Source: Nevskiaceae bacterium | GTDB lineage: Bacteria; Pseudomonadota; Gammaproteobacteria; Nevskiales; Nevskiaceae | Direction: 5' to 3' | NCBI GenBank assembly: GCA_965216845.1 | Contig: OZ244200.1 | Span: forward strand, 3,027,368-3,091,367 | DNA: 64,000 nt | Shown: piece by piece, positions 1 through 64,000 of the stretch | Numbering within the stretch: the first letter of the stretch is position 1 | How the letters are laid out: the number at the start of each line of letters is the position of its first letter | Program-made: the position numbers and the translations under genes | Notes under the pieces: generated by a model | Database searches by the model: none | Seen by the model: the letters and a program-made list of their open reading frames with translations, nothing else | What the model was told of the DNA's origin: nothing

Positions 1-403
1 TGGTCGCGCCAATCAGCGTCAGCGTGCCATCCTCCACATAGGGCAGCAGCGCGTCCTGCTGCGACTTGTTGAAGCGATGAATCTCGTCGATGAACAGGAT
101 GCTGGGCTGCGGCGTCAATCCGCTGGCGGCCTGTTGCGCATCGGCCACCGCCTGACGGATTTCCTTGACGCCGGACATGACCGCCGAAAGGCTCAGAAAC
201 TGCGCATCGATGTGCCGCGCCAGCAGGCGCGCGATGGTGGTTTTGCCAACGCCCGGCGGCCCCCAGAACAGCAGCGATGGAATCTGCCCGCCGTCAATCC
301 AGCTTCTGAGCGGCGCACCCGGCCCCAGCAAATGATCCTGCCCGCACACCTCGTCCAGATGACGCGGGCGCATGCGCTCGGCAAGCGGTTGAGCGGCGTT
401 CAC
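1..403 (-). CDS. rarA: Replication-associated recombination protein A (AAA+), N-terminal part; the 3' end runs off the window
   Basis: The reverse translation reads [27 protein letters not shown]...[19 protein letters not shown] (Walker A)...[34 protein letters not shown]. The GTG start at 401-403 overlaps the lolA stop (GTGA). It is not in the ORF track because it is partial. Confidence 0.9.
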
Positions 404-1047
404 GAATCGGCTTGTGATTCGATCACTTCCGTGCCTTGTGGCGGATCGAATTTGAATTGCTCGGCGTCGATGTGCGGATTCACTTTGATTTCGGAGAAGC
501 GCACGGTGGTCTCGCCGCCCAATTGATCGCGGAATCGCAACTTCTGCGGCACGCCTTGCCTCAGCCACAGGTCGACCGACTGAAAATCACCCTCGTCGCG
601 CGGAATCAGCCGCAGGCCGCTGGCTCCACCCTCGGTCGGCAAAACCTCAAGGCGGAACTGATCCAGAACGCCCTGGTTCTGCGTCAGTAGTTCCGCCGGC
701 GTCCCCGACAATGCGGCTCTGGCCGGTCGCACCGTGGCTTGTTCCAGGTCCGGATCGTAGAGCCAGATGTTTTCACCATCGCTCAGCATCAACTGCGGGT
801 ACGGCGTCTCAAACGACCACCGAAAACGACCCGGTCGCGCCAACCAGAGCTGGCCGCCTTGTTCTGACAACAACTCGCCGGCCTCATCCGTCTGCACCTG
901 CTCAAACACGGCGGAAAAGGTTTTGACCTCGCTCAGGAAGCGCGCCAATTCAGCCTGCGCAGCCGCCTCGTCGGCACGGGCCAGGTTGGAAGCGCACAAA
1001 GCGCCCAGAACGCAGAACGCCAGTGCAACAAGAAAACGCTTGTACAT
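400..1047 (-). CDS. lolA: Outer-membrane lipoprotein carrier protein LolA
   Basis: 215 aa with a signal peptide ([25 protein letters not shown]). It has a LolA-like core (FSAVFEQ...[11 protein letters not shown]...[10 protein letters not shown]) and the ftsK-lolA-rarA synteny seen in E. coli. Confidence 0.9.
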
Positions 1048-1114
1048 GGAAAAAAGGCTCGTATCGAAGACGTCACGCAGCTTGCAGGCAACACGCGAAC
1101 CCAGGCTGAATGCC

Positions 1115-3541
<2,427 letters not shown>

Positions 3542-3679
3542 AGGAGGCTATAACGGGTCTGTAAAGTGCGGTGGAAGCCCACGAACGGCGTTGCTGAGTA
3601 TATCAAGCGGCACCTTGAAATCCGTCAGCAAAGCACTATCTTGAACGATGTAGCTCGCATGACATTGAGGAAAATCGCC

Positions 3680-4012
3680 ATGACGGTGCAAACCCGACAT
3701 TTCGTACTGACGCAAGACGGCAATATCCGTGAATTCAGCGCCGATGAAGCCTCAAAGATCGCCCAAGGCGCTGATCTGCTGCCCGAATTCGCCAAGGCAC
3801 GGGTGCGTTACCTGCAGGTCACCGTCAATTCAGACCTCACCAACGAGATCAAGATCCAGACCGCCGGCGCCGCCATCCAGTTCGATTCCGATGGCCGGCT
3901 GAGCAAGGCCGGTCCGCCGGAAACCGGCGAGCAAGTCAGCAGCTTTGAGCACGATGCGGTGGTGCAATGGACCTTGCGAGAGTTGCCCAACGTCGGCCCG
4001 ACGTTTCACTGA
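3680..4012 (+). CDS. Hypothetical small protein (110 aa)
   Basis: The ORF 3566-4012 is open. The internal ATG at 3680 is preceded by GAGGAAAATCGCC (SD-like). I recognise no family. Confidence 0.4.
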   Translation: MTVQTRHFVLTQDGNIREFSADEASKIAQGADLLPEFAKARVRYLQVTVNSDLTNEIKIQTAGAAIQFDSDGRLSKAGPPETGEQVSSFEHDAVVQWTLRELPNVGPTFH

Positions 4013-4036
4013 TTTCGCCCGGCAGGCAACGCAAGC

Positions 4037-5200
4037 ATGCCGTCGGGGTCGCTGCGCACGCGGCTGCTGGGCGGCATCCATGAAATTTCCGCGTCGCAGT
4101 GGGATGCGCTGTTTGCCAGCCCCTACCCGTTCATTCGTCATCACTATCTGGCGGCGCTGGAGCAGCATGGCTGCGTAGGCGGCCAAAGTGGATGGGAGCC
4201 GGCGCACCTGATCATTGAGGATGCGCAAGGCACCCTTCGTGCCGCCGCACCGCTGTACCGCAAGCAACACTCTTACGGTGAATTCGTGTTCGACTGGGCC
4301 TGGGCCGATGCCAGCCACCGCATCGGACAGCCCTATTATCCCAAGTGGTTGAGCGCCATACCTTTTGTGCCCGCCACCGGCCCGAGGCTGGCGTATTGCG
4401 ATTCATCCGCGCAACAAGCTCTGATGGAACAGCTTGCCGCACTGTCCGAACAGGACCAGGCATCATCCTGTCACTTGCTGTTCCTGCCGCCGGATCAGGC
4501 GCAGTCGATGCGCAGCAACGGCTTCCTGCTGCGCAATGACATCCAGTTTCATTGGCGCAATCACGGCTATTCGGACTTTGACGCATTCCTGTCGGCGCTC
4601 AGCAGCGCCAAGCGCAAGAAACTCAGGCGCGAACGCAAGCGGGTCAGCGACCAAGGCATCAGCTTTGAAATCAGCGATGGCAGCGACCTCAGCCAGACGC
4701 AGTGGCAACGCATCTTCGCGTTGTATGCCAACACCTATCACGAGCGTGGCATGTGGCCATATCTGAATCTGGAATTTTTGCATGCCTTGCGTGCAATGCC
4801 CGACCGCCCCCTGCGGCTGGTCCTGGCCTACGACGGTCAGGAACTGGTGGCAATGGCCTTGAATCTGCGCGGTGGCGACCGTCTCTACGGCCGCCATTGG
4901 GGCGCGGCCGCCAACTACGACGCACTGCATTTCGAGTGTTGCTACTACCAGGGCATCGAAATCTGCCTGCGCGAGGGGCTGAACCACTTCGATGCCGGCA
5001 CCCAGGGCGAACACAAACGGTCACGTGGCTTCGAGCCGGTGATCACGCATTCACTGCACCGGCTGCGCGATCCTCGCCTGCACGACGCCGTTGATCGTTA
5101 TCTGCAACAAGAGCGTGCGGTGGTTGCGGCACGCTACGAAGACTTGATGCAACATACGCCGTATCGTCAGCAGACAGGCGAAGCCAGCACGCCAGATTAG
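4037..5200 (+). CDS. GNAT-fold N-acyltransferase, COG3146/FemAB-like (DUF482) family
   Basis: 387 aa. The N-terminus (ISASQWDALFASPYPFIRHHYLAALEQHGCVGGQSGWEPAHLII) and the HFEcCYYQGIE...FDAGTQGEHK motif match my recollection of this family. The stop lies 3 nt before the aat start. Confidence 0.7.
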   Translation: MPSGSLRTRLLGGIHEISASQWDALFASPYPFIRHHYLAALEQHGCVGGQSGWEPAHLIIEDAQGTLRAAAPLYRKQHSYGEFVFDWAWADASHRIGQPYYPKWLSAIPFVPATGPRLAYCDSSAQQALMEQLAALSEQDQASSCHLLFLPPDQAQSMRSNGFLLRNDIQFHWRNHGYSDFDAFLSALSSAKRKKLRRERKRVSDQGISFEISDGSDLSQTQWQRIFALYANTYHERGMWPYLNLEFLHALRAMPDRPLRLVLAYDGQELVAMALNLRGGDRLYGRHWGAAANYDALHFECCYYQGIEICLREGLNHFDAGTQGEHKRSRGFEPVITHSLHRLRDPRLHDAVDRYLQQERAVVAARYEDLMQHTPYRQQTGEASTPD

Positions 5201-5203
5201 TCC

Positions 5204-5947
5204 ATGGACAACCCCATCCGCCTTCACTGGCTTGATCCCAGAAATCCGCGCCAGCCGTTTCCACCGGCACACCTGGCGATGCGGGATCCCAACGGCCTGT
5301 TGGCCATCGGCGGAGACCTGTCACCCACGCGTTTGATCCGGGCCTACGCACAAGGCATCTTTCCCTGGTACAACCCCGACGAGCCGATTCTGTGGTGGAG
5401 TCCGAACCCGCGCGCGGTACTGTTTCCCGGACAAATGAAAGTTTCGCGCTCCCTGCGCAAATCCATCCGGCGCAACGATTACGCGGTCTCGATGGATGCG
5501 GCTTTTGACGAGGTGCTTCAGGGCTGCAGCGAGCCGCGCACGCACAGCCGCGCCACCTGGCTGGGCAAGGAAATGTGTGTTGCTTATCAACAACTGTTCC
5601 AGCGTGGCCATGCGCATTCGGTGGAAATCTGGCGCGCCGGGCAGCTGATTGGCGGACTGTATGGGGTGGCGCTGGGATGCGTGTTTTTCGGCGAATCCAT
5701 GTTCAGCCGAGCCAGCGACGCCTCCAAGATCGCGCTGTTCTGGCTGAGTGAACAATTGGCGGCCTGGGACTATCAGCTGATCGACTGCCAGGTCAGTTCC
5801 GCCCACCTGCATGGCCTGGGCGCCCAGGCCATTTCGCGCGAACGCTTTCTCAATCTGCTGCGTCCGGCGGTTGGCAACCAGGGGCACGGCCACCCATGGC
5901 ACTTTGACATCCAGGCGCCGGCCATGCACTCAAGGCCGGTGAGATGA
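5204..5947 (+). CDS. aat: Leucyl/phenylalanyl-tRNA--protein transferase
   Basis: 247 aa with LLAIGGDLSPTRLIRAYAQGIFPWYNPDEPILWWSPNPRAVLFP and HSVEIW...LIGGLYGVALG, typical of Aat. Confidence 0.93.
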   Translation: MDNPIRLHWLDPRNPRQPFPPAHLAMRDPNGLLAIGGDLSPTRLIRAYAQGIFPWYNPDEPILWWSPNPRAVLFPGQMKVSRSLRKSIRRNDYAVSMDAAFDEVLQGCSEPRTHSRATWLGKEMCVAYQQLFQRGHAHSVEIWRAGQLIGGLYGVALGCVFFGESMFSRASDASKIALFWLSEQLAAWDYQLIDCQVSSAHLHGLGAQAISRERFLNLLRPAVGNQGHGHPWHFDIQAPAMHSRPVR

Positions 5948-6666
5948 ACGTTCGCACCGTCACCGAACGTATTCGGCTCTACCTCAGTACCGAGCACCCT
6001 TGCGGTTATCTCAGCAACCGCATGGCACGCAGCCTGTTCATCGACCCTGACCTGCCGCTGGACCCTGGCCGCTATCAGGCGCTGCTGGAACAGGGATTCC
6101 GCCGCGGCGGCGATCACGTTTATCGGCCGCGCTGCGGCAATTGCGTGGCTTGCAGGCCGGCACGTATCCCGGTGGCGGATCATCGCTGCAATCGCAGCCA
6201 GCGCCGTTGCCTGGCGAGCAACCAGGATTTGCAACTGCGGATTGTGCATCACAGCACGCAGGAACAATTCGAGCTGTATCAGCGCTATCTGCGCGCGCGA
6301 CACCAAAACGCCGGCATGAACCCGGATGACAAATCCGGCTTTCACAGCTTTCTGCATTGCCGCTGGGGGCAGGCTGAATTCTGGGAGTTTCGGGAGCAAG
6401 ACACCCTGCTTGCGGTTGCGGTGGTGGACCGCCTGCCCGATGCCTTGTCTGCGGTCTATACCTTTTTTGATCCGCAACAAAGCGCACGCAGCTTGGGAAC
6501 TTACGCGGTTTTGCGGCAGTTGGAACAAGCCCGGCAACAGTGCCTGCGCCATGTCTATCTGGGTTACTGGGTGGCGGGCAGCCGCAAGATGGATTACAAG
6601 CGCCGTTTTCGCCCCCTGGAAGTGCTGGGGCCGCGCGGATGGGAAGCCCTGGACGGCGCAGCCTGA
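5944..6666 (+). CDS. bpt: Arginyl/aspartate-glutamate leucyl-tRNA--protein transferase (Bpt/Ate family)
   Basis: 240 aa with HPCGYLSNRMARSLFIDP...GFRRGGDHVYRPRCGNCVACRPARIPV and YLGYWV...KMDYK. There is an ATGA overlap with aat. Confidence 0.9.
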   Translation: MNVRTVTERIRLYLSTEHPCGYLSNRMARSLFIDPDLPLDPGRYQALLEQGFRRGGDHVYRPRCGNCVACRPARIPVADHRCNRSQRRCLASNQDLQLRIVHHSTQEQFELYQRYLRARHQNAGMNPDDKSGFHSFLHCRWGQAEFWEFREQDTLLAVAVVDRLPDALSAVYTFFDPQQSARSLGTYAVLRQLEQARQQCLRHVYLGYWVAGSRKMDYKRRFRPLEVLGPRGWEALDGAA

Positions 6667-6720
6667 TCAAGTCACGATCAGCGCGGATATAATGCGCGCC
6701 CTTTTGGCAAGCCCCTACAA

Positions 6721-6939
6721 ATGGCGAAAGAAGACCATATTGAAATGCTCGGCACGGTTGTTGAAACCCTGCCCAACACCACGTTTCGCGTCAAACTCGA
6801 AAACGGCCATCTTGTCACGGCCCATATTTCGGGCCGCATGCGCAAGCACTACATCCGCATTCTGACCGGCGACAAGGTCACCGTTCAGCTCACACCCTAT
6901 GACTTGACCAAGGGCCGGATTACGTTTCGGGACAAGTAA
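6721..6939 (+). CDS. infA: Translation initiation factor IF-1
   Basis: 72 aa ([70 protein letters not shown]), near-universal IF-1 sequence. Confidence 0.98.
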
Positions 6940-7036
6940 GCGCAGTCGGCGGGCACGACCCGCCCTACAGCTGCTTCTTTCAAGTGGCACACGCTGCGAC
7001 GAGACGATGCGGAATCCTGACCGATAGGCGTGTTGC

Positions 7037-9313
7037 TCAAACCGCCGCCAGCGGTGCGCTTTTCTCCCTGGACTCGATTTCAAAGCTGAGTTCGTCGTCC
7101 TGGACGGTGATCAGCACCCGTCCGCCGCTGCGCAATTGGCCGAACAGCAGCTCTTCGGCCAGCGGTCGCTTGAGGCTTTCCTGAATCACCCGTGCCATCG
7201 GCCGCGCGCCCATGCGTACGTCGTAGCCGCGCGTGCCAATCCAGGCGCGTGCGTCTTCGTCGATGTCCACGTGAACCCCTTTGGCGGACAGTTGCTCTTC
7301 GAGCTGCAACAGGAATTTATCGACCACGCGGGTGACTTCCGCCGGCCCCAGCGGCGCGAACGCGACAATGGCGTCCAGCCGGTTGCGAAACTCGGGCGTG
7401 AACATCTTGCGAATCACCTCCAGCGCGTCGGTCTGGTGATCCTGCTCGGCAAAGCCCATCGAGCGGCGCGCGGATTCCTCGGCGCCGGCATTGGTGGTCA
7501 TGACCAGGATCACGTTGCGGAAATCCGCGGCGCGACCGTTGTTGTCGGTGAGCGTGCCGTGATCCATCACCTGCAGCAGCAGATTGAACACGTCCGGATG
7601 CGCTTTCTCGATTTCGTCCAACAACACCACGCAATGTGGGTGCTTGGTGACCGCCTCGGTCATCAAACCGCCCTGATCAAAGCCGACATAGCCCGGCGGC
7701 GCGCCGATCAGGCGCGACACCGTATGCCGCTCCATGTATTCGGACATGTCGAAGCGGATCAGCTCCACGCCCAGCAACTGCGCCAACTGGCGTGACACCT
7801 CGGTCTTGCCCACACCCGTCGGCCCGGCCAGCAGAAAATTGCCGATGGGCTTGTCCGGATTACCCAGGCCCGAACGCGCCAGTTTGATGCACGAGGCCAG
7901 CTGTTCCACCGCGCTGTCCTGGCCGTAGATGACCAGCTTGAGATCGCGCTCCAGCGTCTCCAGACGGTCCCGATCATTGGTGGTGACCGACTTGGGCGGA
8001 ATACGCGCGATCTTGGCCACGGTTTCTTCGATATCCCGCGCCTGTACCGTCTTGCGCTTGCGGCTTTCCGGCAGCAGGCGCAAACGCGCGGCCGCCTCGT
8101 CAATGACGTCGATCGCCTTGTCCGGCAGCTGACGGTCCGTGATGTGCCGCACCGAAAGTTCCACCGCCGAGCGCAATGCACCACGCGTGAACTGCACCGC
8201 GTGATGTTCTTCAAAGCGGCTGCGCAGCCCCTCCAGAATCCTGACCGTGTCCTCCGAACTGGGTTCGGTGACGTCGATCTTCTGGAAGCGCCGTGCCAGC
8301 GCACGATCTTTTTCAAAGACGCCGCGAAATTCCTGATAGGTGGTTGAACCGATGCAGCGCAAGGTGCCGGATGACAGCAGGGGCTTGAGCAGATTGGAGG
8401 CGTCCATCACCCCACCGCTGGCGGCGCCGGCACCGATGATCATGTGAATTTCGTCAATGAAGACAATGGCGCCCGGTGTCTGCGTCAACTCCTTCATCAC
8501 CGCCTTGAAGCGCTTTTCAAAGTCGCCCCGATACTTGGTACCGGCGATGAGGCTGCCCAGATCCAGACCGTAGATCACCGACTCCTTCAGCAAATCGGGG
8601 ACCCGGCCTTCCACCACCAACCAGGCCAGGCCTTCGGCGATGGCGGTTTTGCCGACGCCGGCCTCACCCACCAGCAGCGGATTGTTCTTGCGACGCCGAC
8701 ACAGCGTCTGCATGACGCGCTCGATCTCGTGCTCGCGCCCGATCAAGGGGTCGATCTGGCCACGGGTGGCGCGTTCATTCAGGTTGACCGCATATTGCTC
8801 CAGCGCCGATTGCCCCTTGCCGCCGCCATCTTCGCGCTCCTCGCTGTCGGCCGGCGCTTCGGTGGATGGCGGCGTCTGGCTGCTCTTGGCGATGCCGTGA
8901 GAGATGTAGTTGACCACGTCCAGACGGCTCACGCCCTGCTCGCCCAGCAGATAAACCGCGTGGGTGTCTTTCTCGGCGAACAGCGCCACCAGCACGTTGA
9001 GCGTCGTCACCTGTTTTTTACCGGCCGCCTGTACGTGGTAGATCGCGCGTTGCAGTACCCGTTGGAACGACAGCGTGGGCTGAACATCGCCATGTTCACC
9101 GCCGGAATTGGCGTGGATGTTGTGGTTGATGTACTCGCGAAGCTGCTGCTCCAGGCGCTCCAGATCCGCGCCGGCGGCGGTCAGCACCTCCGAGACATTG
9201 GTATCCGACAACAGCGCAAGCAACAAATGCTCGACGGTGAGCAGCTCATGGCCTTCGCCCCGCGCCGCCAGGAAAGCCGCGTCCAGCGCCTTTTGTAGTT
9301 CGTCAGACAGCAT
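7037..9313 (-). CDS. clpA: ATP-dependent Clp protease ATP-binding subunit ClpA
   Basis: Two AAA+ modules (GEAGVGKTAIAEGLA; GPTGVGKTEVSRQLA) and the N-domain MLSDELQKALDAAFLAARGEGHELLTVEHLLLALL. I chose the ATG at 9313, 4 nt after GGGAGG; the ORF track starts 4 codons earlier at 9325. Confidence 0.96.
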   Translation of the reverse strand: MLSDELQKALDAAFLAARGEGHELLTVEHLLLALLSDTNVSEVLTAAGADLERLEQQLREYINHNIHANSGGEHGDVQPTLSFQRVLQRAIYHVQAAGKKQVTTLNVLVALFAEKDTHAVYLLGEQGVSRLDVVNYISHGIAKSSQTPPSTEAPADSEEREDGGGKGQSALEQYAVNLNERATRGQIDPLIGREHEIERVMQTLCRRRKNNPLLVGEAGVGKTAIAEGLAWLVVEGRVPDLLKESVIYGLDLGSLIAGTKYRGDFEKRFKAVMKELTQTPGAIVFIDEIHMIIGAGAASGGVMDASNLLKPLLSSGTLRCIGSTTYQEFRGVFEKDRALARRFQKIDVTEPSSEDTVRILEGLRSRFEEHHAVQFTRGALRSAVELSVRHITDRQLPDKAIDVIDEAAARLRLLPESRKRKTVQARDIEETVAKIARIPPKSVTTNDRDRLETLERDLKLVIYGQDSAVEQLASCIKLARSGLGNPDKPIGNFLLAGPTGVGKTEVSRQLAQLLGVELIRFDMSEYMERHTVSRLIGAPPGYVGFDQGGLMTEAVTKHPHCVVLLDEIEKAHPDVFNLLLQVMDHGTLTDNNGRAADFRNVILVMTTNAGAEESARRSMGFAEQDHQTDALEVIRKMFTPEFRNRLDAIVAFAPLGPAEVTRVVDKFLLQLEEQLSAKGVHVDIDEDARAWIGTRGYDVRMGARPMARVIQESLKRPLAEELLFGQLRSGGRVLITVQDDELSFEIESREKSAPLAAV

Positions 9314-9346
9314 GTGGCCTCCCAAAGTCCTTGTTTGCGCAAACCA

Positions 9347-9664
9347 TCAGGCTTTCTCCATCACCGTCAACAGCGGATGCTGATGCTCTCTGGCATAGGA
9401 GTTAACCTGAGCGGTCTTGGTTTCGGCAAGTTCCGCCGGATAAACGCCGGCAACGCCACGCCCTTTGGTATGAATGTGCAGCATGATCTGGACCGCCGAC
9501 TCTCGCGTGTGGTGGAAAAACTGCTGCAAAACCTGTACCACGAACTCCATCGGCGTGAAGTCGTCGTTCATCATCACCACCTTGTATTGCGGTGGCTGCT
9601 TGGTTCGCGGCTTGGTTTCTTCGACAACCGCGCCGGGCGTGGATTGGTGATCAGTGTTACTCAT
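9347..9664 (-). CDS. clpS: ATP-dependent Clp protease adaptor ClpS
   Basis: 105 aa with YKVVMMNDDFTPMEFVVQVLQQFFH...IMLHIHTKGRGVAGVY. It sits directly upstream of clpA. Confidence 0.95.
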   Translation of the reverse strand: MSNTDHQSTPGAVVEETKPRTKQPPQYKVVMMNDDFTPMEFVVQVLQQFFHHTRESAVQIMLHIHTKGRGVAGVYPAELAETKTAQVNSYAREHQHPLLTVMEKA

Positions 9665-9823
9665 AAACTTAGTTTAGCGTCGCTGGTAGACATCACCACC
9701 CCATTTTCATGATCCGGCGCGATAAGCCGCGCAAGGTCAGGCGCTTGGTGATGGACCGCCAATCAACGGCGGTCGTTCCCTGCAAACACAATGGGGATCA
9801 TTCGCCCCTGCACAAGCTCGCGT

Positions 9824-12037
9824 TTACTTCTGCGTGAAGGTGAAGGCGCCATCCCAGTTCTCGCCGGGGGCATTGGCGCGCAGGTATTCAATGCGCCGCA
9901 GAAACAGCGCATACACCTTGCGCGGCGCGTCCTCACGGCAAAGGGTTTCAAATTCGCGTTGCGCATCATCCCATTGTTGTGCGCGATACCGCTTCATCGC
10001 ACCACGATGGCGCGCCAAAGCCTGCCTGAGCGCGGGATCGAGCCCATCTTTCGGGCCCATGGGTTCATAAATCCCCACCGGCTCACTGCGTCCCTTGACG
10101 CGCACCAGATCAACCTCACGAAACGCCCAGTCGCCGGGTGCCAGGGCGCGGGTGAATTCGGTGCACAGCACCGCGCAACCGTATTCCTTGGTCAACCCCT
10201 CAACCCGTGAACCCAGATTCACCGCATCCCCCATCACGGTATAGGCCATGCGGAACTCCGAGCCCATATTGCCCACGCTCATGCGGCCCGAATTGATGCC
10301 CACGCCGATGTTCAGCGCCGGCCAGCCACGCTTTTCGAATTCTGCGTCCAGCTCGCGCACCGCCTGACACATGGCGATACCCGCCTCCAGCGCGCGCAGC
10401 GCGTGATGCTCGTCCGGCAAGGGCGCGCCCCAGAACGCCATCACCGCGTCGCCCATGTATTTGTCGATGGTGCCGCGATGTGCCTGCACCACGGCCGTCT
10501 GCTTGGTGAGAAAGCGATTCATCATGGTCGACAGGTCGCGCGCATCCAGGCTTTCGGAAATGGTGGTGAAACTCCGAACATCGGAAAACAGCACCGTCAT
10601 CTCACGCGCTTCACCTTCCATCGACACGCTTTCCGGGTGCGCCGCCATTTCCTCCACCAGCTGCGGTGGCACGTATTGACCGAACAGGCGTGAGATTTCG
10701 CGCTTGCCACGTGATTCAATGAAATATCCGTAGAGCAAGTGGGCAGTGAACAGGGTCAGGGTGAACAGCATCGGCACACCCATGGGCATGACAAAATCAG
10801 CCGCGCTCCACATGACGAAGGCCAGCATCCCGATGCCCAGTACAAGCGCGCCGGTCAGACTGGCGCCCAGCAGCGGCGACAGCCGTGAGAACTGCCAGGC
10901 CATCAACAAGGACACGAACAGCAGCATCACGGTTTCCAACCCGGCGTAATACGGCGCTTTCTGCCGCACCGATCCGTCGAGCGCGCCGGCAATCAGGCTG
11001 GCGTGAATTTCCACCCCCGGAAACACGCCGCCCACCGGCGTTGCCCGAATGTCCAGCAGACCGGCGGCGCTGGTGCCCATCAACACGATTTTGTCTTGCA
11101 GGCGACTGCTATCCGCCTGCTTGGAAAGAACATCGGTGACCGACACATAAGGCATGGTGCGATACGGGCCGCGATAGGGCACGTAGGCAGACACATCCTC
11201 GTCCACCGGAATACGCACATCGCCCAGCCGTACCGCTTCCAGGTTGAGCGAGGTGCGCATCTGCGGCGGATCGAACTCGAATTCGAACGACGTGCCCAGG
11301 GCAAGGCTGAGAACGGCCAGCGCCAGTGAGGGATAAATCTCACCCTGATACGACTGCATCAACGGGATGCGCCGATAAATACCGTCCGCATCCACCCGTG
11401 GGTTGTCGAAAAAACCACAATGTGCAACGGCTTGCTGCAGCGCTTGGACATTGCCGCCGAAACCCGCGGGCTGGATGAAATCCACCGCCAATAGCGCCGC
11501 CGCCTTTTTCTCGATGTCGGGCGCACAAATCGTGCCGGTGGTCGCTGGCTCGCCCGGAATCACACTCGGCTTGAAGAAATAGCCCATGACGATGGGTCGC
11601 CCCTTCAGTGCCTGCGCAAACTGGCGGTCGTAATCCAGCTTCGGACGCAGCCGCGCCAAGGTCTGCTGATCAAGCGCGTCGCCCTGCTTGCGCAGTTTGT
11701 CCAGCAGATCGGCACTGGCGCGATCCGGCTCGGCGAAGGCGATATCAAAACCCAGCACCGCCACGCCATAGTGATCGAACAGCAGGTCCACCAGCGCGGC
11801 CAGTTTGTCGCGCGGCCAGGGCCATTGGCCTTCGGCCGCGATACTGCGCTCATCGATATCCAGCACCGTCACCTGCGCCTGGCCCGGGCCGTCCAGCGTC
11901 AGGCGCGTGCGGGCATCATAGGTCGCTGCCTCGACCAGAGTCAGCAACCGCATGGGCACCAGACCCGAAACGTGCAGCATGAACAGGCCGAGAACCAACA
12001 GACTCACCGCCAAACGAACTCCCGTGCGACCACTCAT
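9824..12037 (-). CDS. CHASE2 sensor-domain adenylate/guanylate cyclase
   Basis: 737 aa. An N-terminal TM plus periplasmic CHASE2-like region (VLDIDERSIAAEGQWPWPRDKLA) is followed by 3-4 TM segments. The class III cyclase domain reads MTVLFSDVRSFTTISE...GTIDKYMGDAVMAFWGAP...IGVGINSGRMSVGNMGS...YTVMGDAVNLGSRVE. Confidence 0.9.
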   Translation of the reverse strand: MSGRTGVRLAVSLLVLGLFMLHVSGLVPMRLLTLVEAATYDARTRLTLDGPGQAQVTVLDIDERSIAAEGQWPWPRDKLAALVDLLFDHYGVAVLGFDIAFAEPDRASADLLDKLRKQGDALDQQTLARLRPKLDYDRQFAQALKGRPIVMGYFFKPSVIPGEPATTGTICAPDIEKKAAALLAVDFIQPAGFGGNVQALQQAVAHCGFFDNPRVDADGIYRRIPLMQSYQGEIYPSLALAVLSLALGTSFEFEFDPPQMRTSLNLEAVRLGDVRIPVDEDVSAYVPYRGPYRTMPYVSVTDVLSKQADSSRLQDKIVLMGTSAAGLLDIRATPVGGVFPGVEIHASLIAGALDGSVRQKAPYYAGLETVMLLFVSLLMAWQFSRLSPLLGASLTGALVLGIGMLAFVMWSAADFVMPMGVPMLFTLTLFTAHLLYGYFIESRGKREISRLFGQYVPPQLVEEMAAHPESVSMEGEAREMTVLFSDVRSFTTISESLDARDLSTMMNRFLTKQTAVVQAHRGTIDKYMGDAVMAFWGAPLPDEHHALRALEAGIAMCQAVRELDAEFEKRGWPALNIGVGINSGRMSVGNMGSEFRMAYTVMGDAVNLGSRVEGLTKEYGCAVLCTEFTRALAPGDWAFREVDLVRVKGRSEPVGIYEPMGPKDGLDPALRQALARHRGAMKRYRAQQWDDAQREFETLCREDAPRKVYALFLRRIEYLRANAPGENWDGAFTFTQK

Positions 12038-12114
12038 GCGCGCGCTGCCTCCGCCTTCCCGGAGCCGAACCTACCCAATGCGTGGACGCACCGCAATCCA
12101 AGGGCCGGCTATGA

Positions 12115-13014
12115 TTGGGCATGGTTCAGTCTCGCGCACAGATTCCGCCCTTGCTGCAAGCCGCCTACACCCGTCACGGGCATCGCCTGCCGGCGCTGAT
12201 GGAGGTGATTCTGGTCGTTTTGATTGCCGTCAGCCTGGGGCAGCTCGTGTGGCGATTGATTCCAGCGCCACCGTCGGCGCGTTGGCAAGCACCGCCCGCT
12301 GAAAATCAGGCGGGCAAGGCAGGCCAGGATGTGAACGCGCAGGTTCAGCGCATTGTCTCGGCACATTTGTTTGGCCAGCCCAAAGCAACCGAGGAAACCC
12401 AAGCCACCGACCTCAGCGATGCGCCAGACACACGGCTCAATCTCACATTGCTGGGCATTCTGGCGGGCAGCGCCGATGACGGCTCACGCGCGCTGATTGC
12501 AACCTCCAGTGGTGAGGAAAAGCCCTATGCCGTTGGCGACAACATCATTCGCGGCGCCCTGCTGCATTCGATTTTTCCGGACCGGGTGATTCTCAAACGC
12601 GCCGGAAAGCTGGAAACCCTGCGCATCGATCGCGACCGACCGTCCAGCGCCTCGGAGACCGCCTACCGGCGCCCGGCCGCAAACAGGAATCCGAACAGTC
12701 CGGCGGCGCAGCTGTCCAAGGTTCGCCAAACGCTGTTGGCCGACCCCAGCAAAGCCTCCAATTATCTACGTGTGCAACCCGCCAACAGCGGCGGCCAAAT
12801 GCGCGGTTACCGGATTTATCCGGGACGTGATCGCAGCGTATTCACCGCCGCCGGCTTGCGTCCTGGCGATCTCGTCACTCAAGTCAATGGCATACAATTG
12901 AACGACCCCTCCCAAGGCCTGCAGCTGCTGAGCAGCATCGGACAGGCCAGCGCCTTGACCGTCGTGATCGAACGCGGCGGTCAGCAGCAGACGGTGAATA
13001 TCAACTTCAACTGA
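12115..13014 (+). CDS. gspC: Type II secretion system protein C
   Basis: 299 aa with an N-terminal TM (VILVVLIAVSLGQLVW), an HR region and a C-terminal PDZ (GYRIYPGRDRSVFTAAGLRPGDLVTQVNGIQL). It lies immediately upstream of gspD. Confidence 0.8.
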   Translation: MGMVQSRAQIPPLLQAAYTRHGHRLPALMEVILVVLIAVSLGQLVWRLIPAPPSARWQAPPAENQAGKAGQDVNAQVQRIVSAHLFGQPKATEETQATDLSDAPDTRLNLTLLGILAGSADDGSRALIATSSGEEKPYAVGDNIIRGALLHSIFPDRVILKRAGKLETLRIDRDRPSSASETAYRRPAANRNPNSPAAQLSKVRQTLLADPSKASNYLRVQPANSGGQMRGYRIYPGRDRSVFTAAGLRPGDLVTQVNGIQLNDPSQGLQLLSSIGQASALTVVIERGGQQQTVNINFN

Positions 13015-13018
13015 CCGT

Positions 13019-15025
13019 ATGAATCTCACCCCCGCAGGCTGGCGCGCCCATTGGCAGGCCATCACCCGACCGTTCGTATTGCTCATCGGCTTGTTCTGCG
13101 CCAGCGCGCAGGCCGAGGTGACCCTGAACCTCAAGGACGCGGACATCAGCACGCTGATTCAGACCGTGTCCGAAGTCACCGGACGCAACTTCATCATCGA
13201 TCCGCGCGTCAAGGGCAAGGTGACGGTGATCTCCTCCAGCCCCATGGACGAGGACAGCGTCTACGAAACCTTTCTTGCCGTCTTGCAGGTGCAGGGTTTT
13301 GCGGCCATTCCGTCCGGCGGCACGGTCAAGATCGTCCCCGAAACCAATGCGCGACAGGAAGGTTCCAGCTTCTCGGGCACCGCAAGCGATCTGGCCATCG
13401 ACGAAATCGTCACCCACGTCTACAGCATCCAGAACGTATCCGCGGCCCAACTGGTGCCGATCTTGCGTCCGCTGGTTCCGCAGTGGGGCCACCTGGCAGC
13501 CTACGCGCCCAGCAACATGCTGATCATCGCCGACCGCGCCGCCAACGTGCAGCGCATGGCCAATCTGATCCGCAAGATCGATCAATCCGGTGATCGCGGG
13601 ATTGAAATCGTGCGGCTCGAATACGCCACTGCGACGGACGTGGTCAGCACCCTGTCGGCGCTGGCGCAAGGCGGCGGCAAACCACAAAAGGGCGCGCAAC
13701 AGCAGCAGGTGGCGGCCATCGCCGATGAACGCTCCAACGCCGTATTGATCGCCGGTGATCGGGCGGAGCGGCAGAAACTGCTGGAGGTCGTGGCGCAGCT
13801 CGATATCCCGGTCGGCGAGGACGGCGCCACCCAGGTGGTCTATCTGCGTTTTGCGGATGCGGAAAATCTGGCGCCGATTCTCGAAGGCTATGCCGAAGAA
13901 GCGAACAGATCCGGCAAGCGCGCCGGCGCGGGCAAGGCAGCATCGGCCACCAGGAATCAGAGCCAGGCCACGGTGTTGGCAGACAAAGACACCAACGCGC
14001 TGATCATCACCGCACCGCCCAAGACCATGCGCCAGATTCGCGAGGTGATCGCCAAACTGGATATTCGTCGCGCGCAGGTATTGGTGGAAGCGCTGATCGC
14101 CGAGGTCAGCGCCAACAAATCCGCGCAGTTGGGCGTGGACTGGGCGGTGCTGAATGACGAGCGCATCGCCGCCGCCGGCATTCTGGATCCGGACACACTT
14201 TCGGGACTGGCTGCGGCGCTGGCGCCCAACGGCAGCCCCGCCGGCCTGGTCAGCCAGGGCATCAATATCGGCGCCGGTCGCGACCGTGGTGACGGCACCT
14301 CGTTTGCGGTGCTGATCAAGGCGCTGCAAGGCGACGGTGATTCCAACATCCTCTCCACACCCACGCTGGTGACGCTGGACAACGAGGAAGCGGAGATTTC
14401 CGTCGGTCAGGAAGTGCCCTTTCTCACCGGCTCCTTCAGCAATACCGGCGTCAGCAGCAGCACCGCCGGCGTGGTCAATCCGTTTCAGACCATCGAACGA
14501 AAAGACGTGGGCTTGACCCTGGGTATCACCCCGCAGATCAACGAAGGCAACACCATCAAGCTGGAGCTGGAGCTGGAGATCTCCAGCCTGGTCAGCAGCG
14601 CCACCGGCGCGGTGGACCTGATCACCAACAAGCGCACGCTCAACAACACCACCAGCGTCGACGACGGTCAGGTGTTGGTGTTGGGCGGCCTGATCGACGA
14701 CAGCCTGGACGATACCCAACGTGGCGTACCCTTTTTCAGCAGCATTCCGGTGATCGGCTCGCTGTTTCAGTTCCGCTCGATCAACAAGGTCAAGCGCAAT
14801 CTGATGATCTTCATCCGCCCGGCGATCCTGCGCAAGCAGGCCGAAGGCGACATTTTCTCGCGTCGCAAGTATGAATCACTGCGTAGCCTGCAGAGAAGCA
14901 TGGGCAGCACTGCCGTGCCCCTGATTGGTGGCGAACGCATCTTGCTCGCCCCTTACGACCAGTTCGCCGAACGCGGCTCAGGCACGGCCACTGAAGCTGA
15001 GGCTGAGGCCGGAGCGCAGCCCTGA
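13019..15025 (+). CDS. gspD: Type II secretion system secretin GspD
   Basis: 668 aa with a signal peptide, N0-N3 domains (LNLKDADISTLIQTVSEVTGRNFIIDPRVKGKVTV) and a secretin core (ILSTPTLVTLDNEEAEISVGQEVPF...VLVLGGLIDD...VPFFSSIPVIGSLF). Confidence 0.95.
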   Translation: MNLTPAGWRAHWQAITRPFVLLIGLFCASAQAEVTLNLKDADISTLIQTVSEVTGRNFIIDPRVKGKVTVISSSPMDEDSVYETFLAVLQVQGFAAIPSGGTVKIVPETNARQEGSSFSGTASDLAIDEIVTHVYSIQNVSAAQLVPILRPLVPQWGHLAAYAPSNMLIIADRAANVQRMANLIRKIDQSGDRGIEIVRLEYATATDVVSTLSALAQGGGKPQKGAQQQQVAAIADERSNAVLIAGDRAERQKLLEVVAQLDIPVGEDGATQVVYLRFADAENLAPILEGYAEEANRSGKRAGAGKAASATRNQSQATVLADKDTNALIITAPPKTMRQIREVIAKLDIRRAQVLVEALIAEVSANKSAQLGVDWAVLNDERIAAAGILDPDTLSGLAAALAPNGSPAGLVSQGINIGAGRDRGDGTSFAVLIKALQGDGDSNILSTPTLVTLDNEEAEISVGQEVPFLTGSFSNTGVSSSTAGVVNPFQTIERKDVGLTLGITPQINEGNTIKLELELEISSLVSSATGAVDLITNKRTLNNTTSVDDGQVLVLGGLIDDSLDDTQRGVPFFSSIPVIGSLFQFRSINKVKRNLMIFIRPAILRKQAEGDIFSRRKYESLRSLQRSMGSTAVPLIGGERILLAPYDQFAERGSGTATEAEAEAGAQP

Positions 15026-15033
15026 CATCAACG

Positions 15034-16524
15034 ATGGATAGCTTGAGGCGTCCCTCGTTCGCCTTCGCCAAACGGCATGGCCTGGTGGTGGCCGAAGATC
15101 GGGGCGACCACGTGCTGGTGATGGGCCGCAAAGGCAGCGCCACCGCCGAGGCGGTGCAGGAAACGCGGCGCTTTGTGGGACGCCCGCTGCGTCTGGAACT
15201 GGTCGAAGCGCAGCGCTTCGACGCGGTCTTGTCACGCACCTATGAAGGTCAGACCGGCGCCGCCGCCAGCCTGATGGACGGGCTGGACGACGAGGAGGCC
15301 GATCTCGACGCCATTGCCCTGGCCTTGCAGGAAAATCAGGACCTGCTCGAATCCAGCGATGATGCGCCGGTCATCAAGTTCATCAACGGTCTGCTGATCG
15401 AGGCCATCCGCGAGAACGCCTCGGATATCCATGTGGAAGCGTTTGAGCGCAGCCTGCTGGTCCGCTTTCGGGTGGACGGGGTCTTGCGCGAGGTCATGAG
15501 CCCGCCGCGTGCGCTGGCCGCAAGGCTGGTGTCACGCATCAAGGTGATGGCCAAACTGGATATCGCAGAAAAACGCCTGCCGCAGGACGGTCGCATCTCG
15601 CGCGCCTTCGGCGGCCGTCAGGTGGATGTGCGCGTTTCCACCATCCCCACCGGCCAGAGCAGCGAACGGGTGGTGATGCGGATTCTGGACAAGCAGGCCG
15701 AGCGGCTGGATCTGGAACACCTGGGGCTGGATGCCAGCCAGATCGAAATCCTGCGCCGCATCATCTTTCGGCCCTACGGCATCCTGCTGGTCACCGGCCC
15801 CACCGGCTCGGGCAAGACCACCACGCTTTACTCGGCGCTGTCGGTGCTCAACGACCGCAGCCGCAACATCATGACGGTGGAAGACCCGATCGAGTACAAC
15901 ATCGACGGCGTCGGTCAAACCCAGGTCAACGCCAAGGTCAACATGACGTTTGCGCGCGGTCTGCGTGCCATCCTGCGGCAAGATCCCGACGCGGTGATGG
16001 TGGGTGAAATCCGCGACCTGGAAACCGCGCAGATTGCGGTGCAAGCCTCACAGACCGGCCACCTGGTGTTGTCCACCCTGCACACCAATACCGCCGCCGG
16101 CGCCGTCACCCGGTTGCGCGACATGGGCGTGGAACCCTACCAACTGTCTTCATCGCTGGTCGGGTTGATGGCGCAACGCCTGGTGCGCACCTTGTGCAAG
16201 CATTGCAAGGAACCTTACGCGCCCAGCGTTGTGGAATGCGAGCAATTGGGGCTGCCGCCGGATTCGGGTGCCAGCACGCAGTTGTATCGGCCGGTGGGGT
16301 GTCCGCAATGCCGTCATACCGGCTTTGCCGGTCGCAGCGGCATTCATGAAATCATCGAAGTGGATCGGCAGATCGAAACCCTGATTCACGACGGCGCCAG
16401 CGAACAGGCGATCGAGAACTACGCGCGCACCCGCGGCCCCGGCATTCTTGATTCCGGGCGACGAAAAGTCATTGCCGGTCACACTACGCTGCGTGAAGTG
16501 CTGCGCGTGACGATCGAGGAATGA
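15034..16524 (+). CDS. gspE: Type II secretion system ATPase GspE
   Basis: 496 aa with Walker A (GPTGSGKTTTLY), an Asp box, Walker B (IMVGEIRDLETA), a His box (GHLVLSTLHTN) and a tetracysteine motif (CKHC...CPQC). Confidence 0.97.
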   Translation: MDSLRRPSFAFAKRHGLVVAEDRGDHVLVMGRKGSATAEAVQETRRFVGRPLRLELVEAQRFDAVLSRTYEGQTGAAASLMDGLDDEEADLDAIALALQENQDLLESSDDAPVIKFINGLLIEAIRENASDIHVEAFERSLLVRFRVDGVLREVMSPPRALAARLVSRIKVMAKLDIAEKRLPQDGRISRAFGGRQVDVRVSTIPTGQSSERVVMRILDKQAERLDLEHLGLDASQIEILRRIIFRPYGILLVTGPTGSGKTTTLYSALSVLNDRSRNIMTVEDPIEYNIDGVGQTQVNAKVNMTFARGLRAILRQDPDAVMVGEIRDLETAQIAVQASQTGHLVLSTLHTNTAAGAVTRLRDMGVEPYQLSSSLVGLMAQRLVRTLCKHCKEPYAPSVVECEQLGLPPDSGASTQLYRPVGCPQCRHTGFAGRSGIHEIIEVDRQIETLIHDGASEQAIENYARTRGPGILDSGRRKVIAGHTTLREVLRVTIEE

Positions 16525-16539
16525 GGAACAGCAGCCTCC

Positions 16540-17760
16540 ATGCCCGCCTTTGAATACAGCGCGCTCGACAAAAAAGGGCGCGAGGAAAAAGGCCTGATCG
16601 AGGGCGATACCGCGCGCCACGCGCGGTCCTTGTTGCGCGATCGCGGTCTCAACCCGCTGCAGATGAAAGCGGTGGCGGAGCGCAACCAGGAAGATGGCGG
16701 CAGCTTCCTGCAACGCGGACGTGGCAGCCTCAGCACCACCGAACTGACCCTGTTCACGCGTCAGCTTTCCACCCTGGTGCGTTCCGGCCTGCCGCTGGAC
16801 GAAGCACTGACCGCCGTTTCACAACAGAGCGAGTCCAAACGGGTCAAGAAAATCGCGTTGGGCGTGCGCAGCGGCGTCATGGAAGGCGCCAGTCTGGCGC
16901 AGTCGCTCAATCAGTTTCCCAATGCCTTTCCTGCCCTGTTCCGCGCCACGGTGCAAGCCGGCGAACAGTCCGGCAAGCTGGACCTGATTCTGGAGCGCCT
17001 GGCCGAATACGTTGAAAGACGCCAGGCGATGCAGCAAAAAGTGGTTCTGGCGGCGGTTTATCCGGTGATTCTGTCGCTGGTGGCGATCGGCGTGGTGGTG
17101 ATGCTGCTGGCCTACGTGGTGCCGCAAGTGGTAGGCGTGTATTCGGATATTGATACCGAGCTGCCCGGCCTCACCATCGGTTTGATTGCGATGAGCGATT
17201 TTCTGCGCGCCTGGGGCGTTTATCTGGCGGTGGCCGGCGTGCTGGCCGCGCTGGGCTTTTCGCGCATGATGAAGAATGACGGCTTTCGACGTCAGGTGCA
17301 TCAGAATCAGCTGCGCATCCCACTCATTGGGCGCCTGGTGCGCGGCGCCAATACCGGCCGCTTCACCCGCACGCTGGGCATTCTGTTTGGCAGCGGCGTA
17401 CCCATTCTCGAGGCCATGCGCATCGGCACCGAGGTGGTTTCCAATGCGCCCATGCGCGAGGCGATTGAAGCCGCCACCATCAAGGTGCGCGAAGGCGGCT
17501 CGCTGGCGCGCTCGCTGGATCAATCCAAGCTGTTTCCGCCCATCGCCATTCACCTGATCGCCAGCGGTGAGTCTTCCGGCACCCTGGATGAGATGCTGGA
17601 CCGCGCCGCGGAAAATCAGGAACGCGAAGTGGAAACGCTGGTGGCGGCATTGATGGGTGTTTTCGAACCCATTCTCATTCTGGTCATGGGCGGCCTGGTG
17701 TTGCTGATCGTGTTGGCGATTCTGCTGCCCATTTTTGACCTGAACCTGTTGGTCAAATAA
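16540..17760 (+). CDS. gspF: Type II secretion system inner-membrane platform protein GspF
   Basis: 406 aa (MPAFEYSALDKKGREEKGLIEGDTARHARSLLRDRGLNPL) with duplicated GspF domains and 3 TM segments. Confidence 0.95.
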   Translation: MPAFEYSALDKKGREEKGLIEGDTARHARSLLRDRGLNPLQMKAVAERNQEDGGSFLQRGRGSLSTTELTLFTRQLSTLVRSGLPLDEALTAVSQQSESKRVKKIALGVRSGVMEGASLAQSLNQFPNAFPALFRATVQAGEQSGKLDLILERLAEYVERRQAMQQKVVLAAVYPVILSLVAIGVVVMLLAYVVPQVVGVYSDIDTELPGLTIGLIAMSDFLRAWGVYLAVAGVLAALGFSRMMKNDGFRRQVHQNQLRIPLIGRLVRGANTGRFTRTLGILFGSGVPILEAMRIGTEVVSNAPMREAIEAATIKVREGGSLARSLDQSKLFPPIAIHLIASGESSGTLDEMLDRAAENQEREVETLVAALMGVFEPILILVMGGLVLLIVLAILLPIFDLNLLVK

Positions 17761-17768
17761 GCGCGGAT

Positions 17769-18770
17769 TTAAGCATCCGCCAGCAATTGCGTTACTCGCT
17801 CCGGCACCCGCTCCCGCACTTCACGAATGCCCACCTCAATGGCGCGCGCGAACGCCACCGCATCCGCGCTGCCATGGGATTTGATGACCGTCCCGTTCAA
17901 GCCCAGGAGCGTCGCACCATTGTGTTCGCGCGGGTCGATGCGTCTGGCAAGCGCCTTCAGACTGCGCAGCGCGGTCAACGCGGTCAACTTCCTGATCCAG
18001 CTGCGACCGAACTCCTGGCGCATGAACTGACCGATCATCCTGGCCGCGCCCTCGCCGGTCTTGAGTGCGACATTGCCGGCAAAACCATCACAGACCACCA
18101 GGTCAACATCCGACAGAAAGATGCCGTCACCCTCCACATAGCCGACGTAATTCAGATGCGAGGCCTGCAACAGCGACGCCGCCTGCTTGATGGTTTCATT
18201 GCCCTTGATTTCTTCGGAGCCAATATTCAGCAAGGCGATACTGGGCTTGTCGACGCCTTGCATTGCGGTGATCAGCGCCGAACCCATCACCGCGAACTGG
18301 AATAGTTGTTCGGGCGTACTGTCCACGTTGGCGCCCAGATCCAGCATGTGCACCTGGCCGCGAACCGCCGGAATCGGTGACACGATGGCCGGGCGATCAA
18401 TCCCCGGCAGGGTTTTCAGCACAAAGCGCGCGGTGGCCATCAGTGCGCCGGTATTGCCCGCAGAAATCACCGCCTCGACCCGTCCCTGCTTGAGCAGATC
18501 GACAGCCACGCGCATGGACGAATCCTTCTTCTGCCGCAGGGCCTTGGACGGCAATTCATCCATCGCCACCACTTCGGAGGCGTGCTGGACCTTCAAGCGC
18601 TGACTGTACACCTCCGAATGTGTTTTCAGGCTTGCGTTGAGGACGGTCTCGTCACCGACCAGGATCAGCTCCAGGTCGTCGTGCGCCTGCAAACAGGAAA
18701 GCGCCGCGCGCACGGTGACCGGCGTCCCGTGGTCGCCGCTCATCGCGTCAATGGCAAGCTTCACGGGCAC
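17769..18770 (-). CDS. plsX: Phosphate acyltransferase PlsX
   Basis: 333 aa (IAIDAMSGDHGTPVTV...SAGNTGALMA...GANVDS...DGFAGNVALKTGEG), downstream of rpmF as in most bacteria. Confidence 0.95.
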   Translation of the reverse strand: MPVKLAIDAMSGDHGTPVTVRAALSCLQAHDDLELILVGDETVLNASLKTHSEVYSQRLKVQHASEVVAMDELPSKALRQKKDSSMRVAVDLLKQGRVEAVISAGNTGALMATARFVLKTLPGIDRPAIVSPIPAVRGQVHMLDLGANVDSTPEQLFQFAVMGSALITAMQGVDKPSIALLNIGSEEIKGNETIKQAASLLQASHLNYVGYVEGDGIFLSDVDLVVCDGFAGNVALKTGEGAARMIGQFMRQEFGRSWIRKLTALTALRSLKALARRIDPREHNGATLLGLNGTVIKSHGSADAVAFARAIEVGIREVRERVPERVTQLLADA

Positions 18771-18788
18771 AGCCAGTACCCGGCGGCT

Positions 18789-18986
18789 TTATTCGTCGCT
18801 GTCGTCTTCAACCACCGGCTGTTCGATCACGCGACGGCCGCGGTAGTAGCCGTCAGCGGTGACGTGGTGTCGCAGGTGGGTCTCGCCGGAGGTCGGGTCG
18901 GTCGACAGCGCCGGCGCCTTGAGCGCGTCGTGCGAACGTCGGTGGCCACGCATCGCGCGGGATTTCTTGGATTGGGCAACTGCCAT
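18789..18986 (-). CDS. rpmF: 50S ribosomal protein L32
   Basis: 65 aa ([23 protein letters not shown]...) in the yceD-rpmF-plsX arrangement. Confidence 0.95.
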
Positions 18987-19024
18987 GGTAAGGATCCTCG
19001 TTCAAGCAACAGGGGCGCAATGCC

Positions 19025-19516
19025 CTAATCAAATTTCAAACTTTTCAGTACCGCAAACGGTGACGATGATTCCGGGTCCGTGTTGGCTTCCATCGTTTCA
19101 GCGGCGATCTTGTCACATGTCGCGCAGCGCGCAATCATCGGCAGGGCCAGCAGAATCTCGTCTTCCAGTAATGGGTGAATATCGATGTGGTCGTCTTCGA
19201 CCAGATAGGGTTCAGACTCGGAAAGGTGGCGTTTTTCTTCGGATTCGGTTCTGACCAGCCGCAGGCGGTGCGATAATTTCAGGGGCCAACCGAATGCCTG
19301 CTCGCAGCTGCTGCAATCGAGCGTCAATTCGCCCCTGCTGTGTCCCCACAGCCAGTCTCCAGCGGCCTGTTCGAACGTCAATTCATAGGATACGGGTTGC
19401 GCAAAGCGGATACCGAGTCCCGCCAGGCGCGGCGCGGCGGTCATCTGTAGCTGCCCTTGAACGCGTTGTTTCCGCGCCAAGGCCTGCGAAACACAAATCC
19501 TTGAAATCTGAGGCAT
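19025..19516 (-). CDS. yceD: DUF177 / large-subunit rRNA accumulation protein YceD
   Basis: 163 aa with an acidic C-terminal half containing paired Cys motifs (CSSC...CATC), sitting upstream of rpmF. Confidence 0.85.
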   Translation of the reverse strand: MPQISRICVSQALARKQRVQGQLQMTAAPRLAGLGIRFAQPVSYELTFEQAAGDWLWGHSRGELTLDCSSCEQAFGWPLKLSHRLRLVRTESEEKRHLSESEPYLVEDDHIDIHPLLEDEILLALPMIARCATCDKIAAETMEANTDPESSSPFAVLKSLKFD

Positions 19517-19626
19517 GGCCGCATAAAAATCGGCGGCGGATCATAAAATCAGAAGCGCGGATTGTCAAAGTCCGGCACTCAACTGTCGTAAGCTTTTCAA
19601 GCCCTTATTCGATACGCTGACCGCAA

Positions 19627-20205
19627 ATGTCGCAACTGATCCTGGCATCTGGCTCCCGTTTTCGCGCATCGCTGCTCGAACGCCTGCGCTTGCCGTTCGA
19701 ACAAATCCCGACCGGCGTTGACGAACGTGTCCGCCCCGGAGAGATGGCGTCAGCGCTCGCAACGCGCCTGGCGCAGGCAAAAGCCGCAAGCCTGGCCGCG
19801 CAAAGGCCCGGGGCCTGGATTCTCGGGTCAGACCAGACCGCCGCCTGCGGTACGCGGATTCTTGGCAAGCCCGGCACAGCCGAGAAGGCGATTGAGCAGC
19901 TCGGCTTCATGCAGGGGCATGAGGTGCAATTCTTCACCGCCGTATGCCTGCTGAACAAGGCGTCCGAAACCACGCTAAGCCATCTGGACCGGACCAGCGT
20001 CAAGCTTCGCGCACTCGGCGTTGGAGAAATTCGCCGCTACGTGGCCACCGAAGACGTACTGGATTGCGCCGGCAGCTTCCGTTGCGAAGGTTTGGGCATC
20101 AGCCTTTTCGAACAGATCAGCAGCAAAGACCCAACCGCCTTGATTGGCCTGCCGCTGATCGAAACCAGCCGCCTGCTGCGATCAGCCGGCTTTACCCTGC
20201 CCTGA
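19627..20205 (+). CDS. maf: Maf-like nucleoside triphosphate pyrophosphatase (YceF-type)
   Basis: 192 aa with LILASGSRFRASLLERL...ILGSDQ...GKPGTAEKA...DCAGSFRCEGLGISLFE...DPTALIGLPL. Confidence 0.9.
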   Translation: MSQLILASGSRFRASLLERLRLPFEQIPTGVDERVRPGEMASALATRLAQAKAASLAAQRPGAWILGSDQTAACGTRILGKPGTAEKAIEQLGFMQGHEVQFFTAVCLLNKASETTLSHLDRTSVKLRALGVGEIRRYVATEDVLDCAGSFRCEGLGISLFEQISSKDPTALIGLPLIETSRLLRSAGFTLP

Positions 20206-20222
20206 CACCACCTCCCCCGACC

Positions 20223-21035
20223 TCAGGCGATGACAACGGCGTCGTAACCCTTTTCGCGCAACAACAGCGCGGCCAATCTGGGAGACAAGGCATCATCGCC
20301 GACGCAGAAATATCTGGCGCGCGGCAGGTTCCACAGACGCGCCCGCAAGGTGAAGAAGGGCATGTTCATCGTGCCGGCACGCTGCCGTGCCTGCGCACGG
20401 CTTGGCAAACCCACATCGATCACGCGCCCGATGCCCTGGCCCACGGCTTGATCGGCTTGCGCCTGCGTGACGGTGACGGACAGGGGGTCGACCAGATACG
20501 CCATGAATTTCTCGGCCGGCAGGCGCATCAAGCGACCGTCGCTGAGCATTCGCACGGTTGTCTGGCGCTGGCTGCCGCTCAACAACGCGTCCTCACCGAA
20601 GAATTCTCCGGCGGCGACCCCGCCCACGCCCAGCGGCAATTCACCAATGCGTTCACGCAGGATCGTTGCGCAGCCCTCGACCATGACGAACACCGAGTGC
20701 GCCGCCTTGCCCTGCTGCAACACCGATTCTTCCGCCCGAACCCGCCGGAAGGTCATGGAATGCAATACCCCGCGCAAGCTGTCCGGCGGCAGATTGCGGA
20801 AGATGCGACTGCCCGAGAGCAGCGAATGCCACTCCTCCGGCCGCTCACCGTCCTCGGGCTCAAACTCCAACACCTCGGCGGTGGGAATTTCGGGTGCGAA
20901 AAGCTGCGCCCGATCCAGCACCCGACTGGAACCAAGGCTTGCGCTGGAACCCGCAGCAGGCGCCGCAAATGAGGCTTCTCCACCATTGGGTTTCTCGTGC
21001 AACGAGAACCCGGATTTTTCGAATGCCTGCATCAA
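20223..21035 (-). CDS. Cyclic-nucleotide-binding domain protein with a C-terminal rhodanese-like domain and no DNA-binding domain
   Basis: 270 aa. After about 75 low-complexity residues comes a cNMP-binding fold (FRNLPPDSL...VFVMVEGCATIL...AGEFFGEDALLSGSQRQTTVRMLSDGRLMRLP). The C-terminal region (VIDVGLP...YFCVGDDALSPRLAALLLREKGYDAVVI) resembles a rhodanese/Cdc25 fold with one Cys. Confidence 0.7.
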   Translation of the reverse strand: MMQAFEKSGFSLHEKPNGGEASFAAPAAGSSASLGSSRVLDRAQLFAPEIPTAEVLEFEPEDGERPEEWHSLLSGSRIFRNLPPDSLRGVLHSMTFRRVRAEESVLQQGKAAHSVFVMVEGCATILRERIGELPLGVGGVAAGEFFGEDALLSGSQRQTTVRMLSDGRLMRLPAEKFMAYLVDPLSVTVTQAQADQAVGQGIGRVIDVGLPSRAQARQRAGTMNMPFFTLRARLWNLPRARYFCVGDDALSPRLAALLLREKGYDAVVIA

Positions 21036-21118
21036 TTGCCTACCCGTATACCCCCAAGCCGATCGCGCCTGTCATGAAGAGACACAACATTAGCTTAGGG
21101 GCGACGAGCATGGAAATA

Positions 21119-21164
21119 CGTGACGCAGTTCACAGTTGACGCCCAATATGTGAACTGCGTCACA
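21119..21164. promoter_or_regulatory. Two CRP/Vfr-type boxes forming a 15-bp perfect inverted repeat; alternatively a terminator hairpin
   Basis: 21149-21164 (tgtgaactgcgtcaca) equals TGTGA-N6-TCACA at 10/10. 21119-21134 (cgtgacgcagttcaca) matches 9/10. Their centres are 30 bp apart, and they lie 84-130 bp upstream of the 21035 start codon. Confidence 0.5.
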
Positions 21165-21239
21165 CTTTCGTCGACAGCCCTGCAGCCGGTGGGTGAGTTT
21201 GCGGTCGGTCTTGCGACTTTGATCGCGCCGGATACGAAC

Positions 21240-21905
21240 TCAATGTCCCAACCAGGCAGGCAGCTCGGCGACCGTTTCGATCAAGGCCATTGCCCCGCCT
21301 TGACGGATTCTTGCGCCGTCATGCGCGCCGCGACTGACCCCCACCATCGGCATGCCCAGTTGCCTGGCCATCTGCGCGTCATAGTCGGTGTCGCCAACCA
21401 TCAGCGCCTGTTCGGGGTGCAGCCTTGAACTGGCCAGCAGTTCGGCAAGCATCAACGGATCCGGTTTGGCTGCCGTTTCATCGGCAGTGCGGGAGCCGCA
21501 CATCATTTGTTCGACCTCCGGTGACATGCGAAGCGCCTGATCCAGACTGCGGCGTGTTTTTCCGGTGGCGATGGCCAGTTGATAACCCGCCGACCGCAGA
21601 CGCCGCAGTGCGCTGATCGCACCGGCGAACAGCGCCACATCCGGCTCCCCGGCGGCGGGCTTGCCACGCCGATATTCCATGATCCGCGCCAGCAATTGAT
21701 CAATGTCAGCCTGTGGGTAAAGCTGACGCAGGCCTTGCCGAAAATCAATGCCGATCAGTTCCACGATTTGCTGATCGGTTCTGGACGGCAGATCCAGCGC
21801 GACAATCATGTCCTGCATGTGACGCACGATGGCGCCAGTGCTGTCGGCCAACGTGCCGTCCCAATCAAAAATCAGCAGCTGCAACTGCGGCAACCGTCCG
21901 CTCAT
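21240..21905 (-). CDS. HAD-superfamily hydrolase (phosphoglycolate phosphatase-like)
   Basis: 221 aa with motif I (LLIFDWDGTLADS), then ATGKTR and MVGDTDYD. It overlaps the rluC stop by 4 nt. Confidence 0.85.
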   Translation of the reverse strand: MSGRLPQLQLLIFDWDGTLADSTGAIVRHMQDMIVALDLPSRTDQQIVELIGIDFRQGLRQLYPQADIDQLLARIMEYRRGKPAAGEPDVALFAGAISALRRLRSAGYQLAIATGKTRRSLDQALRMSPEVEQMMCGSRTADETAAKPDPLMLAELLASSRLHPEQALMVGDTDYDAQMARQLGMPMVGVSRGAHDGARIRQGGAMALIETVAELPAWLGH

Positions 21906-22864
21906 GAGCCAGCAGCCCCCTGTTCCGCCAATTGCGCCAGCACGGCGTCCAACTCACCGGCCAGCGGCGCGTGCACCACCAACTCCGGAAATTGCGCGGC
22001 TTGCGGCAGGCGCAACAGATGTGCATGCAGGAACATACGCCGCAAACCGATGGATCGCGCCCAATGCACACTTGCGCGATCCGCATACTTGTCGTCACCG
22101 GCCACCGGATGCCCGATGGATGCCGCGTGTACGCGAATCTGATGCGTGCGCCCGGAATGTATCCGCACCTGGCACAGTGTGGCGCCGGCAAAGCGCGTGT
22201 GGGCGTGGAATTCGGTCTTTGCGTCCTGACCGCTTTCGTCGTCAACCCGCATGATGCGTTCACCGCCGGCGACCGCCGTCTTGGTCAGTGCGCCGTCCAC
22301 TTGGCGTATCTCGCCTTTCAGGCGCCCGCAGAGCAAGGTGAAATAGCGCTTGTCCGCCACTCTTGCCGCCAAGGCCTGATGCGCCCGCAACAGCGCGGCG
22401 CGGCTCTTGGCCAGCAACATCACGCCGCTGGTGTCACGATCCAGGCGGTGGCAGAGCTCGACAAACTCGAAACGGTTCCAGGCCTTGACCGCCTCGATCA
22501 CGCCGTAGTCCAGGCCACTGCCGGCATGCACGGCGATGCCGGCCGGCTTGTTCAAGGCCAGGTAATGTGCATCTTCATGAATGATGGCCTCACGCAAGCG
22601 GTTCAGCACCGCGTCCGGCGGGCGCGCTTTCTCGCCTGGCCCCGACACACGCACCGGTGGCACGCGAACCTCATCACCCAAGGCCAGTTTGCGCTGTGGC
22701 TTGACCCGACCACCATTGATTCTGACCTGCCCCGAGCGCAGCAATCGGTAAACGTGTGACCTGGGCACGCCGCTCAGGGTCCGCATCAGGAAATTGTCGA
22801 TGCGCTGACCGGCTTCGCCCTCGCCGGCGCGCAAGTATCGGACTTGTTGATTGGCTTGTGGCAA
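21902..22864 (-). CDS. rluC: 23S rRNA pseudouridine synthase RluC
   Basis: It has an S4 domain (GQRIDNFLMRTLSGVPRSHVYRLLRSGQVRINGGRVK) and the RluA-family catalytic motif HRLDRDTSGVMLLAK. The ORF is open to 23026 but has no ATG before the conserved region. A TTG at 22864, about 10 nt after GGAG, gives about 320 aa, the E. coli RluC size. Confidence 0.8.
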   Translation of the reverse strand: MPQANQQVRYLRAGEGEAGQRIDNFLMRTLSGVPRSHVYRLLRSGQVRINGGRVKPQRKLALGDEVRVPPVRVSGPGEKARPPDAVLNRLREAIIHEDAHYLALNKPAGIAVHAGSGLDYGVIEAVKAWNRFEFVELCHRLDRDTSGVMLLAKSRAALLRAHQALAARVADKRYFTLLCGRLKGEIRQVDGALTKTAVAGGERIMRVDDESGQDAKTEFHAHTRFAGATLCQVRIHSGRTHQIRVHAASIGHPVAGDDKYADRASVHWARSIGLRRMFLHAHLLRLPQAAQFPELVVHAPLAGELDAVLAQLAEQGAAGS

Positions 22865-23163
22865 AATGGCATTACTCCGTGATTCCAGGTGGCATTCCCG
22901 GAGCCCGAAATCTGACCGCACGGCATGCGCCGTCGGTGACGAGGGATCGAACGGTCGTGCGTTGGCGAACACCGCCAAGAGCTTAGCCTTGTTTCGTTCC
23001 CGATGTGTTGTCCAGCCAAAGATCAAATCACAAAGCTGGGACAGATGTTTCCCATTAGCCTACAGGCTCCCGCATCGCAGAACCCGAATCAATCCAATGA
23101 ACCTGCGCCTGCCAGATAACGCATTCGCGTGGCTGCGGTTGAGCCTTTTCAGAGACCGCATTC
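22865..23163 (+). promoter_or_regulatory. rne promoter plus a long 5' leader (about 300 nt, non-coding)
   Basis: This is a 299-bp gap between divergent rluC and rne with no plausible ORF. E. coli rne has a long structured autoregulatory 5' UTR; the assignment here is by analogy only. Confidence 0.4.
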
Positions 23164-26025
23164 ATGAAACGCATTTTGATCAACGCCACGCAGCGCGAAG
23201 AACTGCGCGTGGCCATCGTAGACGGCCAGAAGCTGCATGACCTCGATATCGAGATCGCTGGACGAGAACAAAAGAAATCAAACATTTACAAGGGCAAGAT
23301 CACTCGTATCGAGCCCAGTCTGGAAGCCTGCTTTGTTGAGTACGGCAGTCAGCGGCACGGCTTTCTGCCGCTGAAGGAAATCGCCAAGTCCTACTATCGT
23401 CAGCCCTCAGGCTCGATCCGTGAAGTTCTGGCCGAAGGCATGGAGCTGATCGTCCAGGTTGAAAAAGAAGAGCGCGGCAACAAGGGCGCGGCGCTGACAA
23501 CCTACATCTCGCTGGCCGGACGCTATCTGGTCCTGATGCCCAACAACCCACGCGCCGGCGGCGTCTCGCGGCGCGCCGAGGGCGACGAACGGCAGGAAGC
23601 CAAGGCCGCGCTGGAGTCGATGAAACTACCGCAAGGCATGGGCGTGATCGTGCGTTCCAACGGCGTCGGCCGCAACGCCGAGGAGTTGCAATGGGATGCC
23701 GACTATCTGGCCGATATCTGGCGCGCGATTGAAAAAGCCGCTGAAGACAAACCCGCACCGTTTCTGATCTATCAGGAAAACAACATCATCTTGCGCGCCT
23801 TGCGTGACTATCTGCGGCCGGATATCGGCGAGGTGGTGATCGACCACGAGCAGATTTTCGCCGAAGCCCGGCGTCACCTTGAACTGGTGATGCCGCAAAG
23901 CCTGAAGCTGCTCAAGCTGCACCAGGACGATACGCCGCTGTTCTCGCGCTTCCAGATCGAATCCCAGATCGAACTGGCGCATGAGCGCACCATTCGCCTG
24001 CCGTCGGGTGGCTCGATTGTTATCGATCGCACCGAAGCGCTGACCTCCATCGACATCAACAGCGCCAAATCCACCGGCGGCGGCAGCATCGAAGACACCG
24101 CGCTCAATACCAACCTGGAAGCCGCCGATGAAATCGCGCGCCAGCTACGCCTGCGTGATCTCGGCGGCCTGGTGGTGATCGATTTCATCGACATGAACGC
24201 CAGCAAAAACCAGAAAGAGGTGGAGAAGCGTCTGGAGAAAGCCTGCGAGATCGATCGTGCGCGCATTCAGGTCGGGCGCATTTCGCGCTTTGGCCTGCTG
24301 GAAATGTCGCGCCAACGGCTGCGCCCCACGCTGGCCGAACACACGCAACTGAGCTGTCCGCGCTGCAGCGGACAAGGTCATATCCGCAGCGTCGAATCCA
24401 TTTCACTGTCCGTGCTGCGCTTGATTGAAGAAGAAGCGATGAAAGACCGCACCGGTCGCGTCATCGTGCAGGTGCCGCTGGATGTCGGCACCTTCCTGCT
24501 CAACGAAAAACGTATCGACGTGCGGGAAATCGAATCGCGCTGCCGCGTGACCGTGGCGGTGATTCCCAACGCGACGTTGCAGTCGCCGCACTTCGAAATT
24601 CGGCGCGTGCGTGGCGATCAGCTGCAGCAGGACGACAACGCCGCCTGGAGTCATTTGCTGGCGCAGAACTTTGACGCCGACGCGATTGAACAAATGGCGG
24701 AATCGCGGCCCGCGGCCCGCAGCGAAGCCGCCGCCGTCAAGCAAATCACGCCGTCGGCTCCGGCTCCGCAGCCGATCGCGCCCGCACCGGCCATGAAAAC
24801 GACCGAGGGCGAATCATTCTGGAGCAAACTGCTCAAGCTGTTGGGCGTTGGCCCCAAACCGCCGCCCAAACCCAAGAAAGCGCCGCCCAGAAACCGTCGC
24901 ACCGCGCCGAACAAGGAGGATTCCAAGCGGCGCGCCGACGCCAGCAAGTCACGCAGCAACAACGCGCAACGTGGACAGAACCAGCGTCGCGGCGAGCGTT
25001 CCCAAGCGGCGCAAAACAAGAACCAGCCGAAAAAGGACAACACCGCCAGCAGCGCCAAAAACAGCGGTGCACGCAACGCCGGCGCGGAGTCCAGCAACAA
25101 CAACACCAAGAGCGGCGGCAACAACGGCAACAACGAAGGGCGTCGCAGCCGCCGTGGGCGCCGTGGGCGCGGACGCGGTGAACGGCAAGGCGAGCGCGCG
25201 GCATCCGTCAACCGCGACAACCTGCCGCCTGACCTTGCCGCTGCATTGATGCAGACACCGGAGCAGGCACAAACAAAGCAACCCAAGGCCGCCAGTGCCT
25301 CGCCGCAAGCGGTGCCGGCGCCAAGCACCGAAAAAACCGAGCAACCCAAGCCGGATACGCCCACACCGACCTCCGGCGCTGCGGAACATTCGACGCCGGT
25401 CGAAACCGTGGCGGCGGTTCACGACCCCATCGCGGACGCAGAAACAAGCCCGGTAGCAGAGGCCGTCAAACCCGAGCCCGCGCCTGTCTCGCCGGTTCAG
25501 TGCACCCAGAGCGCACCTCCTGAAACCACGCCGCCTGAAATCGAGCCACAAGCGGACGAAGCAGAAGCGCCAGCACAAAACGCAGGAATCACCAGCCCGA
25601 ACAGCCTGTCCAGCACCGGCGGCGGTCCGTTCGAGAACGTGGAAACCCGTTTCCCGGCGCCACCGCCGAGCATCAGCGCCGAACCGCAAACCATCGCCAC
25701 GGCCGAGCCGACCGAAGCACCAGGCCTGCAAGCCGACGTGCACACCGAGTCAGCACCTGTGGAACCACCCCAACAAGATGCGGAAACATCCGCGCCAGCG
25801 CCCGAACCCGAGCCGGTGGAACTTGAGGTGGAAGCGGTGACCGAAGAACCCGCGGCGACCACCGAGGAATCCCGCACGGCGCCATCAGCCGACGAGGCCG
25901 TGGAAGCAATCACGCAAACTGAGGACGAAACGCCAGCCGAGTCGCCAAGCAGCGAACCGGCATCGCCCTTCGTTCAGGTAGAAACCCGCTTCCCGGCGTC
26001 CGGCTCAACCCAAACCCGCAACTGA
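23164..26025 (+). CDS. rne: Ribonuclease E
   Basis: 953 aa. The N-terminal catalytic half reads [30 protein letters not shown]...S1 domain...DFIDM...CPRCSGQG (Zn-link). The C-terminal half is low-complexity with Arg-rich segments ([19 protein letters not shown]). Confidence 0.97.
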
Positions 26026-26038
26026 ATACCAGGACAGA

Positions 26039-26806
26039 TCATGGGGTGCGGGCACGGAGTACGTCCGCCACCGCCAGTAAATCAGCTTCGGTATCAACAC
26101 CGGGTGGCGGCGCCTGCCCGGTGATCCCGACCTTGATGCGAAAACCATTGGACAGCGCGCGTAGCTGCTCCAGAGCTTCGCACTGCTCGACCGATGCCGC
26201 CGGCAAGCCGCTGAAGCGACGCAAACTGCCAACGCGATAGGCATAAAGCCCGATGTGGCGATACGCCAGGCCGGCGGGGAAATGATCAGCGTCGGAGTCA
26301 CCACGGGCGTCACGCTGCCACGGGATCGGCGCGCGTGAAAAATAAAGCGCGAACTGTTCTGCGTCCATCACCAGCTTGACCACATTCGGATCCAGCCACT
26401 GCCGGGCGGATTCGATTTGGTGACCCAGCGTCGCCAGATCCGCGCGTGGGTCCTGCGCCAGCAGTGACGCCGCCTGCTGCACCAATGCAGCCGGCATCAA
26501 GGGCTCATCACCCTGAAGGTTGACCACGATGCTGTCATCCCCCCAAGCGGCCTTTCTGGCGACCTCATTCACCCGGTCCGTGCCCGACTGGTGCGCCGGA
26601 TCGGTCATCATCGCCTGCGCACCAAAGCCGTTGACGACGGACAGCACGCGCTCATCATCACAAGCCACGACAACCTGATCCGCGCCGGCGCCCTTCGCCG
26701 CCTGCCACACGTATTGAATCAATGGCTTGCCGGCAATCTGCCGCAACACCTTCTGCGGCAAGCGGGTGGATGCCAAGCGCGCCGGAATGACGACCTTGAA
26801 TTTCAA
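26039..26806 (-). CDS. kdsB: 3-deoxy-manno-octulosonate cytidylyltransferase
   Basis: 255 aa with VVIPARLASTRLPQKVLRQIAGKPLIQYV...VNLQGDEPLM...HIGLYAYR. Confidence 0.95.
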   Translation of the reverse strand: MKFKVVIPARLASTRLPQKVLRQIAGKPLIQYVWQAAKGAGADQVVVACDDERVLSVVNGFGAQAMMTDPAHQSGTDRVNEVARKAAWGDDSIVVNLQGDEPLMPAALVQQAASLLAQDPRADLATLGHQIESARQWLDPNVVKLVMDAEQFALYFSRAPIPWQRDARGDSDADHFPAGLAYRHIGLYAYRVGSLRRFSGLPAASVEQCEALEQLRALSNGFRIKVGITGQAPPPGVDTEADLLAVADVLRARTP

Positions 26807-26835
26807 GGCGACGCTCCCTTTCGCTCCATTTTCGT

Positions 26836-27024
26836 TTATTTGATCTCTTCTTCGCTTAACAGCCTGGCTTCGTCTTCCAGCATCACCGGAACACCATCAC
26901 GCACCGGGTAGGCCAGACGCGCGGCCGGGGACCATAACTCCTGCTTGTCCGCATGCCACTCCAGCGGCGCGCCAGTCACCGGGCACACCAAGATATCCAA
27001 CAGACGCTGATCAACAACCGGCAC
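26836..27024 (-). CDS. ycaR: Trm112/UPF0434 family small protein (YcaR-like)
   Basis: 62 aa ([16 protein letters not shown]...[16 protein letters not shown]), lying between lpxK and kdsB as in E. coli. Confidence 0.8.
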
Positions 27025-27030
27025 CTTCGC

Positions 27031-28029
27031 TCATCCTTTTTGACGCAGTGGTTCGATTAATTCTCGCACACGACGCTCGGCGGACGGGTCCAGTGCAATC
27101 TCCAATGGAACGGCGTGTAAGCGATTCAGGTCGAAGCCCGCGCATTTGACCGCATCCTTTTCCGTCATCAGCACCGGAAGGGCATCGTCAAAGCGCAGAT
27201 CAGACTCGGAAAATCGGTGATGATCGGCGAAAGCGTGCTCGATCAGCTCAATTCCAAACGCACGCAAGGCGTCGAAAAATGCCGCTGGCTTTCCGATGCC
27301 GGCGACCGCATGCACCCGTTGGCCTGACAAGTCTGAAAGATCGGATTTGGTTTGATCCACCAGATGAATCGCGTGCTGAATCCGTCGCTGATATCGAATC
27401 TGATGCGGATGGTGATGTGTAAACCCGTCGCCGTTGATGGCCAACAAAGCCACCTCGTCGAGCCGCGATCTCGGCTCACGCAGCGGGCCAGCCGGCAACA
27501 GGGCGCCATTGCCCAATCCACGCGCGCCATCCACCACGCAAATTTCCACATCGCGCGCTAAGCGATAGTGCTGCAAGCCATCATCAGAAATGATTAGATC
27601 GACTTCAGGTTTCGCGGCGAGCAATGCTCTGGCCGCCGCCAGCCGATCGGGCGAAACAAAGACGGGGGCCCCGGTTCGCTGCGCAACCAAGGTTGGCTCA
27701 TCACCGGCAAGCTCGGCGCTGGTTTGTGCACCGACGAACAGCGGGTAATGATCAGCCTTGCCGCCGTATCCGCGCGCAATGACGCCGGGCTGAAATCCCC
27801 AAGCGCGCAAGCGTTCGATCAAGTAAATCACCAGCGGCGTCTTTCCAGTGCCGCCCACGCTGATATTTCCAACCACCACAACAGGTACGGGAAGCGGCTG
27901 CGGGCTCGCGCTGAGTTGCCGACGGCGGCGACGGCTGATCCACCCGTACAAGGCCGACAAGGGCCGCAAGGCAAGCGGAGCGGATGCGCCATACCAGCGG
28001 CGCTCCATCCACTCACGCAAGCCGTCCAT
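27031..28029 (-). CDS. lpxK: Tetraacyldisaccharide 4'-kinase
   Basis: About 332 aa with VPVVVVGNISVGGTGKTPLVIYL (P-loop). The ATG at 28029 overlaps the msbA stop (TGATG). Confidence 0.92.
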   Translation of the reverse strand: MDGLREWMERRWYGASAPLALRPLSALYGWISRRRRRQLSASPQPLPVPVVVVGNISVGGTGKTPLVIYLIERLRAWGFQPGVIARGYGGKADHYPLFVGAQTSAELAGDEPTLVAQRTGAPVFVSPDRLAAARALLAAKPEVDLIISDDGLQHYRLARDVEICVVDGARGLGNGALLPAGPLREPRSRLDEVALLAINGDGFTHHHPHQIRYQRRIQHAIHLVDQTKSDLSDLSGQRVHAVAGIGKPAAFFDALRAFGIELIEHAFADHHRFSESDLRFDDALPVLMTEKDAVKCAGFDLNRLHAVPLEIALDPSAERRVRELIEPLRQKG

Positions 28030-29801
28030 CAAGCGCCGCTGGGTGACTGGAATTGCATTTGGTGCAAAGCCGCGTAATGCCCTTGGCGTTGCAACAGCGC
28101 CTCATGTTGACCCTGCTCCACCACGACACCGTTTTGCATGACGGCAATCTGATCGGCCGACTGGATGGTGGACAGTCGATGCGCGATCACCAGCGTGGTG
28201 CGGCCGACGCACAGGCGTTCCAAGGCCTCCTGAATCAGCCGCTCGGATTCGGTGTCCAGCGCCGAGGTCGCCTCGTCCAGAATCAGGATGGGGGCGTCCT
28301 TGAGCAAGGCGCGCGCAATGGCCAGGCGTTGCCGCTGACCGCCCGACAAGGCCACGCCGTTCTGACCGATGGAGGTTTCAAACCCCTGCGGCAGCTTCTG
28401 GATGAACTCCCAGGCATGGGCGGACTTGGCAACCTCCATCAAACGCGCCTGGCTGGGTGCTTGCTCCAAGCCGTAGGCGATATTCTGCGCCACACTGCCG
28501 GCAAACAACTTCACCTGCTGATCGACCAGGGCGATCTGGCTGCGCAGGCTTTGAACGTCGTACTCACGCAGATCGCGCCCATCCAGCAAAATACTGCCGC
28601 CATCAGGATCGTAGTAGCGCGGCAGCAGCGACAGCAGCGTGGACTTGCCGGAACCGGACCGGCCCACCAGCGCCACCGTTTGGCCCGGCTCCACTTTCAG
28701 ATCCACGCCACCCAGCACCTCGTCCAGTTCATCGCGATAGCGAAAATGCACAGCGCGAAATTCAATCGCGCCCCGTGCACGCTCGATGCCGAGCTGCCCG
28801 CCTTCGGGCTCACGTTGCTGCGCCATGAGCTGGAAGATATCGGTGGCGGCGGCAATGCCTTTCTGGATTTTTTCGTTGACGCGACTCAGCGCGCGCATGG
28901 GGTTCATCACTCCCAGCATCGCGCCGACGAATGACACGAAGGTCCCGGGCGTGATCTGCTCAATGGTTTCCGGTCGAGTGGCGAAAAACACGATGCCGGC
29001 CACCGCCCAGGCGGCGACGAACTGAATCAGCGCATCCGACCCGGCCTTGGTGGCCACCAGCTTCATCGCCAGCCAGCGGGCGCGTTCGTTGACCGCGCCA
29101 AAGCGCCGGTTCTCGTAATCCTGCGCGTTGTGGATCTTCACCACCCGCTGTCCGGAAACCGTTTCCTCCGCCGCCTGCGCCACGATGCCCATATTGTCCT
29201 GAATATGACGCGACACCTTGCGAAAACGCCGGCTCACATAGCGCACGATCAACGCGATGATGGGCGCCACAATCATGCAGAACGAGGCCAGCTGCCAGTT
29301 CAGCCAGAACATCAACCCCACCAGGCCGATGATGGTCAGCCCGTCCTTCACCACCGAGGTGAACGCGGTGCTGGCCGCCTCGGCCACCTGATCCACGTGA
29401 TAGGTCAGCTTGGCGATCAACTGCCCGGTGGAGACCTGATCAAAGTAGCGCGTGGGCATGCGCAGCAGTTGGTCGAACAGCTCGCCGCGCAAGGTCTTGA
29501 CCGTGTTGCGCGCAATCCAGGCCATGCCGTAGGTGGCGGCGAAGGACGACAGGCCGCGCATGATGAACAGGCCGATGATGGCGAACGGCATCCAGCGAAT
29601 CACCTCCGGATCGCGCTCCACAAAGCTGCCGTCCAGCAAGGGCTTCATCAGGCTCATGAAGCCAACTTCGGTTGCCGCCGCCGCCGCCATGCCAATCACC
29701 GCCAGCACCAGCACGTGCCAATAACGGCGGGTATAGCCCAACAAGCGCCCGTAAACGGCGTAGGGGCGAAAGTCCTGCGTTGCCTGCTGCGCTTCACTCA
29801 T
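28029..29801 (-). CDS. msbA: Lipid A export ABC transporter ATP-binding/permease MsbA
   Basis: 590 aa counted from the ATG at 29801 (MSEAQQATQDFRPYAVYGRLLGYTRRYW). It has a 6-TM domain, Walker A (GRSGSGKST), the signature LSGGQRQRLAIARA and Walker B (ILILDEATS). The ORF-track start at 30029 would overlap the HIT gene. Confidence 0.93.
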   Translation of the reverse strand: MSEAQQATQDFRPYAVYGRLLGYTRRYWHVLVLAVIGMAAAAATEVGFMSLMKPLLDGSFVERDPEVIRWMPFAIIGLFIMRGLSSFAATYGMAWIARNTVKTLRGELFDQLLRMPTRYFDQVSTGQLIAKLTYHVDQVAEAASTAFTSVVKDGLTIIGLVGLMFWLNWQLASFCMIVAPIIALIVRYVSRRFRKVSRHIQDNMGIVAQAAEETVSGQRVVKIHNAQDYENRRFGAVNERARWLAMKLVATKAGSDALIQFVAAWAVAGIVFFATRPETIEQITPGTFVSFVGAMLGVMNPMRALSRVNEKIQKGIAAATDIFQLMAQQREPEGGQLGIERARGAIEFRAVHFRYRDELDEVLGGVDLKVEPGQTVALVGRSGSGKSTLLSLLPRYYDPDGGSILLDGRDLREYDVQSLRSQIALVDQQVKLFAGSVAQNIAYGLEQAPSQARLMEVAKSAHAWEFIQKLPQGFETSIGQNGVALSGGQRQRLAIARALLKDAPILILDEATSALDTESERLIQEALERLCVGRTTLVIAHRLSTIQSADQIAVMQNGVVVEQGQHEALLQRQGHYAALHQMQFQSPSGA

Positions 29802-29855
29802 CCGCACGATGTTACTCCGTAAACTATTGCACTCAACAAATAACGGACTTTTTCG

Positions 29856-30197
29856 ATGAGCAAGACCCTGTTTGAAAAGATCATCGACCGCGAAATTCCG
29901 GCGGACATCGTTTTTGAGGATGAGCAATGCCTTGCGTTTCGCGACATCAATCCCGTCGCGCCCATGCACATCCTGCTCATCCCCAAAAAGCCCATGCCCC
30001 GATTGTGTGACGCGCAAGATGCTGACCAAGCCCTACTCGGTCATCTCATGCTGCAAGCCAACGCCATCGCGGAAAAAGAAGGCTTTGGCGAAGCCTACCG
30101 CCTGGTGGTCAACAACGGCGCCGCAGCCGGCCAATCCGTGTTTCACCTGCACCTGCACCTCATCGGAGGCCGCCCAATGAAATGGCCTCCGGGGTGA
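29856..30197 (+). CDS. Histidine triad (HIT) nucleotide-binding protein
   Basis: 113 aa with LFEKIIDREIPADIVFEDEQCLAFRDINPVAPMHILLIPKK and the HIT motif HLHLHLIGG. Confidence 0.9.
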   Translation: MSKTLFEKIIDREIPADIVFEDEQCLAFRDINPVAPMHILLIPKKPMPRLCDAQDADQALLGHLMLQANAIAEKEGFGEAYRLVVNNGAAAGQSVFHLHLHLIGGRPMKWPPG

Positions 30198-30270
30198 GCA
30201 GCGGTGTGCTTTGAAATGCTCCAGTGGAGCATTTCAGCCGCTGCGAACGCCCGACCGCTTGCCGGTCGGG
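30198..30270 (+). terminator. Two stem-loops immediately after the HIT gene stop (no U-tract)
   Basis: The first has an outer stem gcagcgg(30198-30204)/ccgctgc(30238-30244) enclosing an 11-bp stem tgaaatgctcc-agt-ggagcatttca (30212-30236). The second hairpin is cccgaccg...cggtcggg (30250-30270). Confidence 0.45.
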
Positions 30271-30387
30271 CCGGGCACGCCAATTCAGTTCTCAGGCTTC
30301 CTGTCCAGCAATCTGCACGCTCAAAACGACGGTTCGCCCAGACACTTGTCGTAGGAGCCGGGCACGCCAATGCAGTTCTCGGACTTC
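30270..30387. repeat. 31-nt direct repeat (28/31 identical), REP/MITE-like intergenic element
   Basis: Copy 1 is 30270-30300 (gccgggcacgccaattcagttctcaggcttc). Copy 2 is 30357-30387 (gccgggcacgccaatgcagttctcggacttc). Confidence 0.6.
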
Positions 30388-30453
30388 TTTTAATACATAA
30401 ACAGCGCCGCGATCAGCCGAATCTCAATCTGCGTCAAAAGACTACCGAACGGC

Positions 30454-31635
30454 TTAGCCCCTTCCAGCCTTGTTCAACGCAAACCCCACCAGCCGATCCG
30501 CTCCTCGCCTTGCACCGGCGATGTTTCGGGCCACCGGCCCTAGCTCCAGCTCCGCCAACGGTCCCGCCGTGAAGATGCGAGGGTGCCACCGCAGGTATCG
30601 GTCGACAATCGGATAACCACAGCCGGCGGTGGGTAATTCGAATTGTTCGACCAGCCGGTCCACCAGCTTTCCACCGGGCCGGTGATCGCAAAATCCCGTC
30701 GCGAGCAATATCCGCTCGGCTTGAAAGCTCGCACCGCAAGCCAGCTTCACCTTCAGGACGCCGGCACATGGAGTCACCGTTTCCACCTCGCTCTGGTGAA
30801 GGTGCAGCCGGCCTTGCTCGACTGCCCGCTCGATGGCGGACCCAATGACATCGGAGACCGAGCCGCGATGCCGCGCCTGTGCAATCATCGCGCGTCGCTG
30901 CTCGTAATCAGAACTGCGCGCAAACGCCCGCATGTACTTGGGCCCCAACCAGCCAGGGTCACTGTCGAATTGATGCACCCGCAGCCGGTGACGCATCACC
31001 AGATGCACGAAGACGCCTTGTTCGATCAGCCGCAAGCTGACTTGCGCGGCTGAAATCCCGCCGCCAACGACGGCCACTTGATCAGCGCAATGCATCGACT
31101 GACCGGGTTCGCGGTCAAACAGATGATGAATGGCAGGATGCGAACGCGCCCATGCCGGTCGCCACGGCTGGTCGCTCAAACCCGTTGCTAAAACGACGCG
31201 CCGCGTCTTGCGTACTTTTGCGGTTTCGGACTGCACCTTCAACCCACCACTGACCGGCGAAATATGCGCGACGGATTCGGCCACATGACAACGATCCAGC
31301 CCATATTTGCGAATCACGTAGTCGCTGTGCTGATTGAACAAGGCCAGCACGGGCCGATCATAGGGCGGCGCGAACAGGTCGGCCTGTCCGGCTTTGAGCT
31401 GGGCCGCGAACCAGCGCAGGGACGATGCCGTCAGGTCAAGGTGATGAACGATGGGCGATCGCAGGTGGCGCATCCCGGTCGCCGCAGTATTGGCTTTCCA
31501 GCGCGCCAGCAACGGCTCAGGGTCCACGATGCGTATTTGGTCTGGATCAACCCGTGCTTCGGCAATCAGCCGCGCGGCGATATGCACTCCGTGAATTCCG
31601 CCGCCGACAACAAGCCACTCGAACATTGCTGGCAT
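30454..31635 (-). CDS. FAD/NAD(P)-binding oxidoreductase, two dinucleotide-binding motifs, function unknown
   Basis: 393 aa with N-terminal WLVVGGGIHGVH (GxGxxG) and a second motif VAVVGGGISAAQ. Confidence 0.7.
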   Translation of the reverse strand: MPAMFEWLVVGGGIHGVHIAARLIAEARVDPDQIRIVDPEPLLARWKANTAATGMRHLRSPIVHHLDLTASSLRWFAAQLKAGQADLFAPPYDRPVLALFNQHSDYVIRKYGLDRCHVAESVAHISPVSGGLKVQSETAKVRKTRRVVLATGLSDQPWRPAWARSHPAIHHLFDREPGQSMHCADQVAVVGGGISAAQVSLRLIEQGVFVHLVMRHRLRVHQFDSDPGWLGPKYMRAFARSSDYEQRRAMIAQARHRGSVSDVIGSAIERAVEQGRLHLHQSEVETVTPCAGVLKVKLACGASFQAERILLATGFCDHRPGGKLVDRLVEQFELPTAGCGYPIVDRYLRWHPRIFTAGPLAELELGPVARNIAGARRGADRLVGFALNKAGRG

Positions 31636-31698
31636 CGCTCAGGCAAGTGCTTCTGCTCGACGCGGTGAGCACACCACGGTCTTCGGCCCCAGCAGCGG

Positions 31699-32145
31699 CT
31701 AGGGCGACTGCAATTGCAACCGCAGATCCTCAACGCGCTGGCGGTTGACCCCGAAGTCGTTGTAACCAAAGCGGGAGATCGAGCGCACGTCCACGCGTCC
31801 AGCCTCGCCAAGCAAGACCTCCACATCATCGTGATAACGCATCAGCGGGGTGACGAATACCGCATGCAGATAGCCTTCCGACTCATTTCTGATTTCGCCA
31901 CCCATGGCTTGCAGCGCGGCGGTGAGCGTTTCCATTGGCGCACTTTGCTTCGCGGACAGGGTCAATGGCGCAATCCGATGCACCCCGCCTTCGGCGACGG
32001 AGGACACGCAACTGGGACGCGCCGGACAAGCGGCGAACTCACCGGTCTTGGCATACAGATGCCCCGGTTCGCGCACGGTTTGCACCACGCCCACCGCAAC
32101 AGCCAGCACCGCAACGATCACAATCATTCTGGTCAGCCTTTTCAC
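31699..32145 (-). CDS. DUF1499 family protein
   Basis: 148 aa with an N-terminal TM/signal, CPARPSCVSS, and HAVFVTPLMRYHDDVEV...RSISRFGYNDFGVNRQRVE, which matches my recollection of DUF1499. The GTG start overlaps the M23 stop (GTGA). Confidence 0.75.
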   Translation of the reverse strand: MKRLTRMIVIVAVLAVAVGVVQTVREPGHLYAKTGEFAACPARPSCVSSVAEGGVHRIAPLTLSAKQSAPMETLTAALQAMGGEIRNESEGYLHAVFVTPLMRYHDDVEVLLGEAGRVDVRSISRFGYNDFGVNRQRVEDLRLQLQSP

Positions 32146-32978
32146 CGTTTTTCCCCTTTCTCAATCGGGCGGGATTCCACCAGCAGGGACGGGTCCAGCC
32201 TGACATCGAACCAGTTGGCTCGCCAGCACAAATGCGGGCCGGTCGCGCGGCCGGTGGCGCCGACCCGGCCGATCACCTCGCCTTTGGAAACCTTGTCCCC
32301 CACCGCTACGTCCAGTTGCGACAGATGCAGGTAAGTGGTGGAAACGCCGTGGCCGTGATCCAGAATCACGGTGCCGCCGGTGTAGTACAGATCCTTCTCC
32401 GCCATGCTTACGCTGGCATCGGCTGGCGCCTTGATGGGCGTACCCTTGGGCGCGGCCATGTCAATGCCGAAGTGCGGTCGTTTGGGCGTGCCATTCAACA
32501 CCCGCCGACTGCCGAACACGCCGGTAATTCTGGCCGAGATCGGCCAGCGGAAGCCGCCGCTGAAATGGGCGAAGTCCGATTCCACCGCGCGTGCTTTTTT
32601 CACCAGGGCCGCGTCGCGACCGATGCGATCGAGCACGTTTTGCGGCGGATTGACCATGGCACCGGGCAGGCCGCTGATGCGTTGTTCGTCGTATTGCCGC
32701 GCCTGCACCGCGAATTCCTTGCGCAAGACCTGACCGTCCGCCGAATCAAGCCGCAGCTCGGCCGCGGGCGGCGCCTCATAGTGCAATCCGAAAACAAAAT
32801 CACCGTTTTCCGACACGCGCAGCGCCTCGCCGTTGAAAGACACCTGCGTCCCCGGCGCGGTTTTTCCGACGATCAGCCCGCCCTGTTGCCAGCTTCCGGA
32901 AAGCTGCAAGGGGATGTCGGCGGCGCTCGCGGCCATCGACAACCCGGCCGCGACCATCACCGCAAGCCAGCGGCTCAC
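32142..32978 (-). CDS. M23 family metallopeptidase (peptidoglycan DD-endopeptidase-like)
   Basis: 278 aa with a signal peptide. It carries PHFGIDMAAP (HxxxD) and ILDHGHGVSTTYLHLS...GATGRATGPHLCW (HxH), the LytM signature. Confidence 0.9.
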   Translation of the reverse strand: MSRWLAVMVAAGLSMAASAADIPLQLSGSWQQGGLIVGKTAPGTQVSFNGEALRVSENGDFVFGLHYEAPPAAELRLDSADGQVLRKEFAVQARQYDEQRISGLPGAMVNPPQNVLDRIGRDAALVKKARAVESDFAHFSGGFRWPISARITGVFGSRRVLNGTPKRPHFGIDMAAPKGTPIKAPADASVSMAEKDLYYTGGTVILDHGHGVSTTYLHLSQLDVAVGDKVSKGEVIGRVGATGRATGPHLCWRANWFDVRLDPSLLVESRPIEKGEKR

Positions 32979-34900
32979 CGCTGCTCCGCGCTCAGCGCCT
33001 CGATGGCCTGTTCCAGCGTCAGCGTCTGTTGCTGCTTCTGCCCCAGGCGACGCAAGGTCAGCGTGCCCTCGTCGGCTTCCTTGCGCCCCACCACCGCGAT
33101 CACCGGAATCTTCTGATTGGAGTGCTCGCGGATCTTGTAGTTGATCTTCTCGTTTCTGAGATCGGTTTCGGCGCGGATGCCGACGGCTTTGAGCGCCTTG
33201 CAGGCTTGTTCGGCGTAGTCATTGGCGTCCGACACGATGGGCGCCACCACCACCTGCACCGGCGACAGCCAGAACGGCAGGGCGCCGGCGTATTGTTCGA
33301 TCAGAATGCCGATGAAGCGCTCCAGCGAGCCCAGAATCGCCCGATGCAACATCACCGGGCGCTGCGCGGAGCCGTCCTCGGCGATGTATTCGGCCTTGAA
33401 GCGTTCCGGCAGATTGAAATCCACCTGCACGGTGCCGCATTGCCAGCCGCGACCGATGGCGTCGTACAGGGTGAATTCCAGCTTGGGGCCGTAAAAGGCG
33501 CCGTCACCTTCGCTGATGGAGAAATCCGCGCCCATTGCCTCGCAGGCTTGTTTAAGCTCGGCTTCGGCCCGGTCCCACATCGCATCGTCGCCAATCCGCT
33601 TTTCCGGTCGGGTGGCCAGCCGCACCTCGACCTTGTCGAAGCCCAACTCACGGTACATCTCAAAAATCAGCTGACCGGCGTTGGCCGCCTCGGCGGGCAT
33701 CTGTTCCGGCGTACAGAAGATGTGCGCGTCGTCCATGATGAAACCGCGCACCCGCATCAGGCCGTGCAAGGCGCCGCTGGGCTCATAGCGGTGACAGGCG
33801 CCGAACTCGGCCATGCGCAGCGGCAGATCACGATAAGACTTGGTGCCCTGATTGAAGATCTGCACGTGACCGGGACAGTTCATGGGCTTGACCGCCAGCA
33901 TCGACTTGCGCGATTCGCCCTCGTCCACCTCGGCGATGAACATGTTCTGCCGATACCAGTCCCAGTGGCCGGAGGTTTCCCACAGCTTGCGATCCATCAG
34001 CAGCGGGGTTTTCACCTCCACATAATCGTTGGCGGCGATCTTTTCCCGCACATAACGTTCCAGGGTGCGGAACAGGGTGTAACCGCGCGGGTGCCAGAAC
34101 ACCTGGCCCACCGCCTCGTCCTGAATATGGAACAGATCCAGTGCGCGCCCGAGCTTGCGGTGATCGCGCTTTTCGGCCTCTTCCACCATCTTCAGATAGG
34201 CCTTCAACTCGGCCTCGGTGGCGAAGGCCACGCCATAGATGCGCTGCAACTGCGCGTTGTTGGCATCGCCGCGCCAGTAGGCGCCGGACACCTTGGTCAG
34301 CTTGAAGGCACTGCCCAGCCGCCCGGTGGACGGCAGATGCGGCCCCAGACACATGTCCAGCCAGTCCTCGCCCTGCTTGTAGATGCTCAGGGTTTCATCA
34401 GGGTCCAGACCTTCCTTGATCCACTCCGCCTTGAAGCTTTCGCCGCTTTTCTCGAAGTGGCTCACGGCCTGCTCGTGCGGCCATTCCTCACGCGTGATGG
34501 GCAGATCGCGTTTGACGATGTGCCGCATGCGCTGCTCGATGGTTTGCAGATCAGCCTCGGTGAACGGCGTATCGCGTGCAAAGTCGTAGTAGAAGCCCAC
34601 CTCGGTGGCCGGGCCAAAGGTGATCTGGGTGCCCGGGAACAGCTCCTGCACCGCCTGCGCCATGATGTGGGCGGCGTCATGACGGATCACCTCCAGCGCT
34701 TCGGGCTGATCGCGGGTGACGATGCTGATCTGCGCGTCCTGACTGATCGGCCGGGTCAGATCCCACAGCTCGCCGTTGACCTTGATGACGGCGGCCTTTT
34801 TGGCCAGCCCCGGAGAAATGCCCTTGGCAATCTCCAGGCCGCTGACCGGCGCCTCGAATGATTTGTGATTGCCGTCGGGAAAGGTGATTTGAATGCTCAT
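32975..34900 (-). CDS. thrS: Threonine--tRNA ligase
   Basis: 641 aa from the ATG at 34900 (MSIQITFPDGNHKSFEAPVSGLEIAKGISPGLAKKA, TGS domain). It has editing-domain HxxxH motifs and class II motifs (FRTLERY...HRYEPSGALHGLMRVRGF). The ORF-track extension to 35128 is discarded. Confidence 0.97.
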   Translation of the reverse strand: MSIQITFPDGNHKSFEAPVSGLEIAKGISPGLAKKAAVIKVNGELWDLTRPISQDAQISIVTRDQPEALEVIRHDAAHIMAQAVQELFPGTQITFGPATEVGFYYDFARDTPFTEADLQTIEQRMRHIVKRDLPITREEWPHEQAVSHFEKSGESFKAEWIKEGLDPDETLSIYKQGEDWLDMCLGPHLPSTGRLGSAFKLTKVSGAYWRGDANNAQLQRIYGVAFATEAELKAYLKMVEEAEKRDHRKLGRALDLFHIQDEAVGQVFWHPRGYTLFRTLERYVREKIAANDYVEVKTPLLMDRKLWETSGHWDWYRQNMFIAEVDEGESRKSMLAVKPMNCPGHVQIFNQGTKSYRDLPLRMAEFGACHRYEPSGALHGLMRVRGFIMDDAHIFCTPEQMPAEAANAGQLIFEMYRELGFDKVEVRLATRPEKRIGDDAMWDRAEAELKQACEAMGADFSISEGDGAFYGPKLEFTLYDAIGRGWQCGTVQVDFNLPERFKAEYIAEDGSAQRPVMLHRAILGSLERFIGILIEQYAGALPFWLSPVQVVVAPIVSDANDYAEQACKALKAVGIRAETDLRNEKINYKIREHSNQKIPVIAVVGRKEADEGTLTLRRLGQKQQQTLTLEQAIEALSAEQR

Positions 34901-36345
34901 GTTTGCGAATTGGAATCGGTTAAGGAACGGGATTGCGCGTACTCGATGGCGGTCTTCAACCGCGCGAGCGTTCGCGTCCTGTTCATGAGCTCCAGCGTGA
35001 TTCCCAGCGGCGGAGAAACCGCCTTGCCGATCAGCGCCACACGCGTCGGCTGTGCCAGTTTTCCAAGCTTGATATCCAGCGCTGCGCATACCGCTTTGGC
35101 CGTTGCCTCGATCGCCTCTGCGTTCCACGCCACCTGTTCCGACAGCCGATCGGAAAACACCTGCAGATAGCCCCCGGTCTCAGCGCTGAGGTGCTTGGCA
35201 GCGTCCTTGGCGTCGTATGGATCCGCGGGCAATTCGGAGAAGTAGGGTCGAGCCTTCTCGGCCATCTCCACCAGCGTTTTGCAGCGATCACGATACTGCT
35301 CGATCACCTTCTCCAGATTCGGGCCGCGCATGGGATCGAGGCCAATGCGCCGCAGATGCCATTCAAGCTCTGGCGCAATCAGCGCCGGATCGGTGGCCTT
35401 CAGATACTGCTGGTTGACCCAGTGCGCTTTTTCCATGTCAAAGCGCGCGGCCGACGGCGTAACGTGATCAAAGTCGAACTTTTCGATCATCTCCTGGCGG
35501 CTGAACAACTCCTGATCACCATGACTCCAGCCCAGACGCACCAGGTAATTGCAAAGCGCTTCGGGCATGAAACCCATGGCGCGATATTCCATCACCCCCA
35601 GCGCACCGTGGCGCTTGGACAGCTTGGCGCCGTCCGCGCCCAGAATCATGGAAACATGCGCGTATTGCGGCGGCGTGGCGCCCAGCGCCTTGAGAATGTT
35701 GATCTGGCGCGGCGTGTTGTTGACGTGATCGTCCCCGCGCACCACATGGGTGATGCCCATGTCCATGTCGTCCACCACCACGCAGAAGTTGTAGGTCGGC
35801 GTGCCGTCGGCGCGGGCAATGATCAGGTCATCCATCTCCGCGTTGGAAAAGCGGATCGGCCCCTTGATCAAATCCTCCAGCACCACCTCGCCTTCCAATG
35901 GATTGCGGAAGCGAATCACCGGGGAAACACCTTCGGGTGGCGGCGGCAAGCTCTTGCCCGGCTCCGGTCGCCAGCGTCCGTCATAGCGCGGTTTGCGCTT
36001 CTGCGCTTGCTGTTCGGCGCGCAACTGATCCAACTCTTGCTTGCTGGCGTAACAGCGGTAAGCCTTGCCCGCTGCCAGCAGTTCCTCGATCAATTCCCGG
36101 TAACGGTCAATCCGCTGGGTTTGATAAATCGGCTCGACGTCGGATTTCAATCCGAGCCACTGCATCCCCTCGAGAATCGCATCCACCGCCGCCTGTGTGC
36201 TGCGTTCACGGTCGGTATCCTCCACGCGCAGCACGAACCGGCCACCGTGGCGTTTGGCGTAAAGATAGGAAAACAGAGCGGTCCTGGCACCACCAATATG
36301 CAAAAAACCGGTGGGGCTGGGGGCAAAACGGGTGACGACGGACAT
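34897..36345 (-). CDS. gltX: Glutamate--tRNA ligase
   Basis: 482 aa with VVTRFAPSPTGFLHIGGARTALF (HIGH) and KLSKRHG (KMSKS). The stop overlaps the thrS ATG (ATGA). Confidence 0.97.
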   Translation of the reverse strand: MSVVTRFAPSPTGFLHIGGARTALFSYLYAKRHGGRFVLRVEDTDRERSTQAAVDAILEGMQWLGLKSDVEPIYQTQRIDRYRELIEELLAAGKAYRCYASKQELDQLRAEQQAQKRKPRYDGRWRPEPGKSLPPPPEGVSPVIRFRNPLEGEVVLEDLIKGPIRFSNAEMDDLIIARADGTPTYNFCVVVDDMDMGITHVVRGDDHVNNTPRQINILKALGATPPQYAHVSMILGADGAKLSKRHGALGVMEYRAMGFMPEALCNYLVRLGWSHGDQELFSRQEMIEKFDFDHVTPSAARFDMEKAHWVNQQYLKATDPALIAPELEWHLRRIGLDPMRGPNLEKVIEQYRDRCKTLVEMAEKARPYFSELPADPYDAKDAAKHLSAETGGYLQVFSDRLSEQVAWNAEAIEATAKAVCAALDIKLGKLAQPTRVALIGKAVSPPLGITLELMNRTRTLARLKTAIEYAQSRSLTDSNSQT

Positions 36346-36462
36346 GAGCGGCAGCGATTTGATCAGCCGCTGATTCTAGCTCAGGGTCGGCCCATCCAGA
36401 CTTGAATTGGCGTGCCGGCCCCCAAGCTTGTGGGACAATACGCTTCTTTCGCGGCTTGATGG

Positions 36463-36945
36463 TTGGTCATGAGCAAATCTGTAGAGTTTTCCCGTCGCAT
36501 CAGTATTGAACAGGTTGAAGAAGGCACCGAACTGGCGCCCAAGTTCGACGAGCATGGTCTGATCCCCTGCGTCACCACCGCCGCCGGCACTGGTGAGGTA
36601 TTGATGCTGGGCTATATGAATGAAGAAGCGCTGAAGAAAACCATCCAGACCGGCGAGGCGCATTACTGGAGCCGCAGCCGCAAAGTCCTGTGGCACAAAG
36701 GCGCCACCAGCGGTCTGGTGCAAAAGATCGTCGAACTGCGGATCGACGATGATCAGGACGCGGTTTGGCTGCGCGTTGAAATCCCCGGCGACGCCAGCTG
36801 TCACGTGGGTTATCGGTCCTGTTTCTACCGCTCCGTGCCAACCGGCGAAGGGGCTCCAGATCACGAACTGAAGTTCGAAGAAAACGAAAAGTCCTTCGAC
36901 CCCAAAGCCGTCTACGGCGACGCGCCCAACCCGACACAACTCTAG
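36463..36945 (+). CDS. hisI: Phosphoribosyl-AMP cyclohydrolase (monofunctional HisI)
   Basis: 160 aa with GLIPCVTT...[61 protein letters not shown]...[10 protein letters not shown]. Confidence 0.9.
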
Positions 36946-37143
36946 CTCGTCGTCTTCAGGTGCTGCCCCGGACAAAGCCGCTGCTCAAGTCAAGCAAGGC
37001 GGTATCGGCTGCAACCTTGCGCCGAAGCTGCGGATCGCCCGGATCGCAAACATTCGTCTGCTGACCGCGGCGGAGTCCGGGGGCCAGGCACCTGGCAGAC
37101 CCTCGGCCCCCTTCAGCTTGCAATCATCCCACCCTCAAGGGGC

Positions 37144-38691
37144 TCATCCTTCATTGGACGAGGCGGTCGCCACCTGCTCCGCCCACCCCGGATTCGATAC
37201 TTCAAAGTCCTCCAGCCGTGGACTGGCCAGCAGCGCGTTGAACTCGCGCGGGCGGCGCGGCCAGACCTCGGGCAGCCCATCCTTGCCGATGTACCAGTTC
37301 TGGCAACCGGTGACCCACACCGTGCCGTCCATGTTGCGCTTCAGCTCGTCGTAGAAGGTATTGGTGGCAGCCTGGGTCGGCGCCAGAGTGTCCAGTTCAC
37401 CGCGCCGGTACATATCGATGCATTGCATGACGTAATCAACCAGGGCTTCGGTGTAGAGAATCACCGAGCCATTGGCCAACGGGCTGTTCGGGCCGCCGAG
37501 CAGGAAGAAGTTGGGAAACTGCGGAATCGCCAGGCTGTTATAGGCGCGCGGGCCGTGTTCTTCCCATAGCGAGCTGAGGCTGAGGCCCTGTGCATTGGTG
37601 AGCTCCAGCGGGCGCATGTATTCGTGAGTCTTGAACCCGGTGGCCAGAACCAGAACGTCGAGCGGATGCGTGCGGCCGTCGCGGGTGACGATACCCTCCG
37701 GCACGACGCGCTCGATGCCGTCGGTGACCAGATTCACGTTCGGGCGCTGCATCGCCTCGTAATACTCCCAGGACATCACGATGCGCTTGCACATCGGCTG
37801 ATAGTCTGGCGTCAGGCGCCGGCGCAGCTGCGGATCACGCACGCGGCGCAGATTCCAGTGGCAGGCGGCGTCGATCAACCGGCGCTGCAGACCGGGCCGG
37901 ATCATTGCCCGTGAGAACAGCGCGTCAAATAGCTCGTCATAGACGCCATAGGCCAGGCGCGCCAGCGCCGGAACCTGCGTGACCAGCTCGCGCTCGACCA
38001 GCGAATACTGACGGTCCGGCAGCGGAAAGACCCATTGGGGGGTACGCTGGAACACGTTCAGCTCGCAGGGCAGCCGCGACACCGAGCAGGCGATCTGCAC
38101 GCCGGTGGAGCCGGTGCCGATCAGGCCGATGCGCTTGTCCTTGAGGTCGACGCTGTCATCCCAGCGCGCCGAATGAAAGCGTGCGCCGGCGAAGCTGTCG
38201 AGGCCGGGAATGTCCGGCTCTTTGGGATGATGCAGAAAGCCGCAGGCGGCGATCAGAAACTCCGCGCTGTCCTGTTTTCCACTGCGCAGCTCAAGCTGCC
38301 AGCGGCGACCGTCAAAGCGGGCCTGCGCGCCCTCCTCACCGAAGACGATGTGGCGACGCAGATCGTACTTGTCGGCCACATGCCGCATGTAATTCTGAAT
38401 CTCGGGGCCACGCGCAAAGCGGTGCTGCCAATCGGGATTGGGCTCGAAGCTGTAGGTGTAGTAATGCGCCGGCACATCGCAGGCCAGACCCGGGTAGCGG
38501 TTCTCGCGCCAGGTGCCGCCGACATCGTGGCTCTTCTCGTAGATGGTGAAGTTCTCGATACCCGCCTGGCGCAGCCGTATGCCGGCGAGCAGGCCGGACA
38601 TGCCGGCGCCGAGGATGATGACGCGCGGCGTGCGCGTGGAATCATGGGGTTCGCGCGACTCCAGCGCGACGGCAGGTGTGGGAGCGTTCAT
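37144..38691 (-). CDS. Type I Baeyer-Villiger (flavin, NADPH) monooxygenase
   Basis: 515 aa with GAGMSG (FAD), GGTWRENRYPG and the BVMO fingerprint FAGARFHSARWD (FxGxxxHxxxW[P/D]), then GTGSTG (NADP). Confidence 0.9.
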   Translation of the reverse strand: MNAPTPAVALESREPHDSTRTPRVIILGAGMSGLLAGIRLRQAGIENFTIYEKSHDVGGTWRENRYPGLACDVPAHYYTYSFEPNPDWQHRFARGPEIQNYMRHVADKYDLRRHIVFGEEGAQARFDGRRWQLELRSGKQDSAEFLIAACGFLHHPKEPDIPGLDSFAGARFHSARWDDSVDLKDKRIGLIGTGSTGVQIACSVSRLPCELNVFQRTPQWVFPLPDRQYSLVERELVTQVPALARLAYGVYDELFDALFSRAMIRPGLQRRLIDAACHWNLRRVRDPQLRRRLTPDYQPMCKRIVMSWEYYEAMQRPNVNLVTDGIERVVPEGIVTRDGRTHPLDVLVLATGFKTHEYMRPLELTNAQGLSLSSLWEEHGPRAYNSLAIPQFPNFFLLGGPNSPLANGSVILYTEALVDYVMQCIDMYRRGELDTLAPTQAATNTFYDELKRNMDGTVWVTGCQNWYIGKDGLPEVWPRRPREFNALLASPRLEDFEVSNPGWAEQVATASSNEG

Positions 38692-39641
38692 GAGGTAACC
38701 TCCTGCGGAGCAGCTTGCGGTTCTTCGGGCGGTTGGGTTCGGTCGACGACCGCCGGTGGGCGCGTCAGCGCCTCGCGCAGGAAACCGCCCAGCTCGGCGA
38801 GACAGCGGTCGGCTTCCGGCAACAGGCCAGCGTGCAGCTGGAAATCGTGCCAGAGGCCGTCCCAGACCTGCTTTCGCACCGGCACTCCGGCCTCGCGCAG
38901 CCGGCTTTCCAGGCGCGACGCATCGCTCAGCAGGACTTCCTCGCTGCCGACGTCGATCCGCGTTGGCGGCAAGTCGCCGAGCTCGGCGAACAGCGGCGAC
39001 ACCCGTGGGTCGGTCAGCGCCGAATCGGCATAGTGGCGTGCGGCATAAGCCAACCAGTCACGGCTGAGCATCGGATCCCGCGACGCATGGGTGGTCATGC
39101 TCATTCCCGACAGACTGAGATCCGCCCACGGCGAGATCAGCGCCAGCGCGCACGGCGCCGGCAGGCCCCGATCACGGGCCGCGATGGCAGTGGCCAGCGC
39201 CAGACCACCACCTGCGGAATCGCCAGCCAGGGCCACGGCCGAATGCGAGCGCGTCAACGCCGCCCAGGCGTCCACGGCATCGTCCAGCGCCGTCGGCGCC
39301 GGATGCTCGGGCGCGAGCCGGTAGTCGACGACGAAACACTCGCAGCCGGCGTCGCGCGCCAGATGCGACACCAGCCCGGCATGCGTCCCCGGCGAACCCA
39401 GCACGTAGCCGCCACCGTGCAGGTACATCACGGCCACGCCGCTGGGCGCGGATTCCGGAATCAGGCGGCGCGACAGCACGCCGCCCAGGTAATGCTCGAC
39501 ATCCTGAACGCCCGCAGCGCGCGGAAACGCCTTCGCGGCCAGGGCGATGTAGCTGCGCTGAAGCAGCAGCGGCACCCGCGGCGAAAACACCGGCCGCAGC
39601 CCGAACCGCACCCCTTGTCGCATAGCCTTACGGATCAGCAT
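38688..39641 (-). CDS. Alpha/beta hydrolase, HSL-type (family IV) esterase/lipase
   Basis: It has the HGGG oxyanion motif (YLHGGGYVLG) and the nucleophile elbow GDSAGG. I chose the ATG at 39641, 6 nt after GAGGAGGAG; the track start at 39683 is a TTG. The stop overlaps the BVMO ATG (ATGA). Confidence 0.85.
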   Translation of the reverse strand: MLIRKAMRQGVRFGLRPVFSPRVPLLLQRSYIALAAKAFPRAAGVQDVEHYLGGVLSRRLIPESAPSGVAVMYLHGGGYVLGSPGTHAGLVSHLARDAGCECFVVDYRLAPEHPAPTALDDAVDAWAALTRSHSAVALAGDSAGGGLALATAIAARDRGLPAPCALALISPWADLSLSGMSMTTHASRDPMLSRDWLAYAARHYADSALTDPRVSPLFAELGDLPPTRIDVGSEEVLLSDASRLESRLREAGVPVRKQVWDGLWHDFQLHAGLLPEADRCLAELGGFLREALTRPPAVVDRTQPPEEPQAAPQEVTS

Positions 39642-39683
39642 CGCGTTTCTCCTCCTCTTGGCGCCGCTGGCGCCGCCGGCCAA

Positions 39684-40583
39684 TCAGCGACCGGCACTGA
39701 CCTTCATCAGCAGGCCGATCTCTTCCATCGCGTTCCCCGGCACCACAAAGGACGAGGTGTCGCGGATTTCGGCAAGCTGATCGCGCACATCCTCGGCCGA
39801 GAGCTGCGGATTGAAGTACCCGGGAATCGCACCCACGAAGATACGCCCGACACGGCCACCGCCGCAACTGAAGATCTCGCCGCTGGGCTCGCAGGACTCA
39901 TGCGCCAGATAAGCCACCACCGGCGTCACCTGCTCCGGATTGAGCTTTTCAGCCATTGGGCCGAGCAGTTCCTCGGTCATGCGCGTGCGCGCAGCCGGCG
40001 CGATGACGTTGACCTTGACGTTGGCCTTGGCGCCTTCAATGGCGGCCGCGTGCGAAAAACCGACGATGCCCATCTTGGCCGCGCCGTAGTTGGTTTGCCC
40101 GAAATTGCCGAACAGGCCAGCCGCAGAAGTGGTGTTGACCACCCGACCATAGCCCTGTTCGAGCATGCGATTCCAGGCCGCACGGGTGCACCACAGGGTG
40201 CCGTAAAGATGAACGTCAATGACCGGGCGAATGTCCGCCTCGGTGGCATTCTTGAAGGCCTTGTCGCGCAAAATACCGGCGTTGTTGACCAGGATATCGA
40301 TGCGCCCGAAGCCATCGATGGCGGTGCCGATCACGGCCTCGGCACCCGCCTCGGTCGACACCGAGTCATAATTGGGAATGGCTTCGCCGCCAGCGGCACG
40401 GATCTCGTCGCAGACTTTCTGCGCGGGCGTCTGCGAAGCCCCGCTGCCGTCGGTGGCGCCGCCCAGATCGTTGACCACCACCTTGGCGCCGCGCGAAGCC
40501 AGGAACATCGCATGACTGCGCCCCAGTCCCTGTCCCGCGCCCGTCACCACCGCGACCTTACCGTCATAACGCATCTCGCTCAT
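39684..40583 (-). CDS. SDR oxidoreductase, MFE-2-type (3-hydroxyacyl-CoA dehydrogenase-like)
   Basis: 299 aa (RYDGKVAVVTGAGQGLGRSHAMFLASRGAKVVVNDLGG...NNAG...YGAAK), the pattern of the peroxisomal multifunctional enzyme type 2 N-terminal domain. Confidence 0.85.
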   Translation of the reverse strand: MSEMRYDGKVAVVTGAGQGLGRSHAMFLASRGAKVVVNDLGGATDGSGASQTPAQKVCDEIRAAGGEAIPNYDSVSTEAGAEAVIGTAIDGFGRIDILVNNAGILRDKAFKNATEADIRPVIDVHLYGTLWCTRAAWNRMLEQGYGRVVNTTSAAGLFGNFGQTNYGAAKMGIVGFSHAAAIEGAKANVKVNVIAPAARTRMTEELLGPMAEKLNPEQVTPVVAYLAHESCEPSGEIFSCGGGRVGRIFVGAIPGYFNPQLSAEDVRDQLAEIRDTSSFVVPGNAMEEIGLLMKVSAGR

Positions 40584-40615
40584 CTACCTCTCCTCATCGT
40601 GCTGTGCATGTCTGT

Positions 40616-40646
40616 TTGAAACTACCTAACGATAGTTTGGTACTCT
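40616..40646 (+). promoter_or_regulatory. Candidate promoter with a 19-nt spacer (TTGAAA-N19-TACTCT) in the divergent SDR / acyl-CoA operon control region
   Basis: The spacer ctacctaacgatagtttgg is 14/19 identical to the spacer of the DUF1329 promoter candidate at 60768-60798 (minus strand). The -10 element ends 56 nt upstream of the first ATG (40703). Confidence 0.4.
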
Positions 40647-40702
40647 ACACCATTCAACACCAGACCGCCCAGCCTTTCTCCAACACGCCGAGGCAAGCAC
40701 CG

Positions 40703-40849
40703 ATGATCCTCACCGACGACCAGCGCGCACTGCGCGACACGGCCCGGCGTTTTGCCGAACACAAACTGCTGCCGGACGACCAGAAGCGCGAACAATCCGA
40801 ACGACTGGATCGTGACCTGGTGCGCGAGATTGGCGAACTGGGCCTGTAG
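40703..40849 (+). pseudogene. 48-codon relic of an acyl-CoA dehydrogenase N-terminus (possibly a leader ORF)
   Basis: MILTDDQRALRDTARRFAEHKLLPDDQKREQSERLDRDLVREIGELGL* aligns with the N-terminus of the intact ACAD at 41891 (...FRDALRRFIDTEVVP...VLRQLGELGYLG). It stops where ACADs continue; the stop TAG lies within the TAGGAGG sequence that provides the SD of the next gene. Confidence 0.55.
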
Positions 40850-40859
40850 GAGGCCACCG

Positions 40860-41849
40860 ATGAGCGATTTTCCCAAGTCTGTCGAGTTCCACGAAGAAGG
40901 CGTCCGCGAAGGCTTCCAGATGGAGCCGGTGACCTATCCGCGCGAGCGCCGTGCCGCGCTGATCAACGCCCTCTCGCAAACGGGGCTGAAACAGATCCAG
41001 GTCGGGTCGCTGGTCAACCCGGGCAAGGTGCCGCAGATGGCCGACACCCTGGAGCTGTTCGAAGACATCGAGAAAAACCCGGACGTGCGCTACACCCTGC
41101 TGTGGCTCAACGAGTCCGGCTACCGCAGGGCGCGCCAGGTCAAGGGCGCGTTCAACCACGCACCGCTGTTGTATTACCTGACCGATGCCTTTGCCATGCG
41201 CAACAACAACCGCACGGCACTGGAGGTGCGCGCCGAGCAGGAAGCCTGGCTGGACCGCTATCTGGCCGACGGCGCGTTTCCGCAGAAGGTCTACGTGATG
41301 ACCGCCTGGGGTTGCAATCTGGGCGGGCCGGTGTCGCAGGAGATGGTCGTGGACGCCTTTGCCCATGCCATTGGCCTGTTCCGCGAGCGCAAGCTGCCAC
41401 TGCCGCCGCTGTATCTGGCCGACACCATGGGCTGGGCCAGCCCCGAAGAGGTCAAACGCCGCATCGGCGCGGTGCGCGAGCTGGCGCCCGAGGCAAAGAT
41501 CGGCCTGCACCTGCACGACACCCGCGGACTGGGTGGCGCCAACGTCTACGCCGCACTGTCGATGGGCGTCACGCTGTTCGACGCCTCGGTTGCGGGCCTG
41601 GGCGGCTGCCCCTTTGCCGGCCACAAGGCGCGCCAGACCTCCGGCAACATCTGCACCGAGGACATGGTCTTCCTGTGCCACGAACTGGGCATCGAAACCG
41701 GCATCGATCTCGAAAAACTGATCGAGGCCTCGCGCATGGCCGAGGACATCATCGGCCGACCGCTGATGGGTCGCGTCATGCACAGCGGCTCGCTCAAGGC
41801 ATTCCGCGAGGGCAAGAAAGCCGACAGCGTCTGCGTCTCGCTGCCCTGA
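40860..41849 (+). CDS. HMG-CoA lyase-like (pyruvate carboxyltransferase/DRE-TIM) family protein
   Basis: 329 aa from the ATG at 40860, 6 nt after AGGAGG. Motifs are VEFHEEGVREGFQ...LHLHDTRGLGGANVYAAL..G....DASVAGLGGCPFAG, typical of the HMGL-like family. Confidence 0.85.
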   Translation: MSDFPKSVEFHEEGVREGFQMEPVTYPRERRAALINALSQTGLKQIQVGSLVNPGKVPQMADTLELFEDIEKNPDVRYTLLWLNESGYRRARQVKGAFNHAPLLYYLTDAFAMRNNNRTALEVRAEQEAWLDRYLADGAFPQKVYVMTAWGCNLGGPVSQEMVVDAFAHAIGLFRERKLPLPPLYLADTMGWASPEEVKRRIGAVRELAPEAKIGLHLHDTRGLGGANVYAALSMGVTLFDASVAGLGGCPFAGHKARQTSGNICTEDMVFLCHELGIETGIDLEKLIEASRMAEDIIGRPLMGRVMHSGSLKAFREGKKADSVCVSLP

Positions 41850-41890
41850 GTACCCCTGCCCGCTCCCCATTCTCCCGCCTCCGTCCCAAG

Positions 41891-43036
41891 ATGAACGATC
41901 TACCCTTTCTGACCGCCGACCACGAACACTTCCGCGATGCGCTGCGCCGCTTCATCGACACCGAGGTGGTGCCCAAGGCCGACGCCTGGGAAGAAGACGG
42001 CATGGTGCCGCGTCAGGTGCTGCGCCAGTTGGGCGAGCTGGGCTATCTGGGCATCCGCTACCCGGCGAGTTATGGCGGCGCGGAGCTGGACACGGTGTAC
42101 AGCGCCATCCTGGCCGAGGAACTGGGCCGATCGAGCTATGGCGGCTTTGCGGTGACGGTCCTTGTTCACACCGACATGGCTTCACCGCATCTTGGCAACT
42201 TCGGCAACCCCGAGCAGCTCGCCCGCTGGATGCCGGGCATCGTCGCCGGCAGTACCGTCTGCGCGGTGGCCGTCACCGAGCCGGACGCCGGCTCGGATGT
42301 GGCCGGCATCAAGACCCGCGCGGTGCGCGACGGCGATCACTACCTGCTCAGCGGCAGCAAGATGTTCATCACCAACGGCGTACACGGTGACCTGTACTTC
42401 GTCGCCGCCAAGACCGATGCCACGGTCAAGGGTTCGCGCGGCATCTCGATCTTCGCGGTGGAAAAAGACACGCCCGGCTTCCACGTCGGTCGCAGTCTGA
42501 AGAAGACCGGCTGGCTCAGTTCCGACACCGCCGAACTGGTGTTCGAGGATTGCCGCGTGCCCGCCGCCAACCTGATCGGCGGCGAGAACAAGGGCTTCTA
42601 TTCGATCATGCGCAACTTCCAGAACGAGCGCATCGTGCTGGGCGCGCAGGCCATGGGCGAGGCGCAGAAAGCGCTGGATCTGGCGGTGGATTACGTGCGC
42701 AACCGCAAGGCCTTCGGCGCCGTGCTGTGGGACAAACAGACCATCCGCCAGCGGCTGGCGATGCTGTCGGCCAAGGTCGCCGCCGGTCGCCAGCTGGCCT
42801 ACCAGGCCGCCTGGCTCGACGCCCAGGGCCGCGACTGCGTCAAGGAAGTCTCCATGGTCAAGGCCTACTGCGGCGAGCTGGTCAACGAGGTGATGTACAC
42901 CTGCCAGCAGTTTCACGGCGGCATGAGCTACGTACGCGAAACCGCCATCGAACGCATGGCGCGCGATGCGCGCATCCAGTCCCTCGGCGGCGGCGCCACC
43001 GAGGTCATGCTCGAAGAGGTCGCCAAACGCTTGTAA
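41891..43036 (+). CDS. Acyl-CoA dehydrogenase
   Basis: 381 aa from the ATG at 41891. Motifs are AVTEPDAGSDVAGIKTRA...GSKMFITNG...QFHGGMSYVRETAIERMARDARIQSLGGGATEV. Confidence 0.93.
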   Translation: MNDLPFLTADHEHFRDALRRFIDTEVVPKADAWEEDGMVPRQVLRQLGELGYLGIRYPASYGGAELDTVYSAILAEELGRSSYGGFAVTVLVHTDMASPHLGNFGNPEQLARWMPGIVAGSTVCAVAVTEPDAGSDVAGIKTRAVRDGDHYLLSGSKMFITNGVHGDLYFVAAKTDATVKGSRGISIFAVEKDTPGFHVGRSLKKTGWLSSDTAELVFEDCRVPAANLIGGENKGFYSIMRNFQNERIVLGAQAMGEAQKALDLAVDYVRNRKAFGAVLWDKQTIRQRLAMLSAKVAAGRQLAYQAAWLDAQGRDCVKEVSMVKAYCGELVNEVMYTCQQFHGGMSYVRETAIERMARDARIQSLGGGATEVMLEEVAKRL

Positions 43037-43078
43037 CCCCTCCCACCCACACCCCCTTTCCCATCCATTACTGCCCGT

Positions 43079-43543
43079 ATGACTGACCGCGACAACAATC
43101 GCCCCGAAGCCTGGAATCAGTTTCTCTCCATTGCGCCCTACACCGGACTGCTCGGCATGGAAGCCGTGTCGGCCTCCGACGACGGCTGTGTCATTGCCCT
43201 GCCCTATCGCGACGATCTGGTCGGCGACCCCGACAGCGGCGTACTGCACGGCGGCGCCATCACCGCGCTGATGGACGTGTGCTTCGGCTTCTCGGTGTAC
43301 TTCCGCATCCGGAAATTCCAGCCGATGGCCACGCTGGACCTGCGCATCGATTACCTGCGTCCGGCACAGCCAAATCACAAGGTCTACGCCACGGCGAACT
43401 GCTACAAGCTCACCCCGGAGTTGGCCTTCGTCCGCGGTCAGGCCTACGACGACGACGCCGACAACCCCCTGTCCACCAGTGTCGGCATTTTCATGTTCAC
43501 TGCGGGCAAGCCCGCCTTCACCGAAGCCAAGAAGTTCTCATGA
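43079..43543 (+). CDS. PaaI-family hotdog-fold thioesterase
   Basis: 154 aa with GVLHGGAITALMDVCFG...TLDLRIDYLRP. Confidence 0.85.
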   Translation: MTDRDNNRPEAWNQFLSIAPYTGLLGMEAVSASDDGCVIALPYRDDLVGDPDSGVLHGGAITALMDVCFGFSVYFRIRKFQPMATLDLRIDYLRPAQPNHKVYATANCYKLTPELAFVRGQAYDDDADNPLSTSVGIFMFTAGKPAFTEAKKFS

Positions 43544-43971
43544 ATCTCGCCGATACGCTGACCGATATCCGCGCCCGCGCCGACTGGGCCGCGCTGCCGC
43601 AGGCGTTGCCGTTTGCCCGCATGCTGGGTGTACAGGTGGAAGTGCGCGGTGAATCCTTCACCTGCGTGATGCCCTTTGAACAAAAGCTCATCGGCAATCC
43701 GGCCCTGCCGGCCCTACATGGCGGCGCCATCGGTGGTTACATGGAATGCGCCGGCATCCTGCATCTGCTGTGGAGCAGTGAAGCCCTGGCCGTCCCCAAG
43801 ACCATCGACTTCGCCATCGATTACCTGCTTTCGGGACGCCCGCAGGACACCTACGCCAACGTCTACCCGGTCAAGCTCGGCAAGCGCGTGAGCAACCTGC
43901 GCATCGAGGCCTGGCAGACGGCGCCCGACAAGCCCATCGCGGTCGCCGTAATGAACGTGCTGATGCGCTGA
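43540..43971 (+). CDS. PaaI-family hotdog-fold thioesterase (second, divergent copy)
   Basis: 143 aa from the ATG at 43540, which overlaps the previous gene's stop (ATGA). Motifs are ALHGGAIGGYMECAG...TIDFAIDYLLSGRP. Confidence 0.8.
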   Translation: MNLADTLTDIRARADWAALPQALPFARMLGVQVEVRGESFTCVMPFEQKLIGNPALPALHGGAIGGYMECAGILHLLWSSEALAVPKTIDFAIDYLLSGRPQDTYANVYPVKLGKRVSNLRIEAWQTAPDKPIAVAVMNVLMR

Positions 43972-44001
43972 TCCCTTCAACAAGCAGCCAAGGAATCTTT
44001 C

Positions 44002-44862
44002 ATGAAATACCGTTCCATCTATCGTTCTGATCTGTTCGAGGGTCAGACCGTGATCGTCACCGGCGGCGGCAGCGGCATCGGCCGTTGCACCGCACACGAA
44101 CTCGCCAGCCTCGGCGCCAATGTCGCCATCGTCGGTCGCAAGGTCGAAAAACTGGAGACGGTGCGAAACGAGATCGAGGCCGTCGGCGGTCGCGTCAGCT
44201 GCCACGTCTGCGATATCCGCGACGAACCGATGGTGCGCCAGATGATCGCCGAGGTCATCGAACGCCACGGCGGCATCCACGGCCTGGTCAACAATGCTGG
44301 CGGCCAGTACCCCTCGCCGGCCAAGGATCTGAGCACCAAGGGCTGGGAGGCGGTGATCCGCAACAACCTCACCGGCGGCTTCATCGTCGCGCGCGAAGCC
44401 TACACTCAGTGGATGGAGGCGCACGGCGGCAGCATCGTCAACATCATCGCCGACATCTGGGGCGGCATGCCGACCATGGCGCACACCGGAGCGGCACGCG
44501 CCGGCATGCTCAATTTCACCGAAACCGTCGCCTGCGAGTGGGCGCAGTCCGGTGTGCGGGTCAACGCGGTAGCGCCCGGCTGGATCGCCTCCAGCGGTTT
44601 CGACACCTATGACGAGGCCATGCAGGCCGAGCTGCGGCAGCTCAAGAACAAGGTGCCACTGGGCCGTTACGGCAACGAAGCGGAAGTTTCCGCCGCCATC
44701 GTGTTTCTGCTTTCACCCGGCGCCGCCTTCGTCAATGGATCCAGCATCCGCGTGGACGGCGGCGTGCCCAACGCCCGTCACACCTGGAAAGCGGTGCCCA
44801 CCGACCGCTCCAAACCTTTCGACGGCTTTCCGCTGGCCACCGTGCCCCGGTGCCTGCAATGA
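44002..44862 (+). CDS. SDR oxidoreductase, enoyl/dienoyl-CoA reductase-like
   Basis: 286 aa with VIVTGGGSGIGR...NNAGGQ...AARAG...VNAVAPGWI. It resembles the PECR / 2,4-dienoyl-CoA reductase subfamily. Confidence 0.85.
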   Translation: MKYRSIYRSDLFEGQTVIVTGGGSGIGRCTAHELASLGANVAIVGRKVEKLETVRNEIEAVGGRVSCHVCDIRDEPMVRQMIAEVIERHGGIHGLVNNAGGQYPSPAKDLSTKGWEAVIRNNLTGGFIVAREAYTQWMEAHGGSIVNIIADIWGGMPTMAHTGAARAGMLNFTETVACEWAQSGVRVNAVAPGWIASSGFDTYDEAMQAELRQLKNKVPLGRYGNEAEVSAAIVFLLSPGAAFVNGSSIRVDGGVPNARHTWKAVPTDRSKPFDGFPLATVPRCLQ

Positions 44863-45545
44863 CCCAGGCCGACACTCTCGCAGCCTTTCTGGCGCCCAGC
44901 CCGCATGTGGAAGCCGACCACCCGGGCATCCGCGCGCTGGCCGAGCGCGTGACCCAGGGCCTGACCGATCCGCGCGAGCGCGCCGTGGCGCTGTACTATG
45001 CGGTTCGTGACGATTTCCGCTATGACCCTTACGGCATCGAACTGTCCGGGCGCTGCTTCAAGGCCAGCACGGTCTTCGAGGCTGGCGCTGGCTTCTGCAT
45101 CGGCAAGGCCACGCTGCTGGCCGCCGTCTGTCGCGCCGTCGGCATTCCGGCACGGCTGCGCTTTGCCGACGTGCGCAATCATCTGAGCAGCCCGCGCCTG
45201 CGGGCAATGATGGGCACGGACGAGTTCGTCTACCACGGCTATACCGAACTGTGGATCGAACAGCGCTGGCGCAAGTGCACACCGGCCTTCGATCAGCGCC
45301 TGTGCGACAAGGCCGGTATCCGCGCGCTGGCGTTCGACGGTCTGGAAGACTCGGTGTTTCACCCCATCGACCTGTCGGGCCGACAGCACATGGAATACCT
45401 GCGCGACCGCGGCAGCCACGTCGACGTGCCGGTGGAGGAAATCTTCCGCGTCTGGGAGGCGGTCTATCCGGATATGTCCGGCTGGGTCCAGCAAACCAAG
45501 GGCGGAGACTTCGAGCAGGAGGCCTGCGCACCCGCCACATCGTGA
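44859..45545 (+). CDS. Transglutaminase-like (papain-fold) domain protein
   Basis: It carries GAGFCIGKATLLAAVCRAVGIPARL...YHGYTELW (Cys...His core). The ATG at 44859 overlaps the SDR stop (ATGA); the track start at 44850 is a GTG. Confidence 0.8.
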   Translation: MTQADTLAAFLAPSPHVEADHPGIRALAERVTQGLTDPRERAVALYYAVRDDFRYDPYGIELSGRCFKASTVFEAGAGFCIGKATLLAAVCRAVGIPARLRFADVRNHLSSPRLRAMMGTDEFVYHGYTELWIEQRWRKCTPAFDQRLCDKAGIRALAFDGLEDSVFHPIDLSGRQHMEYLRDRGSHVDVPVEEIFRVWEAVYPDMSGWVQQTKGGDFEQEACAPATS

Positions 45546-45728
45546 ACTGGCACACCCGTCTTGAGCAGATGACGACAACAACCATCCCCAACCCGCTGCC
45601 GCCGAAGCGCGGCATCGAACCGCCAACGCACTGCTGGTCCCAGGGCTGATTCGGGTTCTGATTCATTCCGGGAAGATGCCGCAGCAGCCCCTACAGCAGC
45701 TGAGTCCATCCAGCCAAGGAGCCGCTTC

Positions 45729-46643
45729 ATGAAGATCATCCGCAATCTGCTGTCCGACACCGCCGTCGATGTCGCAACACACGCCGAGCAAGCCTGCGCC
45801 GGCCTCAGGCGCCGAGAACGACGCAGCGGTGGGCTGAATTGGGTCTACCTCGACAGCGGCGGCGACCGGACGCCGCTAGTGCTGATTCACGGTTTTGGCG
45901 GCGACAAGTCCAATTGGACCCGCATGTGCCGCCATCTGCGCGGCCATTTCCGAATCATCGTGCCGGACCTGCCCGGCTTCGGGGAAAGCCAGGCGCCGGT
46001 CACGCTGCGCTACCGCGTACAGGACCATGTCGAGCGGCTGCGCGGCTTCCTCGCCGACCTGGGGGTGACCCAACCGCATCTGGGCGGCAATTCGATGGGC
46101 GGCTATATCGCCGCGCTGTATGCAGCCACGCATACCGCCGAAGTCTCCGGCCTGTGGCTGATCAACAGCGCAGGCATCTTCACCGCCGAGCAGAGCGAGC
46201 TGCAGCAAACCCTGGACGCCGGTGGCCACAATCCGCTGCTGCCCCAAACCGCCGAGCAATTCGGCGGCGTGCTGCGCTACGCAATGTCGCGACCGCCGCA
46301 TATTCCAAGCTTCGTGCTCGACGCCATGGCGCGCCGTGCCCTGGCCATGAACGCGCTGCGCCAGAATCAGTTCGCGGACATTCTGGAGGAATCCCCGCAC
46401 CTGGAGGATCTGCTCAAGGGCCTGCCAACCCCCACGCATGTTCTCTGGGGTGAGGAAGACCGCCTGATTCATGTCGACTGCGTGCGCGTGCTGCGTGAGC
46501 TGCTGCCCAACAGCAGCGCGACGGTGCTCAAGGGCATCGGCCATATCCCCATGCTGGAGGCGCCAGAACAAACGGCTCTGGACTACCTGGCGTTCCGCGA
46601 ACGCCTGATCTGCGGAGCCGAACTGCTCGCGCTGGCAGCCTGA
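45729..46643 (+). CDS. Alpha/beta-fold hydrolase
   Basis: 304 aa, with AAGGAG upstream. Motifs are LVLIHGFGGDKSNW...HLGGNSMGGYIA (GxSxG)...GHIPMLE. Confidence 0.85.
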   Translation: MKIIRNLLSDTAVDVATHAEQACAGLRRRERRSGGLNWVYLDSGGDRTPLVLIHGFGGDKSNWTRMCRHLRGHFRIIVPDLPGFGESQAPVTLRYRVQDHVERLRGFLADLGVTQPHLGGNSMGGYIAALYAATHTAEVSGLWLINSAGIFTAEQSELQQTLDAGGHNPLLPQTAEQFGGVLRYAMSRPPHIPSFVLDAMARRALAMNALRQNQFADILEESPHLEDLLKGLPTPTHVLWGEEDRLIHVDCVRVLRELLPNSSATVLKGIGHIPMLEAPEQTALDYLAFRERLICGAELLALAA

Positions 46644-49006
46644 TGTCCACCGCGCCGGCAACGACGCCCGGCAGCGCCAGCCTGCATCATCGCACCTGCC
46701 ATCTGTGCGAGGCGCTGTGCGGCCTCGTCATCACCCACGACGGAGCCGGCCATATCCATTCGATCCGGGGAGATCGCCAGGACCCACTGAGCCGTGGTCA
46801 CCTCTGCCCCAAGGCGATCGCGCTGCAGGACCTGCAATCTGACCCGGACCGCCTGCGTCGACCATTGAAGCGCAACGGCGACCGCTGGGTCGAGATCAGC
46901 TGGGACGAGGCCTTCGACGAGGCAGCGCACGGACTGCAGCGCGTGCGTGAGCGCCACGGCGACGACGCGCTGGCGAGCTACACCGGCAACCCCACGGCGC
47001 ACAACACCGGGGCATTGCTGGTACTGGCGCCGTTTCTGGCCGCGCTGCGCACGCGCAACCGTTACAGCGCACGCAGCATCGACCAGCTGCCCAATATGTT
47101 CGTCAATCTGCAGATGTTCGGCAGCGCCGCGCTGTTTGCGGTGCCCGACCTGGACCGCTGCGATCTACTGCTGATGATCGGCGCCAATCCTGCCGCCTCG
47201 AAAGGCAGCATCGGCTCAGCCGGTGACTTCATGGGCCGCATCGCACAGCTGCGCGCACGCGGCGGGCGTGTGTACCTGGTCGACCCGCGACGCAACGAAA
47301 GCGCCGCCAAGCTTGATCGTCACTGGTTCATCCGACCCGGCAGCGATGTCTTGCTGCTCGCCGCGATGATCAACACGCTGTTCGCCGAAAACCGCGTGAA
47401 CCTGGGTCGGCTGGCCGACTTCACCGACGGCGTCGAGTCTCTGCGAACCGCCCTGACGGATTTCACCCCCGAAGCCGCGAGCACTATCACCGGGATCGCA
47501 GCGGACGATATCCGCCAGCTCGCGCGCGAGTTCGCCAACGCCCGGCGGGCGATCTGCTACGGCCGCATCGGCGGCTGTCTGCAGGACTTTGGCGGACTCG
47601 TCAACTGGTTGATCACCGCGCTCAACGTGCTGACCGGCAACCTGGATCGCGAAGGTGGGGTGATGTTCACCCACCCCGCCATCGACATCGTCGGCATGGC
47701 CGCTGCCAGTGCCTATACGCGCGGCAGCCACGACCGTTACCGCTCGCGTGTCCGCGGACTGCCCGAATTCATGGGCGAGCTGCCGGTAGCGACGCTCGCT
47801 GAGGAAATGCTCAGCCCCGGCCCGGGTCAGATTCGCGGCCTGATAACCCTGGCCGGCAACCCGGTGCTGTCCACACCCGACGGGCGCCGCCTGGAACGCG
47901 CGCTGGCCGGGCTGGATTTCATGGTTTCGATTGACTGCTATCTCAATGAAACCACACGCCATGCCCACCTGATCCTGCCACCGACCGGCCCGCTCGAGCG
48001 CGAACACTACGGGCTGGCGCTGAACGCCGTGGCCATCCGCAACGTGGCCAAGTACTCGCCGCCGCTGCTGCCGGCTGCGGCCGATGCGCGCCACGATTGG
48101 CAGATCCTGCTGGAGCTGGCCGTCCGCCTGGGGCCGCGCAATGCGCTGGAGCGCGCCGGCTGGCGCCTGATTCAAGGCCTGATCGAGCGCCTGAGCGTGG
48201 ACGGACTTCTCGATTTACTGCTGCGCGCCGGCCCTTACGGACGACTTCCCTCAGCCCTGCAGGCCAGTGCCAACGCGCTGCGGGATTTTATCGCCGGCAG
48301 CGCCAGTGGCGGTCGACTGGCGCGGCGGCTGGCCGTCCTGCCCAGGCGACGCACGGGTCTGCTGCCGGCACTGCGGGCGCAGGCCTTGTTCAGTCACACC
48401 CGGCAGGGATTGGACCTGGCCACGCTCAGGGCGCACCCGCACGGCCTGGATCTGGGACCGCTGCGGCCCGGCTTGCCGGAAAAGCTGTGCACGCCCCAGC
48501 GACGCATCCGGCTGGCACCGTCGGCGCTGCTGGCCGACCTGCCGCGGGCCAAGGCCAGACTTGATCAAACGCCAGCCGACGGGCTGGTGCTGATCGGTCG
48601 CCGTCATCTGCGCAGCAACAATTCCTGGATGCACAACACGCGCCGGCTGGTCAAGGGTCCGCCGCGCTGCACGCTACTGTTGCACCCCCGCGATGCGGCC
48701 GCTGCCGGGCTGAGTCAGGGGCAGATGGTGCGAGTCGCATCGACCGTGGGGCACATCGAGCTTGCCGCCGACATCACCGCCGACATCATGCCGGGCGTGG
48801 TCTGCGCTCCGCACGGCTACGGCCATCACCGACCCGGCACCTGGCTGACGGTGGCGAGCCGCCTGGCGCCGGGTGTCAGCCTGAACGACATTACTGACCC
48901 CCAGCGCATCGACCCGCTGACCGGCGTGGCAGCGGTCAACGGCCTGCCGGTGCGGCTGTACCCGTCGGGCGCGGATCGTGTGCCGGTTTGCGTGAACGCT
49001 GAATGA
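46643..49006 (+). CDS. Molybdopterin (bis-MGD) oxidoreductase, MopB superfamily
   Basis: 787 aa with an N-terminal 4Fe-4S motif (CHLCEALCG...(27)...CPK), MGD-binding segments and a C-terminal beta-barrel domain. The start overlaps the hydrolase stop (TGATG). There is no in-frame TGA. Confidence 0.88.
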   Translation: MSTAPATTPGSASLHHRTCHLCEALCGLVITHDGAGHIHSIRGDRQDPLSRGHLCPKAIALQDLQSDPDRLRRPLKRNGDRWVEISWDEAFDEAAHGLQRVRERHGDDALASYTGNPTAHNTGALLVLAPFLAALRTRNRYSARSIDQLPNMFVNLQMFGSAALFAVPDLDRCDLLLMIGANPAASKGSIGSAGDFMGRIAQLRARGGRVYLVDPRRNESAAKLDRHWFIRPGSDVLLLAAMINTLFAENRVNLGRLADFTDGVESLRTALTDFTPEAASTITGIAADDIRQLAREFANARRAICYGRIGGCLQDFGGLVNWLITALNVLTGNLDREGGVMFTHPAIDIVGMAAASAYTRGSHDRYRSRVRGLPEFMGELPVATLAEEMLSPGPGQIRGLITLAGNPVLSTPDGRRLERALAGLDFMVSIDCYLNETTRHAHLILPPTGPLEREHYGLALNAVAIRNVAKYSPPLLPAAADARHDWQILLELAVRLGPRNALERAGWRLIQGLIERLSVDGLLDLLLRAGPYGRLPSALQASANALRDFIAGSASGGRLARRLAVLPRRRTGLLPALRAQALFSHTRQGLDLATLRAHPHGLDLGPLRPGLPEKLCTPQRRIRLAPSALLADLPRAKARLDQTPADGLVLIGRRHLRSNNSWMHNTRRLVKGPPRCTLLLHPRDAAAAGLSQGQMVRVASTVGHIELAADITADIMPGVVCAPHGYGHHRPGTWLTVASRLAPGVSLNDITDPQRIDPLTGVAAVNGLPVRLYPSGADRVPVCVNAE

Positions 49007-49336
49007 AGCAGAACCACGCCAACGACAACGTTGGCCGGGCCACGAATTGGAAAGCCGCTACCCGGTATCGCTGACCGTTGCCAGCGTGGCCCTCAACATC
49101 ACCCTGTGATCCAGCGTGATACGCTGAGTCTGGACCTGCCGGGCTACTGCGGCACGCTGCCGGATCTGTGGTCCCACGCGGTTTGCCGGCAGACGGCATC
49201 GCCGAACCGGAGGCGCGCGAGCAGCCCCGATGTGACCCGCCTGGGACGCTTGCGCTCGGATTGGCGAAGCGGTATCTTCGTGCGTAGTGCATCCCCGCAC
49301 ACCACACGAACATCGACCCGCTTCAGGAGGCTCACG

Positions 49337-50251
49337 ATGGCACTCGCAAATCGAAAGATCGGCTACGACGAGGTAGAACCGCGCGACCTGCGCTTCAATT
49401 TGGGCAAGGATCAGGTTCCGCGCTACTGGATCAACGGCGACCCCTGGACGACTCACTTCTTCAATTCCATCATGGCAGCCGTTCCCGACGGCGAGCGCTG
49501 GGTCATGCAATGTGTGCGGCGCAGCCTCACTCAGCTCAAGGACGACACGGTACGCAAGGCCGGCATCGCCTTCATCAAGCAGGAGCATTACCACGCGCGT
49601 GAGCATGACGACATGAATCACGCACTGATCCAGCAAGGCGTGCCGCTGGATGTGGTGGAACGCAACTTCAAGGTGATCCGTTCGGTGCTGGAAAAGCTCA
49701 CGCCGCCGAGCATGCACCTGTCGATGATGGCCTCCTTCGAACACTTCACCGCCACCATGTCAGCGGTATTCATCGATCATCCGGAAATGCTCGACGACTC
49801 CGATCCGCGCATTGCGGCAATGCTGTTCTGGCACTTCGTCGAGGAGACCGAGCACAAGTCGGTGACCTTTGACGTGTTCCAGGACGCGGTTGGCAGCTAC
49901 CCACAGCGCGTGCTGGGCATGCTGATCGCAAGTACGATGTTTCTGCCCATGGTTCAGGGCCACATGCTGTACCTGGCCTGGAAAGACGGGCAACTGCGCA
50001 ACTGGCGCTCGTTGCTGCGCTGTCTGGATACCCAGTTCGGTCGCCAGGGAGTATTCACGCGCCTGCTGCTGGGCCACTACTTCCCGTACTACAGCCCCAA
50101 GTTCCATCCTTGGGACGCGGACAATCGCTCCAAGATCAGCGCCTGGAAAAAGGCTTTCGCCGCCACCGGCGACACATTCGCCGCCTATGCCCAGTTCCGC
50201 AAGGCAGCCGGCCTGCCCGCAAGATCAGATCTGGTTGCGCAGGCCGCCTAG
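49337..50251 (+). CDS. Predicted metal-dependent hydrolase (COG3687/PF10118-like)
   Basis: 304 aa from the ATG at 49337, 6 nt after AGGAGG. Motifs are FFNSIMAAVPDGERW...FIKQEHYHAREH...FWHFVEETEHKSV. Confidence 0.7.
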   Translation: MALANRKIGYDEVEPRDLRFNLGKDQVPRYWINGDPWTTHFFNSIMAAVPDGERWVMQCVRRSLTQLKDDTVRKAGIAFIKQEHYHAREHDDMNHALIQQGVPLDVVERNFKVIRSVLEKLTPPSMHLSMMASFEHFTATMSAVFIDHPEMLDDSDPRIAAMLFWHFVEETEHKSVTFDVFQDAVGSYPQRVLGMLIASTMFLPMVQGHMLYLAWKDGQLRNWRSLLRCLDTQFGRQGVFTRLLLGHYFPYYSPKFHPWDADNRSKISAWKKAFAATGDTFAAYAQFRKAAGLPARSDLVAQAA

Positions 50252-50316
50252 CTGCGGTGGTACCGTCGGTTTCCGCCCGCATCCGGCGGTCGGCAACCGG
50301 CGAACGGGGCGTAACA

Positions 50317-50368
50317 CCGCATGGTCCGGCAAGCGGAAAGGATCGTCGGACCATGCGGCGTTGTTTTT
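50317..50368 (+). terminator. Rho-independent terminator after the metal hydrolase gene
   Basis: It has a 12-bp perfect stem ccgcatggtccg (50317-50328)/cggaccatgcgg (50347-50358) with an 18-nt loop. The stem is followed by cgTTGTTTTT (to 50368). Confidence 0.7.
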
Positions 50369-50589
50369 GGAAACTGGCACGCCCAGACAAGTCCGGTGCG
50401 CTCCATGAACACCGGCGGCGCGCACCAAGCCTGATCGCCTGGGCTGACTCACCGCTGGAGCGATCCAGCAGTTGCTGTGCGGCGCTTGACGCGGACATCC
50501 GCACATTGGCCGAAACGACATGATAATGCCCATCATGTAAAATCGATTGGTCAATCAAGTATTGCCGCACGGAGTAATCTCACTCAATC

Positions 50590-51402
50590 ATGGCCGAGAA
50601 AGCCACTTACCGCATGGCGGAACTGGTCAGTCGCAGTGGCGCCAGCCGCGAGACGGTGCGTTACTACATTCGCGAAGGCCTGCTGCCGCCGCCGCACCGC
50701 ACCGCCCGGAACATGGCGTGGTATTCCGACCGCCACCTCGAGTTGATCAAACTCATCCGCGTGCTCCAGGACGAACAGTTCCTGCCGCTCAAGGCAATCA
50801 AATCGCTGCTCAACAAGGATCAGGAATACCAGTTCACCCCGCGACAACGGGAGATTTTCGCCAACATCCTCACTGAAATGGCTTCGCAGTCTCGTCGCGC
50901 CCTGCCGCGGCCGCCCGGCTCCCGGCTGGCCAGCGCGCTGGGCTTGAGCGATGAAGACTACGAGCACATGGCGAGCATGGGGCTCATTCGCACCGGCAAT
51001 GACCCACTGACACGCGACGAAGAGGATCTGCTCCGTCAGTTTGCGGTCCTGCGGCAAAGTGGCATGACCAAGGAACGTGGCTTCTTACCGGAACACCTGG
51101 AAATCGTACAGGCGGCCGCTGACATCCTGTTTGATCAGGAGTTGCGCATGTTTCAGACGCTGCTCGACAACCTGCGCGACGATGAAATTCCCGGCATCAT
51201 GGAGCGCGTCATCCCCGCCATCAACCGAATCTTCGGATTGTTGCACGCACGCAAACTACGCGCGTTCGTCGCCCGCTATGCACCCCAGGAAAGAAACGGT
51301 GGGTCCGCAACTGCTGACACCACCGATGCAACGGAAAAACCGTCGCCACCCGCAGCCTCCAGCCGCCGGCGACGTCGCTCGTCCGCAACCCGCGATAGCT
51401 AG
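50590..51402 (+). CDS. MerR-family transcriptional regulator with a long C-terminal domain
   Basis: 270 aa. The N-terminal HTH reads YRMAELVSRSGASRETVRYYIREGLLPPP...YSDRHLELIKLIRVLQDEQFLPLKAIK. Confidence 0.9.
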   Translation: MAEKATYRMAELVSRSGASRETVRYYIREGLLPPPHRTARNMAWYSDRHLELIKLIRVLQDEQFLPLKAIKSLLNKDQEYQFTPRQREIFANILTEMASQSRRALPRPPGSRLASALGLSDEDYEHMASMGLIRTGNDPLTRDEEDLLRQFAVLRQSGMTKERGFLPEHLEIVQAAADILFDQELRMFQTLLDNLRDDEIPGIMERVIPAINRIFGLLHARKLRAFVARYAPQERNGGSATADTTDATEKPSPPAASSRRRRRSSATRDS

Positions 51403-51981
51403 ACTCACGATAGCTGGTTAAGGGACGCCATCCGGCCAAAACCCATCATCCCGACCGCCGGTGATGACGCGCTACCTGCCGGAACGAGCGTTGTGCCACC
51501 CTTCGGTCATGGCAAAACTCACAGCCTTCGGGGTGCTGTGCCTGAGAGCAGTGGCCGCCGGCGCCAGCCCCAGGGTGATTTCCTCGCCCATTGAAAAAAC
51601 GTCCCGTTTCCACCACAGACCAGCCAGCAGATCAGGTCGCTGCTGGAAGCAGCACTGGCAGCGGCCTTACCCGCCTGCGGCGTACCGAAGCGCCAATGAC
51701 TTACCGGAATAGATTGAAGCGCAAACCACTGTGATGAGCGCCTTGGTTACGGTCTGTTCCAGTTTTCGGTCCGGCCAACACAGAACAGATCCGTGACCCA
51801 TGAGCAAGCGGCACCGCTTGCCCGGCCCCGGCGTTTTCAAACACCGGAGCCGAAGTCTGCATCCGTCGATTCAGCGGGGCAAGCAGCCATCATGTATATC
51901 AATGATGGCCATCCTGCCCCATTGGATGATGCCCCAGCCGAGGCGAGCTACCGTCGCCGCAAACAAAATTCTTGCGGGGTA

Positions 51982-53046
51982 TCAGTTCAAGGCTGCGATG
52001 ACTTGAACACCGCTGCCGGTGGCGGCATAGAGTTTGCCCTTCCAGGGCAGCAGCACGGTGAAGATCTCGTCCAGCGTCTCACCTTCGGGTCTGTCGGCAA
52101 ATTCAAGAACTGAAGGCGCCCTGCCCGCTTCAAGCACGACCACCTTCTCGCTTCTTCCGGCCGCCGCCACCCGCCCGTTTCCGAGTTGGGCGAGGTCGAA
52201 CAAGGGTTTTTCGACGCCCGTCGATACCGGCTCCCATTGCGGGTTGCACAGATCCGCAGTTCGGAAGGCGTTACCCCGCATACCGACCACCAGCAGACCG
52301 CGTTCCCCTTCCGGAATCGCTGAGTACAGCGACCCATCGTACGGCACATCCAGAATCACCCAGTTCCGCCCATCCACGGAAATGGCCACCAATCCCATCT
52401 CGCCAACCAGCACGAAGGTGCCATCGTCTGCTTGCAGCAGATCATACATATGGAATCCGTTATCGCTGAGGGTGGTGTCGGCAAGGTCCGCCCAGGTCTT
52501 GCCGCCGTCATCGGTAACTTTGAACAACCCGAAGGCACCAACGGCGTAGCCGGTCTTTGCATCCGTGAACAGGACATCCAGAAAAGGATTGCCACCGTTG
52601 CCTCCGAAAGCCTGCACCGACCAGCTCTGTCCACCGTCACCCGTATACAGGATGCTGGCATCGTGGCCGACCGCCCAGCCGTGTTGATCGTCGGCGAAAG
52701 TCACGGCGTTGAGCATCGCATTCACCGGAGAGGGCACCTGCGTCCATTCCTCACCGTCCTGCGAAGTGATGATGATGCCGCGCTCGCCAACGGCGACGAG
52801 CTTATCTCCGGCGGCGGCCACGTCGTTGAGCTGCGCCTGGACGGCGAGCGGCTCGATTGCGGCCGGCGTCGGTTGGCTCGCTGCCACCGCGTTGGCTGCG
52901 GTGCCTGCTGTCGCCAATGCGGCTAGCACCCACAGCAGTTTTCCCATCAGATTGTTCATATGCTTGGTCACGGAACTTTGCTCGCTCATAATGCTTATCG
53001 TCGGTCCAGGGGCCTGGACCAGGCCCCGCAATTCCATCAAATCCAT
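51982..53046 (-). CDS. Ycf48-like BNR/Asp-box beta-propeller protein (periplasmic)
   Basis: It has repeated Asp-box motifs (TSQDGEEWTQV, TGDGGQSWSV, VTDDGGKTWADL). The ORF ATG at 53046 overlaps the RND stop (TGATG). However, the signal peptide (MNNLMGKLLWVLAALATAGTAANA) begins at codon 30, about 52959, so the start is uncertain. Confidence 0.8.
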   Translation of the reverse strand: MDLMELRGLVQAPGPTISIMSEQSSVTKHMNNLMGKLLWVLAALATAGTAANAVAASQPTPAAIEPLAVQAQLNDVAAAGDKLVAVGERGIIITSQDGEEWTQVPSPVNAMLNAVTFADDQHGWAVGHDASILYTGDGGQSWSVQAFGGNGGNPFLDVLFTDAKTGYAVGAFGLFKVTDDGGKTWADLADTTLSDNGFHMYDLLQADDGTFVLVGEMGLVAISVDGRNWVILDVPYDGSLYSAIPEGERGLLVVGMRGNAFRTADLCNPQWEPVSTGVEKPLFDLAQLGNGRVAAAGRSEKVVVLEAGRAPSVLEFADRPEGETLDEIFTVLLPWKGKLYAATGSGVQVIAALN

Positions 53047-55676
53047 CAGCTCGATGCCGGTGTCGGCTCTGCCTCGGGCGCGTCCGTATCGGCGTCGTTC
53101 GGGGCATTCGGATTCGGCCGCAACAGCAAGGCCGCAAACGCTGGCAGGATGAAGATGGCGGCAACCGCGTTGGCCAGAATCATCACGTTCAGCAGAATGC
53201 CCATATCCACCTGGAATCGAAGACCGGAGAACAGCCAGGTGGCCACGCTGGCCGCCAGTGCCAGTGCGGTGAACACCACGGCCTTGCCGGTCTGACTGAG
53301 TGCGTCGGCGTAGGCCTGACGCATCGACATGCCCTTCTCCTTCACGTTTTCCTCCAGCACCGAATAGATATAGATGCCGTAGTCAACCGCGATGCCGGCC
53401 GAGAAAGCCACCGTGGCGATGTTGGTCACCTTCAAGCCGATCTCCAGGTACACCATCACCGTGTAGATGAACACCGACGACACGATGATCAGCGGCGTGA
53501 GAATGCAGATCACACTGGCAATGTTGCGGAAGGACACCCAGATACTGAGGCCGATGGCCACATACAACCACAGCAGCACGGTGAGTTCGGTATCTTCCAC
53601 CACATCATTGGCTGCCGCCATCACGCCGACATTGCCCGTCGCCAGTCTGAAGGTCACCGGTGAATCCTCGGGCAGCTCGTCGACGAAAGCTTCAAAGGAG
53701 TCGATGACGGTGTCGATGGTCTTGGCCTTGTGATCCGCCGTGAACACGAACAGCGGCATCGCGCTGCAGTCGGTGTTGAGCAGGCCGGTGGAACTCGGGA
53801 ACGGCTGCACCGTCACCACCAGCGCACCGGACTCGCGCGGCAGCACGTTCCATTTGGGATGGTTCTCGTTATAGGCGTTGTAAACCACTTTTTGCATCTT
53901 GGGCAGCGACAATGTCGACTGTACGCCGGGGGTGTTCTCCATGCGCCAGGCCAGCTGGTCGATCACACCGACGACGGAATGGTCGATGCAGGCATCAGCC
54001 TGGGTCTCGGCGATGATCTTCAGCACGTCCACACCGATGGAGAAGTTGTTGACGATGGCGTCCGTATCAACGTTGTAGGTCGAGTCGGTGTGCAATTCCG
54101 GCGTGCCGGGATGCAGCTCGCCGATGGCCAGGTTGCGGTTGATGTGGTGAGAAACGCCCCAGGCCACCCCGGTGCCCAGCAGCACGAGCACCGCCGTTCG
54201 CTTGAGGATACCGGCCGAGGCCAGGTGCCAGACCGGATCCAGCATACGATCTCGGCGATGCTGGTGACGGCGAAACTTCTCCGGGTTGCGGATCGGCGCA
54301 TAGGACAGCAAGCAGGGCAACAGAAACTTCTTGCAAACCACCACCGCAATCAGACCGAAGCAGGCGTTGATCGCCATCTCCTGGACAATGCCGATGGGAA
54401 TCAGCAGCAGGGTGCCGAAGCCGATGAAATTCGTGATCAGTGCGGTGATGCCGGGAATGACCAGCCGCTTGTAGGTTCCGACTGCGGCGTCGTAGCTGTT
54501 CAGCCCTTTGTTGGCGGTCTCCAGCAACCAGAAATTGGTGATCTGGATGCCGTGCGAAGTACTGATGGCCACAACCAGAAACGGCACCAGGATGGCGAAC
54601 GGGTCGAGTCCGTAACCGAACAGATGCAGCATGCCCAGCTCCCAGACCACCGCCAGCAGTCCGCAGGACAACGGCAGCAAGGCCACCAGCCAGGATCCGG
54701 TGTACATCGCCAGCACGATCCAGACCATCAGAATTGATATGGCAAAAAAGATGACAACTTCGCCCGATTTTTCCGCGATATCGCCGACGATCTGCACGAA
54801 GCCGATGTTGTGGATGTTGATGGACGGGTTGTAGTCGGGGTTGTCGACCTCGTTCACATCGAAGTCGCTGCCGGAAAGCGTGGCCGCGGTGAACGCGCCG
54901 TTCTCATCCTTGTAGCGAAAGTCCACATCGGAAAAGCGGAACAGCAGGCTGGTCGGATCCGTGTATGAAATGTGTGCCACATCGCCGGCCTTGAGCGGCG
55001 GAAAGTCCTCCTTGAGCCGGAATTCCCACATCTTCGGACTGATGAAGCGATGCCGGATCTGCTCCAGCCCGTCCTCGGCCTTGAAGTAGTCCAGCTTTTC
55101 ACCACTGACCGGGTCACGTTCGATCAGCTCGCCGAAAATCATCGCGCCCCGCTCGTCGTTGGACACCAACCGACCGATCACGTCCGCCTTTTCCACGTTG
55201 TTGCGAACGGTCTGCAACATCTCCGGCGATGGCGTGAAGTCCGCCGGCACCACGTTGCCGCCACGGAAGCCGCCCTCGACCACCTCCAGATAACGCACGT
55301 CCGGCGTCATGATCGAGCTGACGCGCGACCGGTCCATGCCGGGAAGAAAGAACATCGCGTCGCTGGCCTGACGCAGCGTGGCCATGAACGACGGCTCGTA
55401 GATGTTCCCGTTACCGGGCTTCTGCATGACCGCCAACAGCACGGTATTGGCGCCACCGAACTCACGCTGGTATTCCTTGAACACCTCAATATAGGGATGG
55501 CCCTGCGGAAGCTGCTTCTCGAAACCTGCATCCAGCTTGAGCTGGGCAGCGTGCCAGCCGAGAAAGAGCGTGGTCAGAAACAGCACGATCAGCAATCGCG
55601 CACGCTTGTGAAAGATGATCGGGAGGGTGGTGTCCACATACCATTTCGCGAACCCGCCTTTTAGCTCACCGTGCAT
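53046..55676 (-). CDS. RND-superfamily transporter, MMPL/HpnN-like
   Basis: 876 aa with two 6-TM bundles each preceded by a large periplasmic loop. GGAG lies 8 nt upstream of the ATG. Confidence 0.9.
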   Translation of the reverse strand: MHGELKGGFAKWYVDTTLPIIFHKRARLLIVLFLTTLFLGWHAAQLKLDAGFEKQLPQGHPYIEVFKEYQREFGGANTVLLAVMQKPGNGNIYEPSFMATLRQASDAMFFLPGMDRSRVSSIMTPDVRYLEVVEGGFRGGNVVPADFTPSPEMLQTVRNNVEKADVIGRLVSNDERGAMIFGELIERDPVSGEKLDYFKAEDGLEQIRHRFISPKMWEFRLKEDFPPLKAGDVAHISYTDPTSLLFRFSDVDFRYKDENGAFTAATLSGSDFDVNEVDNPDYNPSINIHNIGFVQIVGDIAEKSGEVVIFFAISILMVWIVLAMYTGSWLVALLPLSCGLLAVVWELGMLHLFGYGLDPFAILVPFLVVAISTSHGIQITNFWLLETANKGLNSYDAAVGTYKRLVIPGITALITNFIGFGTLLLIPIGIVQEMAINACFGLIAVVVCKKFLLPCLLSYAPIRNPEKFRRHQHRRDRMLDPVWHLASAGILKRTAVLVLLGTGVAWGVSHHINRNLAIGELHPGTPELHTDSTYNVDTDAIVNNFSIGVDVLKIIAETQADACIDHSVVGVIDQLAWRMENTPGVQSTLSLPKMQKVVYNAYNENHPKWNVLPRESGALVVTVQPFPSSTGLLNTDCSAMPLFVFTADHKAKTIDTVIDSFEAFVDELPEDSPVTFRLATGNVGVMAAANDVVEDTELTVLLWLYVAIGLSIWVSFRNIASVICILTPLIIVSSVFIYTVMVYLEIGLKVTNIATVAFSAGIAVDYGIYIYSVLEENVKEKGMSMRQAYADALSQTGKAVVFTALALAASVATWLFSGLRFQVDMGILLNVMILANAVAAIFILPAFAALLLRPNPNAPNDADTDAPEAEPTPASS

Positions 55677-55734
55677 TCATGAATCTCCGCAAGTATTAAG
55701 AATTGTTGCTGCTTTCCGACCGTTGCCGCATCGG

Positions 55735-55785
55735 CAGAAGAAAAAGCTTTCGTCCACGGGTCCGGCCATGGCCGGACCCGTGGAC
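55735..55785 (-). terminator. 34-bp perfect palindrome plus T-run on the minus strand; terminator/attenuator between the lipoprotein gene and the RND gene
   Basis: 55752-55785 (gtccacgggtccggccatggccggacccgtggac) equals its own reverse complement. On the minus strand it is followed by gaaagcTTTTTcTTcT. Confidence 0.65.
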
Positions 55786-55819
55786 CGTATCCAAGGTTTG
55801 ATGCCACTGTCTGCGGCAA

Positions 55820-56581
55820 TCAGCCGTCGCTGACACAGATCTCGAACAGCCGCAAGCCATTGAGCACTTGCAGGCCGCCGCCGAAATCCAGACGCACTTC
55901 ATCAAACTCCTTGGAAAACTGCGCGCCAACGGTCCGTGGTCCGGGGTTGGCTGGCGTAGTCAGGACCGAAGGTAGATCGAGCAGGCTCAACACGGCGAAC
56001 ACCTGGCCATTTGGACTGGCCGACGGATCGGTCGACTCCTGTTCCTGCCCATCCAGAAGGGTCGTGACGGTGATTTCCTGGTTCAGTCCGATGGTCAGCG
56101 GTATGGCGTCCTCTTCGCCGGCCACGAAAACCGCGACCCGGCTGTCGGGCGGGTGCGTGCGTGCCGAATCGAATACCGAGAGGAAGGCCGTGCCGGTCAC
56201 CGCAACGGGCACGTTGAGTGTGGCAAAGTTGGTCGGGTCGTCGTCAACCGCAGCCTCGGCGTCCATCACCGTACACCCCACGCACACACCACTGAGGCCC
56301 GTCCTCACCAGGCCTCGAGGCGCACGCAGCGGTTCGAAGGCGTTGCCGGGCGCGCATTGCTGGGGCGCGCTGGCAAAACCAGCGCCGCCGCCGTTGGGTG
56401 TGTCCGGGTCGGAGCAGCCAACCGCCAGCGTCGCCGCCAGCAAACCGGCCGCACCGGCCATTCTCCAGGCTTTCGCCGGCCGTGCTGCGTGACCTGCATG
56501 GATGCCCGCATGACGCATGTTTTGTTCAGCGCTGGATGGCGCGCTGCGCCATGGATTCAGTTTCTCGATGTTGTCATTCAT
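55820..56581 (-). CDS. Hypothetical lipoprotein, 4 conserved Cys (copy A), no family recognised
   Basis: 253-aa ORF with an ATG 3 nt after GGGGGGAGAG and 15 nt after the DUF1302 stop. The lipobox is LAVGC|SDP at about residue 56. Alternative starts are M22 (56518) and M41 (56461). It is a paralog of 61179-61874. Confidence 0.6.
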   Translation of the reverse strand: MNDNIEKLNPWRSAPSSAEQNMRHAGIHAGHAARPAKAWRMAGAAGLLAATLAVGCSDPDTPNGGGAGFASAPQQCAPGNAFEPLRAPRGLVRTGLSGVCVGCTVMDAEAAVDDDPTNFATLNVPVAVTGTAFLSVFDSARTHPPDSRVAVFVAGEEDAIPLTIGLNQEITVTTLLDGQEQESTDPSASPNGQVFAVLSLLDLPSVLTTPANPGPRTVGAQFSKEFDEVRLDFGGGLQVLNGLRLFEICVSDG

Positions 56582-56596
56582 GATCTCTCCCCCCGG

Positions 56597-59173
56597 TCAG
56601 AACTGGTACTTGACGTAGAAGCCCAGGTTGTCCCGGTCTGCCGTCAGATTGTTTTCGCCGGCGCCGGCAATCATGTTGTAGACCACGTTGAAGGTCAGCG
56701 CCTTTTCATAGCGGAACTCCAGGATCGAGGTCAGCTGATAACGGCCTTCGATGAAGTTGAACAGCGGAGCCGGCGAATTGCCATAGACGTCGTGCTGCCA
56801 GAGCAGCAGCGGCTGGATGCTGATGGACGGCAGCACCGACTCGTAGAGGATGCGCGAAACCACGCGGTAGCCGGTCGAAAAGCTATCGGCAAAGGCATCT
56901 CTCGGCGCCTGGAAGGGGTTGAACCGGATGCCGTCCGGGCCAATGGTGCAGGCGATGTTGGTGGAGCAAGCCAGTTGCGAGCCGTCCGCACCGCTGCCGT
57001 CGGCGCCAGCCGAGGCATGGGTATAGGCGGTCAGCGGACCTTCCAGTTGCAACTCGTTGAAGGACGGCATGTTCAGCACGTGCGTCGCCGCCAGTTCGTA
57101 GACCATCAACACCTGGTCGGCGCCGATCAGCTTGGACGGCCAGTCGGACATGCTGTACAGGCGGGTTGCACCCAGGGTGTACTGCGCAACGTCGAACTCC
57201 TCCCAGCCGCGGATGTGGCTGTTGGGCGCCGGATCGTCACCGAGTGTGCCACCGCGATACGGTACCAGGAAGCTGGGGAACGAGCGCGCCGTGGACGGTA
57301 CGCCGGCGAGCAGCAGGAAGCTGGTGTCATTGAAATAGGGAACGCCGTCGCCGTCGGTGGCGTCGCTGCCTTCGTAGACGAAATACTGGCCGGTGACGTT
57401 CTGGCCATTGCCACCCGGCGTGCCTTCGCTGTCCTCGGCGAAGCCCACCGCCGCCACGGTGCCGTCGCAGCCATCGTCGGGGCCGTTACAGTGTCCGAGC
57501 GTTGGTTGCAGCGCGGCAAACAGCACATCCACCAGCGCCACTTGCAGCGGCTGATCGGGCCGGTAGGCGACCTCACCCTGGAAGGAGTAGTCGCCGTAAG
57601 TGGTATTGAAGCTGAGGCCGAACATCTTCAGATCTTCAGGGTAGGTGAGCTGGATCTCGGCCGTGTCCAGCGGAATGATCTCGCTCTCCGGTCGGCCCGG
57701 CTGCGGAAGCAGCAGATTCGCCACCCCGGTGACGGCATCCAGCGGCGTGCCGTCGACCCCCAGAGTATTGGCCACCTCCGGTCGCGCGGTCACCAGCCCC
57801 GCCAGGTCGGTGGCCGCCTGCAGAACGCCTCGCGGATAGCTGCTGTTCACCACCAGGTGCAGATTGGGGCACAGGGTCAGAATGTCAAAGGTGTTGTTGG
57901 CATTGCGACCCTGGGTATTGCCTGCCGCGCGCTGACAGCTCGCGTTGGTCGCGAAAGCATCCACATACGGCAGCTTGGAGTGGTAGTTCATGAAATAGAA
58001 GCCCAGCTCGGTGCCGTAGTTGAGCCAGTCGGCGTAGTACTTCAGGCTGAAGCCGTACTCGCCGCCGTTGCGGGCCTCGTCATCGCGTCTGCGGCCGACC
58101 GACAGCGTGGTCTTCGACACCAGACCAAACGGATTGGCGATGGCGGTGCCGAGTTGATTGAGATCGTCCGGCGCCTGTCCGAAGCTGGCGTTGAGACGAT
58201 CAGAGCCCAGGTTGTCGGTCCCTGCATCGATGAACGAGAAAAAGCTTCCGGGGGGCGGGATCTCCACCGGCTGCCAATTGAACACGTAGTGGGCCTGCAG
58301 ACTGACGCCACCGCCCAGGTAGGTGGAAATGTTGGCCATATTGACCGGGACAAACAGATCCTCCAGCAGCGCGTTGCCGAGCCGGAAGATGTTGTTGGCG
58401 TTCACCGGATTGGCCTGGGTCAGGCTGTTGATGACCGCGGCGGTGCTTTCGCCCCAGTTCACCACCTGTTTGCCGACGCGAAGGGTGATGTCCTGATCAA
58501 CCACCGGCAGCGTAAAGGGCACGGTCAGATGCAGGTCGAGCAGATCATAGAACAGGTATTCGTCCGCGATGCGGTCGCCACGCTTCTGGCGCACCACGGC
58601 GCCGCGACCGAGCACCTCGTCATAATAGCGGTTGCCGAAAGGGTCGCCGCGCGTGAGCACCTCGTCGAAGTTCTCCGGGGTGACCTTGTTCGGGTGGTAT
58701 TCGTCGAAATCGTAGTTGACCGGGTCGTAGACACCCCGACCGCGCACGAACAGCTCCCACTCGCCGTACTCCCACTGATCGAAGAAACGGAACTTGACGT
58801 CCGTGTTCAGAACGATCGGCGCCTGAACGATATCGCCCTTGTCGTAGTTGAGGTTGCCGTTGTCAAAATTCATCGACGACTGACCCGGTGCGTCGCGCAG
58901 GCGCGCGGCCGGCCAGTCCTGATCGCGGATAACACCCTGGCAGAGCTGAAAGACGCCGGTGCAGACGTCAGGATTGAGGTTGGATTTGCCAACCAGGTAG
59001 TCCGCGCGGTCATGCAGACGCCACTGTGCCCCCGCAGTAAAGCTGTTGTTCAGGATCGCCGAAATGTCCTGCCCGAACACGCCAAAGTCCAACTCCCGCG
59101 CCGAAGCGCTGGTACTCACCGCAAGTGTGAGTGCCGCTGCGGCGGCGACTCTCCCCGTCCTCTTCATCGTCAT
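56597..59173 (-). CDS. DUF1302 family outer-membrane beta-barrel protein (copy A)
   Basis: 858 aa with a signal peptide (MTMKRTGRVAAAAALTLAVSTSASA). It has the RVGKQVVNWGEST motif I associate with DUF1302 and a C-terminal beta-signal ending ...GFYVKYQF. GGAGAGGAG lies upstream. Confidence 0.85.
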   Translation of the reverse strand: MTMKRTGRVAAAAALTLAVSTSASARELDFGVFGQDISAILNNSFTAGAQWRLHDRADYLVGKSNLNPDVCTGVFQLCQGVIRDQDWPAARLRDAPGQSSMNFDNGNLNYDKGDIVQAPIVLNTDVKFRFFDQWEYGEWELFVRGRGVYDPVNYDFDEYHPNKVTPENFDEVLTRGDPFGNRYYDEVLGRGAVVRQKRGDRIADEYLFYDLLDLHLTVPFTLPVVDQDITLRVGKQVVNWGESTAAVINSLTQANPVNANNIFRLGNALLEDLFVPVNMANISTYLGGGVSLQAHYVFNWQPVEIPPPGSFFSFIDAGTDNLGSDRLNASFGQAPDDLNQLGTAIANPFGLVSKTTLSVGRRRDDEARNGGEYGFSLKYYADWLNYGTELGFYFMNYHSKLPYVDAFATNASCQRAAGNTQGRNANNTFDILTLCPNLHLVVNSSYPRGVLQAATDLAGLVTARPEVANTLGVDGTPLDAVTGVANLLLPQPGRPESEIIPLDTAEIQLTYPEDLKMFGLSFNTTYGDYSFQGEVAYRPDQPLQVALVDVLFAALQPTLGHCNGPDDGCDGTVAAVGFAEDSEGTPGGNGQNVTGQYFVYEGSDATDGDGVPYFNDTSFLLLAGVPSTARSFPSFLVPYRGGTLGDDPAPNSHIRGWEEFDVAQYTLGATRLYSMSDWPSKLIGADQVLMVYELAATHVLNMPSFNELQLEGPLTAYTHASAGADGSGADGSQLACSTNIACTIGPDGIRFNPFQAPRDAFADSFSTGYRVVSRILYESVLPSISIQPLLLWQHDVYGNSPAPLFNFIEGRYQLTSILEFRYEKALTFNVVYNMIAGAGENNLTADRDNLGFYVKYQF

Positions 59174-59291
59174 CGTTGTGTCTCCTCTCCTCGAACGCCC
59201 GACTGATTATCGATCTGGTGTGCGCTGTGTCTGCCGCGCAATCAGGTAAACCAAGCTTCGGGATCCTCATCCTGGAAGCCTCGATCATTGA

Positions 59292-59355
59292 CTGCCCGCC
59301 CGCGGCGGCATCTCGCGGGCGGGCAGGTTGTGTAATGGAGCGGGAGTCTCCCGCT
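59292..59355. other. Two strong stem-loops between DUF1329 and DUF1302 copy A
   Basis: The first is a 13-bp perfect stem ctgcccgcccgcg (59292-59304)/cgcgggcgggcag (59314-59326). The second is a 7-bp stem agcggga/tcccgct (59339-59355). A T-run follows only on the plus strand. Confidence 0.5.
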
Positions 59356-59359
59356 TTGT

Positions 59360-60721
59360 TTATTTCGCCGCGCGGCGCTGAATGGCCGAAGGCTCGAAAT
59401 AGCCATCCGGGAAATCCAGGGTGCCGTCAGGCGACTGATCCTCGTTCTGCATCGCGGTGACGAAGTAGCGTCCGCTGTTGAAGTGGTAAATCACTTCGGG
59501 GATCGTCGTGCTCGCCATTACGTTGGAACCGTAGAGCAGGTGTCCTTCCTGAAGCTGCATCAGCTGACCCTGGTGATCGTAGTTGTCACGCGCAACGATG
59601 TTCCAGGTGTCCTCGTCGAGGTAGAAACGAATCTTGCCGAAGGTGTGACGCAGGTCGGGCCGGTTTTCCGCTTCCACCACCCAGACGCGGTGCAGCTCAT
59701 AACGCGGCAGCTCCGGATTGACGTGGCGAGGGCGCGCGATATCGGCGTATTTGATCTTGTTGCCGGCGATGCGATAGGAGTTGTAGGGAATGTACAGTTC
59801 CTTGCGTCCGACCAACTTCCATGTATAGCGCTCGAGCACGCCGTTGAACATGTCAACCTGATCGTAGAACTGGTGACCGTCGGTGCCCTCATAGGGGTTG
59901 TCACAGCAAACCGCCGGCGCGCGCCGGATGCGCTTGAGCGCCGGCGAGTACAGCCATGCCGCGCGCCCCTCCGGTCCGGTGCCCGCCTTTTCGTGCGCGA
60001 GGATGAAGGTTCCGGCCAGCCGCGGCGGATTGACGATCTCCGAAGCGTATTTGATCGAAATCACGCCCGGCTTGAGTTCCAGCGCTGGTTCGATCTCGAT
60101 GTTGTTGTAGTAGAACCTGACGTCCTCGACGATCTTGGTCAGCGAGTATTCGCCATCCAGCTGCACGATCATCTGGTTGTTGAAGCGCCGGAAGGTAGAG
60201 CCGCGGAACTTGGTCTTGTGATTCCAGATGGGTTCAGCGCCGGACTGCGGAATCGGGAAAGGGTAACCGAGAAAGGCGTTGCGCGGCTTGTCCACGGTGT
60301 CGAGTACCGCGGTGGAGGCGTTCTTGATCGATCCGTCGAGGATCTCCTTGGGCATGTTGGCAATGCGGTGGCTCGGATAGACATTCATCCGGTAAGAGTC
60401 CGGATAACGCTTGAGCAGCTCCTTGTGCCCCTCGGTGAGCTTGTCGGCGTACTTGCCCACGTTCTCCCCGGTGATCGCGAACAGCGGCTCTTCGGCGTCC
60501 AGGTCCGGATAGCTCGGCCAGAAACCCTTGAGCGGACCCTCTTTCGGCCGCGGCGCCCATTCCGGAATCGAGCCATCTTCATTGCCGGCGTGGATCGCGC
60601 CGACCGGCGTCAGCTCCTTGCCGAGTTTCGCGACCTCCTCCGGTGGCGCCTTGGCGGCAACGGGCAGTACCACTGCAGCAAGTAACGCTGCACACAGCAC
60701 GGATCTGTTTTGAATTTGCAC
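59360..60721 (-). CDS. DUF1329 family (LolA-like fold) periplasmic protein
   Basis: 453 aa from the GTG at 60721, 6 nt after AAGGAG, giving a signal peptide VQIQNRSVLCAALLAAVVLPVAAKA. The track ATG at 60781 would add 20 non-signal residues and lies inside the promoter candidate. The family assignment is from recollection of the DUF1329 size and pattern and its pairing with DUF1302. Confidence 0.8.
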   Translation of the reverse strand: MQIQNRSVLCAALLAAVVLPVAAKAPPEEVAKLGKELTPVGAIHAGNEDGSIPEWAPRPKEGPLKGFWPSYPDLDAEEPLFAITGENVGKYADKLTEGHKELLKRYPDSYRMNVYPSHRIANMPKEILDGSIKNASTAVLDTVDKPRNAFLGYPFPIPQSGAEPIWNHKTKFRGSTFRRFNNQMIVQLDGEYSLTKIVEDVRFYYNNIEIEPALELKPGVISIKYASEIVNPPRLAGTFILAHEKAGTGPEGRAAWLYSPALKRIRRAPAVCCDNPYEGTDGHQFYDQVDMFNGVLERYTWKLVGRKELYIPYNSYRIAGNKIKYADIARPRHVNPELPRYELHRVWVVEAENRPDLRHTFGKIRFYLDEDTWNIVARDNYDHQGQLMQLQEGHLLYGSNVMASTTIPEVIYHFNSGRYFVTAMQNEDQSPDGTLDFPDGYFEPSAIQRRAAK

Positions 60722-60749
60722 CTTCTGCTCCTTATCTGGGTGGTTCTCG

Positions 60750-60798
60750 ATTCTATTGTCTTCAACCGATCTACCAAACAATTGGTAGGTGACGTCAA
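60750..60798 (-). promoter_or_regulatory. MerR-type promoter candidate: TTGACG-N19-TAGATC with a 7-4-7 dyad; it overlaps an alternative TTGGTA-N16-TAGAAT
   Basis: The minus strand reads TTGACGtcacCTACCAAttgtTTGGTAGATC (plus-strand coordinates 60798-60768). The dyad CTACCAA-ttgt-TTGGTAG occupies 60771-60788. TAGAAT lies at 60755-60750. Confidence 0.45.
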
Positions 60799-61178
60799 GC
60801 TAACACGCTGCTACGGGCGGCGCAAGGATTGACTGACTGGCCAACCGTTGAAACACGAGCCGATAGGCAGGTGGGAAAAGCTAGCAGATCAGCGCCAATT
60901 CGGCACCCATTGCCGCCACAGAATCCGACCTGGAGCTGGCCAGAGCCCCGCTGCAGAGAAGCTCGAACGAGGCGCTGGGTATTTGCCGAAACCGGCATCG
61001 AATCCAGCGCCAGAAGAAATTTCGTTCCGCTACGCCGCCGCGACACTTGTCATCCGCACGGCCCGGCGCCGCGCCGGCTTTGCCTGCCGGGGCGCACGCA
61101 CTGCTGCCGGCGACCATCGCGCAGATCGTCAGGAACCAGCGCGATGTCTTGTTTTTCGTACTCGCGCGCTTCAGCGCG

Positions 61179-61874
61179 CTACGCGTCGATGCAAAGGCTG
61201 AACACGCGCAAGCTGTTGAGCAGGTTCACCGCACCGCCGAAATCCAGACGTACCTCGTCGAACGCCTGCTCCGTCACCAGCCCGATGAAACGGGGTTCAG
61301 CCTGTGGCGTACCGGGTAACAGAATCGGAGCTTCGAGAATCTGTAGCGCCAGCGCCGGGCTGTCGTTGGTAGGGCTTGTGGAATCCTGTTCCACGCCGTT
61401 GAGAAACGTGGTGATTGTAGTCTGTTGGCCGACCGCGACCGTCAGCGGGATGGCGGCCTGGTCATCGCCGCCCACCAGGAAGCCGACGCGTCTGCCCGGC
61501 GAGGTGACGCCGGCGCTGTCGAACACCGAGACAAAGGTACTGCCGGCAAGTCCAGCTCCGACCTGCAGGGTTGCGAAACTTTCCGGGTCGGCGTCGACCA
61601 CCGCTTCGGCATCTACCACTCTGCAGGCGACGCAGCCGCCGGAGATGCCGGAATCGAGTACCGCCCGCGGCGCCTGCAGCGGCGCGAAGGCATTGCCGGG
61701 TGCGCAGGCTTCTGGCGCACTCATGACCGAGCCGGCGCCGTGGGTGGAATCGGCCGGATCGCTGCAGGCGCTCAGGCTGGCGCCGGCAAGCACTGCGGCC
61801 AAGGTGTAGCCGATCACCCTGCGCGCGCTTTTGCGCGCGGGTTTCATCACGCTCAAGGGAGTGGAGACGTTCAT
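61179..61874 (-). CDS. Hypothetical lipoprotein, 4 conserved Cys (copy B)
   Basis: 231 aa with lipobox LSAC|SDP. Its start is 3 nt after the DUF1302 copy B stop. It aligns over its full mature length with copy A; by eye roughly half the residues are identical, including CAPGNAF, C-x-x-C, DAEA-VD-DP, FDEVRLDFGG and the C-terminal Cys. Confidence 0.6.
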   Translation of the reverse strand: MNVSTPLSVMKPARKSARRVIGYTLAAVLAGASLSACSDPADSTHGAGSVMSAPEACAPGNAFAPLQAPRAVLDSGISGGCVACRVVDAEAVVDADPESFATLQVGAGLAGSTFVSVFDSAGVTSPGRRVGFLVGGDDQAAIPLTVAVGQQTTITTFLNGVEQDSTSPTNDSPALALQILEAPILLPGTPQAEPRFIGLVTEQAFDEVRLDFGGAVNLLNSLRVFSLCIDA

Positions 61875-61877
61875 GGC

Positions 61878-64000
61878 TTAGAATTGGTATTTGAGGTAGA
61901 AGCCGAGATTGTCGCGGTCGGCCAGCAGGTTGTTGGTGCCGGCGCCGGCGTAGAGGTTGTAGACCACATTGAAGCTGAGCGCCTTTTCATAGCGGAACTC
62001 CAGGATCGAGGTCAGCGAGTAACGACCTTCGATGAAATTGAACAGCGGAGCCGGCGAATTGCCATAGACGTCGTGCTGCCAGAGCAGCAGCGGCGCGATG
62101 CTGATGGACGGCAGCACCGACTCGTAGAGGATTCGCGCGACCACGCGGTAGCCGGTCGAAAAACCATGCGCAAACGCATCCCGCGGTGCCTGGAAGGGGT
62201 TGAATCGGATGCCGTCCGGGCCGATGGTGCAGGCCACATTGGTCGAGCAAGCCAGTTGCGAGCCGTCCGCACCGCTGCCTTCGGCGCCAGCCGAGGCATG
62301 AGTATAGGCGGTCAGTGGACCTTCCAGTTGCAACTCGTTGAAGGACGGCATGTTCAGCACGTGCGTCGCCGCCAGCTCGTAGGCCATCAGCACCTGGTCG
62401 GCGCCGATCAGCTTGGACGGCCAGTCGGACACGCTGTACAGGCGGGTTGCACCCAGGGTGTACTGCATGACGTCGAACTCCTCCCAGCCGCGGACGCGGC
62501 TGTTGGGCGCCGGGTCGTCGCCCAGGCTGCCGCCGCGATAAGGGACGATGAAGTTCGGAAACGAGCGCGCCGAGCTGGGAACGCCGGCCAGCAACAGGAA
62601 GCTGGTATCGTCGAAGTACACGTTGCCATCGGCATCGACGGCGTCGCTGCGGTCGTAGATGAAGAACTGCCCGGTGGTGTTCTGCCCGTTGCCGCCGGGC
62701 GTGCCGGTGCTGTCCAGCCCGAAGGATACGGCAGCCGCCGTTCCGAAACAGCCGTCGCCTGGGTCGTTGCAATGCCCCAGCGTGGGCGCCATGGCGGCGA
62801 AGCCCAGATCCACCAGCGACACCTGCAGCGGCAGGTCGGGCCGATAGGCAAGCTCACCCTGGAAGGAGTAGTCGCCATAGGTGGTGTTGAAGCTCAGGCC
62901 GAACATCTTGAGATCTTCGGGGTAGGTCAGCTGCGCGTCCGCGGTGTCGAAGGGAATGATCTCGCTGAGCGGCCTGCCCGGTTGAAACACCAGAATGTTG
63001 GCCAGGCCGGTGACCACGTCCAGCGGGGTGCCGTCGATGCCGATATCCGCCGCCAATTCGGGGCGGGCGGCTATGATTTGCACCGCGTCCACCAACGCCT
63101 GGGTGACGCCGGTGGGCTCCTCGACCAGAGCCAGGTTCGGGCACAGAGTCAGGATCTCGAAGGTATTGCGCGCATCGCGACCCTCCGGATTGCCCGCAGC
63201 ACGCATGCAGCTGGCATTCGAGGCGTAGATGTCGACGTAGGGTAGCTTGGAGTGGTAGTTCGAGAAATAGAAACCCAGCTCGGTGCCGTAGTTCAGCCAG
63301 TCTGCGTAGTACTTGAGGCTGATGCCGTACTCGCCGCCGTCGCGCGCCCGCTCATCCGGCCTGCGGCCGATGGACAGTGTGGTGCGTGACACCAGCCCCA
63401 GGGGGTTGGCCAGCCGGGTCCCCAACTGTCCGAAATCATCCGGCGCCTGGCCAAAACCGCCGTTGAGGCGATCCTCACCCAGGTTGTTGACTCCGGCGTC
63501 GAGGAAGGAATAGAAAGTGCCGGGTGCGGGGATGTCCACCGGCTGCCACTCGAAGGCGTAATGGGCCTGCAGGCTGACACCGCCGCCCAGGTAGGTGGAC
63601 AGGTTGGCCATGTTGACCGGGACGAACAAATCCTCCAGCAGCGCGTTACCGAGCCGGAAAACGTTGTTGGCGTTCACCGGATTGGCCTGAGACAGACTGT
63701 TGATGATCGCCACGGTGCTTTCGCCCCAGTTCACCACCTGTTTGCCGACGCGAAGCACGACGTCCTGATCCACCACCGGCAGAGTGAAGGGCACGGTCAG
63801 ATGCAGGTCGAGCAGATCGTAGAACAGGTATTCGTCCGCGATGTCGTCGGCGCGCTTCTCGCGCACCACGGCGCCCTTGAGCAGGGTGGCGCCAAAATAG
63901 CGGTTGGCGAACGGGTCGCCGCGGATCAGCACCGATTCGAAGTTCTCCGGAGTGACCTTGTTCGGGTGAAATTCGTCGAAATCATAGTTGAGCGGATCGT
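61878..64000 (-). CDS. DUF1302 family outer-membrane beta-barrel protein (copy B), 5' end beyond the window
   Basis: The frame stays open to the window edge (...DPLNYDFDEFHPNKVTPENFESVLIRGDPF...), collinear with copy A. It ends ...GFYLKYQF. Confidence 0.85.
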   Translation of the reverse strand, partial: DPLNYDFDEFHPNKVTPENFESVLIRGDPFANRYFGATLLKGAVVREKRADDIADEYLFYDLLDLHLTVPFTLPVVDQDVVLRVGKQVVNWGESTVAIINSLSQANPVNANNVFRLGNALLEDLFVPVNMANLSTYLGGGVSLQAHYAFEWQPVDIPAPGTFYSFLDAGVNNLGEDRLNGGFGQAPDDFGQLGTRLANPLGLVSRTTLSIGRRPDERARDGGEYGISLKYYADWLNYGTELGFYFSNYHSKLPYVDIYASNASCMRAAGNPEGRDARNTFEILTLCPNLALVEEPTGVTQALVDAVQIIAARPELAADIGIDGTPLDVVTGLANILVFQPGRPLSEIIPFDTADAQLTYPEDLKMFGLSFNTTYGDYSFQGELAYRPDLPLQVSLVDLGFAAMAPTLGHCNDPGDGCFGTAAAVSFGLDSTGTPGGNGQNTTGQFFIYDRSDAVDADGNVYFDDTSFLLLAGVPSSARSFPNFIVPYRGGSLGDDPAPNSRVRGWEEFDVMQYTLGATRLYSVSDWPSKLIGADQVLMAYELAATHVLNMPSFNELQLEGPLTAYTHASAGAEGSGADGSQLACSTNVACTIGPDGIRFNPFQAPRDAFAHGFSTGYRVVARILYESVLPSISIAPLLLWQHDVYGNSPAPLFNFIEGRYSLTSILEFRYEKALSFNVVYNLYAGAGTNNLLADRDNLGFYLKYQF

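Follow-up and report, generated by a model that had tools for sequence, protein, structure and literature searches.

The TetR family regulator PsrA acts as a repressor that is relieved by long-chain fatty acids, and its operator has the form C/GAAAC-N2-4-GTTTG/C, as in TTCAAAC-N4-GTTTGAA at the rpoS promoter (PMC13104628, PMC10304680). PaaR of Thermus thermophilus, also a member of the TetR family, represses an acyl-CoA catabolic cluster and has phenylacetyl-CoA as its effector; its consensus is CNAACGNNCGTTNG (PMC6651687, citing Sakamoto 2011). Within the MerR family, LiuR is a repressor (PMC3223726). For the envelope genes considered in this work, fitness data from Pseudomonas indicate that DUF1302, DUF1329, BNR and RND genes are jointly needed for growth on fatty esters (10.1101/2020.07.04.188060).

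We have analyzed a 64,000-nucleotide stretch of DNA, called the window below, from a Nevskiaceae bacterium (contig OZ244200.1). An original prediction, made from the sequence, had proposed that the same element occurs there at two places, before an acyl-CoA catabolic block and before a DUF1329 envelope cluster, and had explained both copies as MerR-activated promoters. Our analysis retains the element and favors another explanation, to which we give a probability of about 0.4: the element would be the operator of a lipid-catabolism regulon, overlapping the core promoter and bound by an unlinked PsrA/PaaR-type TetR repressor that is encoded outside the window.

Two related palindromes in the window

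Site 1 (plus strand, 40616-40646) reads TTGAAA-CTACCTAACGATAGTTTGG-TACTCT and site 2 (minus strand, 60798-60768) reads TTGACG-TCACCTACCAATTGTTTGG-TAGATC in the window sequence, exactly as originally predicted, and a recount of the identity between the two spacers gave the same value of 14/19. The skeleton TTGAnn-N19-TAnnnn is not itself enriched, since both strands of the window contain 4 of them against about 5.9 expected. In 300 windows simulated with a first-order Markov model, the best spacer identity between pairs of such skeletons never exceeded 11/19. The consensus proposed for the two spacers, ACCTAnCnATnGTTTGG, was found with at most 2 mismatches at sites 1 and 2 only, where 0.19 matches were expected in the window (not counting the match of site 1 to itself on the other strand). 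Taken together, the identity of 14/19 against a simulated maximum of 11/19 and the consensus count indicate that the likeness of the two sites is not due to chance.

Each site contains a 20-bp imperfect palindrome (Table 1). The pattern ACCWAMC-N4-GKTWGGT matched the window twice with no mismatch, and allowing 1 or 2 mismatches brought no additional match in the window. At site 2 the putative operator is overlapped by a perfect 7-4-7 palindrome, CTACCAA-TTGT-TTGGTAG (60788-60771). The two sites lie 50-70 bp from the first genes downstream of them, site 2 being about 60 bp from the DUF1329 gene.

Site 1 sits in a 119-bp gap with a transcription unit leading away on either side. Between site 1 and the catabolic array on the plus strand there remain 48 codons of a liuA-like acyl-CoA dehydrogenase (ACAD) gene, of which 43/48 are identical to the N-terminus of the ACAD encoded at one of the related loci (L005). 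In relatives, the intact ACAD gene is the first gene of an ACAD-hydratase-carboxylase-lyase operon, so that the window has lost about 5.5 kb of the orthologous operon while retaining its promoter. The gene order of the envelope cluster is repeated in L094 and L001. In the catabolic part of the window, Pfam and NCBIfam searches revealed no regulator gene other than the MerR-family gene, and the remaining regulator candidate in the whole window is a cNMP-binding protein (20223-21035). An explanation by an RNA element or a tRNA was dropped because the window has no Rfam or tRNA matches.

Table 1. Positions, within the window, of the putative operators, predicted promoter elements and surrounding genes.
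Feature	Position	Strand	Basis or remark
SDR-esterase-BVMO divergent operon	37144..40583	-	Pfam
Baeyer-Villiger-type flavin monooxygenase (BVMO)	37144-38691	-	Pfam
Alpha/beta-hydrolase esterase	38688-39683	-	Pfam
SDR	39684-40583	-	Pfam
Candidate -10 hexamer of SDR-esterase-BVMO operon, TAGTTT	40624-40619	-	Candidate from sequence reading
Candidate -10 hexamer of SDR-esterase-BVMO operon, TAGGTA	40628-40623	-	Candidate from sequence reading
Site 1 operator (putative)	40623..40642	.	TACCTAAC-GATA-GTTTGGTA, 20-bp imperfect palindrome
Site 1 core	40626-40639		CTAAC-GATA-GTTTG
48-codon remnant of liuA-like ACAD	40703..40849	+	Sequence alignment
Co-directional catabolic array, ~10 kb	40860..50251	+	Pfam and NCBIfam
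HMGL-like lyase	40860-41849	+
ACAD	41891-43036	+
Two 4HBT thioesterases		+	Next in order after ACAD
SDR	44002-44862	+
Transglutaminase-like protein		+	Next in order after SDR
Alpha/beta hydrolase		+	Next in order after transglutaminase-like protein
Molybdopterin oxidoreductase	46643-49006	+
Metal_hydrol PF10118	49031-50251	+	MerR-family gene next
Non-canonical MerR-family regulator gene, candidate binder	50590-51402	+	270 aa; Pfam MerR_1, E = 3e-18
Envelope cluster	51982..60721	-	Pfam and NCBIfam
BNR/Ycf48-like protein	51982-53046	-
HAE3/MMPL-like RND transporter	53046-55676	-
Hypothetical protein	55820-56581	-
DUF1302	56597-59173	-
DUF1329	59360-60721	-	GTG start at 60721
Alternative ordinary promoter, TTGGTA-16-TAGAAT	60750..60777	-	Standard promoter scan; -35 = operator right half
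Site 2 operator (putative)	60772..60791	.	Minus strand = CACCTACC-AATT-GTTTGGTA
Site 2 core	60788-60775	-	CTACC-AATT-GTTTG

Conservation of the dyad in Nevskiales

Three sets of loci were compared, namely loci around MerR homologues taken from genomes and metagenomes, loci around DUF1329 orthologues and paralogues, and about 80 loci around distant MerR homologues of other lineages, which doubled as controls. The wider palindrome ACCnAnC-N4-GnTnGGT, which includes the outer ACC/GGT, had no match in the related loci and was dropped as too specific. The conserved portion is the inner core CWAAC-N4-GTTWG, and in the organism of the window the extended core is TACCWAAC-N4-GTTWGGTA. The non-redundant Nevskiales loci, 418 kb in all, contained 12 exact copies of the inner core where 0.37 were expected (a 30-fold excess). 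Simulations of these loci (n=100) gave a maximum of 2 exact cores, and the control loci of other lineages, 676 kb in total, contained none. All 12 exact cores are intergenic and located 40-90 bp 5' of the first gene of an operon.

The conservation extends to individual orthologous promoters. In the ACAD promoters orthologous to that of site 1 (Nevskia, Polycyclovorans, Panacagrimonas and the window) CTAACG.T.GTTTG.TA...T is invariant, and the dyad with TA...T is the sole conserved non-coding block in the four-genus alignment of these promoters. L001, L094 and copy 2 of L098 retain site 2, and CCTAyCAA-N4-TyGGyAG is kept in the DUF1329 promoters of Solimonas sp. SE-A11, of a metagenomic relative (86% identity) and of Algiphilus/Banduia W345. 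The Panacagrimonas DUF1329 promoter has CGAAC-GTTC-GTTTG. The core also lies 5' of the RND gene in L005 and L015, of MaoC-ACAD and thiolase-like operons in L003, L004 and L014, and of an alcohol-dehydrogenase-like gene in L019. A Metal_hydrol-SDR-BVMO-...-esterase array has its own site in L094 (3344) and L098 (3419), and L007 bears a site as well. Across the loci, the genes found under the sites, whose promoter elements are predicted, belong to ACAD, MaoC, thiolase-like, acyl-CoA ligase and HMGL operons. Many of the sites read TTCTAAC-N4-GTTTGnn, and half of the half-sites are CTAAC.

Conservation of the motif 5' of orthologous clusters in relatives, which the original prediction had suggested checking, was found in several Nevskiales genera (Solimonas, Algiphilus/Banduia, Nevskia, Polycyclovorans and Panacagrimonas). 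This supports the original view that the two window sequences are copies of one cis-element and that the acyl-CoA block and the DUF1329 envelope cluster form one regulon. The inclusion of the divergent SDR-esterase-BVMO operon, which had also been proposed, is supported too but only probably. In all, a conserved core found 12 times where 0.37 were expected, and never in the controls, independently confirms a functional cis-element, and we are confident that it is a real operator shared by one regulon. The regulon comprises the liu-like ACAD/HMG-CoA-lyase operon, the BVMO-esterase-SDR genes, the MaoC-ACAD and thiolase-like operons and the DUF1329/DUF1302/RND/BNR system.

A proposed TetR-type repressor over the core promoter

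The element conserved beside the dyad is TGnTAnnnT, predicted to be extended -10-like, and TGgTACTCT at site 1 (40638-40646) fits it. We propose that a dimeric helix-turn-helix repressor would occupy the dyad, which would place it over this TGnTAnnnT element or, in the alternative reading of site 2 (Table 1), over the -35 element. With the dyad over the core promoter, the bound repressor would block RNA polymerase, and a lipid-derived ligand, fatty acid or acyl-CoA, would release it. Both candidate -10 hexamers of the SDR-esterase-BVMO operon overlap the left half of the site 1 operator, so that, with the dyad covering the candidate -10 hexamers of the divergent operon, one site could control both directions. 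The comparisons above show the element, its conservation and which operons make up the regulon. That the factor represses, what releases it and which protein it is are inferred, the first of these from predicted promoter elements; repression through promoter occlusion is the mode of action towards which we lean.

As for the binder, the operator is of PsrA/PaaR type, which makes a TetR-family repressor of that type, encoded outside the window, the most likely candidate. The 12 exact CWAAC-N4-GTTWG sites, some of them flanked by TTC, have the form of PsrA/PaaR-like palindromes (C/G-AAAC-N2-4-GTTT-G/C or CNAAC-N4-GTTNG). Like PsrA and PaaR operators, they also lie over promoters, here predicted ones, of fatty-acid and acyl-CoA catabolic genes. 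Several observations nevertheless argue against such a binder. No TetR-family gene was found within 10 kb of the sites, in the MerR-selected loci or in the window. A search of the window and the Nevskiales loci for a TetR/PsrA gene, with an approximate PsrA sequence and TetR(B) as queries, was negative as well. The half-site favors CTAAC here and CAAAC or GAAAC in PsrA boxes. MerR-linked loci have about 5 times as many sites per kb, but these loci were mostly selected through MerR and compared with loci of unmatched gene content. Finally, the site is missing from three alkB-RND-DUF1329 clusters and from one RoxA/TetR cluster, which counts against a global lipid regulator because such a regulator might include them. 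We therefore assign the dyad to an unlinked TetR/PsrA-like protein tentatively, at somewhat less than even odds.

The linked MerR-family protein

The MerR-family gene that had been predicted between the two sites was confirmed by Pfam (Table 1). In its product a MerR wHTH is followed by a short alpha-5 helix and then by an all-helical C-terminal domain of a rare kind with a basic tail. In an AlphaFold model (mean pLDDT 81) the wHTH has a genuine MerR fold, and the helix that follows it spans residues 84-101 (18 residues) before a separate helical domain; the best overall fold match is the uncharacterised SCO5550 (2dg6). The C-terminal domain is represented by 59 representative clusters among 1.84 billion proteins, and no named NCBIfam model scored above its cutoff with the protein. 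The closest relatives come from Algiphilus (89% identity).

This protein could bind the dyad itself, as an ordinary LiuR-like repressor of the local catabolic island and without any untwisting of a spacer, a possibility that we take seriously although we consider it doubtful. On this reading the protein would probably also regulate its own gene, because that gene ends a site-controlled co-directional array. Besides the MerR-family gene, the catabolic part of the window has no gene for a DNA-binding regulator, and this gene is the one regulator gene that the site-bearing islands share. In three genera (Nevskia, Polycyclovorans and Panacagrimonas) a site lies about 200-350 bp 3' of the MerR stop codon, before the liu-like ACAD-hydratase-carboxylase-lyase operon. 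Of the 12 exact cores, 10 have a MerR orthologue within about 10 kb, as do about 9 well-placed sites with one mismatch. MerR-linked loci (189 kb) contain 10 exact cores and the others (229 kb) contain 2 (about 5-fold denser, binomial p = 0.008), a statistic that is inflated because most loci were picked through the MerR gene, the comparison loci not being matched for gene content. In addition, paralogous DUF1329 clusters that have their own AraC, TetR or HTH_3 regulators have no site, and the MerR fold of the wHTH agrees with a role in binding DNA at the dyad.

The same reading has to face several contrary observations. At locus L100 (Solimonas sp. K1W22B-7), an ACAD-thiolase-ligase operon and a DUF1329 gene are preceded by perfect CCTAAC-N4-GTTAGG palindromes, two in all, and there is no MerR gene within 10 kb of them. 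No protein of this strain belongs to the MerR clusters at 72% identity or more, and a MerR orthologue is likely absent from its genome. We discarded, as evidence of this absence, the fact that K1W22B-7 is missing from a genome scan for MerR homologues, because the same scan missed the orthologue of Algiphilus sp. W345 (TARNMAWY motif). Homologues at 39-44% identity in which the recognition helix SRE[AT][IV]R[FY]Y is retained (L008, L020-L022) have no site in their vicinity, and none was found in the about 80 loci of MerR homologues at 30-44% identity. The 5-4-5 dyad with its AAC/GTT halves is typical of TetR-type operators. Comparison of the regions upstream of the MerR genes revealed no conserved operator 5' of them; in relatives, the MerR gene overlaps or abuts an upstream SRPBCC gene.

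De novo counting of palindromes in the about 80 distant loci was swamped by GC-rich noise and poor gene calls. Many of the MerR homologues at 30-44% identity follow a gene resembling 2Fe-2S ferredoxin. An AT-rich island in L008 (5820-5870) bears a loose resemblance to the motif only.

In its strongest form, the involvement of the linked protein would mean that a small, uncharacterised MerR subfamily, defined by the wHTH, the rare helical C-terminal domain and the basic tail, is the lipid-responsive master regulator of the Nevskiales island and uses a PsrA-like 5-4-5 dyad as an ordinary operator. We regard this as rather unlikely. If true, the DUF1329/DUF1302/RND/BNR machine would be coupled by a MerR subfamily to the breakdown of acyl-CoA and to ketone oxidation by the Baeyer-Villiger/esterase route.

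The 19-bp spacer and other alternatives

In the merT, copA, zntA and soxS promoters the dyad is centered at about -23 to -24, clear of the -10 hexamer, and MerR-type activation requires a fixed geometry. The original prediction placed sites 1 and 2 in this class, as promoters with a suboptimal 19-bp spacer; in this model a ligand-bound MerR-family protein would untwist the spacer. In the window both sites indeed have TTGAnn-N19-TAnnnn with the dyad within the spacer, the MerR-family gene lies between them, and a standard sigma-70 scan at site 1 found no promoter with 16-18-bp spacing.

Comparison with orthologous promoters however showed that the spacer feature is lost and the dyad retained. 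The -35 hexamer with 19-bp spacing is conserved in no orthologous or co-regulated promoter. The TTGAnn hexamer at 19 bp, which at site 1 occupies 40616-40621, is absent in L001, L094, L005, L006, L007, L003 and L014, the -35 position being occupied by GGTACG in L001, by GCGGAT or TCAGAT in L005, L006 and L007, and by nothing similar in L003 and L014. The dyad is also misplaced for activation of this type. Counted from the proposed -10, its center falls at about -20.5 and the dyad includes the first two bases of that hexamer, so that it lies about 3 bp nearer to the -10 than in merT, copA, zntA and soxS, taking the familiar positions of these promoters as reference. Nor is the register constant within the regulon: sequences of the GTTTGnTAnnnT register have the dyad center at about -20.5 and TGTTAGAAT-type sequences, found in MaoC and RND promoters, at about -16.5, a shift of about 4 bp. 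Overlap of the sites with a TGnTAnnnT-like element in two registers fits occlusion by a repressor and not a fixed activation geometry. At site 2 an ordinary promoter is available, TTGGTA-16-TAGAAT, which as a predicted promoter fits equally well as TTGACG-N19-TAGATC. Metal- or redox-sensing MerR activators have a long coiled-coil helix, which the neighboring protein, in its structural model, appears to lack. The classification as MerR-activated promoters is thus improbable, and we prefer the occluding operator described above. This case also calls for caution, since a 19-bp spacer observed in one genome beside a MerR gene is insufficient for a MerR-type call.

Recognition of the dyad by a LuxR/MalT-type activator (GerE HTH) seems to us very improbable. 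Both L100 sites flank a 908-aa MalT-like gene, and in Pseudomonas the LuxR-type PP_0767 was proposed as a positive regulator of PP_0765 and PP_0766 (10.1101/2020.07.04.188060), but such a gene is absent from the window and from every other site-bearing locus, and the sites lie over -10-like elements whereas an activator would be expected to bind 5' of the -35. That no dedicated regulator exists and that the likeness reflects shared extended -10 elements or chance is hardly credible: although the right half GTTTGgTA overlaps the extended -10 TGnTA and the window has two sites only, the left half (CTAAC or CTACC), which is no promoter element, is conserved equally, the perfect L100 palindromes lack TGnTA, and the sites, in 30-fold excess, are all intergenic.

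Significance of the regulon

Fatty esters are products of Baeyer-Villiger oxidation and substrates of esterases. In view of the requirement for the envelope genes during growth of Pseudomonas on fatty esters, co-regulation of these genes with BVMO and esterase genes makes sense. The main value of the present analysis is that the poorly understood DUF1329/DUF1302/RND/BNR system would be controlled together with BVMO-esterase and acyl-CoA catabolic genes. Such shared control supports a role of the envelope system in the handling of fatty esters or other hydrophobic substrates, in agreement with the Pseudomonas fitness data. The possible participation of a rare MerR subfamily adds to the interest. 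The regulon and its operator are new but of a known kind, and no new type of mechanism is involved. They are open to testing in an order of bacteria that degrade hydrocarbons and lipids and have been little studied (Algiphilus, Solimonas, Nevskia, Polycyclovorans).

Comparison with known systems

PP_0767 of Pseudomonas putida offers a parallel in function, as a dedicated control of the DUF1302/DUF1329 envelope pair tied to the use of fatty esters and fatty acids (10.1101/2020.07.04.188060). It is however an activator of another family (LuxR), and the window has no gene of this kind. With the MerR-type promoters merT, copA, zntA and soxS, the window sites share a dyad between TTGAnn and TAnnnn placed 19 bp apart and a MerR-family gene nearby. 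They differ in that neither spacing nor -35 is conserved, the dyad lies over the predicted -10 and its register changes between operons; the MerR-family protein here, in contrast to the regulators of those promoters, also appears to lack a long coiled coil and sensor motifs.

The resemblance to LiuR, which controls liu/ivd branched-chain acyl-CoA genes and whose gene adjoins liuABCDE in Pseudomonas, lies in gene order and protein family. In L005, L006 and L007 the MerR gene is directly 5' of, and co-directional with, an operon of the ACAD-hydratase-carboxylase-HMG-CoA-lyase type, and the role of its product would likewise be that of a repressor and not of a spacer-twisting activator. The MerR-family protein of the window differs from LiuR in having about twice its length and a C-terminal domain of a rare kind, and no named NCBIfam model matches it above cutoff.

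The operator itself shares its architecture with those of the TetR family. The published PaaR pseudopalindrome is CNAACGNNCGTTNG and thus of the same form as CWAAC-N4-GTTWG. PaaR however belongs to another phylum and another pathway, and a later selection experiment gave AACnAACGTTnGTT, which is without the 4-bp gap. PsrA of Pseudomonas and its orthologues in Xanthomonadales (Smlt2053, XAC2014) have in common with the present system a 5-4-5 palindrome with an AAC...GTT core and operators over acyl-CoA dehydrogenase and beta-oxidation promoters. Here, in contrast, no psrA-like gene is linked, and the half-site is CTAAC, whose T at position 2 is one position away from the PsrA consensus. Some of the sites are further extended by an outer TACC...GGTA or overlapped by a 7-4-7 palindrome, and the regulon adds to the PsrA scheme the BVMO-esterase genes and the DUF1329/DUF1302/RND/BNR cluster.

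Implied loss of an operon segment downstream of site 1

In relatives, a liuA-like acyl-CoA dehydrogenase (ACAD) is the first gene of an ACAD-hydratase-carboxylase-lyase operon. Downstream of site 1, the operator copy at window positions 40623-40642, we found an N-terminal remnant of this gene (see table), and the start codon of the HMGL-like gene lies 10 bp past the stop codon of the remnant. This junction implies that about 5.5 kb would have been deleted from within the operon with retention of the promoter and operator. At the orthologous loci L005, L006 and L007, which represent three genera, the leader that separates the operator from the start codon of the ACAD gene carries a conserved GC-rich inverted repeat, and this repeat is missing in the window's version of the ACAD leader.

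Features noted in the window and in the comparison loci (L-numbers).
Feature	Location	Description
ACAD remnant	window 40703-40849	48-codon ORF, N-terminal part of liuA-like ACAD, 43/48 identical
Non-coding gap	window 50252-50589	338 bp, between PF10118 metal-hydrolase and MerR genes
C-terminal helical domain of MerR protein	window 50902-51294	residues 105-235
Stretch without called gene	window 51403-51981	about 580 bp, between convergent MerR and BNR genes
231-aa protein	window 61179-61874	after second DUF1302 gene, no family match
Second DUF1302 gene	window 61878-63932	profile match limited to positions 156-541
GC-rich inverted repeat	L005 11030-11075; L006 8510-8550; L007 11020-11065	CCGCACGGCG...GCCGTGC
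Tandem duplication	L015 about 1040-1097	about 19 bp, ttgttagaagaaattac twice
Two perfect palindromes	L100 7082-7095 and 9917-9930	CCTAAC-N4-GTTAGG; Solimonas sp. K1W22B-7, CP031704.1, about 1.34 Mb

Operators and duplications in other loci

At locus L015 an RND gene is preceded by the operator, whose right half-site falls within the tandem duplication. In Solimonas (L100) the two palindromes flank on both sides a gene encoding a 908-aa MalT-like LuxR-family regulator. They precede an ACAD-thiolase-acyl-CoA-ligase operon and a DUF1329 gene that stands alone, in a neighbourhood lacking any MerR gene. In Algiphilus/Banduia W345 (L098) the DUF1329-DUF1302-hyp unit is tandemly duplicated, similar to the arrangement of the window, and the second copy possesses its own operator. 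The second DUF1302 gene of the window is short or N-terminally truncated, as judged from the extent of its profile match. The window also encodes a CHASE2-adenylate/guanylate cyclase (9824-12037) and a cNMP-binding-domain protein (20223-21035), which belong to a housekeeping region and have no relation to the operator finding.

The MerR gene and its wider subfamily

In relatives the place of the non-coding gap preceding the MerR gene is taken by a Polyketide_cyc2/SRPBCC gene (for example L094 19818-20234), and a portion of the gap can still be aligned to the 3' end of this gene in L001 and L002. The stretch on the other side of the MerR gene gave no Rfam match.

The C-terminal helical domain of the MerR protein is seldom encountered: a search of 1.84 billion proteins gave 59 representative clusters at E <= 1e-3, and in all cases its position is constant, within host proteins of 230-290 aa. 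A recent Pfam accession, PF28507, is attached to some database entries. Distant homologues of the MerR-like protein (30-40% identity) are usually encoded directly 3' of an ORF, and in many cases the stop codon of that ORF overlaps the start codon of the homologue; the C-terminus of this preceding ORF resembles, by its appearance, a 2Fe-2S ferredoxin or reductase (L023-L026, L028, L029, L032, L033, L035, L038, L040, L043, L048, L050, L051, L062, L072, L076 and L080). This adjoining ferredoxin- or reductase-like ORF suggests that the wider subfamily sits within oxygenase-type operons.

Follow-up and report, generated by a model that had tools for sequence, protein, structure and literature searches.

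What does an envelope system do with two outer membrane barrels, each encoded with its own lipoprotein, when its putative carrier, propeller, and pump are each encoded once? The question is raised by a cluster at one end of 64,000 nucleotides of DNA (the window) from Panacagrimonas (Nevskiales), a non-photosynthetic host. A first-pass annotation had read this cluster as a candidate trans-envelope lipid route, and that reading as a whole is partly supported by our analysis. Our tentative answer, to which we give a probability of about 0.45, is an envelope-spanning system for very hydrophobic molecules, of the AmeABCD type but elaborated in a way specific to Nevskiales, that delivers long-chain ketones, esters, or related substrates of sub-terminal oxidation inward. 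The duplicated barrels with their undescribed lipid-anchored partners may decide what the system handles.

The seven ORFs of the cluster are all on the minus strand and in the order claimed by the annotation: DUF1302-B, lipoprotein B, DUF1329, DUF1302-A, lipoprotein A, RND, and propeller. By increasing coordinate, these genes and their neighbor are as follows.

50590..51402, plus strand: MerR-family regulator gene, convergent with the cluster (PF13411, E 3e-18)
51982..53046, minus strand: Ycf48-like (COG4447/BNR) periplasmic propeller of the seven-bladed type, 354 aa as the longest ORF (PF14870, E 1.6e-15)
53046..55676, minus strand: inner membrane RND transporter of the HAE3/MMPL type, 876 aa (PF03176 MMPL, E 2e-15; TIGR00921 HAE3, E 2e-42)
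55820..56581, minus strand: lipoprotein A, 253 aa, lipobox LAVGC (C56) followed by SDP, no Pfam/NCBIfam family
56597..59173, minus strand: DUF1302-A, long-form outer membrane β-barrel, 858 aa (PF06980, E 8e-137)
59360..60721, minus strand: DUF1329, LolA-like periplasmic protein, 453 aa, GTG start at 60721 (PF07044, E 2e-116)
61179..61874, minus strand: lipoprotein B, 231 aa, lipobox LSAC (C37) followed by SDP, no Pfam/NCBIfam family
61878..64000 (window end), minus strand: DUF1302-B, long-form barrel, C-terminal 706 of 850 residues in the window (PF06980, E 2e-105)

Searches with Pfam and NCBIfam profiles, which the annotation had proposed as a check, placed the proteins in the families it had named, with Pfam returning two DUF1302 proteins, a DUF1329 protein, an MMPL-type RND protein, and a Ycf48-like propeller. 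All four AmeABCD-type families (DUF1302, DUF1329, COG4447, and HAE3-like RND) are encoded together in the window, and the same set is present in the comparison loci L006, L015, L016, and L019. The predicted localizations and a trans-envelope route would fit these families.

For DUF1329, the profile scan was run on the listed ORF of 473 aa (59360-60781), which begins at an upstream TTG (60781). This start was set aside in favor of the GTG at 60721, which is conserved in the Solimonas orthologue; with it, the start and the length of 453 aa agree with those of the orthologues in L002, L006, and L015. The N-terminus, MQIQNRSVLCAALLAAVVLPVAAKA, reads as a Sec-type signal peptide without a lipobox. 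The PF07044 score of 389.5 bits and the PF17131 LolA_like score of 37 bits (cutoff 30, E 3.5e-09) are both above the cutoffs, in agreement with the LolA fold proposed for it.

The RND protein is named HAE3-like/MMPL-type because HAE3 (TIGR00921) is its best NCBIfam match, at 145 bits and under the cutoff of 351.9, and because the Pfam MMPL match is above the cutoff of that model. The nearest solved structures are HpnN (5khn) and MmpL3, in line with the HpnN/MMPL type assigned earlier. A simple hydropathy scan gave TM1, a loop of ~255 aa, segments at 300-457, a loop of ~190 aa, and segments at 698-851, with a seventh segment below threshold; the profile can be read as a 1+~5 / 1+~5 arrangement of membrane segments interrupted by two large loops (the RND pattern has 12 segments). 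The stop codon of this gene overlaps the propeller ATG in the TGATG previously described, at 53044-53048. In the propeller, conservation among orthologues sets in at about residue 24, and residues 37 to 55 form a hydrophobic segment resembling a signal. Its 57.6 bits against PF14870 (cutoff 27) make it a member of the PSII_BNR fold family only, and its nearest solved relative is Ycf48-like (2xbg, E 1e-19). We rejected an identity as the photosystem II assembly factor Ycf48/HCF136, given the score against NF010237 (62.6 bits, cutoff 326) and the non-photosynthetic host.

Three elements outside the coding regions may bear on expression.

55736..55785, minus strand: intrinsic-terminator-like element between the lipoprotein A and RND genes, a perfect 15-bp hairpin (55752-55785) followed by the T-run GAAAGCUUUUUCUUCU
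59292..59355, minus strand: a pair of stable hairpins immediately 3' of the DUF1329 stop codon, no T-run (fold of -42.8 kcal/mol, z -4.4)
60750..60788, minus strand: promoter-like site TTGGTA-16-TAGAAT, from a consensus scan

The first element corresponds to the palindromic terminator noted in the first-pass annotation; its hairpin folds at -35.7 kcal/mol (z -5.7), and 0 of 200 shuffles folded as well. With a strong terminator between the outer membrane genes and the RND-propeller pair, co-expression is not guaranteed, a point against our preferred reading. The hairpins 3' of DUF1329 are possibly an mRNA stabilizer or a processing site. With the GTG start, the gap upstream of DUF1329 measures the 457 bp reported earlier. 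The -35 element of the promoter-like site overlaps a palindrome, CTACCAATTGTTTGGTAG (60771-60788), which the Solimonas locus L006 keeps, as CTACCAAGCGTTTGGTAG, in the corresponding place upstream of DUF1329; the remainder of the gap is not conserved. From this sequence comparison the palindrome is a candidate operator. The MerR gene is a candidate regulator, because the same neighbor recurs in related loci, adjoining the cluster in L015 and lying near it in L017.

The annotation had also placed a BVMO/esterase block directly beside the cluster. The BVMO block within the window (37144-40583) is 11 kb off, but a Metal_hydrol-SDR-esterase block does abut DUF1302-B just past the window end, as seen on contig L021, where DUF1302-B lies directly downstream of the SDR and esterase genes. 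In L015 and L017, BVMO-Metal_hydrol-SDR-esterase genes lie directly upstream of DUF1329-DUF1302. A promoter motif said to be shared with the BVMO block proved weak: the half-sites are alike (TACCAA / TTGGTA), but their spacing differs. The same association of the module with such catabolic genes has been reported in Burkholderia (PMC6449761).

DUF1302-A scored 458 bits against PF06980 (cutoff 23.2, profile positions 3-541) and DUF1302-B 354 bits (positions 146-541, partial at the window end). The signal peptide of DUF1302-A ends in SASA before RE, and the protein has four close cysteine pairs (71/78, 413/435, 562/569, and 736/742). The frame of DUF1302-B is open up to the window end, and its signal peptide is not seen in the window because the gene runs past it. 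On contig L021, which is 99.6% identical, the full protein has 850 aa and the signal peptide MRIAGIWVGLRIAATAALLSAGAAQA followed by RD. Of the signal peptides attributed to both barrels, that of DUF1302-A is therefore visible in the window and that of DUF1302-B on L021; both barrels have the KYQF C-terminus ascribed to them. The two are 81% identical. Their long form, found in Nevskiales, has ~850 aa with ~310 extra residues, mainly in two inserts of ~90 aa, which fragment mapping placed mainly at aa ~400-500 and ~560-650 of DUF1302-A. The two barrels diverge most where the loops are inserted. The two genes also show a mosaic of near-identical third codon positions, a sequence pattern that indicates ongoing gene conversion. 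No solved homologue was found for DUF1302-A. The literature describes the DUF1302 fold as an 18-stranded barrel, and a published comparison places the exopolysaccharide porin AlgE among its closest solved folds (PMC13499233).

Lipoproteins A and B matched no Pfam family at E<=0.01 and no NCBIfam model. In lipoprotein A, the lipobox is followed by a Gly/Pro linker of ~20 residues and a predicted jelly-roll domain of ~175 aa; the family alignment shows invariant cysteines at C76, C100-x-x-C103, and C249. Lipoprotein B (45% identity, BLASTP E 4e-61) has the same domain and the same invariant cysteines. The lipobox Cys is invariant in 28 of 28 aligned family members, with acylation predicted from sequence, and the Ser at +2 claimed for both proteins is present in both lipoboxes (LAVGC-SDP and LSAC-SDP). 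Lipoprotein A starts 15 nt past the DUF1302-A stop codon and lipoprotein B 3 nt past that of DUF1302-B.

An AF2 model of the domain (pLDDT 82.6, pTM 0.82) and an earlier, low-confidence model have the same fold class. The top 50 Foldseek matches are dominated by galactose-binding-domain-like jelly rolls, with E values down to 1.8e-5, and include CBM32 (4lqr, E 1.8e-5; 2v72), IFT25 (2yc2), and APC10 (1gqp); for the best matches E ranges from 1.8e-5 to 1e-3 and TM from 0.5 to 0.65 on target length. The domain models as a CBM32-like jelly-roll β-sandwich. Its likeness to these rolls is one of modeled fold, at 10-14% sequence identity and with no Pfam match to CBM or F5/8 type C families: it has no sequence homologue in the PDB, and across 59 domain sequences no CBM or F5_F8_type_C model matched consistently at E<=1. 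The domain recurs as 4 to 13 tandem copies in giant Bacteroidota proteins, and those with source names are gliding-motility C-terminal-domain or SprB-repeat proteins, which are cell surface proteins. By analogy with this occurrence elsewhere, the lipoproteins may be exposed on the surface; a periplasm-facing or LptE-like plug position would be equally compatible with their sequences.

The fold class also bears on a reading in which the cluster exports an envelope or surface lipid made by the cell itself, such as a glycolipid, biosurfactant, wax ester, or outer membrane lipid. The RND protein would flip or extract the lipid, DUF1329 would chaperone its acyl chains, the barrel would insert or release it, and the CBM-like lipoprotein, much as in LptDE or AlgE-AlgK, would keep the polar head group or sugar at the outer membrane. 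Altered surface properties or emulsification would then account, indirectly, for effects on growth with hydrophobic substrates. We regard this reading as improbable. The modeled fold class is that of carbohydrate-binding modules, but fold class alone does not imply sugar binding, and a Pfam CBM match is lacking. Hopanoids and trehalose monomycolate are among the cargoes that HAE3 and MMPL relatives export, DUF1302 resembles AlgE (PMC13499233), and Price et al. proposed export of a cell wall component from pleiotropic phenotypes (bioRxiv 10.1101/072470). Near the cluster, L015 has a gene for a wax-ester synthase, and in L002 the cluster adjoins one for a sugar nucleotidyltransferase; however, genes for lipid or glycolipid biosynthesis show no consistent linkage, and the consistent neighbors are BVMO, SDR, and esterase genes.

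The annotation had suggested surveying the co-occurrence of lipoprotein and DUF1302. The lipoprotein gene lies 3 to 88 nt downstream of a long DUF1302 gene in 10 of 10 close-family cases (window A, window B, L001, L002, L005, L006, L007, two units in L015, and L022). Judged by sequence, the lipoprotein partner is conserved and no quirk of this genome. In both Panacagrimonas and Banduia/Algiphilus sp. W345, unit B precedes unit A and the RND and propeller genes come next, and the units are orthologous (83% identity for barrel B, 65% for lipoprotein B, 79% for barrel A, and 65% for lipoprotein A); the conserved B/A pair sits in BVMO/SDR/esterase operons. What this analysis shows is gene content, family membership, synteny, the fold class of the modeled lipoprotein domain, and conservation of the duplication. 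Divergence has been much faster in the lipoproteins than in the barrels (45% versus 81% identity between A and B). The A and B lineages of the lipoprotein are distinct (45-50% identity) and orthologous across genera, which argues for maintained, differentiated functions.

Equally long, closely related barrels (54-70% identity) are encoded without a lipoprotein in L016 to L019, and a comparison of the barrels found no large feature that separates lipoprotein-linked from lipoprotein-less ones. This observation speaks against an uptake portal that includes the lipoprotein.

The lipoprotein might instead help the long-loop barrels to assemble or stay stable, or plug them, facing the periplasm or sitting in the lumen and taking no part in cargo choice, with the duplication a neutral tandem copy kept alike by gene conversion. 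Tight translational coupling (3-15 nt spacing) and the third-codon mosaic would suit such a role, and barrel-lipoprotein pairs such as LptD-LptE are known. However, the barrels of L016 to L019 are as long and do without it, the two lipoprotein lineages have stayed distinct across genera, and elsewhere the domain belongs to adhesin-like surface proteins. We consider this explanation very improbable.

According to our preferred reading, inward delivery, each long DUF1302 barrel and its co-translated lipoprotein would form an outer membrane portal. The lipoprotein would contribute the Ca-type jelly-roll (CBM32-like) binding module and, facing the surface, would capture or select cargo. LolA-like DUF1329 would ferry the hydrophobic cargo through the periplasm, docking by turns on the barrel and on the inner membrane propeller-RND pair, which would be driven by the proton gradient. 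One carrier, one propeller, and one pump would serve both units, B and A, as alternative portals, with specificity residing in the fast-diverging lipoproteins and the inserted barrel loops. Lipoprotein topology, physical complexes, cargo, and direction of transport are what we infer here. Inward delivery is favored because the units sit in BVMO/SDR/esterase operons and because the related P. putida system is needed for growth on fatty esters.

To our knowledge, the characterized bacterial RND transporters move their cargo outward, which counts against uptake, and the nearest solved RND relatives, HpnN and MmpL3, are outward lipid movers. The same architecture could run outward in efflux or solvent tolerance, as proposed for AmeABCD: the RND protein would pull toxic hydrophobic compounds such as ketones, esters, or alcohols, whether substrates or intermediates, out of the periplasm or the inner membrane; a bridge through the periplasm would be formed by DUF1329 and the propeller, and the barrels would serve as exit ducts. 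In the sole transport-type assay, Castellaniella lacking ameABCD was reported to accumulate more Nile Red; it also tolerated less monoterpene, and acetate co-feeding partly rescued its growth on limonene (PMC6394551). The Nile Red and acetate results point to export or tolerance and against uptake. The module has also been placed in solvent stress and aromatic tolerance regulons (PMC6449761). On the other hand, exit ducts have no obvious need of two diverged copies with fast-evolving binding-module lipoproteins, barrel units occur inside catabolic operons without a nearby RND gene in L017 and L021, and the P. putida phenotypes on Tween 20 and butyl stearate were considered by their authors in terms of transport or the hydrolysis of esters, not toxicity. 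Efflux is possible but, in our view, rather unlikely.

The core four-gene module and the barrel-to-carrier-to-pump idea are already published. DUF1302, DUF1329, BNR, and RND genes were reported to have common mutant fitness patterns in several bacteria, and the phenotypes in Shewanella and P. stutzeri were pleiotropic, which suggests an envelope role and speaks against uptake (bioRxiv 10.1101/072470). In AlphaFold co-folding, barrel-DUF1329 and DUF1329-BNR-RND complexes were predicted, and DUF1329 was suggested to engage the barrel and the BNR-RND pair by turns (PMC10866462). P. putida mutants had growth phenotypes on Tween 20 and butyl stearate (10.1101/2020.07.04.188060), which bears out the link between such clusters and esters made in the first-pass annotation; for alkane growth, also named there, no paper was found in the literature searched. 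AupAB was rejected as a relative, being FadL-like and not DUF1302.

The closest likeness is to AmeABCD of Castellaniella, described as a four-part RND transporter: AmeA is DUF1302, AmeB LolA-like DUF1329, AmeC Ycf48-like COG4447, and AmeD an HAE3 RND, and the genes likewise lie in a catabolic island for hydrophobic compounds (PMC6394551). The differences are in AmeA (605 aa, versus barrels of 850-858 aa here with ~310 extra loop residues), the RND protein (787 aa there, 876 aa here), and gene order, with ameABC directly upstream of ameD there and barrel-lipoprotein, DUF1329, barrel-lipoprotein, RND, and propeller here. The cassette description in that paper includes neither a lipoprotein nor a duplicated barrel unit. 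Common mutant fitness patterns tie the four families together functionally in P. putida (PP_0765/PP_0766 and PP_2018/PP_2019) and in the Shewanella, Kangiella, and P. stutzeri clusters. In pseudomonads, however, the system is split over two loci under LuxR-type regulation, compared with a single cluster with MerR and BVMO/esterase neighbors here. We found no mention of a partner lipoprotein for the pseudomonad, Shewanella, and Kangiella systems, or elsewhere in the parts of the DUF1302 literature examined; together with the lack of a family model, this agrees with the annotation's view that a barrel with a private lipoprotein was undescribed.

Beyond DUF1302, LptD-LptE and AlgE-AlgK also combine a large lipid or polymer barrel with one dedicated, co-encoded outer membrane lipoprotein. 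LptE has an α/β fold and AlgK is a TPR protein, unlike the predicted jelly-roll β-sandwich here, and no kinship in sequence or fold was detected; the likeness may be one of way of working, not family membership. In SusC/SusD with SusE/F of Bacteroidota, a barrel likewise has a lipid-anchored binding module as its partner, CBM-like β-sandwiches are present in SusE/F-like proteins, and such receptors multiply and diversify. The present system differs in having no TonB-dependent receptor domain and no SusD fold, in its gammaproteobacterial host, and in that surface exposure is here a suggestion by analogy; Pfam and NCBIfam models for LptD, LptE, TonB-dependent receptors, and SusD matched neither barrels nor lipoproteins. 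Against this background, the long-form barrels (~850 aa) of Nevskiales, the downstream lipoprotein without a family model, and its CBM32-like jelly roll appear to be new.

All long high-GC3 open reading frames from position 51982 to the end of the window lie on the minus strand, in the gene order that the first-pass annotation had given. Scans with Pfam and NCBIfam models placed both DUF1302 proteins, the DUF1329 protein, the MMPL/HAE3-like RND transporter, and the Ycf48-like propeller in their families. In order of transcription, the genes are as follows.

61878 to beyond 64000, minus strand: DUF1302-B barrel (PF06980, E 2e-105), the first gene.
61179-61874, minus strand: lipoprotein B, without a Pfam or NCBIfam match; second, followed by the 457-bp gap.
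59360-60721, minus strand: DUF1329 (PF07044, E 2e-116; LolA_like, E 3.5e-09), after the gap.
56597-59173, minus strand: DUF1302-A barrel (PF06980, E 8e-137), after DUF1329.
55820-56581, minus strand: lipoprotein A, without a Pfam or NCBIfam match; after DUF1302-A, followed by the hairpin terminator.
53046-55676, minus strand: RND transporter (PF03176 MMPL, E 2e-15), after the terminator.
51982-53046, minus strand: Ycf48-like propeller (PF14870, E 1.6e-15), the last gene.

The best NCBIfam model for the RND protein was HAE3 (TIGR00921, E 2e-42), under the model's own cut-off. The length of 457 bp is exact once DUF1329 is started at GTG 60721, a start that is kept in Solimonas and yields 453 aa, the same length as the orthologues. 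The palindromic terminator was recovered at 55752-55785, with a perfect 15-bp stem and a T-run (-35.7 kcal/mol, z -5.7). The TGATG overlap joins the RND stop to the propeller start, the C-terminal KYQF is found on both barrels, and the predicted Ser at +2 is seen in both small proteins, where the lipobox is followed by SDP. Signal peptides had been claimed for both barrels. Barrel A has one (...SASA before RE), but barrel B leaves the window, and its normal signal peptide was visible instead on the metagenome contigs L020 and L021 (99.6% identical to the window), which encode the full 850 aa (on L021, with the gene at 2367-4919). A protein with exactly the sequence of lipoprotein A is encoded in a metagenome-assembled genome of Panacagrimonas sp., a genus of the Nevskiaceae, order Nevskiales. 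The remaining genes of the window are ordinary chromosomal ones (FtsK, Clp ATPase, type II secretion gspDEF, PlsX, RNase E, and ThrRS), and a search for RNA families found no Rfam match within the window.

The four-family module itself is already known; it is widespread, including in Pseudomonas aeruginosa, and has clear mutant phenotypes. Price et al. (bioRxiv 10.1101/072470) reported shared mutant fitness of DUF1302, DUF1329, COG4447 BNR, and COG1033 RND genes in Shewanella, Kangiella, and pseudomonads, and proposed that a cell-wall component is exported. Thompson et al. (10.1101/2020.07.04.188060) found that P. putida requires its module genes on Tween 20 and on butyl stearate, and Suvorova and Gelfand (PMC6449761) described the module in a Burkholderia regulon, where it neighbors a flavin monooxygenase and an esterase. 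Using AlphaFold co-folding, the Foldy paper (PMC10866462) proposed two alternative binding partners for DUF1329, the barrel or the BNR and RND pair, and termed the module a "novel hypothesized substrate transport system." The ECLIPSE study (2026; PMC13499233) reported an 18-stranded barrel, gave its pairing with DUF1329 an ipTM of 0.84, and pointed out that neither a solved structure nor a biochemical function exists. The trans-envelope lipid route first suggested for our cluster is a sensible reading, but this literature largely anticipates it. AupA and AupB of Marinobacter, considered as DUF1302/DUF1329 alkane-uptake proteins, were discarded as a precedent, AupA being FadL-like according to the paper.

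The main rival to an uptake function is that the cluster is an efflux or tolerance machine. It draws on AmeABCD of Castellaniella, a four-part HAE3 RND system whose deletion decreased monoterpene tolerance and increased Nile Red accumulation (Puentes-Cala and Harder, PMC6394551), and on the usual outward working of RND pumps. For the present locus we consider efflux somewhat unlikely, and the requirement for the P. putida system in growth on esters favors uptake.

Relative to the published module, the long form of the Nevskiales barrels looks new, as do the dedicated lipoprotein family, with its fold and wider domain family, and the conserved double-unit layout linked to BVMO/esterase operons. 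The 858 residues of barrel A span a PF06980 profile of 541 positions. Mapping of 100-aa fragments onto the profile assigned the extra ~310 residues mainly to two inserts of ~90 aa (aa ~400-500 and ~560-650) and several of 20 to 30 aa. Of the four close cysteine pairs, two fall within the two large inserts, and the inserted loops are where barrels A and B diverge most. Nearly all of the best 120 barrel matches listed are 810 to 890 aa long, a single 695-aa entry probably being partial. All named sources are Nevskiales (Panacagrimonas, Sinimarinibacterium, Solimonas, Algiphilus/Banduia, and Fontimonas), and one genome often holds several of these barrels. A search of PDB sequences gave no match for DUF1302 or DUF1329.

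Among 5.8 billion proteins searched by word index, the lipoprotein family comprised 28 clusters, with A-like and B-like branches. The lipobox cysteine is invariant across the family, together with four further cysteines that include a CxxC motif. The co-occurrence of the lipoprotein with DUF1302, which the first-pass annotation had singled out for a survey, held in a small survey, pattern scans of genomes and metagenomes having yielded 10 loci and 1 locus, respectively. In 10/10 close-family cases examined, the lipoprotein gene lies 3 to 88 nt 3' of a long DUF1302 gene; these are window units A and B, loci L001, L002, L005, L006 (Solimonas), L007, and L022, and the two units of L015 (Algiphilus sp. 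W345 / Banduia). The genes for barrel A and lipoprotein A share one reading frame. Long barrels can do without the lipoprotein: five of them, at 54 to 70% identity, have none (L016-L019). A "SOI" protein 3' of the L016 barrel was rejected as a counterpart, as it is an unrelated membrane protein, and a Steroidobacter match (L008) proved to be the C-terminal domain of a 608-aa ORF and not a small lipoprotein. A search for an insertion specific to lipoprotein-linked barrels turned up no large one; the differences came down to one indel of 3 residues, another of 1 residue, and 10 fixed substitutions.

Two distant single-domain relatives of the lipoprotein (P0099 and P0102) adjoin OmpA-family genes, not DUF1302; therefore, the DUF1302 link is confined to the close lipoprotein subfamily. 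Distant single-domain genes sit directly 3' of OmpA-family genes at L003:1253-1882, where they form a tandem pair, and at L004:430-1167, so the lipoprotein module may pair with other outer-membrane proteins too. Residues 1 to 40 of lipoprotein A (window 55820-56581) form an unusually long stretch before the hydrophobic signal segment (...KLNPWRSAPS...). This stretch is kept in the relatives P0002, P0003, and P0005 and absent from most others, and the start codon call is uncertain.

The core of each lipoprotein is a domain of ~150 aa with the pattern CxxC ... vDxD ... FDEVR ... LN.L.VY (window 55823-56386 and 61182-61739). A profile search of 1.84 billion representative proteins found it in at least 694, most of them 1000 to 4900 aa long with 4 to 13 tandem copies. 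The few examples with a named source (among P0029-P0177) are Bacteroidota proteins of the "gliding motility-associated C-terminal domain," SprB-repeat, or DUF11 kinds, all of them secreted to the cell surface. The lipoprotein and its core domain match no Pfam or NCBIfam model, 59 examples of the domain gave no consistent Pfam hit at E<=1, and PDB sequences gave no match to either. A domain family lacking a Pfam/NCBIfam model, and common to the lipoproteins and giant Bacteroidota surface proteins, is now defined. Built on a shallow alignment, a structural model reached a pLDDT of only 55. After the repeat domains of the giant proteins were added to deepen the alignment, AlphaFold2 gave a confident model (pLDDT 82.6, pTM 0.82). 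Its best PDB fold matches were galactose-binding-domain-like jelly rolls (E down to 1.8e-5; TM 0.5 to 0.65, by target length), including CBM32, IFT25, APC10/DOC1, CBM29, and gingipain adhesin domains. The model fixes the predicted fold class as a galactose-binding-domain-like jelly roll, which settles the class and not the ligand.

Sequence comparison across genera indicates that the A/B duplication is old and maintained. In Banduia/Algiphilus (L015), the first unit is of B type (barrel 83% and lipoprotein 65% identical to window B) and the second of A type (79% and 65% versus window A). The RND and propeller genes follow in the window's order, but each unit has its own DUF1329. The order in MAG197 is barrel B, lipoprotein B, barrel A, lipoprotein A, RND, and propeller, without DUF1329 between the units; Solimonas SE-A11 and L022 have the A unit only. 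The two barrels of the window share 81% identity, its two lipoproteins only 45%. Third-codon-position identity between barrels A and B is mosaic, reaching 0.93 to 0.95 at aa 656-716 and 776-796 versus 0.4 to 0.5 at aa 316-476, and A/B identity within the genome (81%) exceeds that across genomes (about 77%). Both observations suggest that gene conversion between the paralogues accounts for part of their similarity.

A sigma-70-like site (TTGGTA-16-TAGAAT) lies 30 to 60 nt upstream of DUF1329, and its -35 element overlaps the palindrome CTACCAATTGTTTGGTAG (60771-60788). No gene remnant was found in the 457-bp gap, of which only the last ~47 nt are conserved in a relative. The palindrome CTACCAAnnnTTTGGTAG is kept in Solimonas as CTACCAAGCGTTTGGTAG at the same position (L006:5740-5757) while the rest of the gap diverges, which makes it a plausible candidate operator. 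A promoter motif shared with the BVMO block had been proposed. The half-sites are indeed alike, TACCAAAC-N-GTTAGGTA occurring upstream of the SDR-esterase-BVMO operon (window 40623-40642), but its spacer is longer (8 versus 4 nt), which leaves the match weak. The pattern TACCWA-N-TWGGTA occurs only at these two places, and it was drawn up after both had been seen. This half-site likeness is suggestive of a shared regulator, which we treat as unproven because the pattern is post hoc and the spacers differ. Exact 11-mers of the gap found only GC-rich chance matches in all other intergenic regions, and a 14-mer match at 3767 was rejected as a shared motif since it reads as coding sequence. Two very stable hairpins without a T-run (59292-59355; -42.8 kcal/mol together) directly follow the DUF1329 stop codon. 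They may be an mRNA 3'-end stabilizer or processing site that raises carrier relative to barrel levels.

The cluster had been said to abut a BVMO/esterase block. The block within the window (BVMO/esterase/SDR, 37144-40583) is 11 kb away with plus-strand genes between, but another one does adjoin barrel B: on L020 and L021, a second Metal_hydrol (PF10118)-SDR-esterase block ends 92 nt upstream of it, beyond the window end. The cluster probably comprises several transcription units, with barrel B and lipoprotein B probably part of the esterase operon upstream of them. Among the conserved neighbors is a MerR gene in convergent orientation. A PF10118 "predicted metal-dependent hydrolase" gene is present at window 49031-50251 and in L015, L017, L019, and L021. 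In several Nevskiales loci, it repeatedly adjoins BVMO, SDR, Abhydrolase_3 esterase, and DUF1329/DUF1302 genes, and it looks like a conserved, uncharacterized member of the catabolic module. In L015, a wax-ester synthase/DGAT gene (20762-22135) lies a few kilobases from the cluster. It bears on the alternative that a self-made surface lipid, such as a neutral lipid, is exported, which we judge improbable.

We propose that the locus would form an envelope-spanning conduit for very hydrophobic molecules. Barrel and jelly-roll lipoprotein would serve as outer-membrane portals, the LolA-like DUF1329 as the periplasmic carrier, and the RND pump with the propeller as the inner-membrane station. Our main reading, tentative at a probability of about 0.45, is that this conduit takes up substrates of the BVMO/esterase pathway. 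Uptake is favored because the outer-membrane units sit inside catabolic operons, because the receptor-like parts are present in multiplied, diverged copies that share a single carrier and a single pump, and because the lipoprotein's domain is elsewhere a cell-surface module. Inward-working proteins of the RND superfamily have a eukaryotic precedent in NPC1/NPC2. How nearly insoluble compounds pass two membranes and the periplasm in Gram-negative degraders is poorly understood, and the Nevskiales variant gives each barrel a dedicated, fast-evolving binding-module lipoprotein, with two differentiated units kept across genera. If the lipoproteins select cargo, their swap or deletion should alter the substrate range; a purely structural role seems to us very improbable. 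Lipoprotein topology (surface versus periplasm) would help to separate uptake from export models.

A more specific form of the uptake reading, distinctly unlikely as a whole, has the surface-exposed lipoprotein capturing substrate for its barrel, as a lid or receptor, the system working inward, and units A and B differing in substrate range. Cargo would then move from the jelly-roll module at the surface into the barrel, and on to the LolA-like carrier and the propeller/RND pair. If the inward reading is true, the system would use an RND-superfamily protein to import ketones, esters, or wax-like substrates that are insoluble in water. As a capture lid, the barrel and surface lipoprotein would resemble a SusCD pair, here in a gammaproteobacterium, and the inward route would parallel, in bacteria, the NPC2-to-NPC1 hand-off of hydrophobic cargo in eukaryotes.

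Follow-up and report, generated by a model that had tools for sequence, protein, structure and literature searches.

The window (the whole 64,000-nucleotide stretch of DNA analysed here) carries a gene cluster with the minus-strand order barrel B, lipoB, a spacer of ~460 nt, DUF1329, barrel A, lipoA, a hairpin, an RND transporter, and a Ycf48/BNR-like protein (Table 1). All four families of AmeABCD-type cassettes are found in this one cluster: PF06980 twice, PF07044, PF14870, and PF03176/TIGR00921. The two lipoprotein sequences, named lipoA and lipoB here, are identical to hypothetical proteins from a Panacagrimonas sp. MAG (Nevskiales, Gammaproteobacteria).

Table 1. Features of the cluster in the window, listed in minus-strand order.
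Feature	Position	Strand	Evidence and remarks
Barrel B, DUF1302 outer-membrane beta-barrel	61878..64000	-	PF06980, E 2.8e-105; directly upstream of lipoB
lipoB, B-type barrel-linked lipoprotein precursor	61179..61874	-	ORF, 231 aa
lipoB lipobox Cys37 codon	61764-61766	-	
lipoB jelly-roll core (predicted), ~aa 63-231	61182-61688	-	
DUF1329/LolA-like periplasmic protein	59360..60781	-	PF07044, E 2.4e-116; LolA_like
Barrel A, DUF1302 outer-membrane beta-barrel, 858 aa	56597..59173	-	PF06980, E 7.8e-137; directly upstream of lipoA
lipoA, A-type barrel-linked lipoprotein precursor	55820..56581	-	ORF, 253 aa with ATG 56581
lipoA lipobox Cys56 codon	56414-56416	-	
lipoA jelly-roll core (predicted), ~aa 82-253	55823-56338	-	
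Perfect 15-bp hairpin with T-rich tail past the lipoA stop	55738..55786	-	sequence, folding
HAE3/MMPL-type RND inner-membrane transporter	53046..55676	-	PF03176 (MMPL), 56.8 bits (cut-off 20.5)
Ycf48/BNR-like beta-propeller protein	51982..53046	-	PF14870 (PSII_BNR), E 1.6e-15; start overlaps the RND stop
MerR-family regulator, convergent with the cassette	50590..51402	+	PF13411, E 3.4e-18

Lipoprotein genes and the surrounding cassette

The 5' end of the barrel B gene lies beyond the window edge, and its reading frame is open up to the window end. Both barrels exceed the Pfam model by ~300 aa and contain Cys-rich inserts. The DUF1329 gene likely starts at GTG 60721, ahead of which AAGGAG is found. 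The RND transporter matched the TIGR00921 model (HAE3) with an E-value of 2e-42, below the cut-off of that model, and the MerR regulator occupies the same position in two related loci (L014 and L015).

The hairpin behind lipoA had a folding energy of -35.7 kcal/mol (z = -6.7), with none of 200 shuffled sequences being equally stable, and is probably the terminator or mRNA end of a DUF1329-barrel A-lipoA unit. It was missed by a scan for promoter and terminator consensus sequences, in which the counts did not exceed the shuffle expectation. No RNA family was matched in an Rfam scan of positions 49000-64000. The ~460-nt spacer between lipoB and DUF1329 showed no conservation across the related loci, and the search for a small ORF within it returned a 65-aa ORF called in L015 without a counterpart in the window.

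An earlier note, made from the sequence alone, had placed the lipoprotein starts 3-15 nt past the barrel stops, and the measured distances agree: 15 nt between the barrel A stop (56597) and the lipoA start (56581), including the Shine-Dalgarno-like run GGGGGGAGAG, and 3 nt between the barrel B stop (61878) and the lipoB start (61874). The lipoboxes that it had recognized in both copies, LAVGC followed by SDP in lipoA (Cys56) and LSAC followed by SDP in lipoB (Cys37), satisfy the PROSITE PS51257-type rule, as do those of 17 of the 18 family members, and the lipobox cysteine is invariant in all 18 aligned sequences. Both proteins thus have the features of lipoprotein-type precursors and are presumably lipidated. 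Directly behind the lipid cysteine an acidic tether (C-SDPDD-S/P-T/N-HG) is conserved, which persists in distant lipoproteins as SDPDDSTHG, SDPTHG, or DDSAHG. According to the established Lol sorting rules the residue at position +2 decides E. coli-type inner-membrane retention. This residue was read as Ser or Gly, and an E. coli-type inner-membrane retention signal is therefore absent.

The unusually long pre-lipobox region that had been pointed out for lipoA is real provided that ATG 56581 is used as the start: it then comprises 55 residues, similar to the 51 aa of the orthologue in MAG197 (L003), with 33 aa in the Solimonas orthologue. This N-terminal extension is poorly conserved and is missing in Solimonas, and it may be an artifact of annotation. 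Orthologues of lipoA were identified in Solimonas sp. SE-A11 (L002), MAG197 (L003), Banduia/Algiphilus sp. W345 (L014), and a metagenome contig (L015), and in every one of them the start codon seems to be the first ATG past the barrel stop, so that the n-region varies in length while there seems to be one common start.

Sequence family and predicted fold

Neither lipoA nor lipoB matched a curated family in Pfam or NCBIfam at an E-value of 0.1 or lower, and in a profile search against the sequences of the PDB the best match had an E-value of 0.31 and was an unrelated SGBP. A word-indexed search returned ~18 close relatives, all of 216-253 aa and all unnamed; the lipoprotein clade comprises ~20 clusters among 5.8 billion proteins and is confined to Nevskiales-like bacteria. 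In the 18-sequence alignment of the family C57, C81, C84, and C228 (lipoB numbering) are invariant, and the same holds for the two blocks that had been noticed in both copies, VxDAEAxVDxDP and FDEVRLDFGG.

A HMMER search of 1.84 billion representative proteins with the family profile identified 725 proteins at an E-value of 1e-3 or lower, including 64 at 1e-30 or lower. Most of these are proteins of 1000-4900 aa in which the stretch beginning at the CxxC motif and ending at the C-terminus (profile positions ~72-228) is present in 3-13 tandem copies; single repeats score at most 77 bits, and whole giant proteins reach E-values down to 1e-103. Named examples are the 'gliding motility-associated C-terminal domain-containing protein' of Tamlana crocina (WP_167916902) and a 'gliding motility protein' of Flavobacterium. 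Other giants bear DUF4347, SprB, DUF11/DUF7507, bacterial TSP3, or Por_Secre_tail domains, and several module-bearing giants matched no Pfam or NCBIfam family whatsoever. Single copies of the module form the C-terminal part of TSP3-repeat lipoproteins (Steroidobacter, L004), and a TSP3 protein of Kangiella (L005) also has one.

In a 49-sequence alignment that included repeats of the giant proteins the CxxC motif was at least 90% conserved. The remaining two cysteines are conserved within the lipoprotein branch, but only part of the repeats contain both of them, and hence the four invariant cysteines of the earlier note hold for the 18-member lipoprotein alignment, whereas the wider module keeps the CxxC pair only. 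Its statement that the proteins could not be assigned to any family stands in so far as Pfam, NCBIfam, and PDB sequences gave no match, but the family is not isolated: judged from these sequence matches, the ~150-aa core, which starts with the CxxC motif and extends to the C-terminus, is a widespread module without a curated model. The repeated occurrence of the module in giants that are secreted or surface-located and carry T9SS/gliding C-terminal domains implies that it has a binding or structural function outside the cytoplasm. The resemblance to SprB-like repeats of Flavobacterial gliding proteins and T9SS type-B cargo is one of true sequence homology of the core. The SprB-like giants differ in being 1000-4900 aa long, non-lipoprotein, exported by the T9SS, and unlinked to DUF1302, whereas a C-APGNAF segment at the N-terminus and a lipid anchor are additions of the lipoprotein clade.

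Structure prediction with AlphaFold2 using the 18-sequence family alignment alone resulted in a model with a pLDDT of 48.5, which was discarded. With the 49-sequence alignment, lipoB residues 38-231 were modeled as an all-beta protein (pLDDT 83.9, pTM 0.80) containing only two helices of 4-5 residues each. The best match of this model in a Foldseek search of the PDB was the CBM32 jelly roll 2v72 (E-value 5e-5, probability 1.0). A total of 17 matches had E-values of 1e-3 or lower and were mostly CBM32, CBM11, and CBM29 domains with a probability of 1.0; the TM-scores were 0.48-0.63 when normalized to the target and ~0.41-0.45 when normalized to the query, at a sequence identity of ~10%. Further matches were the galactose-binding-domain-like jelly rolls of APC10, SUN domains, and IFT25. 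As modeled, the lipoprotein core is a galactose-binding-domain-like jelly roll, which is an assignment to a fold class at moderate similarity and not to a family. The fold class also mediates protein-protein contacts, as in APC10, SUN, and IFT25, and ligand binding is therefore not assured.

Like CBM32 and F5/8 type C domains (e.g., the CBM32 of Clostridium perfringens NanJ, PDB 2v72), the core is an all-beta jelly roll of similar size, and both CBM32 and this module are used in tandem as accessory parts of large extracellular proteins. The TM-scores in this comparison were only 0.41-0.57. In contrast to CBM32, the CxxC hairpin and the predicted terminal disulfide are specific to the lipoprotein family, and neither lipoprotein matched PF00754 (F5_F8_type_C) in Pfam (E-value 0.1 or lower). 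In the lipoB model the CxxC motif is located at the turn of a beta-hairpin and the other two cysteines near the N- and C-termini of the domain, suggesting the disulfides C81-C84 (a staple of the CxxC hairpin) and C57-C228 (a clamp between the N- and C-termini). For carbohydrate or Ca2+ binding, the conserved D-x-D-x-x-N/F-A motif is no more than a candidate.

Membership in two lipoprotein families was considered and rejected. For LptE (PF04390) there was no Pfam match, the model is all-beta and not of an alpha/beta fold, and the partner barrel is DUF1302 and not LptD. For the SusD-like proteins (PF07980 and related models) there was again no Pfam match, the model is not all-helical, and the adjacent barrel is not a TonB-dependent SusC.

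Conservation of the barrel-lipoprotein pair

The genomic context analysis covered 10 lipoprotein genes: two in the window, two in MAG197 (L001 and L003), one in Solimonas sp. SE-A11 (L002), two in Banduia/Algiphilus sp. W345 (L014), two on the metagenome contig (L015), and the distant member L013 (40% identical). The barrel-linked clade was located directly behind a DUF1302 gene in all 10 contexts, i.e., down to a lipoprotein identity of 40%, at distances of 3-15 nt in nine of them and 88 nt in the tenth, and always within an AmeABCD-like cassette of DUF1302, DUF1329, Ycf48-BNR, and HAE3-RND genes. The overall order of the loci was (DUF1329)-DUF1302-lipoB-DUF1329-DUF1302-lipoA-RND-BNR with MerR alongside, the first barrel in L015 having no DUF1329 gene of its own. 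The A and B types each retain their own barrel across genera, and duplication always involved the barrel and the lipoprotein as a pair. Directly upstream in the related loci are genes for a metal-hydrolase, an SDR, an FMO/Baeyer-Villiger-type monooxygenase, and an esterase.

The tight and conserved placement behind DUF1302 argues for a functional barrel-lipoprotein pair. For the barrel-linked clade, the claim that these lipoproteins always follow a DUF1302 barrel was thus upheld, but it does not extend to the distant single-domain relatives, none of which (including those of Steroidobacter, L004, and Kangiella, L005) was near a DUF1302 gene, and many DUF1302 barrels are without a lipoprotein. 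The lipoprotein domain was absent within 6 kb of six Nevskiales DUF1302 barrels (826-877 aa, four loci), one of which shares 64-70% identity with the barrels linked to a lipoprotein, and Nevskiales cassettes such as L018 are without the lipoprotein. Barrel length, inserts, and cysteine counts yielded no clean discriminator between the two groups. Length was uncorrelated with the presence of the lipoprotein, the lipoprotein-free barrels also being 826-877 aa long, and only 11 group-specific alignment columns and a 13-residue insert, partly shared, distinguished linked from lipoprotein-free barrels. Since related barrels occur without it, the lipoprotein is a lineage-specific accessory and not a core subunit or a core structural requirement; it is dispensable for the barrel family and evidently can be lost.

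Putative role and alternative explanations

Cassettes of DUF1302, DUF1329, BNR, and RND genes are widespread, including in Pseudomonas aeruginosa, and their mutants have clear fitness phenotypes. To our knowledge neither a mechanism nor a solved structure is available for them. Examples of the AmeABCD type are AmeABCD of Castellaniella defragrans, PP_0765/0766 together with PP_2018/2019 of Pseudomonas putida, and Sama_1588-1591 of Shewanella. Deletion of the cassette in Castellaniella decreased monoterpene tolerance and increased Nile Red accumulation (PMC6394551), and mutation of DUF1302/DUF1329 and of BNR/RND lowered the fitness of P. putida on two fatty esters, Tween 20 and butyl stearate (10.1101/2020.07.04.188060). 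Cofitness of the four genes was reported for several bacteria (10.1101/072470). DUF1302 is predicted to form an 18-strand AlgE/Occ-like barrel for which no structure has been solved, and a DUF1302-DUF1329 complex is predicted by AlphaFold-Multimer (PMC13499233). The cassettes described so far have four parts, with DUF1329 directly behind DUF1302 (PMC6394551; four genes also according to 10.1101/072470).

The cluster in the window resembles these cassettes in that all four families are clustered, a regulator is adjacent, and catabolic genes for hydrophobic substrates are present in the related loci, and it is likely a transport cluster handling hydrocarbons or esters. It differs by the extra lipoprotein gene for each barrel, the duplicated barrel-lipoprotein module, and barrels of ~850 aa instead of ~600 aa. 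The most fitting description of the system is a variant of the AmeABCD-type cassette with five components, combined with a domain family new to Pfam and NCBIfam.

The reading that we favor, with belief and doubt in about equal measure, is that of a disulfide-stabilized, ligand-binding accessory lipoprotein that is co-produced with its own barrel and docked on it, where contact, binding, and lipidation are each presumed. Each gene would give rise to a small outer-membrane lipoprotein consisting of an acidic tether followed by one CBM32-like jelly-roll beta-sandwich, which the two predicted disulfides would stabilize. It would be produced together with, and in stoichiometric amounts to, the DUF1302 barrel whose gene ends 3-15 nt upstream, and dock on this barrel as an accessory, ligand-binding subunit, where it may capture, present, or release hydrophobic or amphiphilic cargo. 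The lipoprotein would thereby form the fifth part of a trans-envelope system of the AmeABCD type that handles hydrophobic or amphiphilic compounds, with the A and B types each serving their own barrel. The substrate class is likewise presumed, and the lipoprotein may face either side of the outer membrane.

As a special case of docking, the lipoprotein might be flipped outward and serve as a lid or substrate catcher whose jelly roll covers the barrel at its extracellular mouth, captures poorly soluble substrates, and passes them to the channel, similar to SusD or BtuG. Every multi-copy relative of the module is a secreted or surface protein with T9SS/gliding C-terminal domains, the acidic tether behind the lipid cysteine is conserved even in distant lipoproteins, and the Cys-rich inserts of the barrels, which extend ~300 aa beyond the Pfam model, could be extracellular loops. 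Gammaproteobacterial lipoproteins, however, by default face the periplasm (a Lol-dependent topology), no export pathway for surface lipoproteins was identified within the window, and the TSP3-repeat relatives could be periplasmic. We regard surface exposure as rather unlikely. A more specific version, which we consider quite improbable, would have the lipoprotein at the cell surface as a lid on an AlgE-like 18-strand DUF1302 barrel for hydrophobic esters or hydrocarbons that operates without TonB, with the A and B lids setting the substrate range; the conserved acidic tether behind the lipid cysteine (DDxxHG) would perhaps direct export of the lid to the surface. Should this be true, surface lipoprotein and barrel would together make up an uptake machine of a new class outside the Bacteroidota, with a SusCD-like mode of catch and hand-over.

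The same default topology is in favor of a periplasm-facing protein in the inner leaflet of the outer membrane that, similar to LptE with LptD, is needed to fold, plug, or gate the barrel or that bridges it to the DUF1329/LolA-like carrier. The gene spacing, which suggests translational coupling, and the first L015 barrel, which is without its own DUF1329 gene, are compatible with such a function. On the other hand, sister barrels with 64-70% identity exist without the lipoprotein, the all-beta jelly roll is unlike LptE and matched no LptE model in Pfam, and the related modules are typically extracellular, and this explanation is unlikely as well. The earlier note had compared the gene arrangement to LptD/LptE and SusC/SusD. 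A small lipoprotein gene genetically coupled to a barrel gene is indeed shared with these pairs, with BtuB/BtuG, and with RcsF and OmpA/C/F, but the likeness is confined to gene arrangement: the fold is different, the partner barrel is DUF1302 and neither LptD nor TonB-dependent, and the lipoprotein is dispensable in sister lineages.

A further possibility is that the lipoprotein is a fast-evolving specificity determinant under diversifying selection and that the low identity between lipoA and lipoB reflects adaptive divergence of an exposed subunit. The measured identities of 45% for the lipoproteins (222 aa, E-value 4e-61) and 81% for the barrels (687 aa) are close to the earlier estimates by eye of about half and about 80%, respectively. 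Gene-wide dN and dS were estimated by the Nei-Gojobori method, both between the paralogs and between orthologs. Between lipoA and lipoB dN was 0.49 and dS ~1.6 (saturated), compared to a dN of 0.13 and a dS of 0.57 between the two barrels, and the paralog-to-ortholog ratio of dN was ~3-5 for the lipoproteins and ~1.5-1.8 for the barrels. These values, as well as the position of the most variable alignment segment in low-confidence loops of the model (lipoB aa 168-195), speak in favor of diversifying selection, and a burst of functional divergence after the duplication is compatible with the data. The gene-wide dN/dS of lipoprotein ortholog pairs, however, was 0.20-0.25 (barrels 0.11-0.17; RND pumps 0.15-0.17), which identifies the lipoprotein gene as functional and under constraint; as estimated from these sequences, selection on it is purifying and only somewhat relaxed. 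The difference in paralog dS (~1.6 vs. 0.57) further indicates that the low identity of the lipoproteins is partly due to deeper synonymous divergence and not purely to fast protein evolution, and it is partly explained by an older split of the lipoproteins or, on the side of the barrels, by gene conversion or a later duplication. The earlier argument that low paralog identity marks a specificity-determining or surface-exposed subunit was thus not sustained, and we consider diversifying selection improbable.

That the lipoprotein acts independently, as an adhesin or binding protein for a surface, polymer, or droplet that is merely transcribed together with the barrel and forms no complex with it, would be consistent with the use of the module by giants that resemble adhesins and by TSP3 lipoproteins that have no relation to DUF1302, but is very unlikely given the strict adjacency in all 10 contexts (nine with gaps of 3-15 nt), the duplication always as a pair, and the retention of their own barrels by the A and B types across genera.

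The practical importance of the lipoproteins is moderate, as the clade is small, taxonomically narrow, and dispensable. The module without a Pfam or NCBIfam model, which can now be modeled and annotated, makes up much of several giant gliding and surface proteins of Flavobacteria. For the DUF1302 cassettes themselves, a dedicated lipoprotein with a putative binding module that was duplicated together with its barrel into two types provides a handle on the cargo of the barrel and on the direction of transport.

Barrel paralogues and the spacer before barrel A

The two DUF1302 barrel paralogues (56597-59173 and 61878-64000) differ by a dS of only 0.57, which is similar to the values for orthologue pairs from different genera (0.46-0.79) and far below that of the adjoining lipoprotein paralogues (about 1.6). 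Such a disparity could mean that the barrels have undergone gene conversion with each other, or that the two gene pairs differ in age. Long DUF1302 barrel genes were also found as tandem pairs in Algiphilus aromaticivorans (L019, 3270-8601) and Solimonas sp. K1W22B-7 (L020, 3074-8553), with no DUF1329, RND, BNR, or lipoprotein gene within 6 kb of either pair. Since these pairs stand alone, the DUF1302 barrels of the Nevskiales are heavily expanded and sometimes lie outside the four-gene cassette.

The spacer preceding barrel A contains GC-rich inverted repeats, for example CCTGCCCGCCCGCG...CGCGGGCGGGCAG and GCGGGAG-ACT-CCCGC, which lack a T-run and may represent an mRNA processing or stability element, or an attenuator, inside the operon.

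Features of the window and of related loci
Feature	Location	Strand	Position or context
406-aa ORF	49031-50251	+	Adjoins the MerR regulator gene
Post-Cys tether, lipoprotein A	56390-56413		First residues following the lipid Cys
Post-Cys tether, lipoprotein B	61740-61763		First residues following the lipid Cys
186-nt spacer	59174-59359	minus	Between DUF1329 stop and barrel A start
Conserved block, L014 (Banduia/Algiphilus sp. W345)	1-5889		Directly upstream of the barrel/lipoprotein cassette
Conserved block, L015 (metagenome contig)	1-7297		Directly upstream of the barrel/lipoprotein cassette
Conserved block, L017 (further related locus)	1-4422		Directly upstream of the barrel/lipoprotein cassette

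The lipoprotein tether and the CxxC module

In both window lipoproteins, the lipobox Cys is immediately followed by the conserved tether SDPDD-S/P-T/N-HG. The conserved region was also noted in P0020 and P0114 from the profile search, and a D-D/S-x-x-H-G core was found again even in distant TSP3-repeat lipoproteins. The tether may act in sorting or bind a metal.

The CxxC jelly-roll module of about 150 aa, for which there is no Pfam or NCBIfam model, occurs in 3-13 tandem copies in giant gliding-motility or T9SS proteins of Flavobacteria and other Bacteroidota (P0019-P0167; loci L008-L011), e.g., P0021 from Tamlana crocina (WP_167916902). Some proteins of 955-1150 aa that consist largely of this module matched zero families.

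A single 1121-aa ORF with one module copy was observed in Kangiella shandongensis (L005, 1680-5045). Its product has a signal peptide, TSP3 repeats, the module, many further TSP3 repeats, and a hydrophobic stretch of the GlyGly-CTERM-like type, together with another segment resembling a signal peptide and, at the C-terminus, an OmpA-like barrel region. Either a fusion of two genes or an unusual architecture may account for this ORF.

Catabolic genes neighboring the cassette

Based on its sequence and its location beside the MerR gene, the product of the 406-aa ORF putatively resembles Metal_hydrol (PF10118), genes for which flank the cassette in L014-L018. The conserved upstream block, before the equivalent of which the window stops, encodes a metal-dependent hydrolase, an SDR, an FMO/Baeyer-Villiger-type monooxygenase, a second hydrolase, another SDR, and an alpha/beta-hydrolase esterase. 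This gene content directly upstream of the cassette in relatives suggests that a ketone/ester pathway, resembling subterminal alkane oxidation, is coupled to the transporter.
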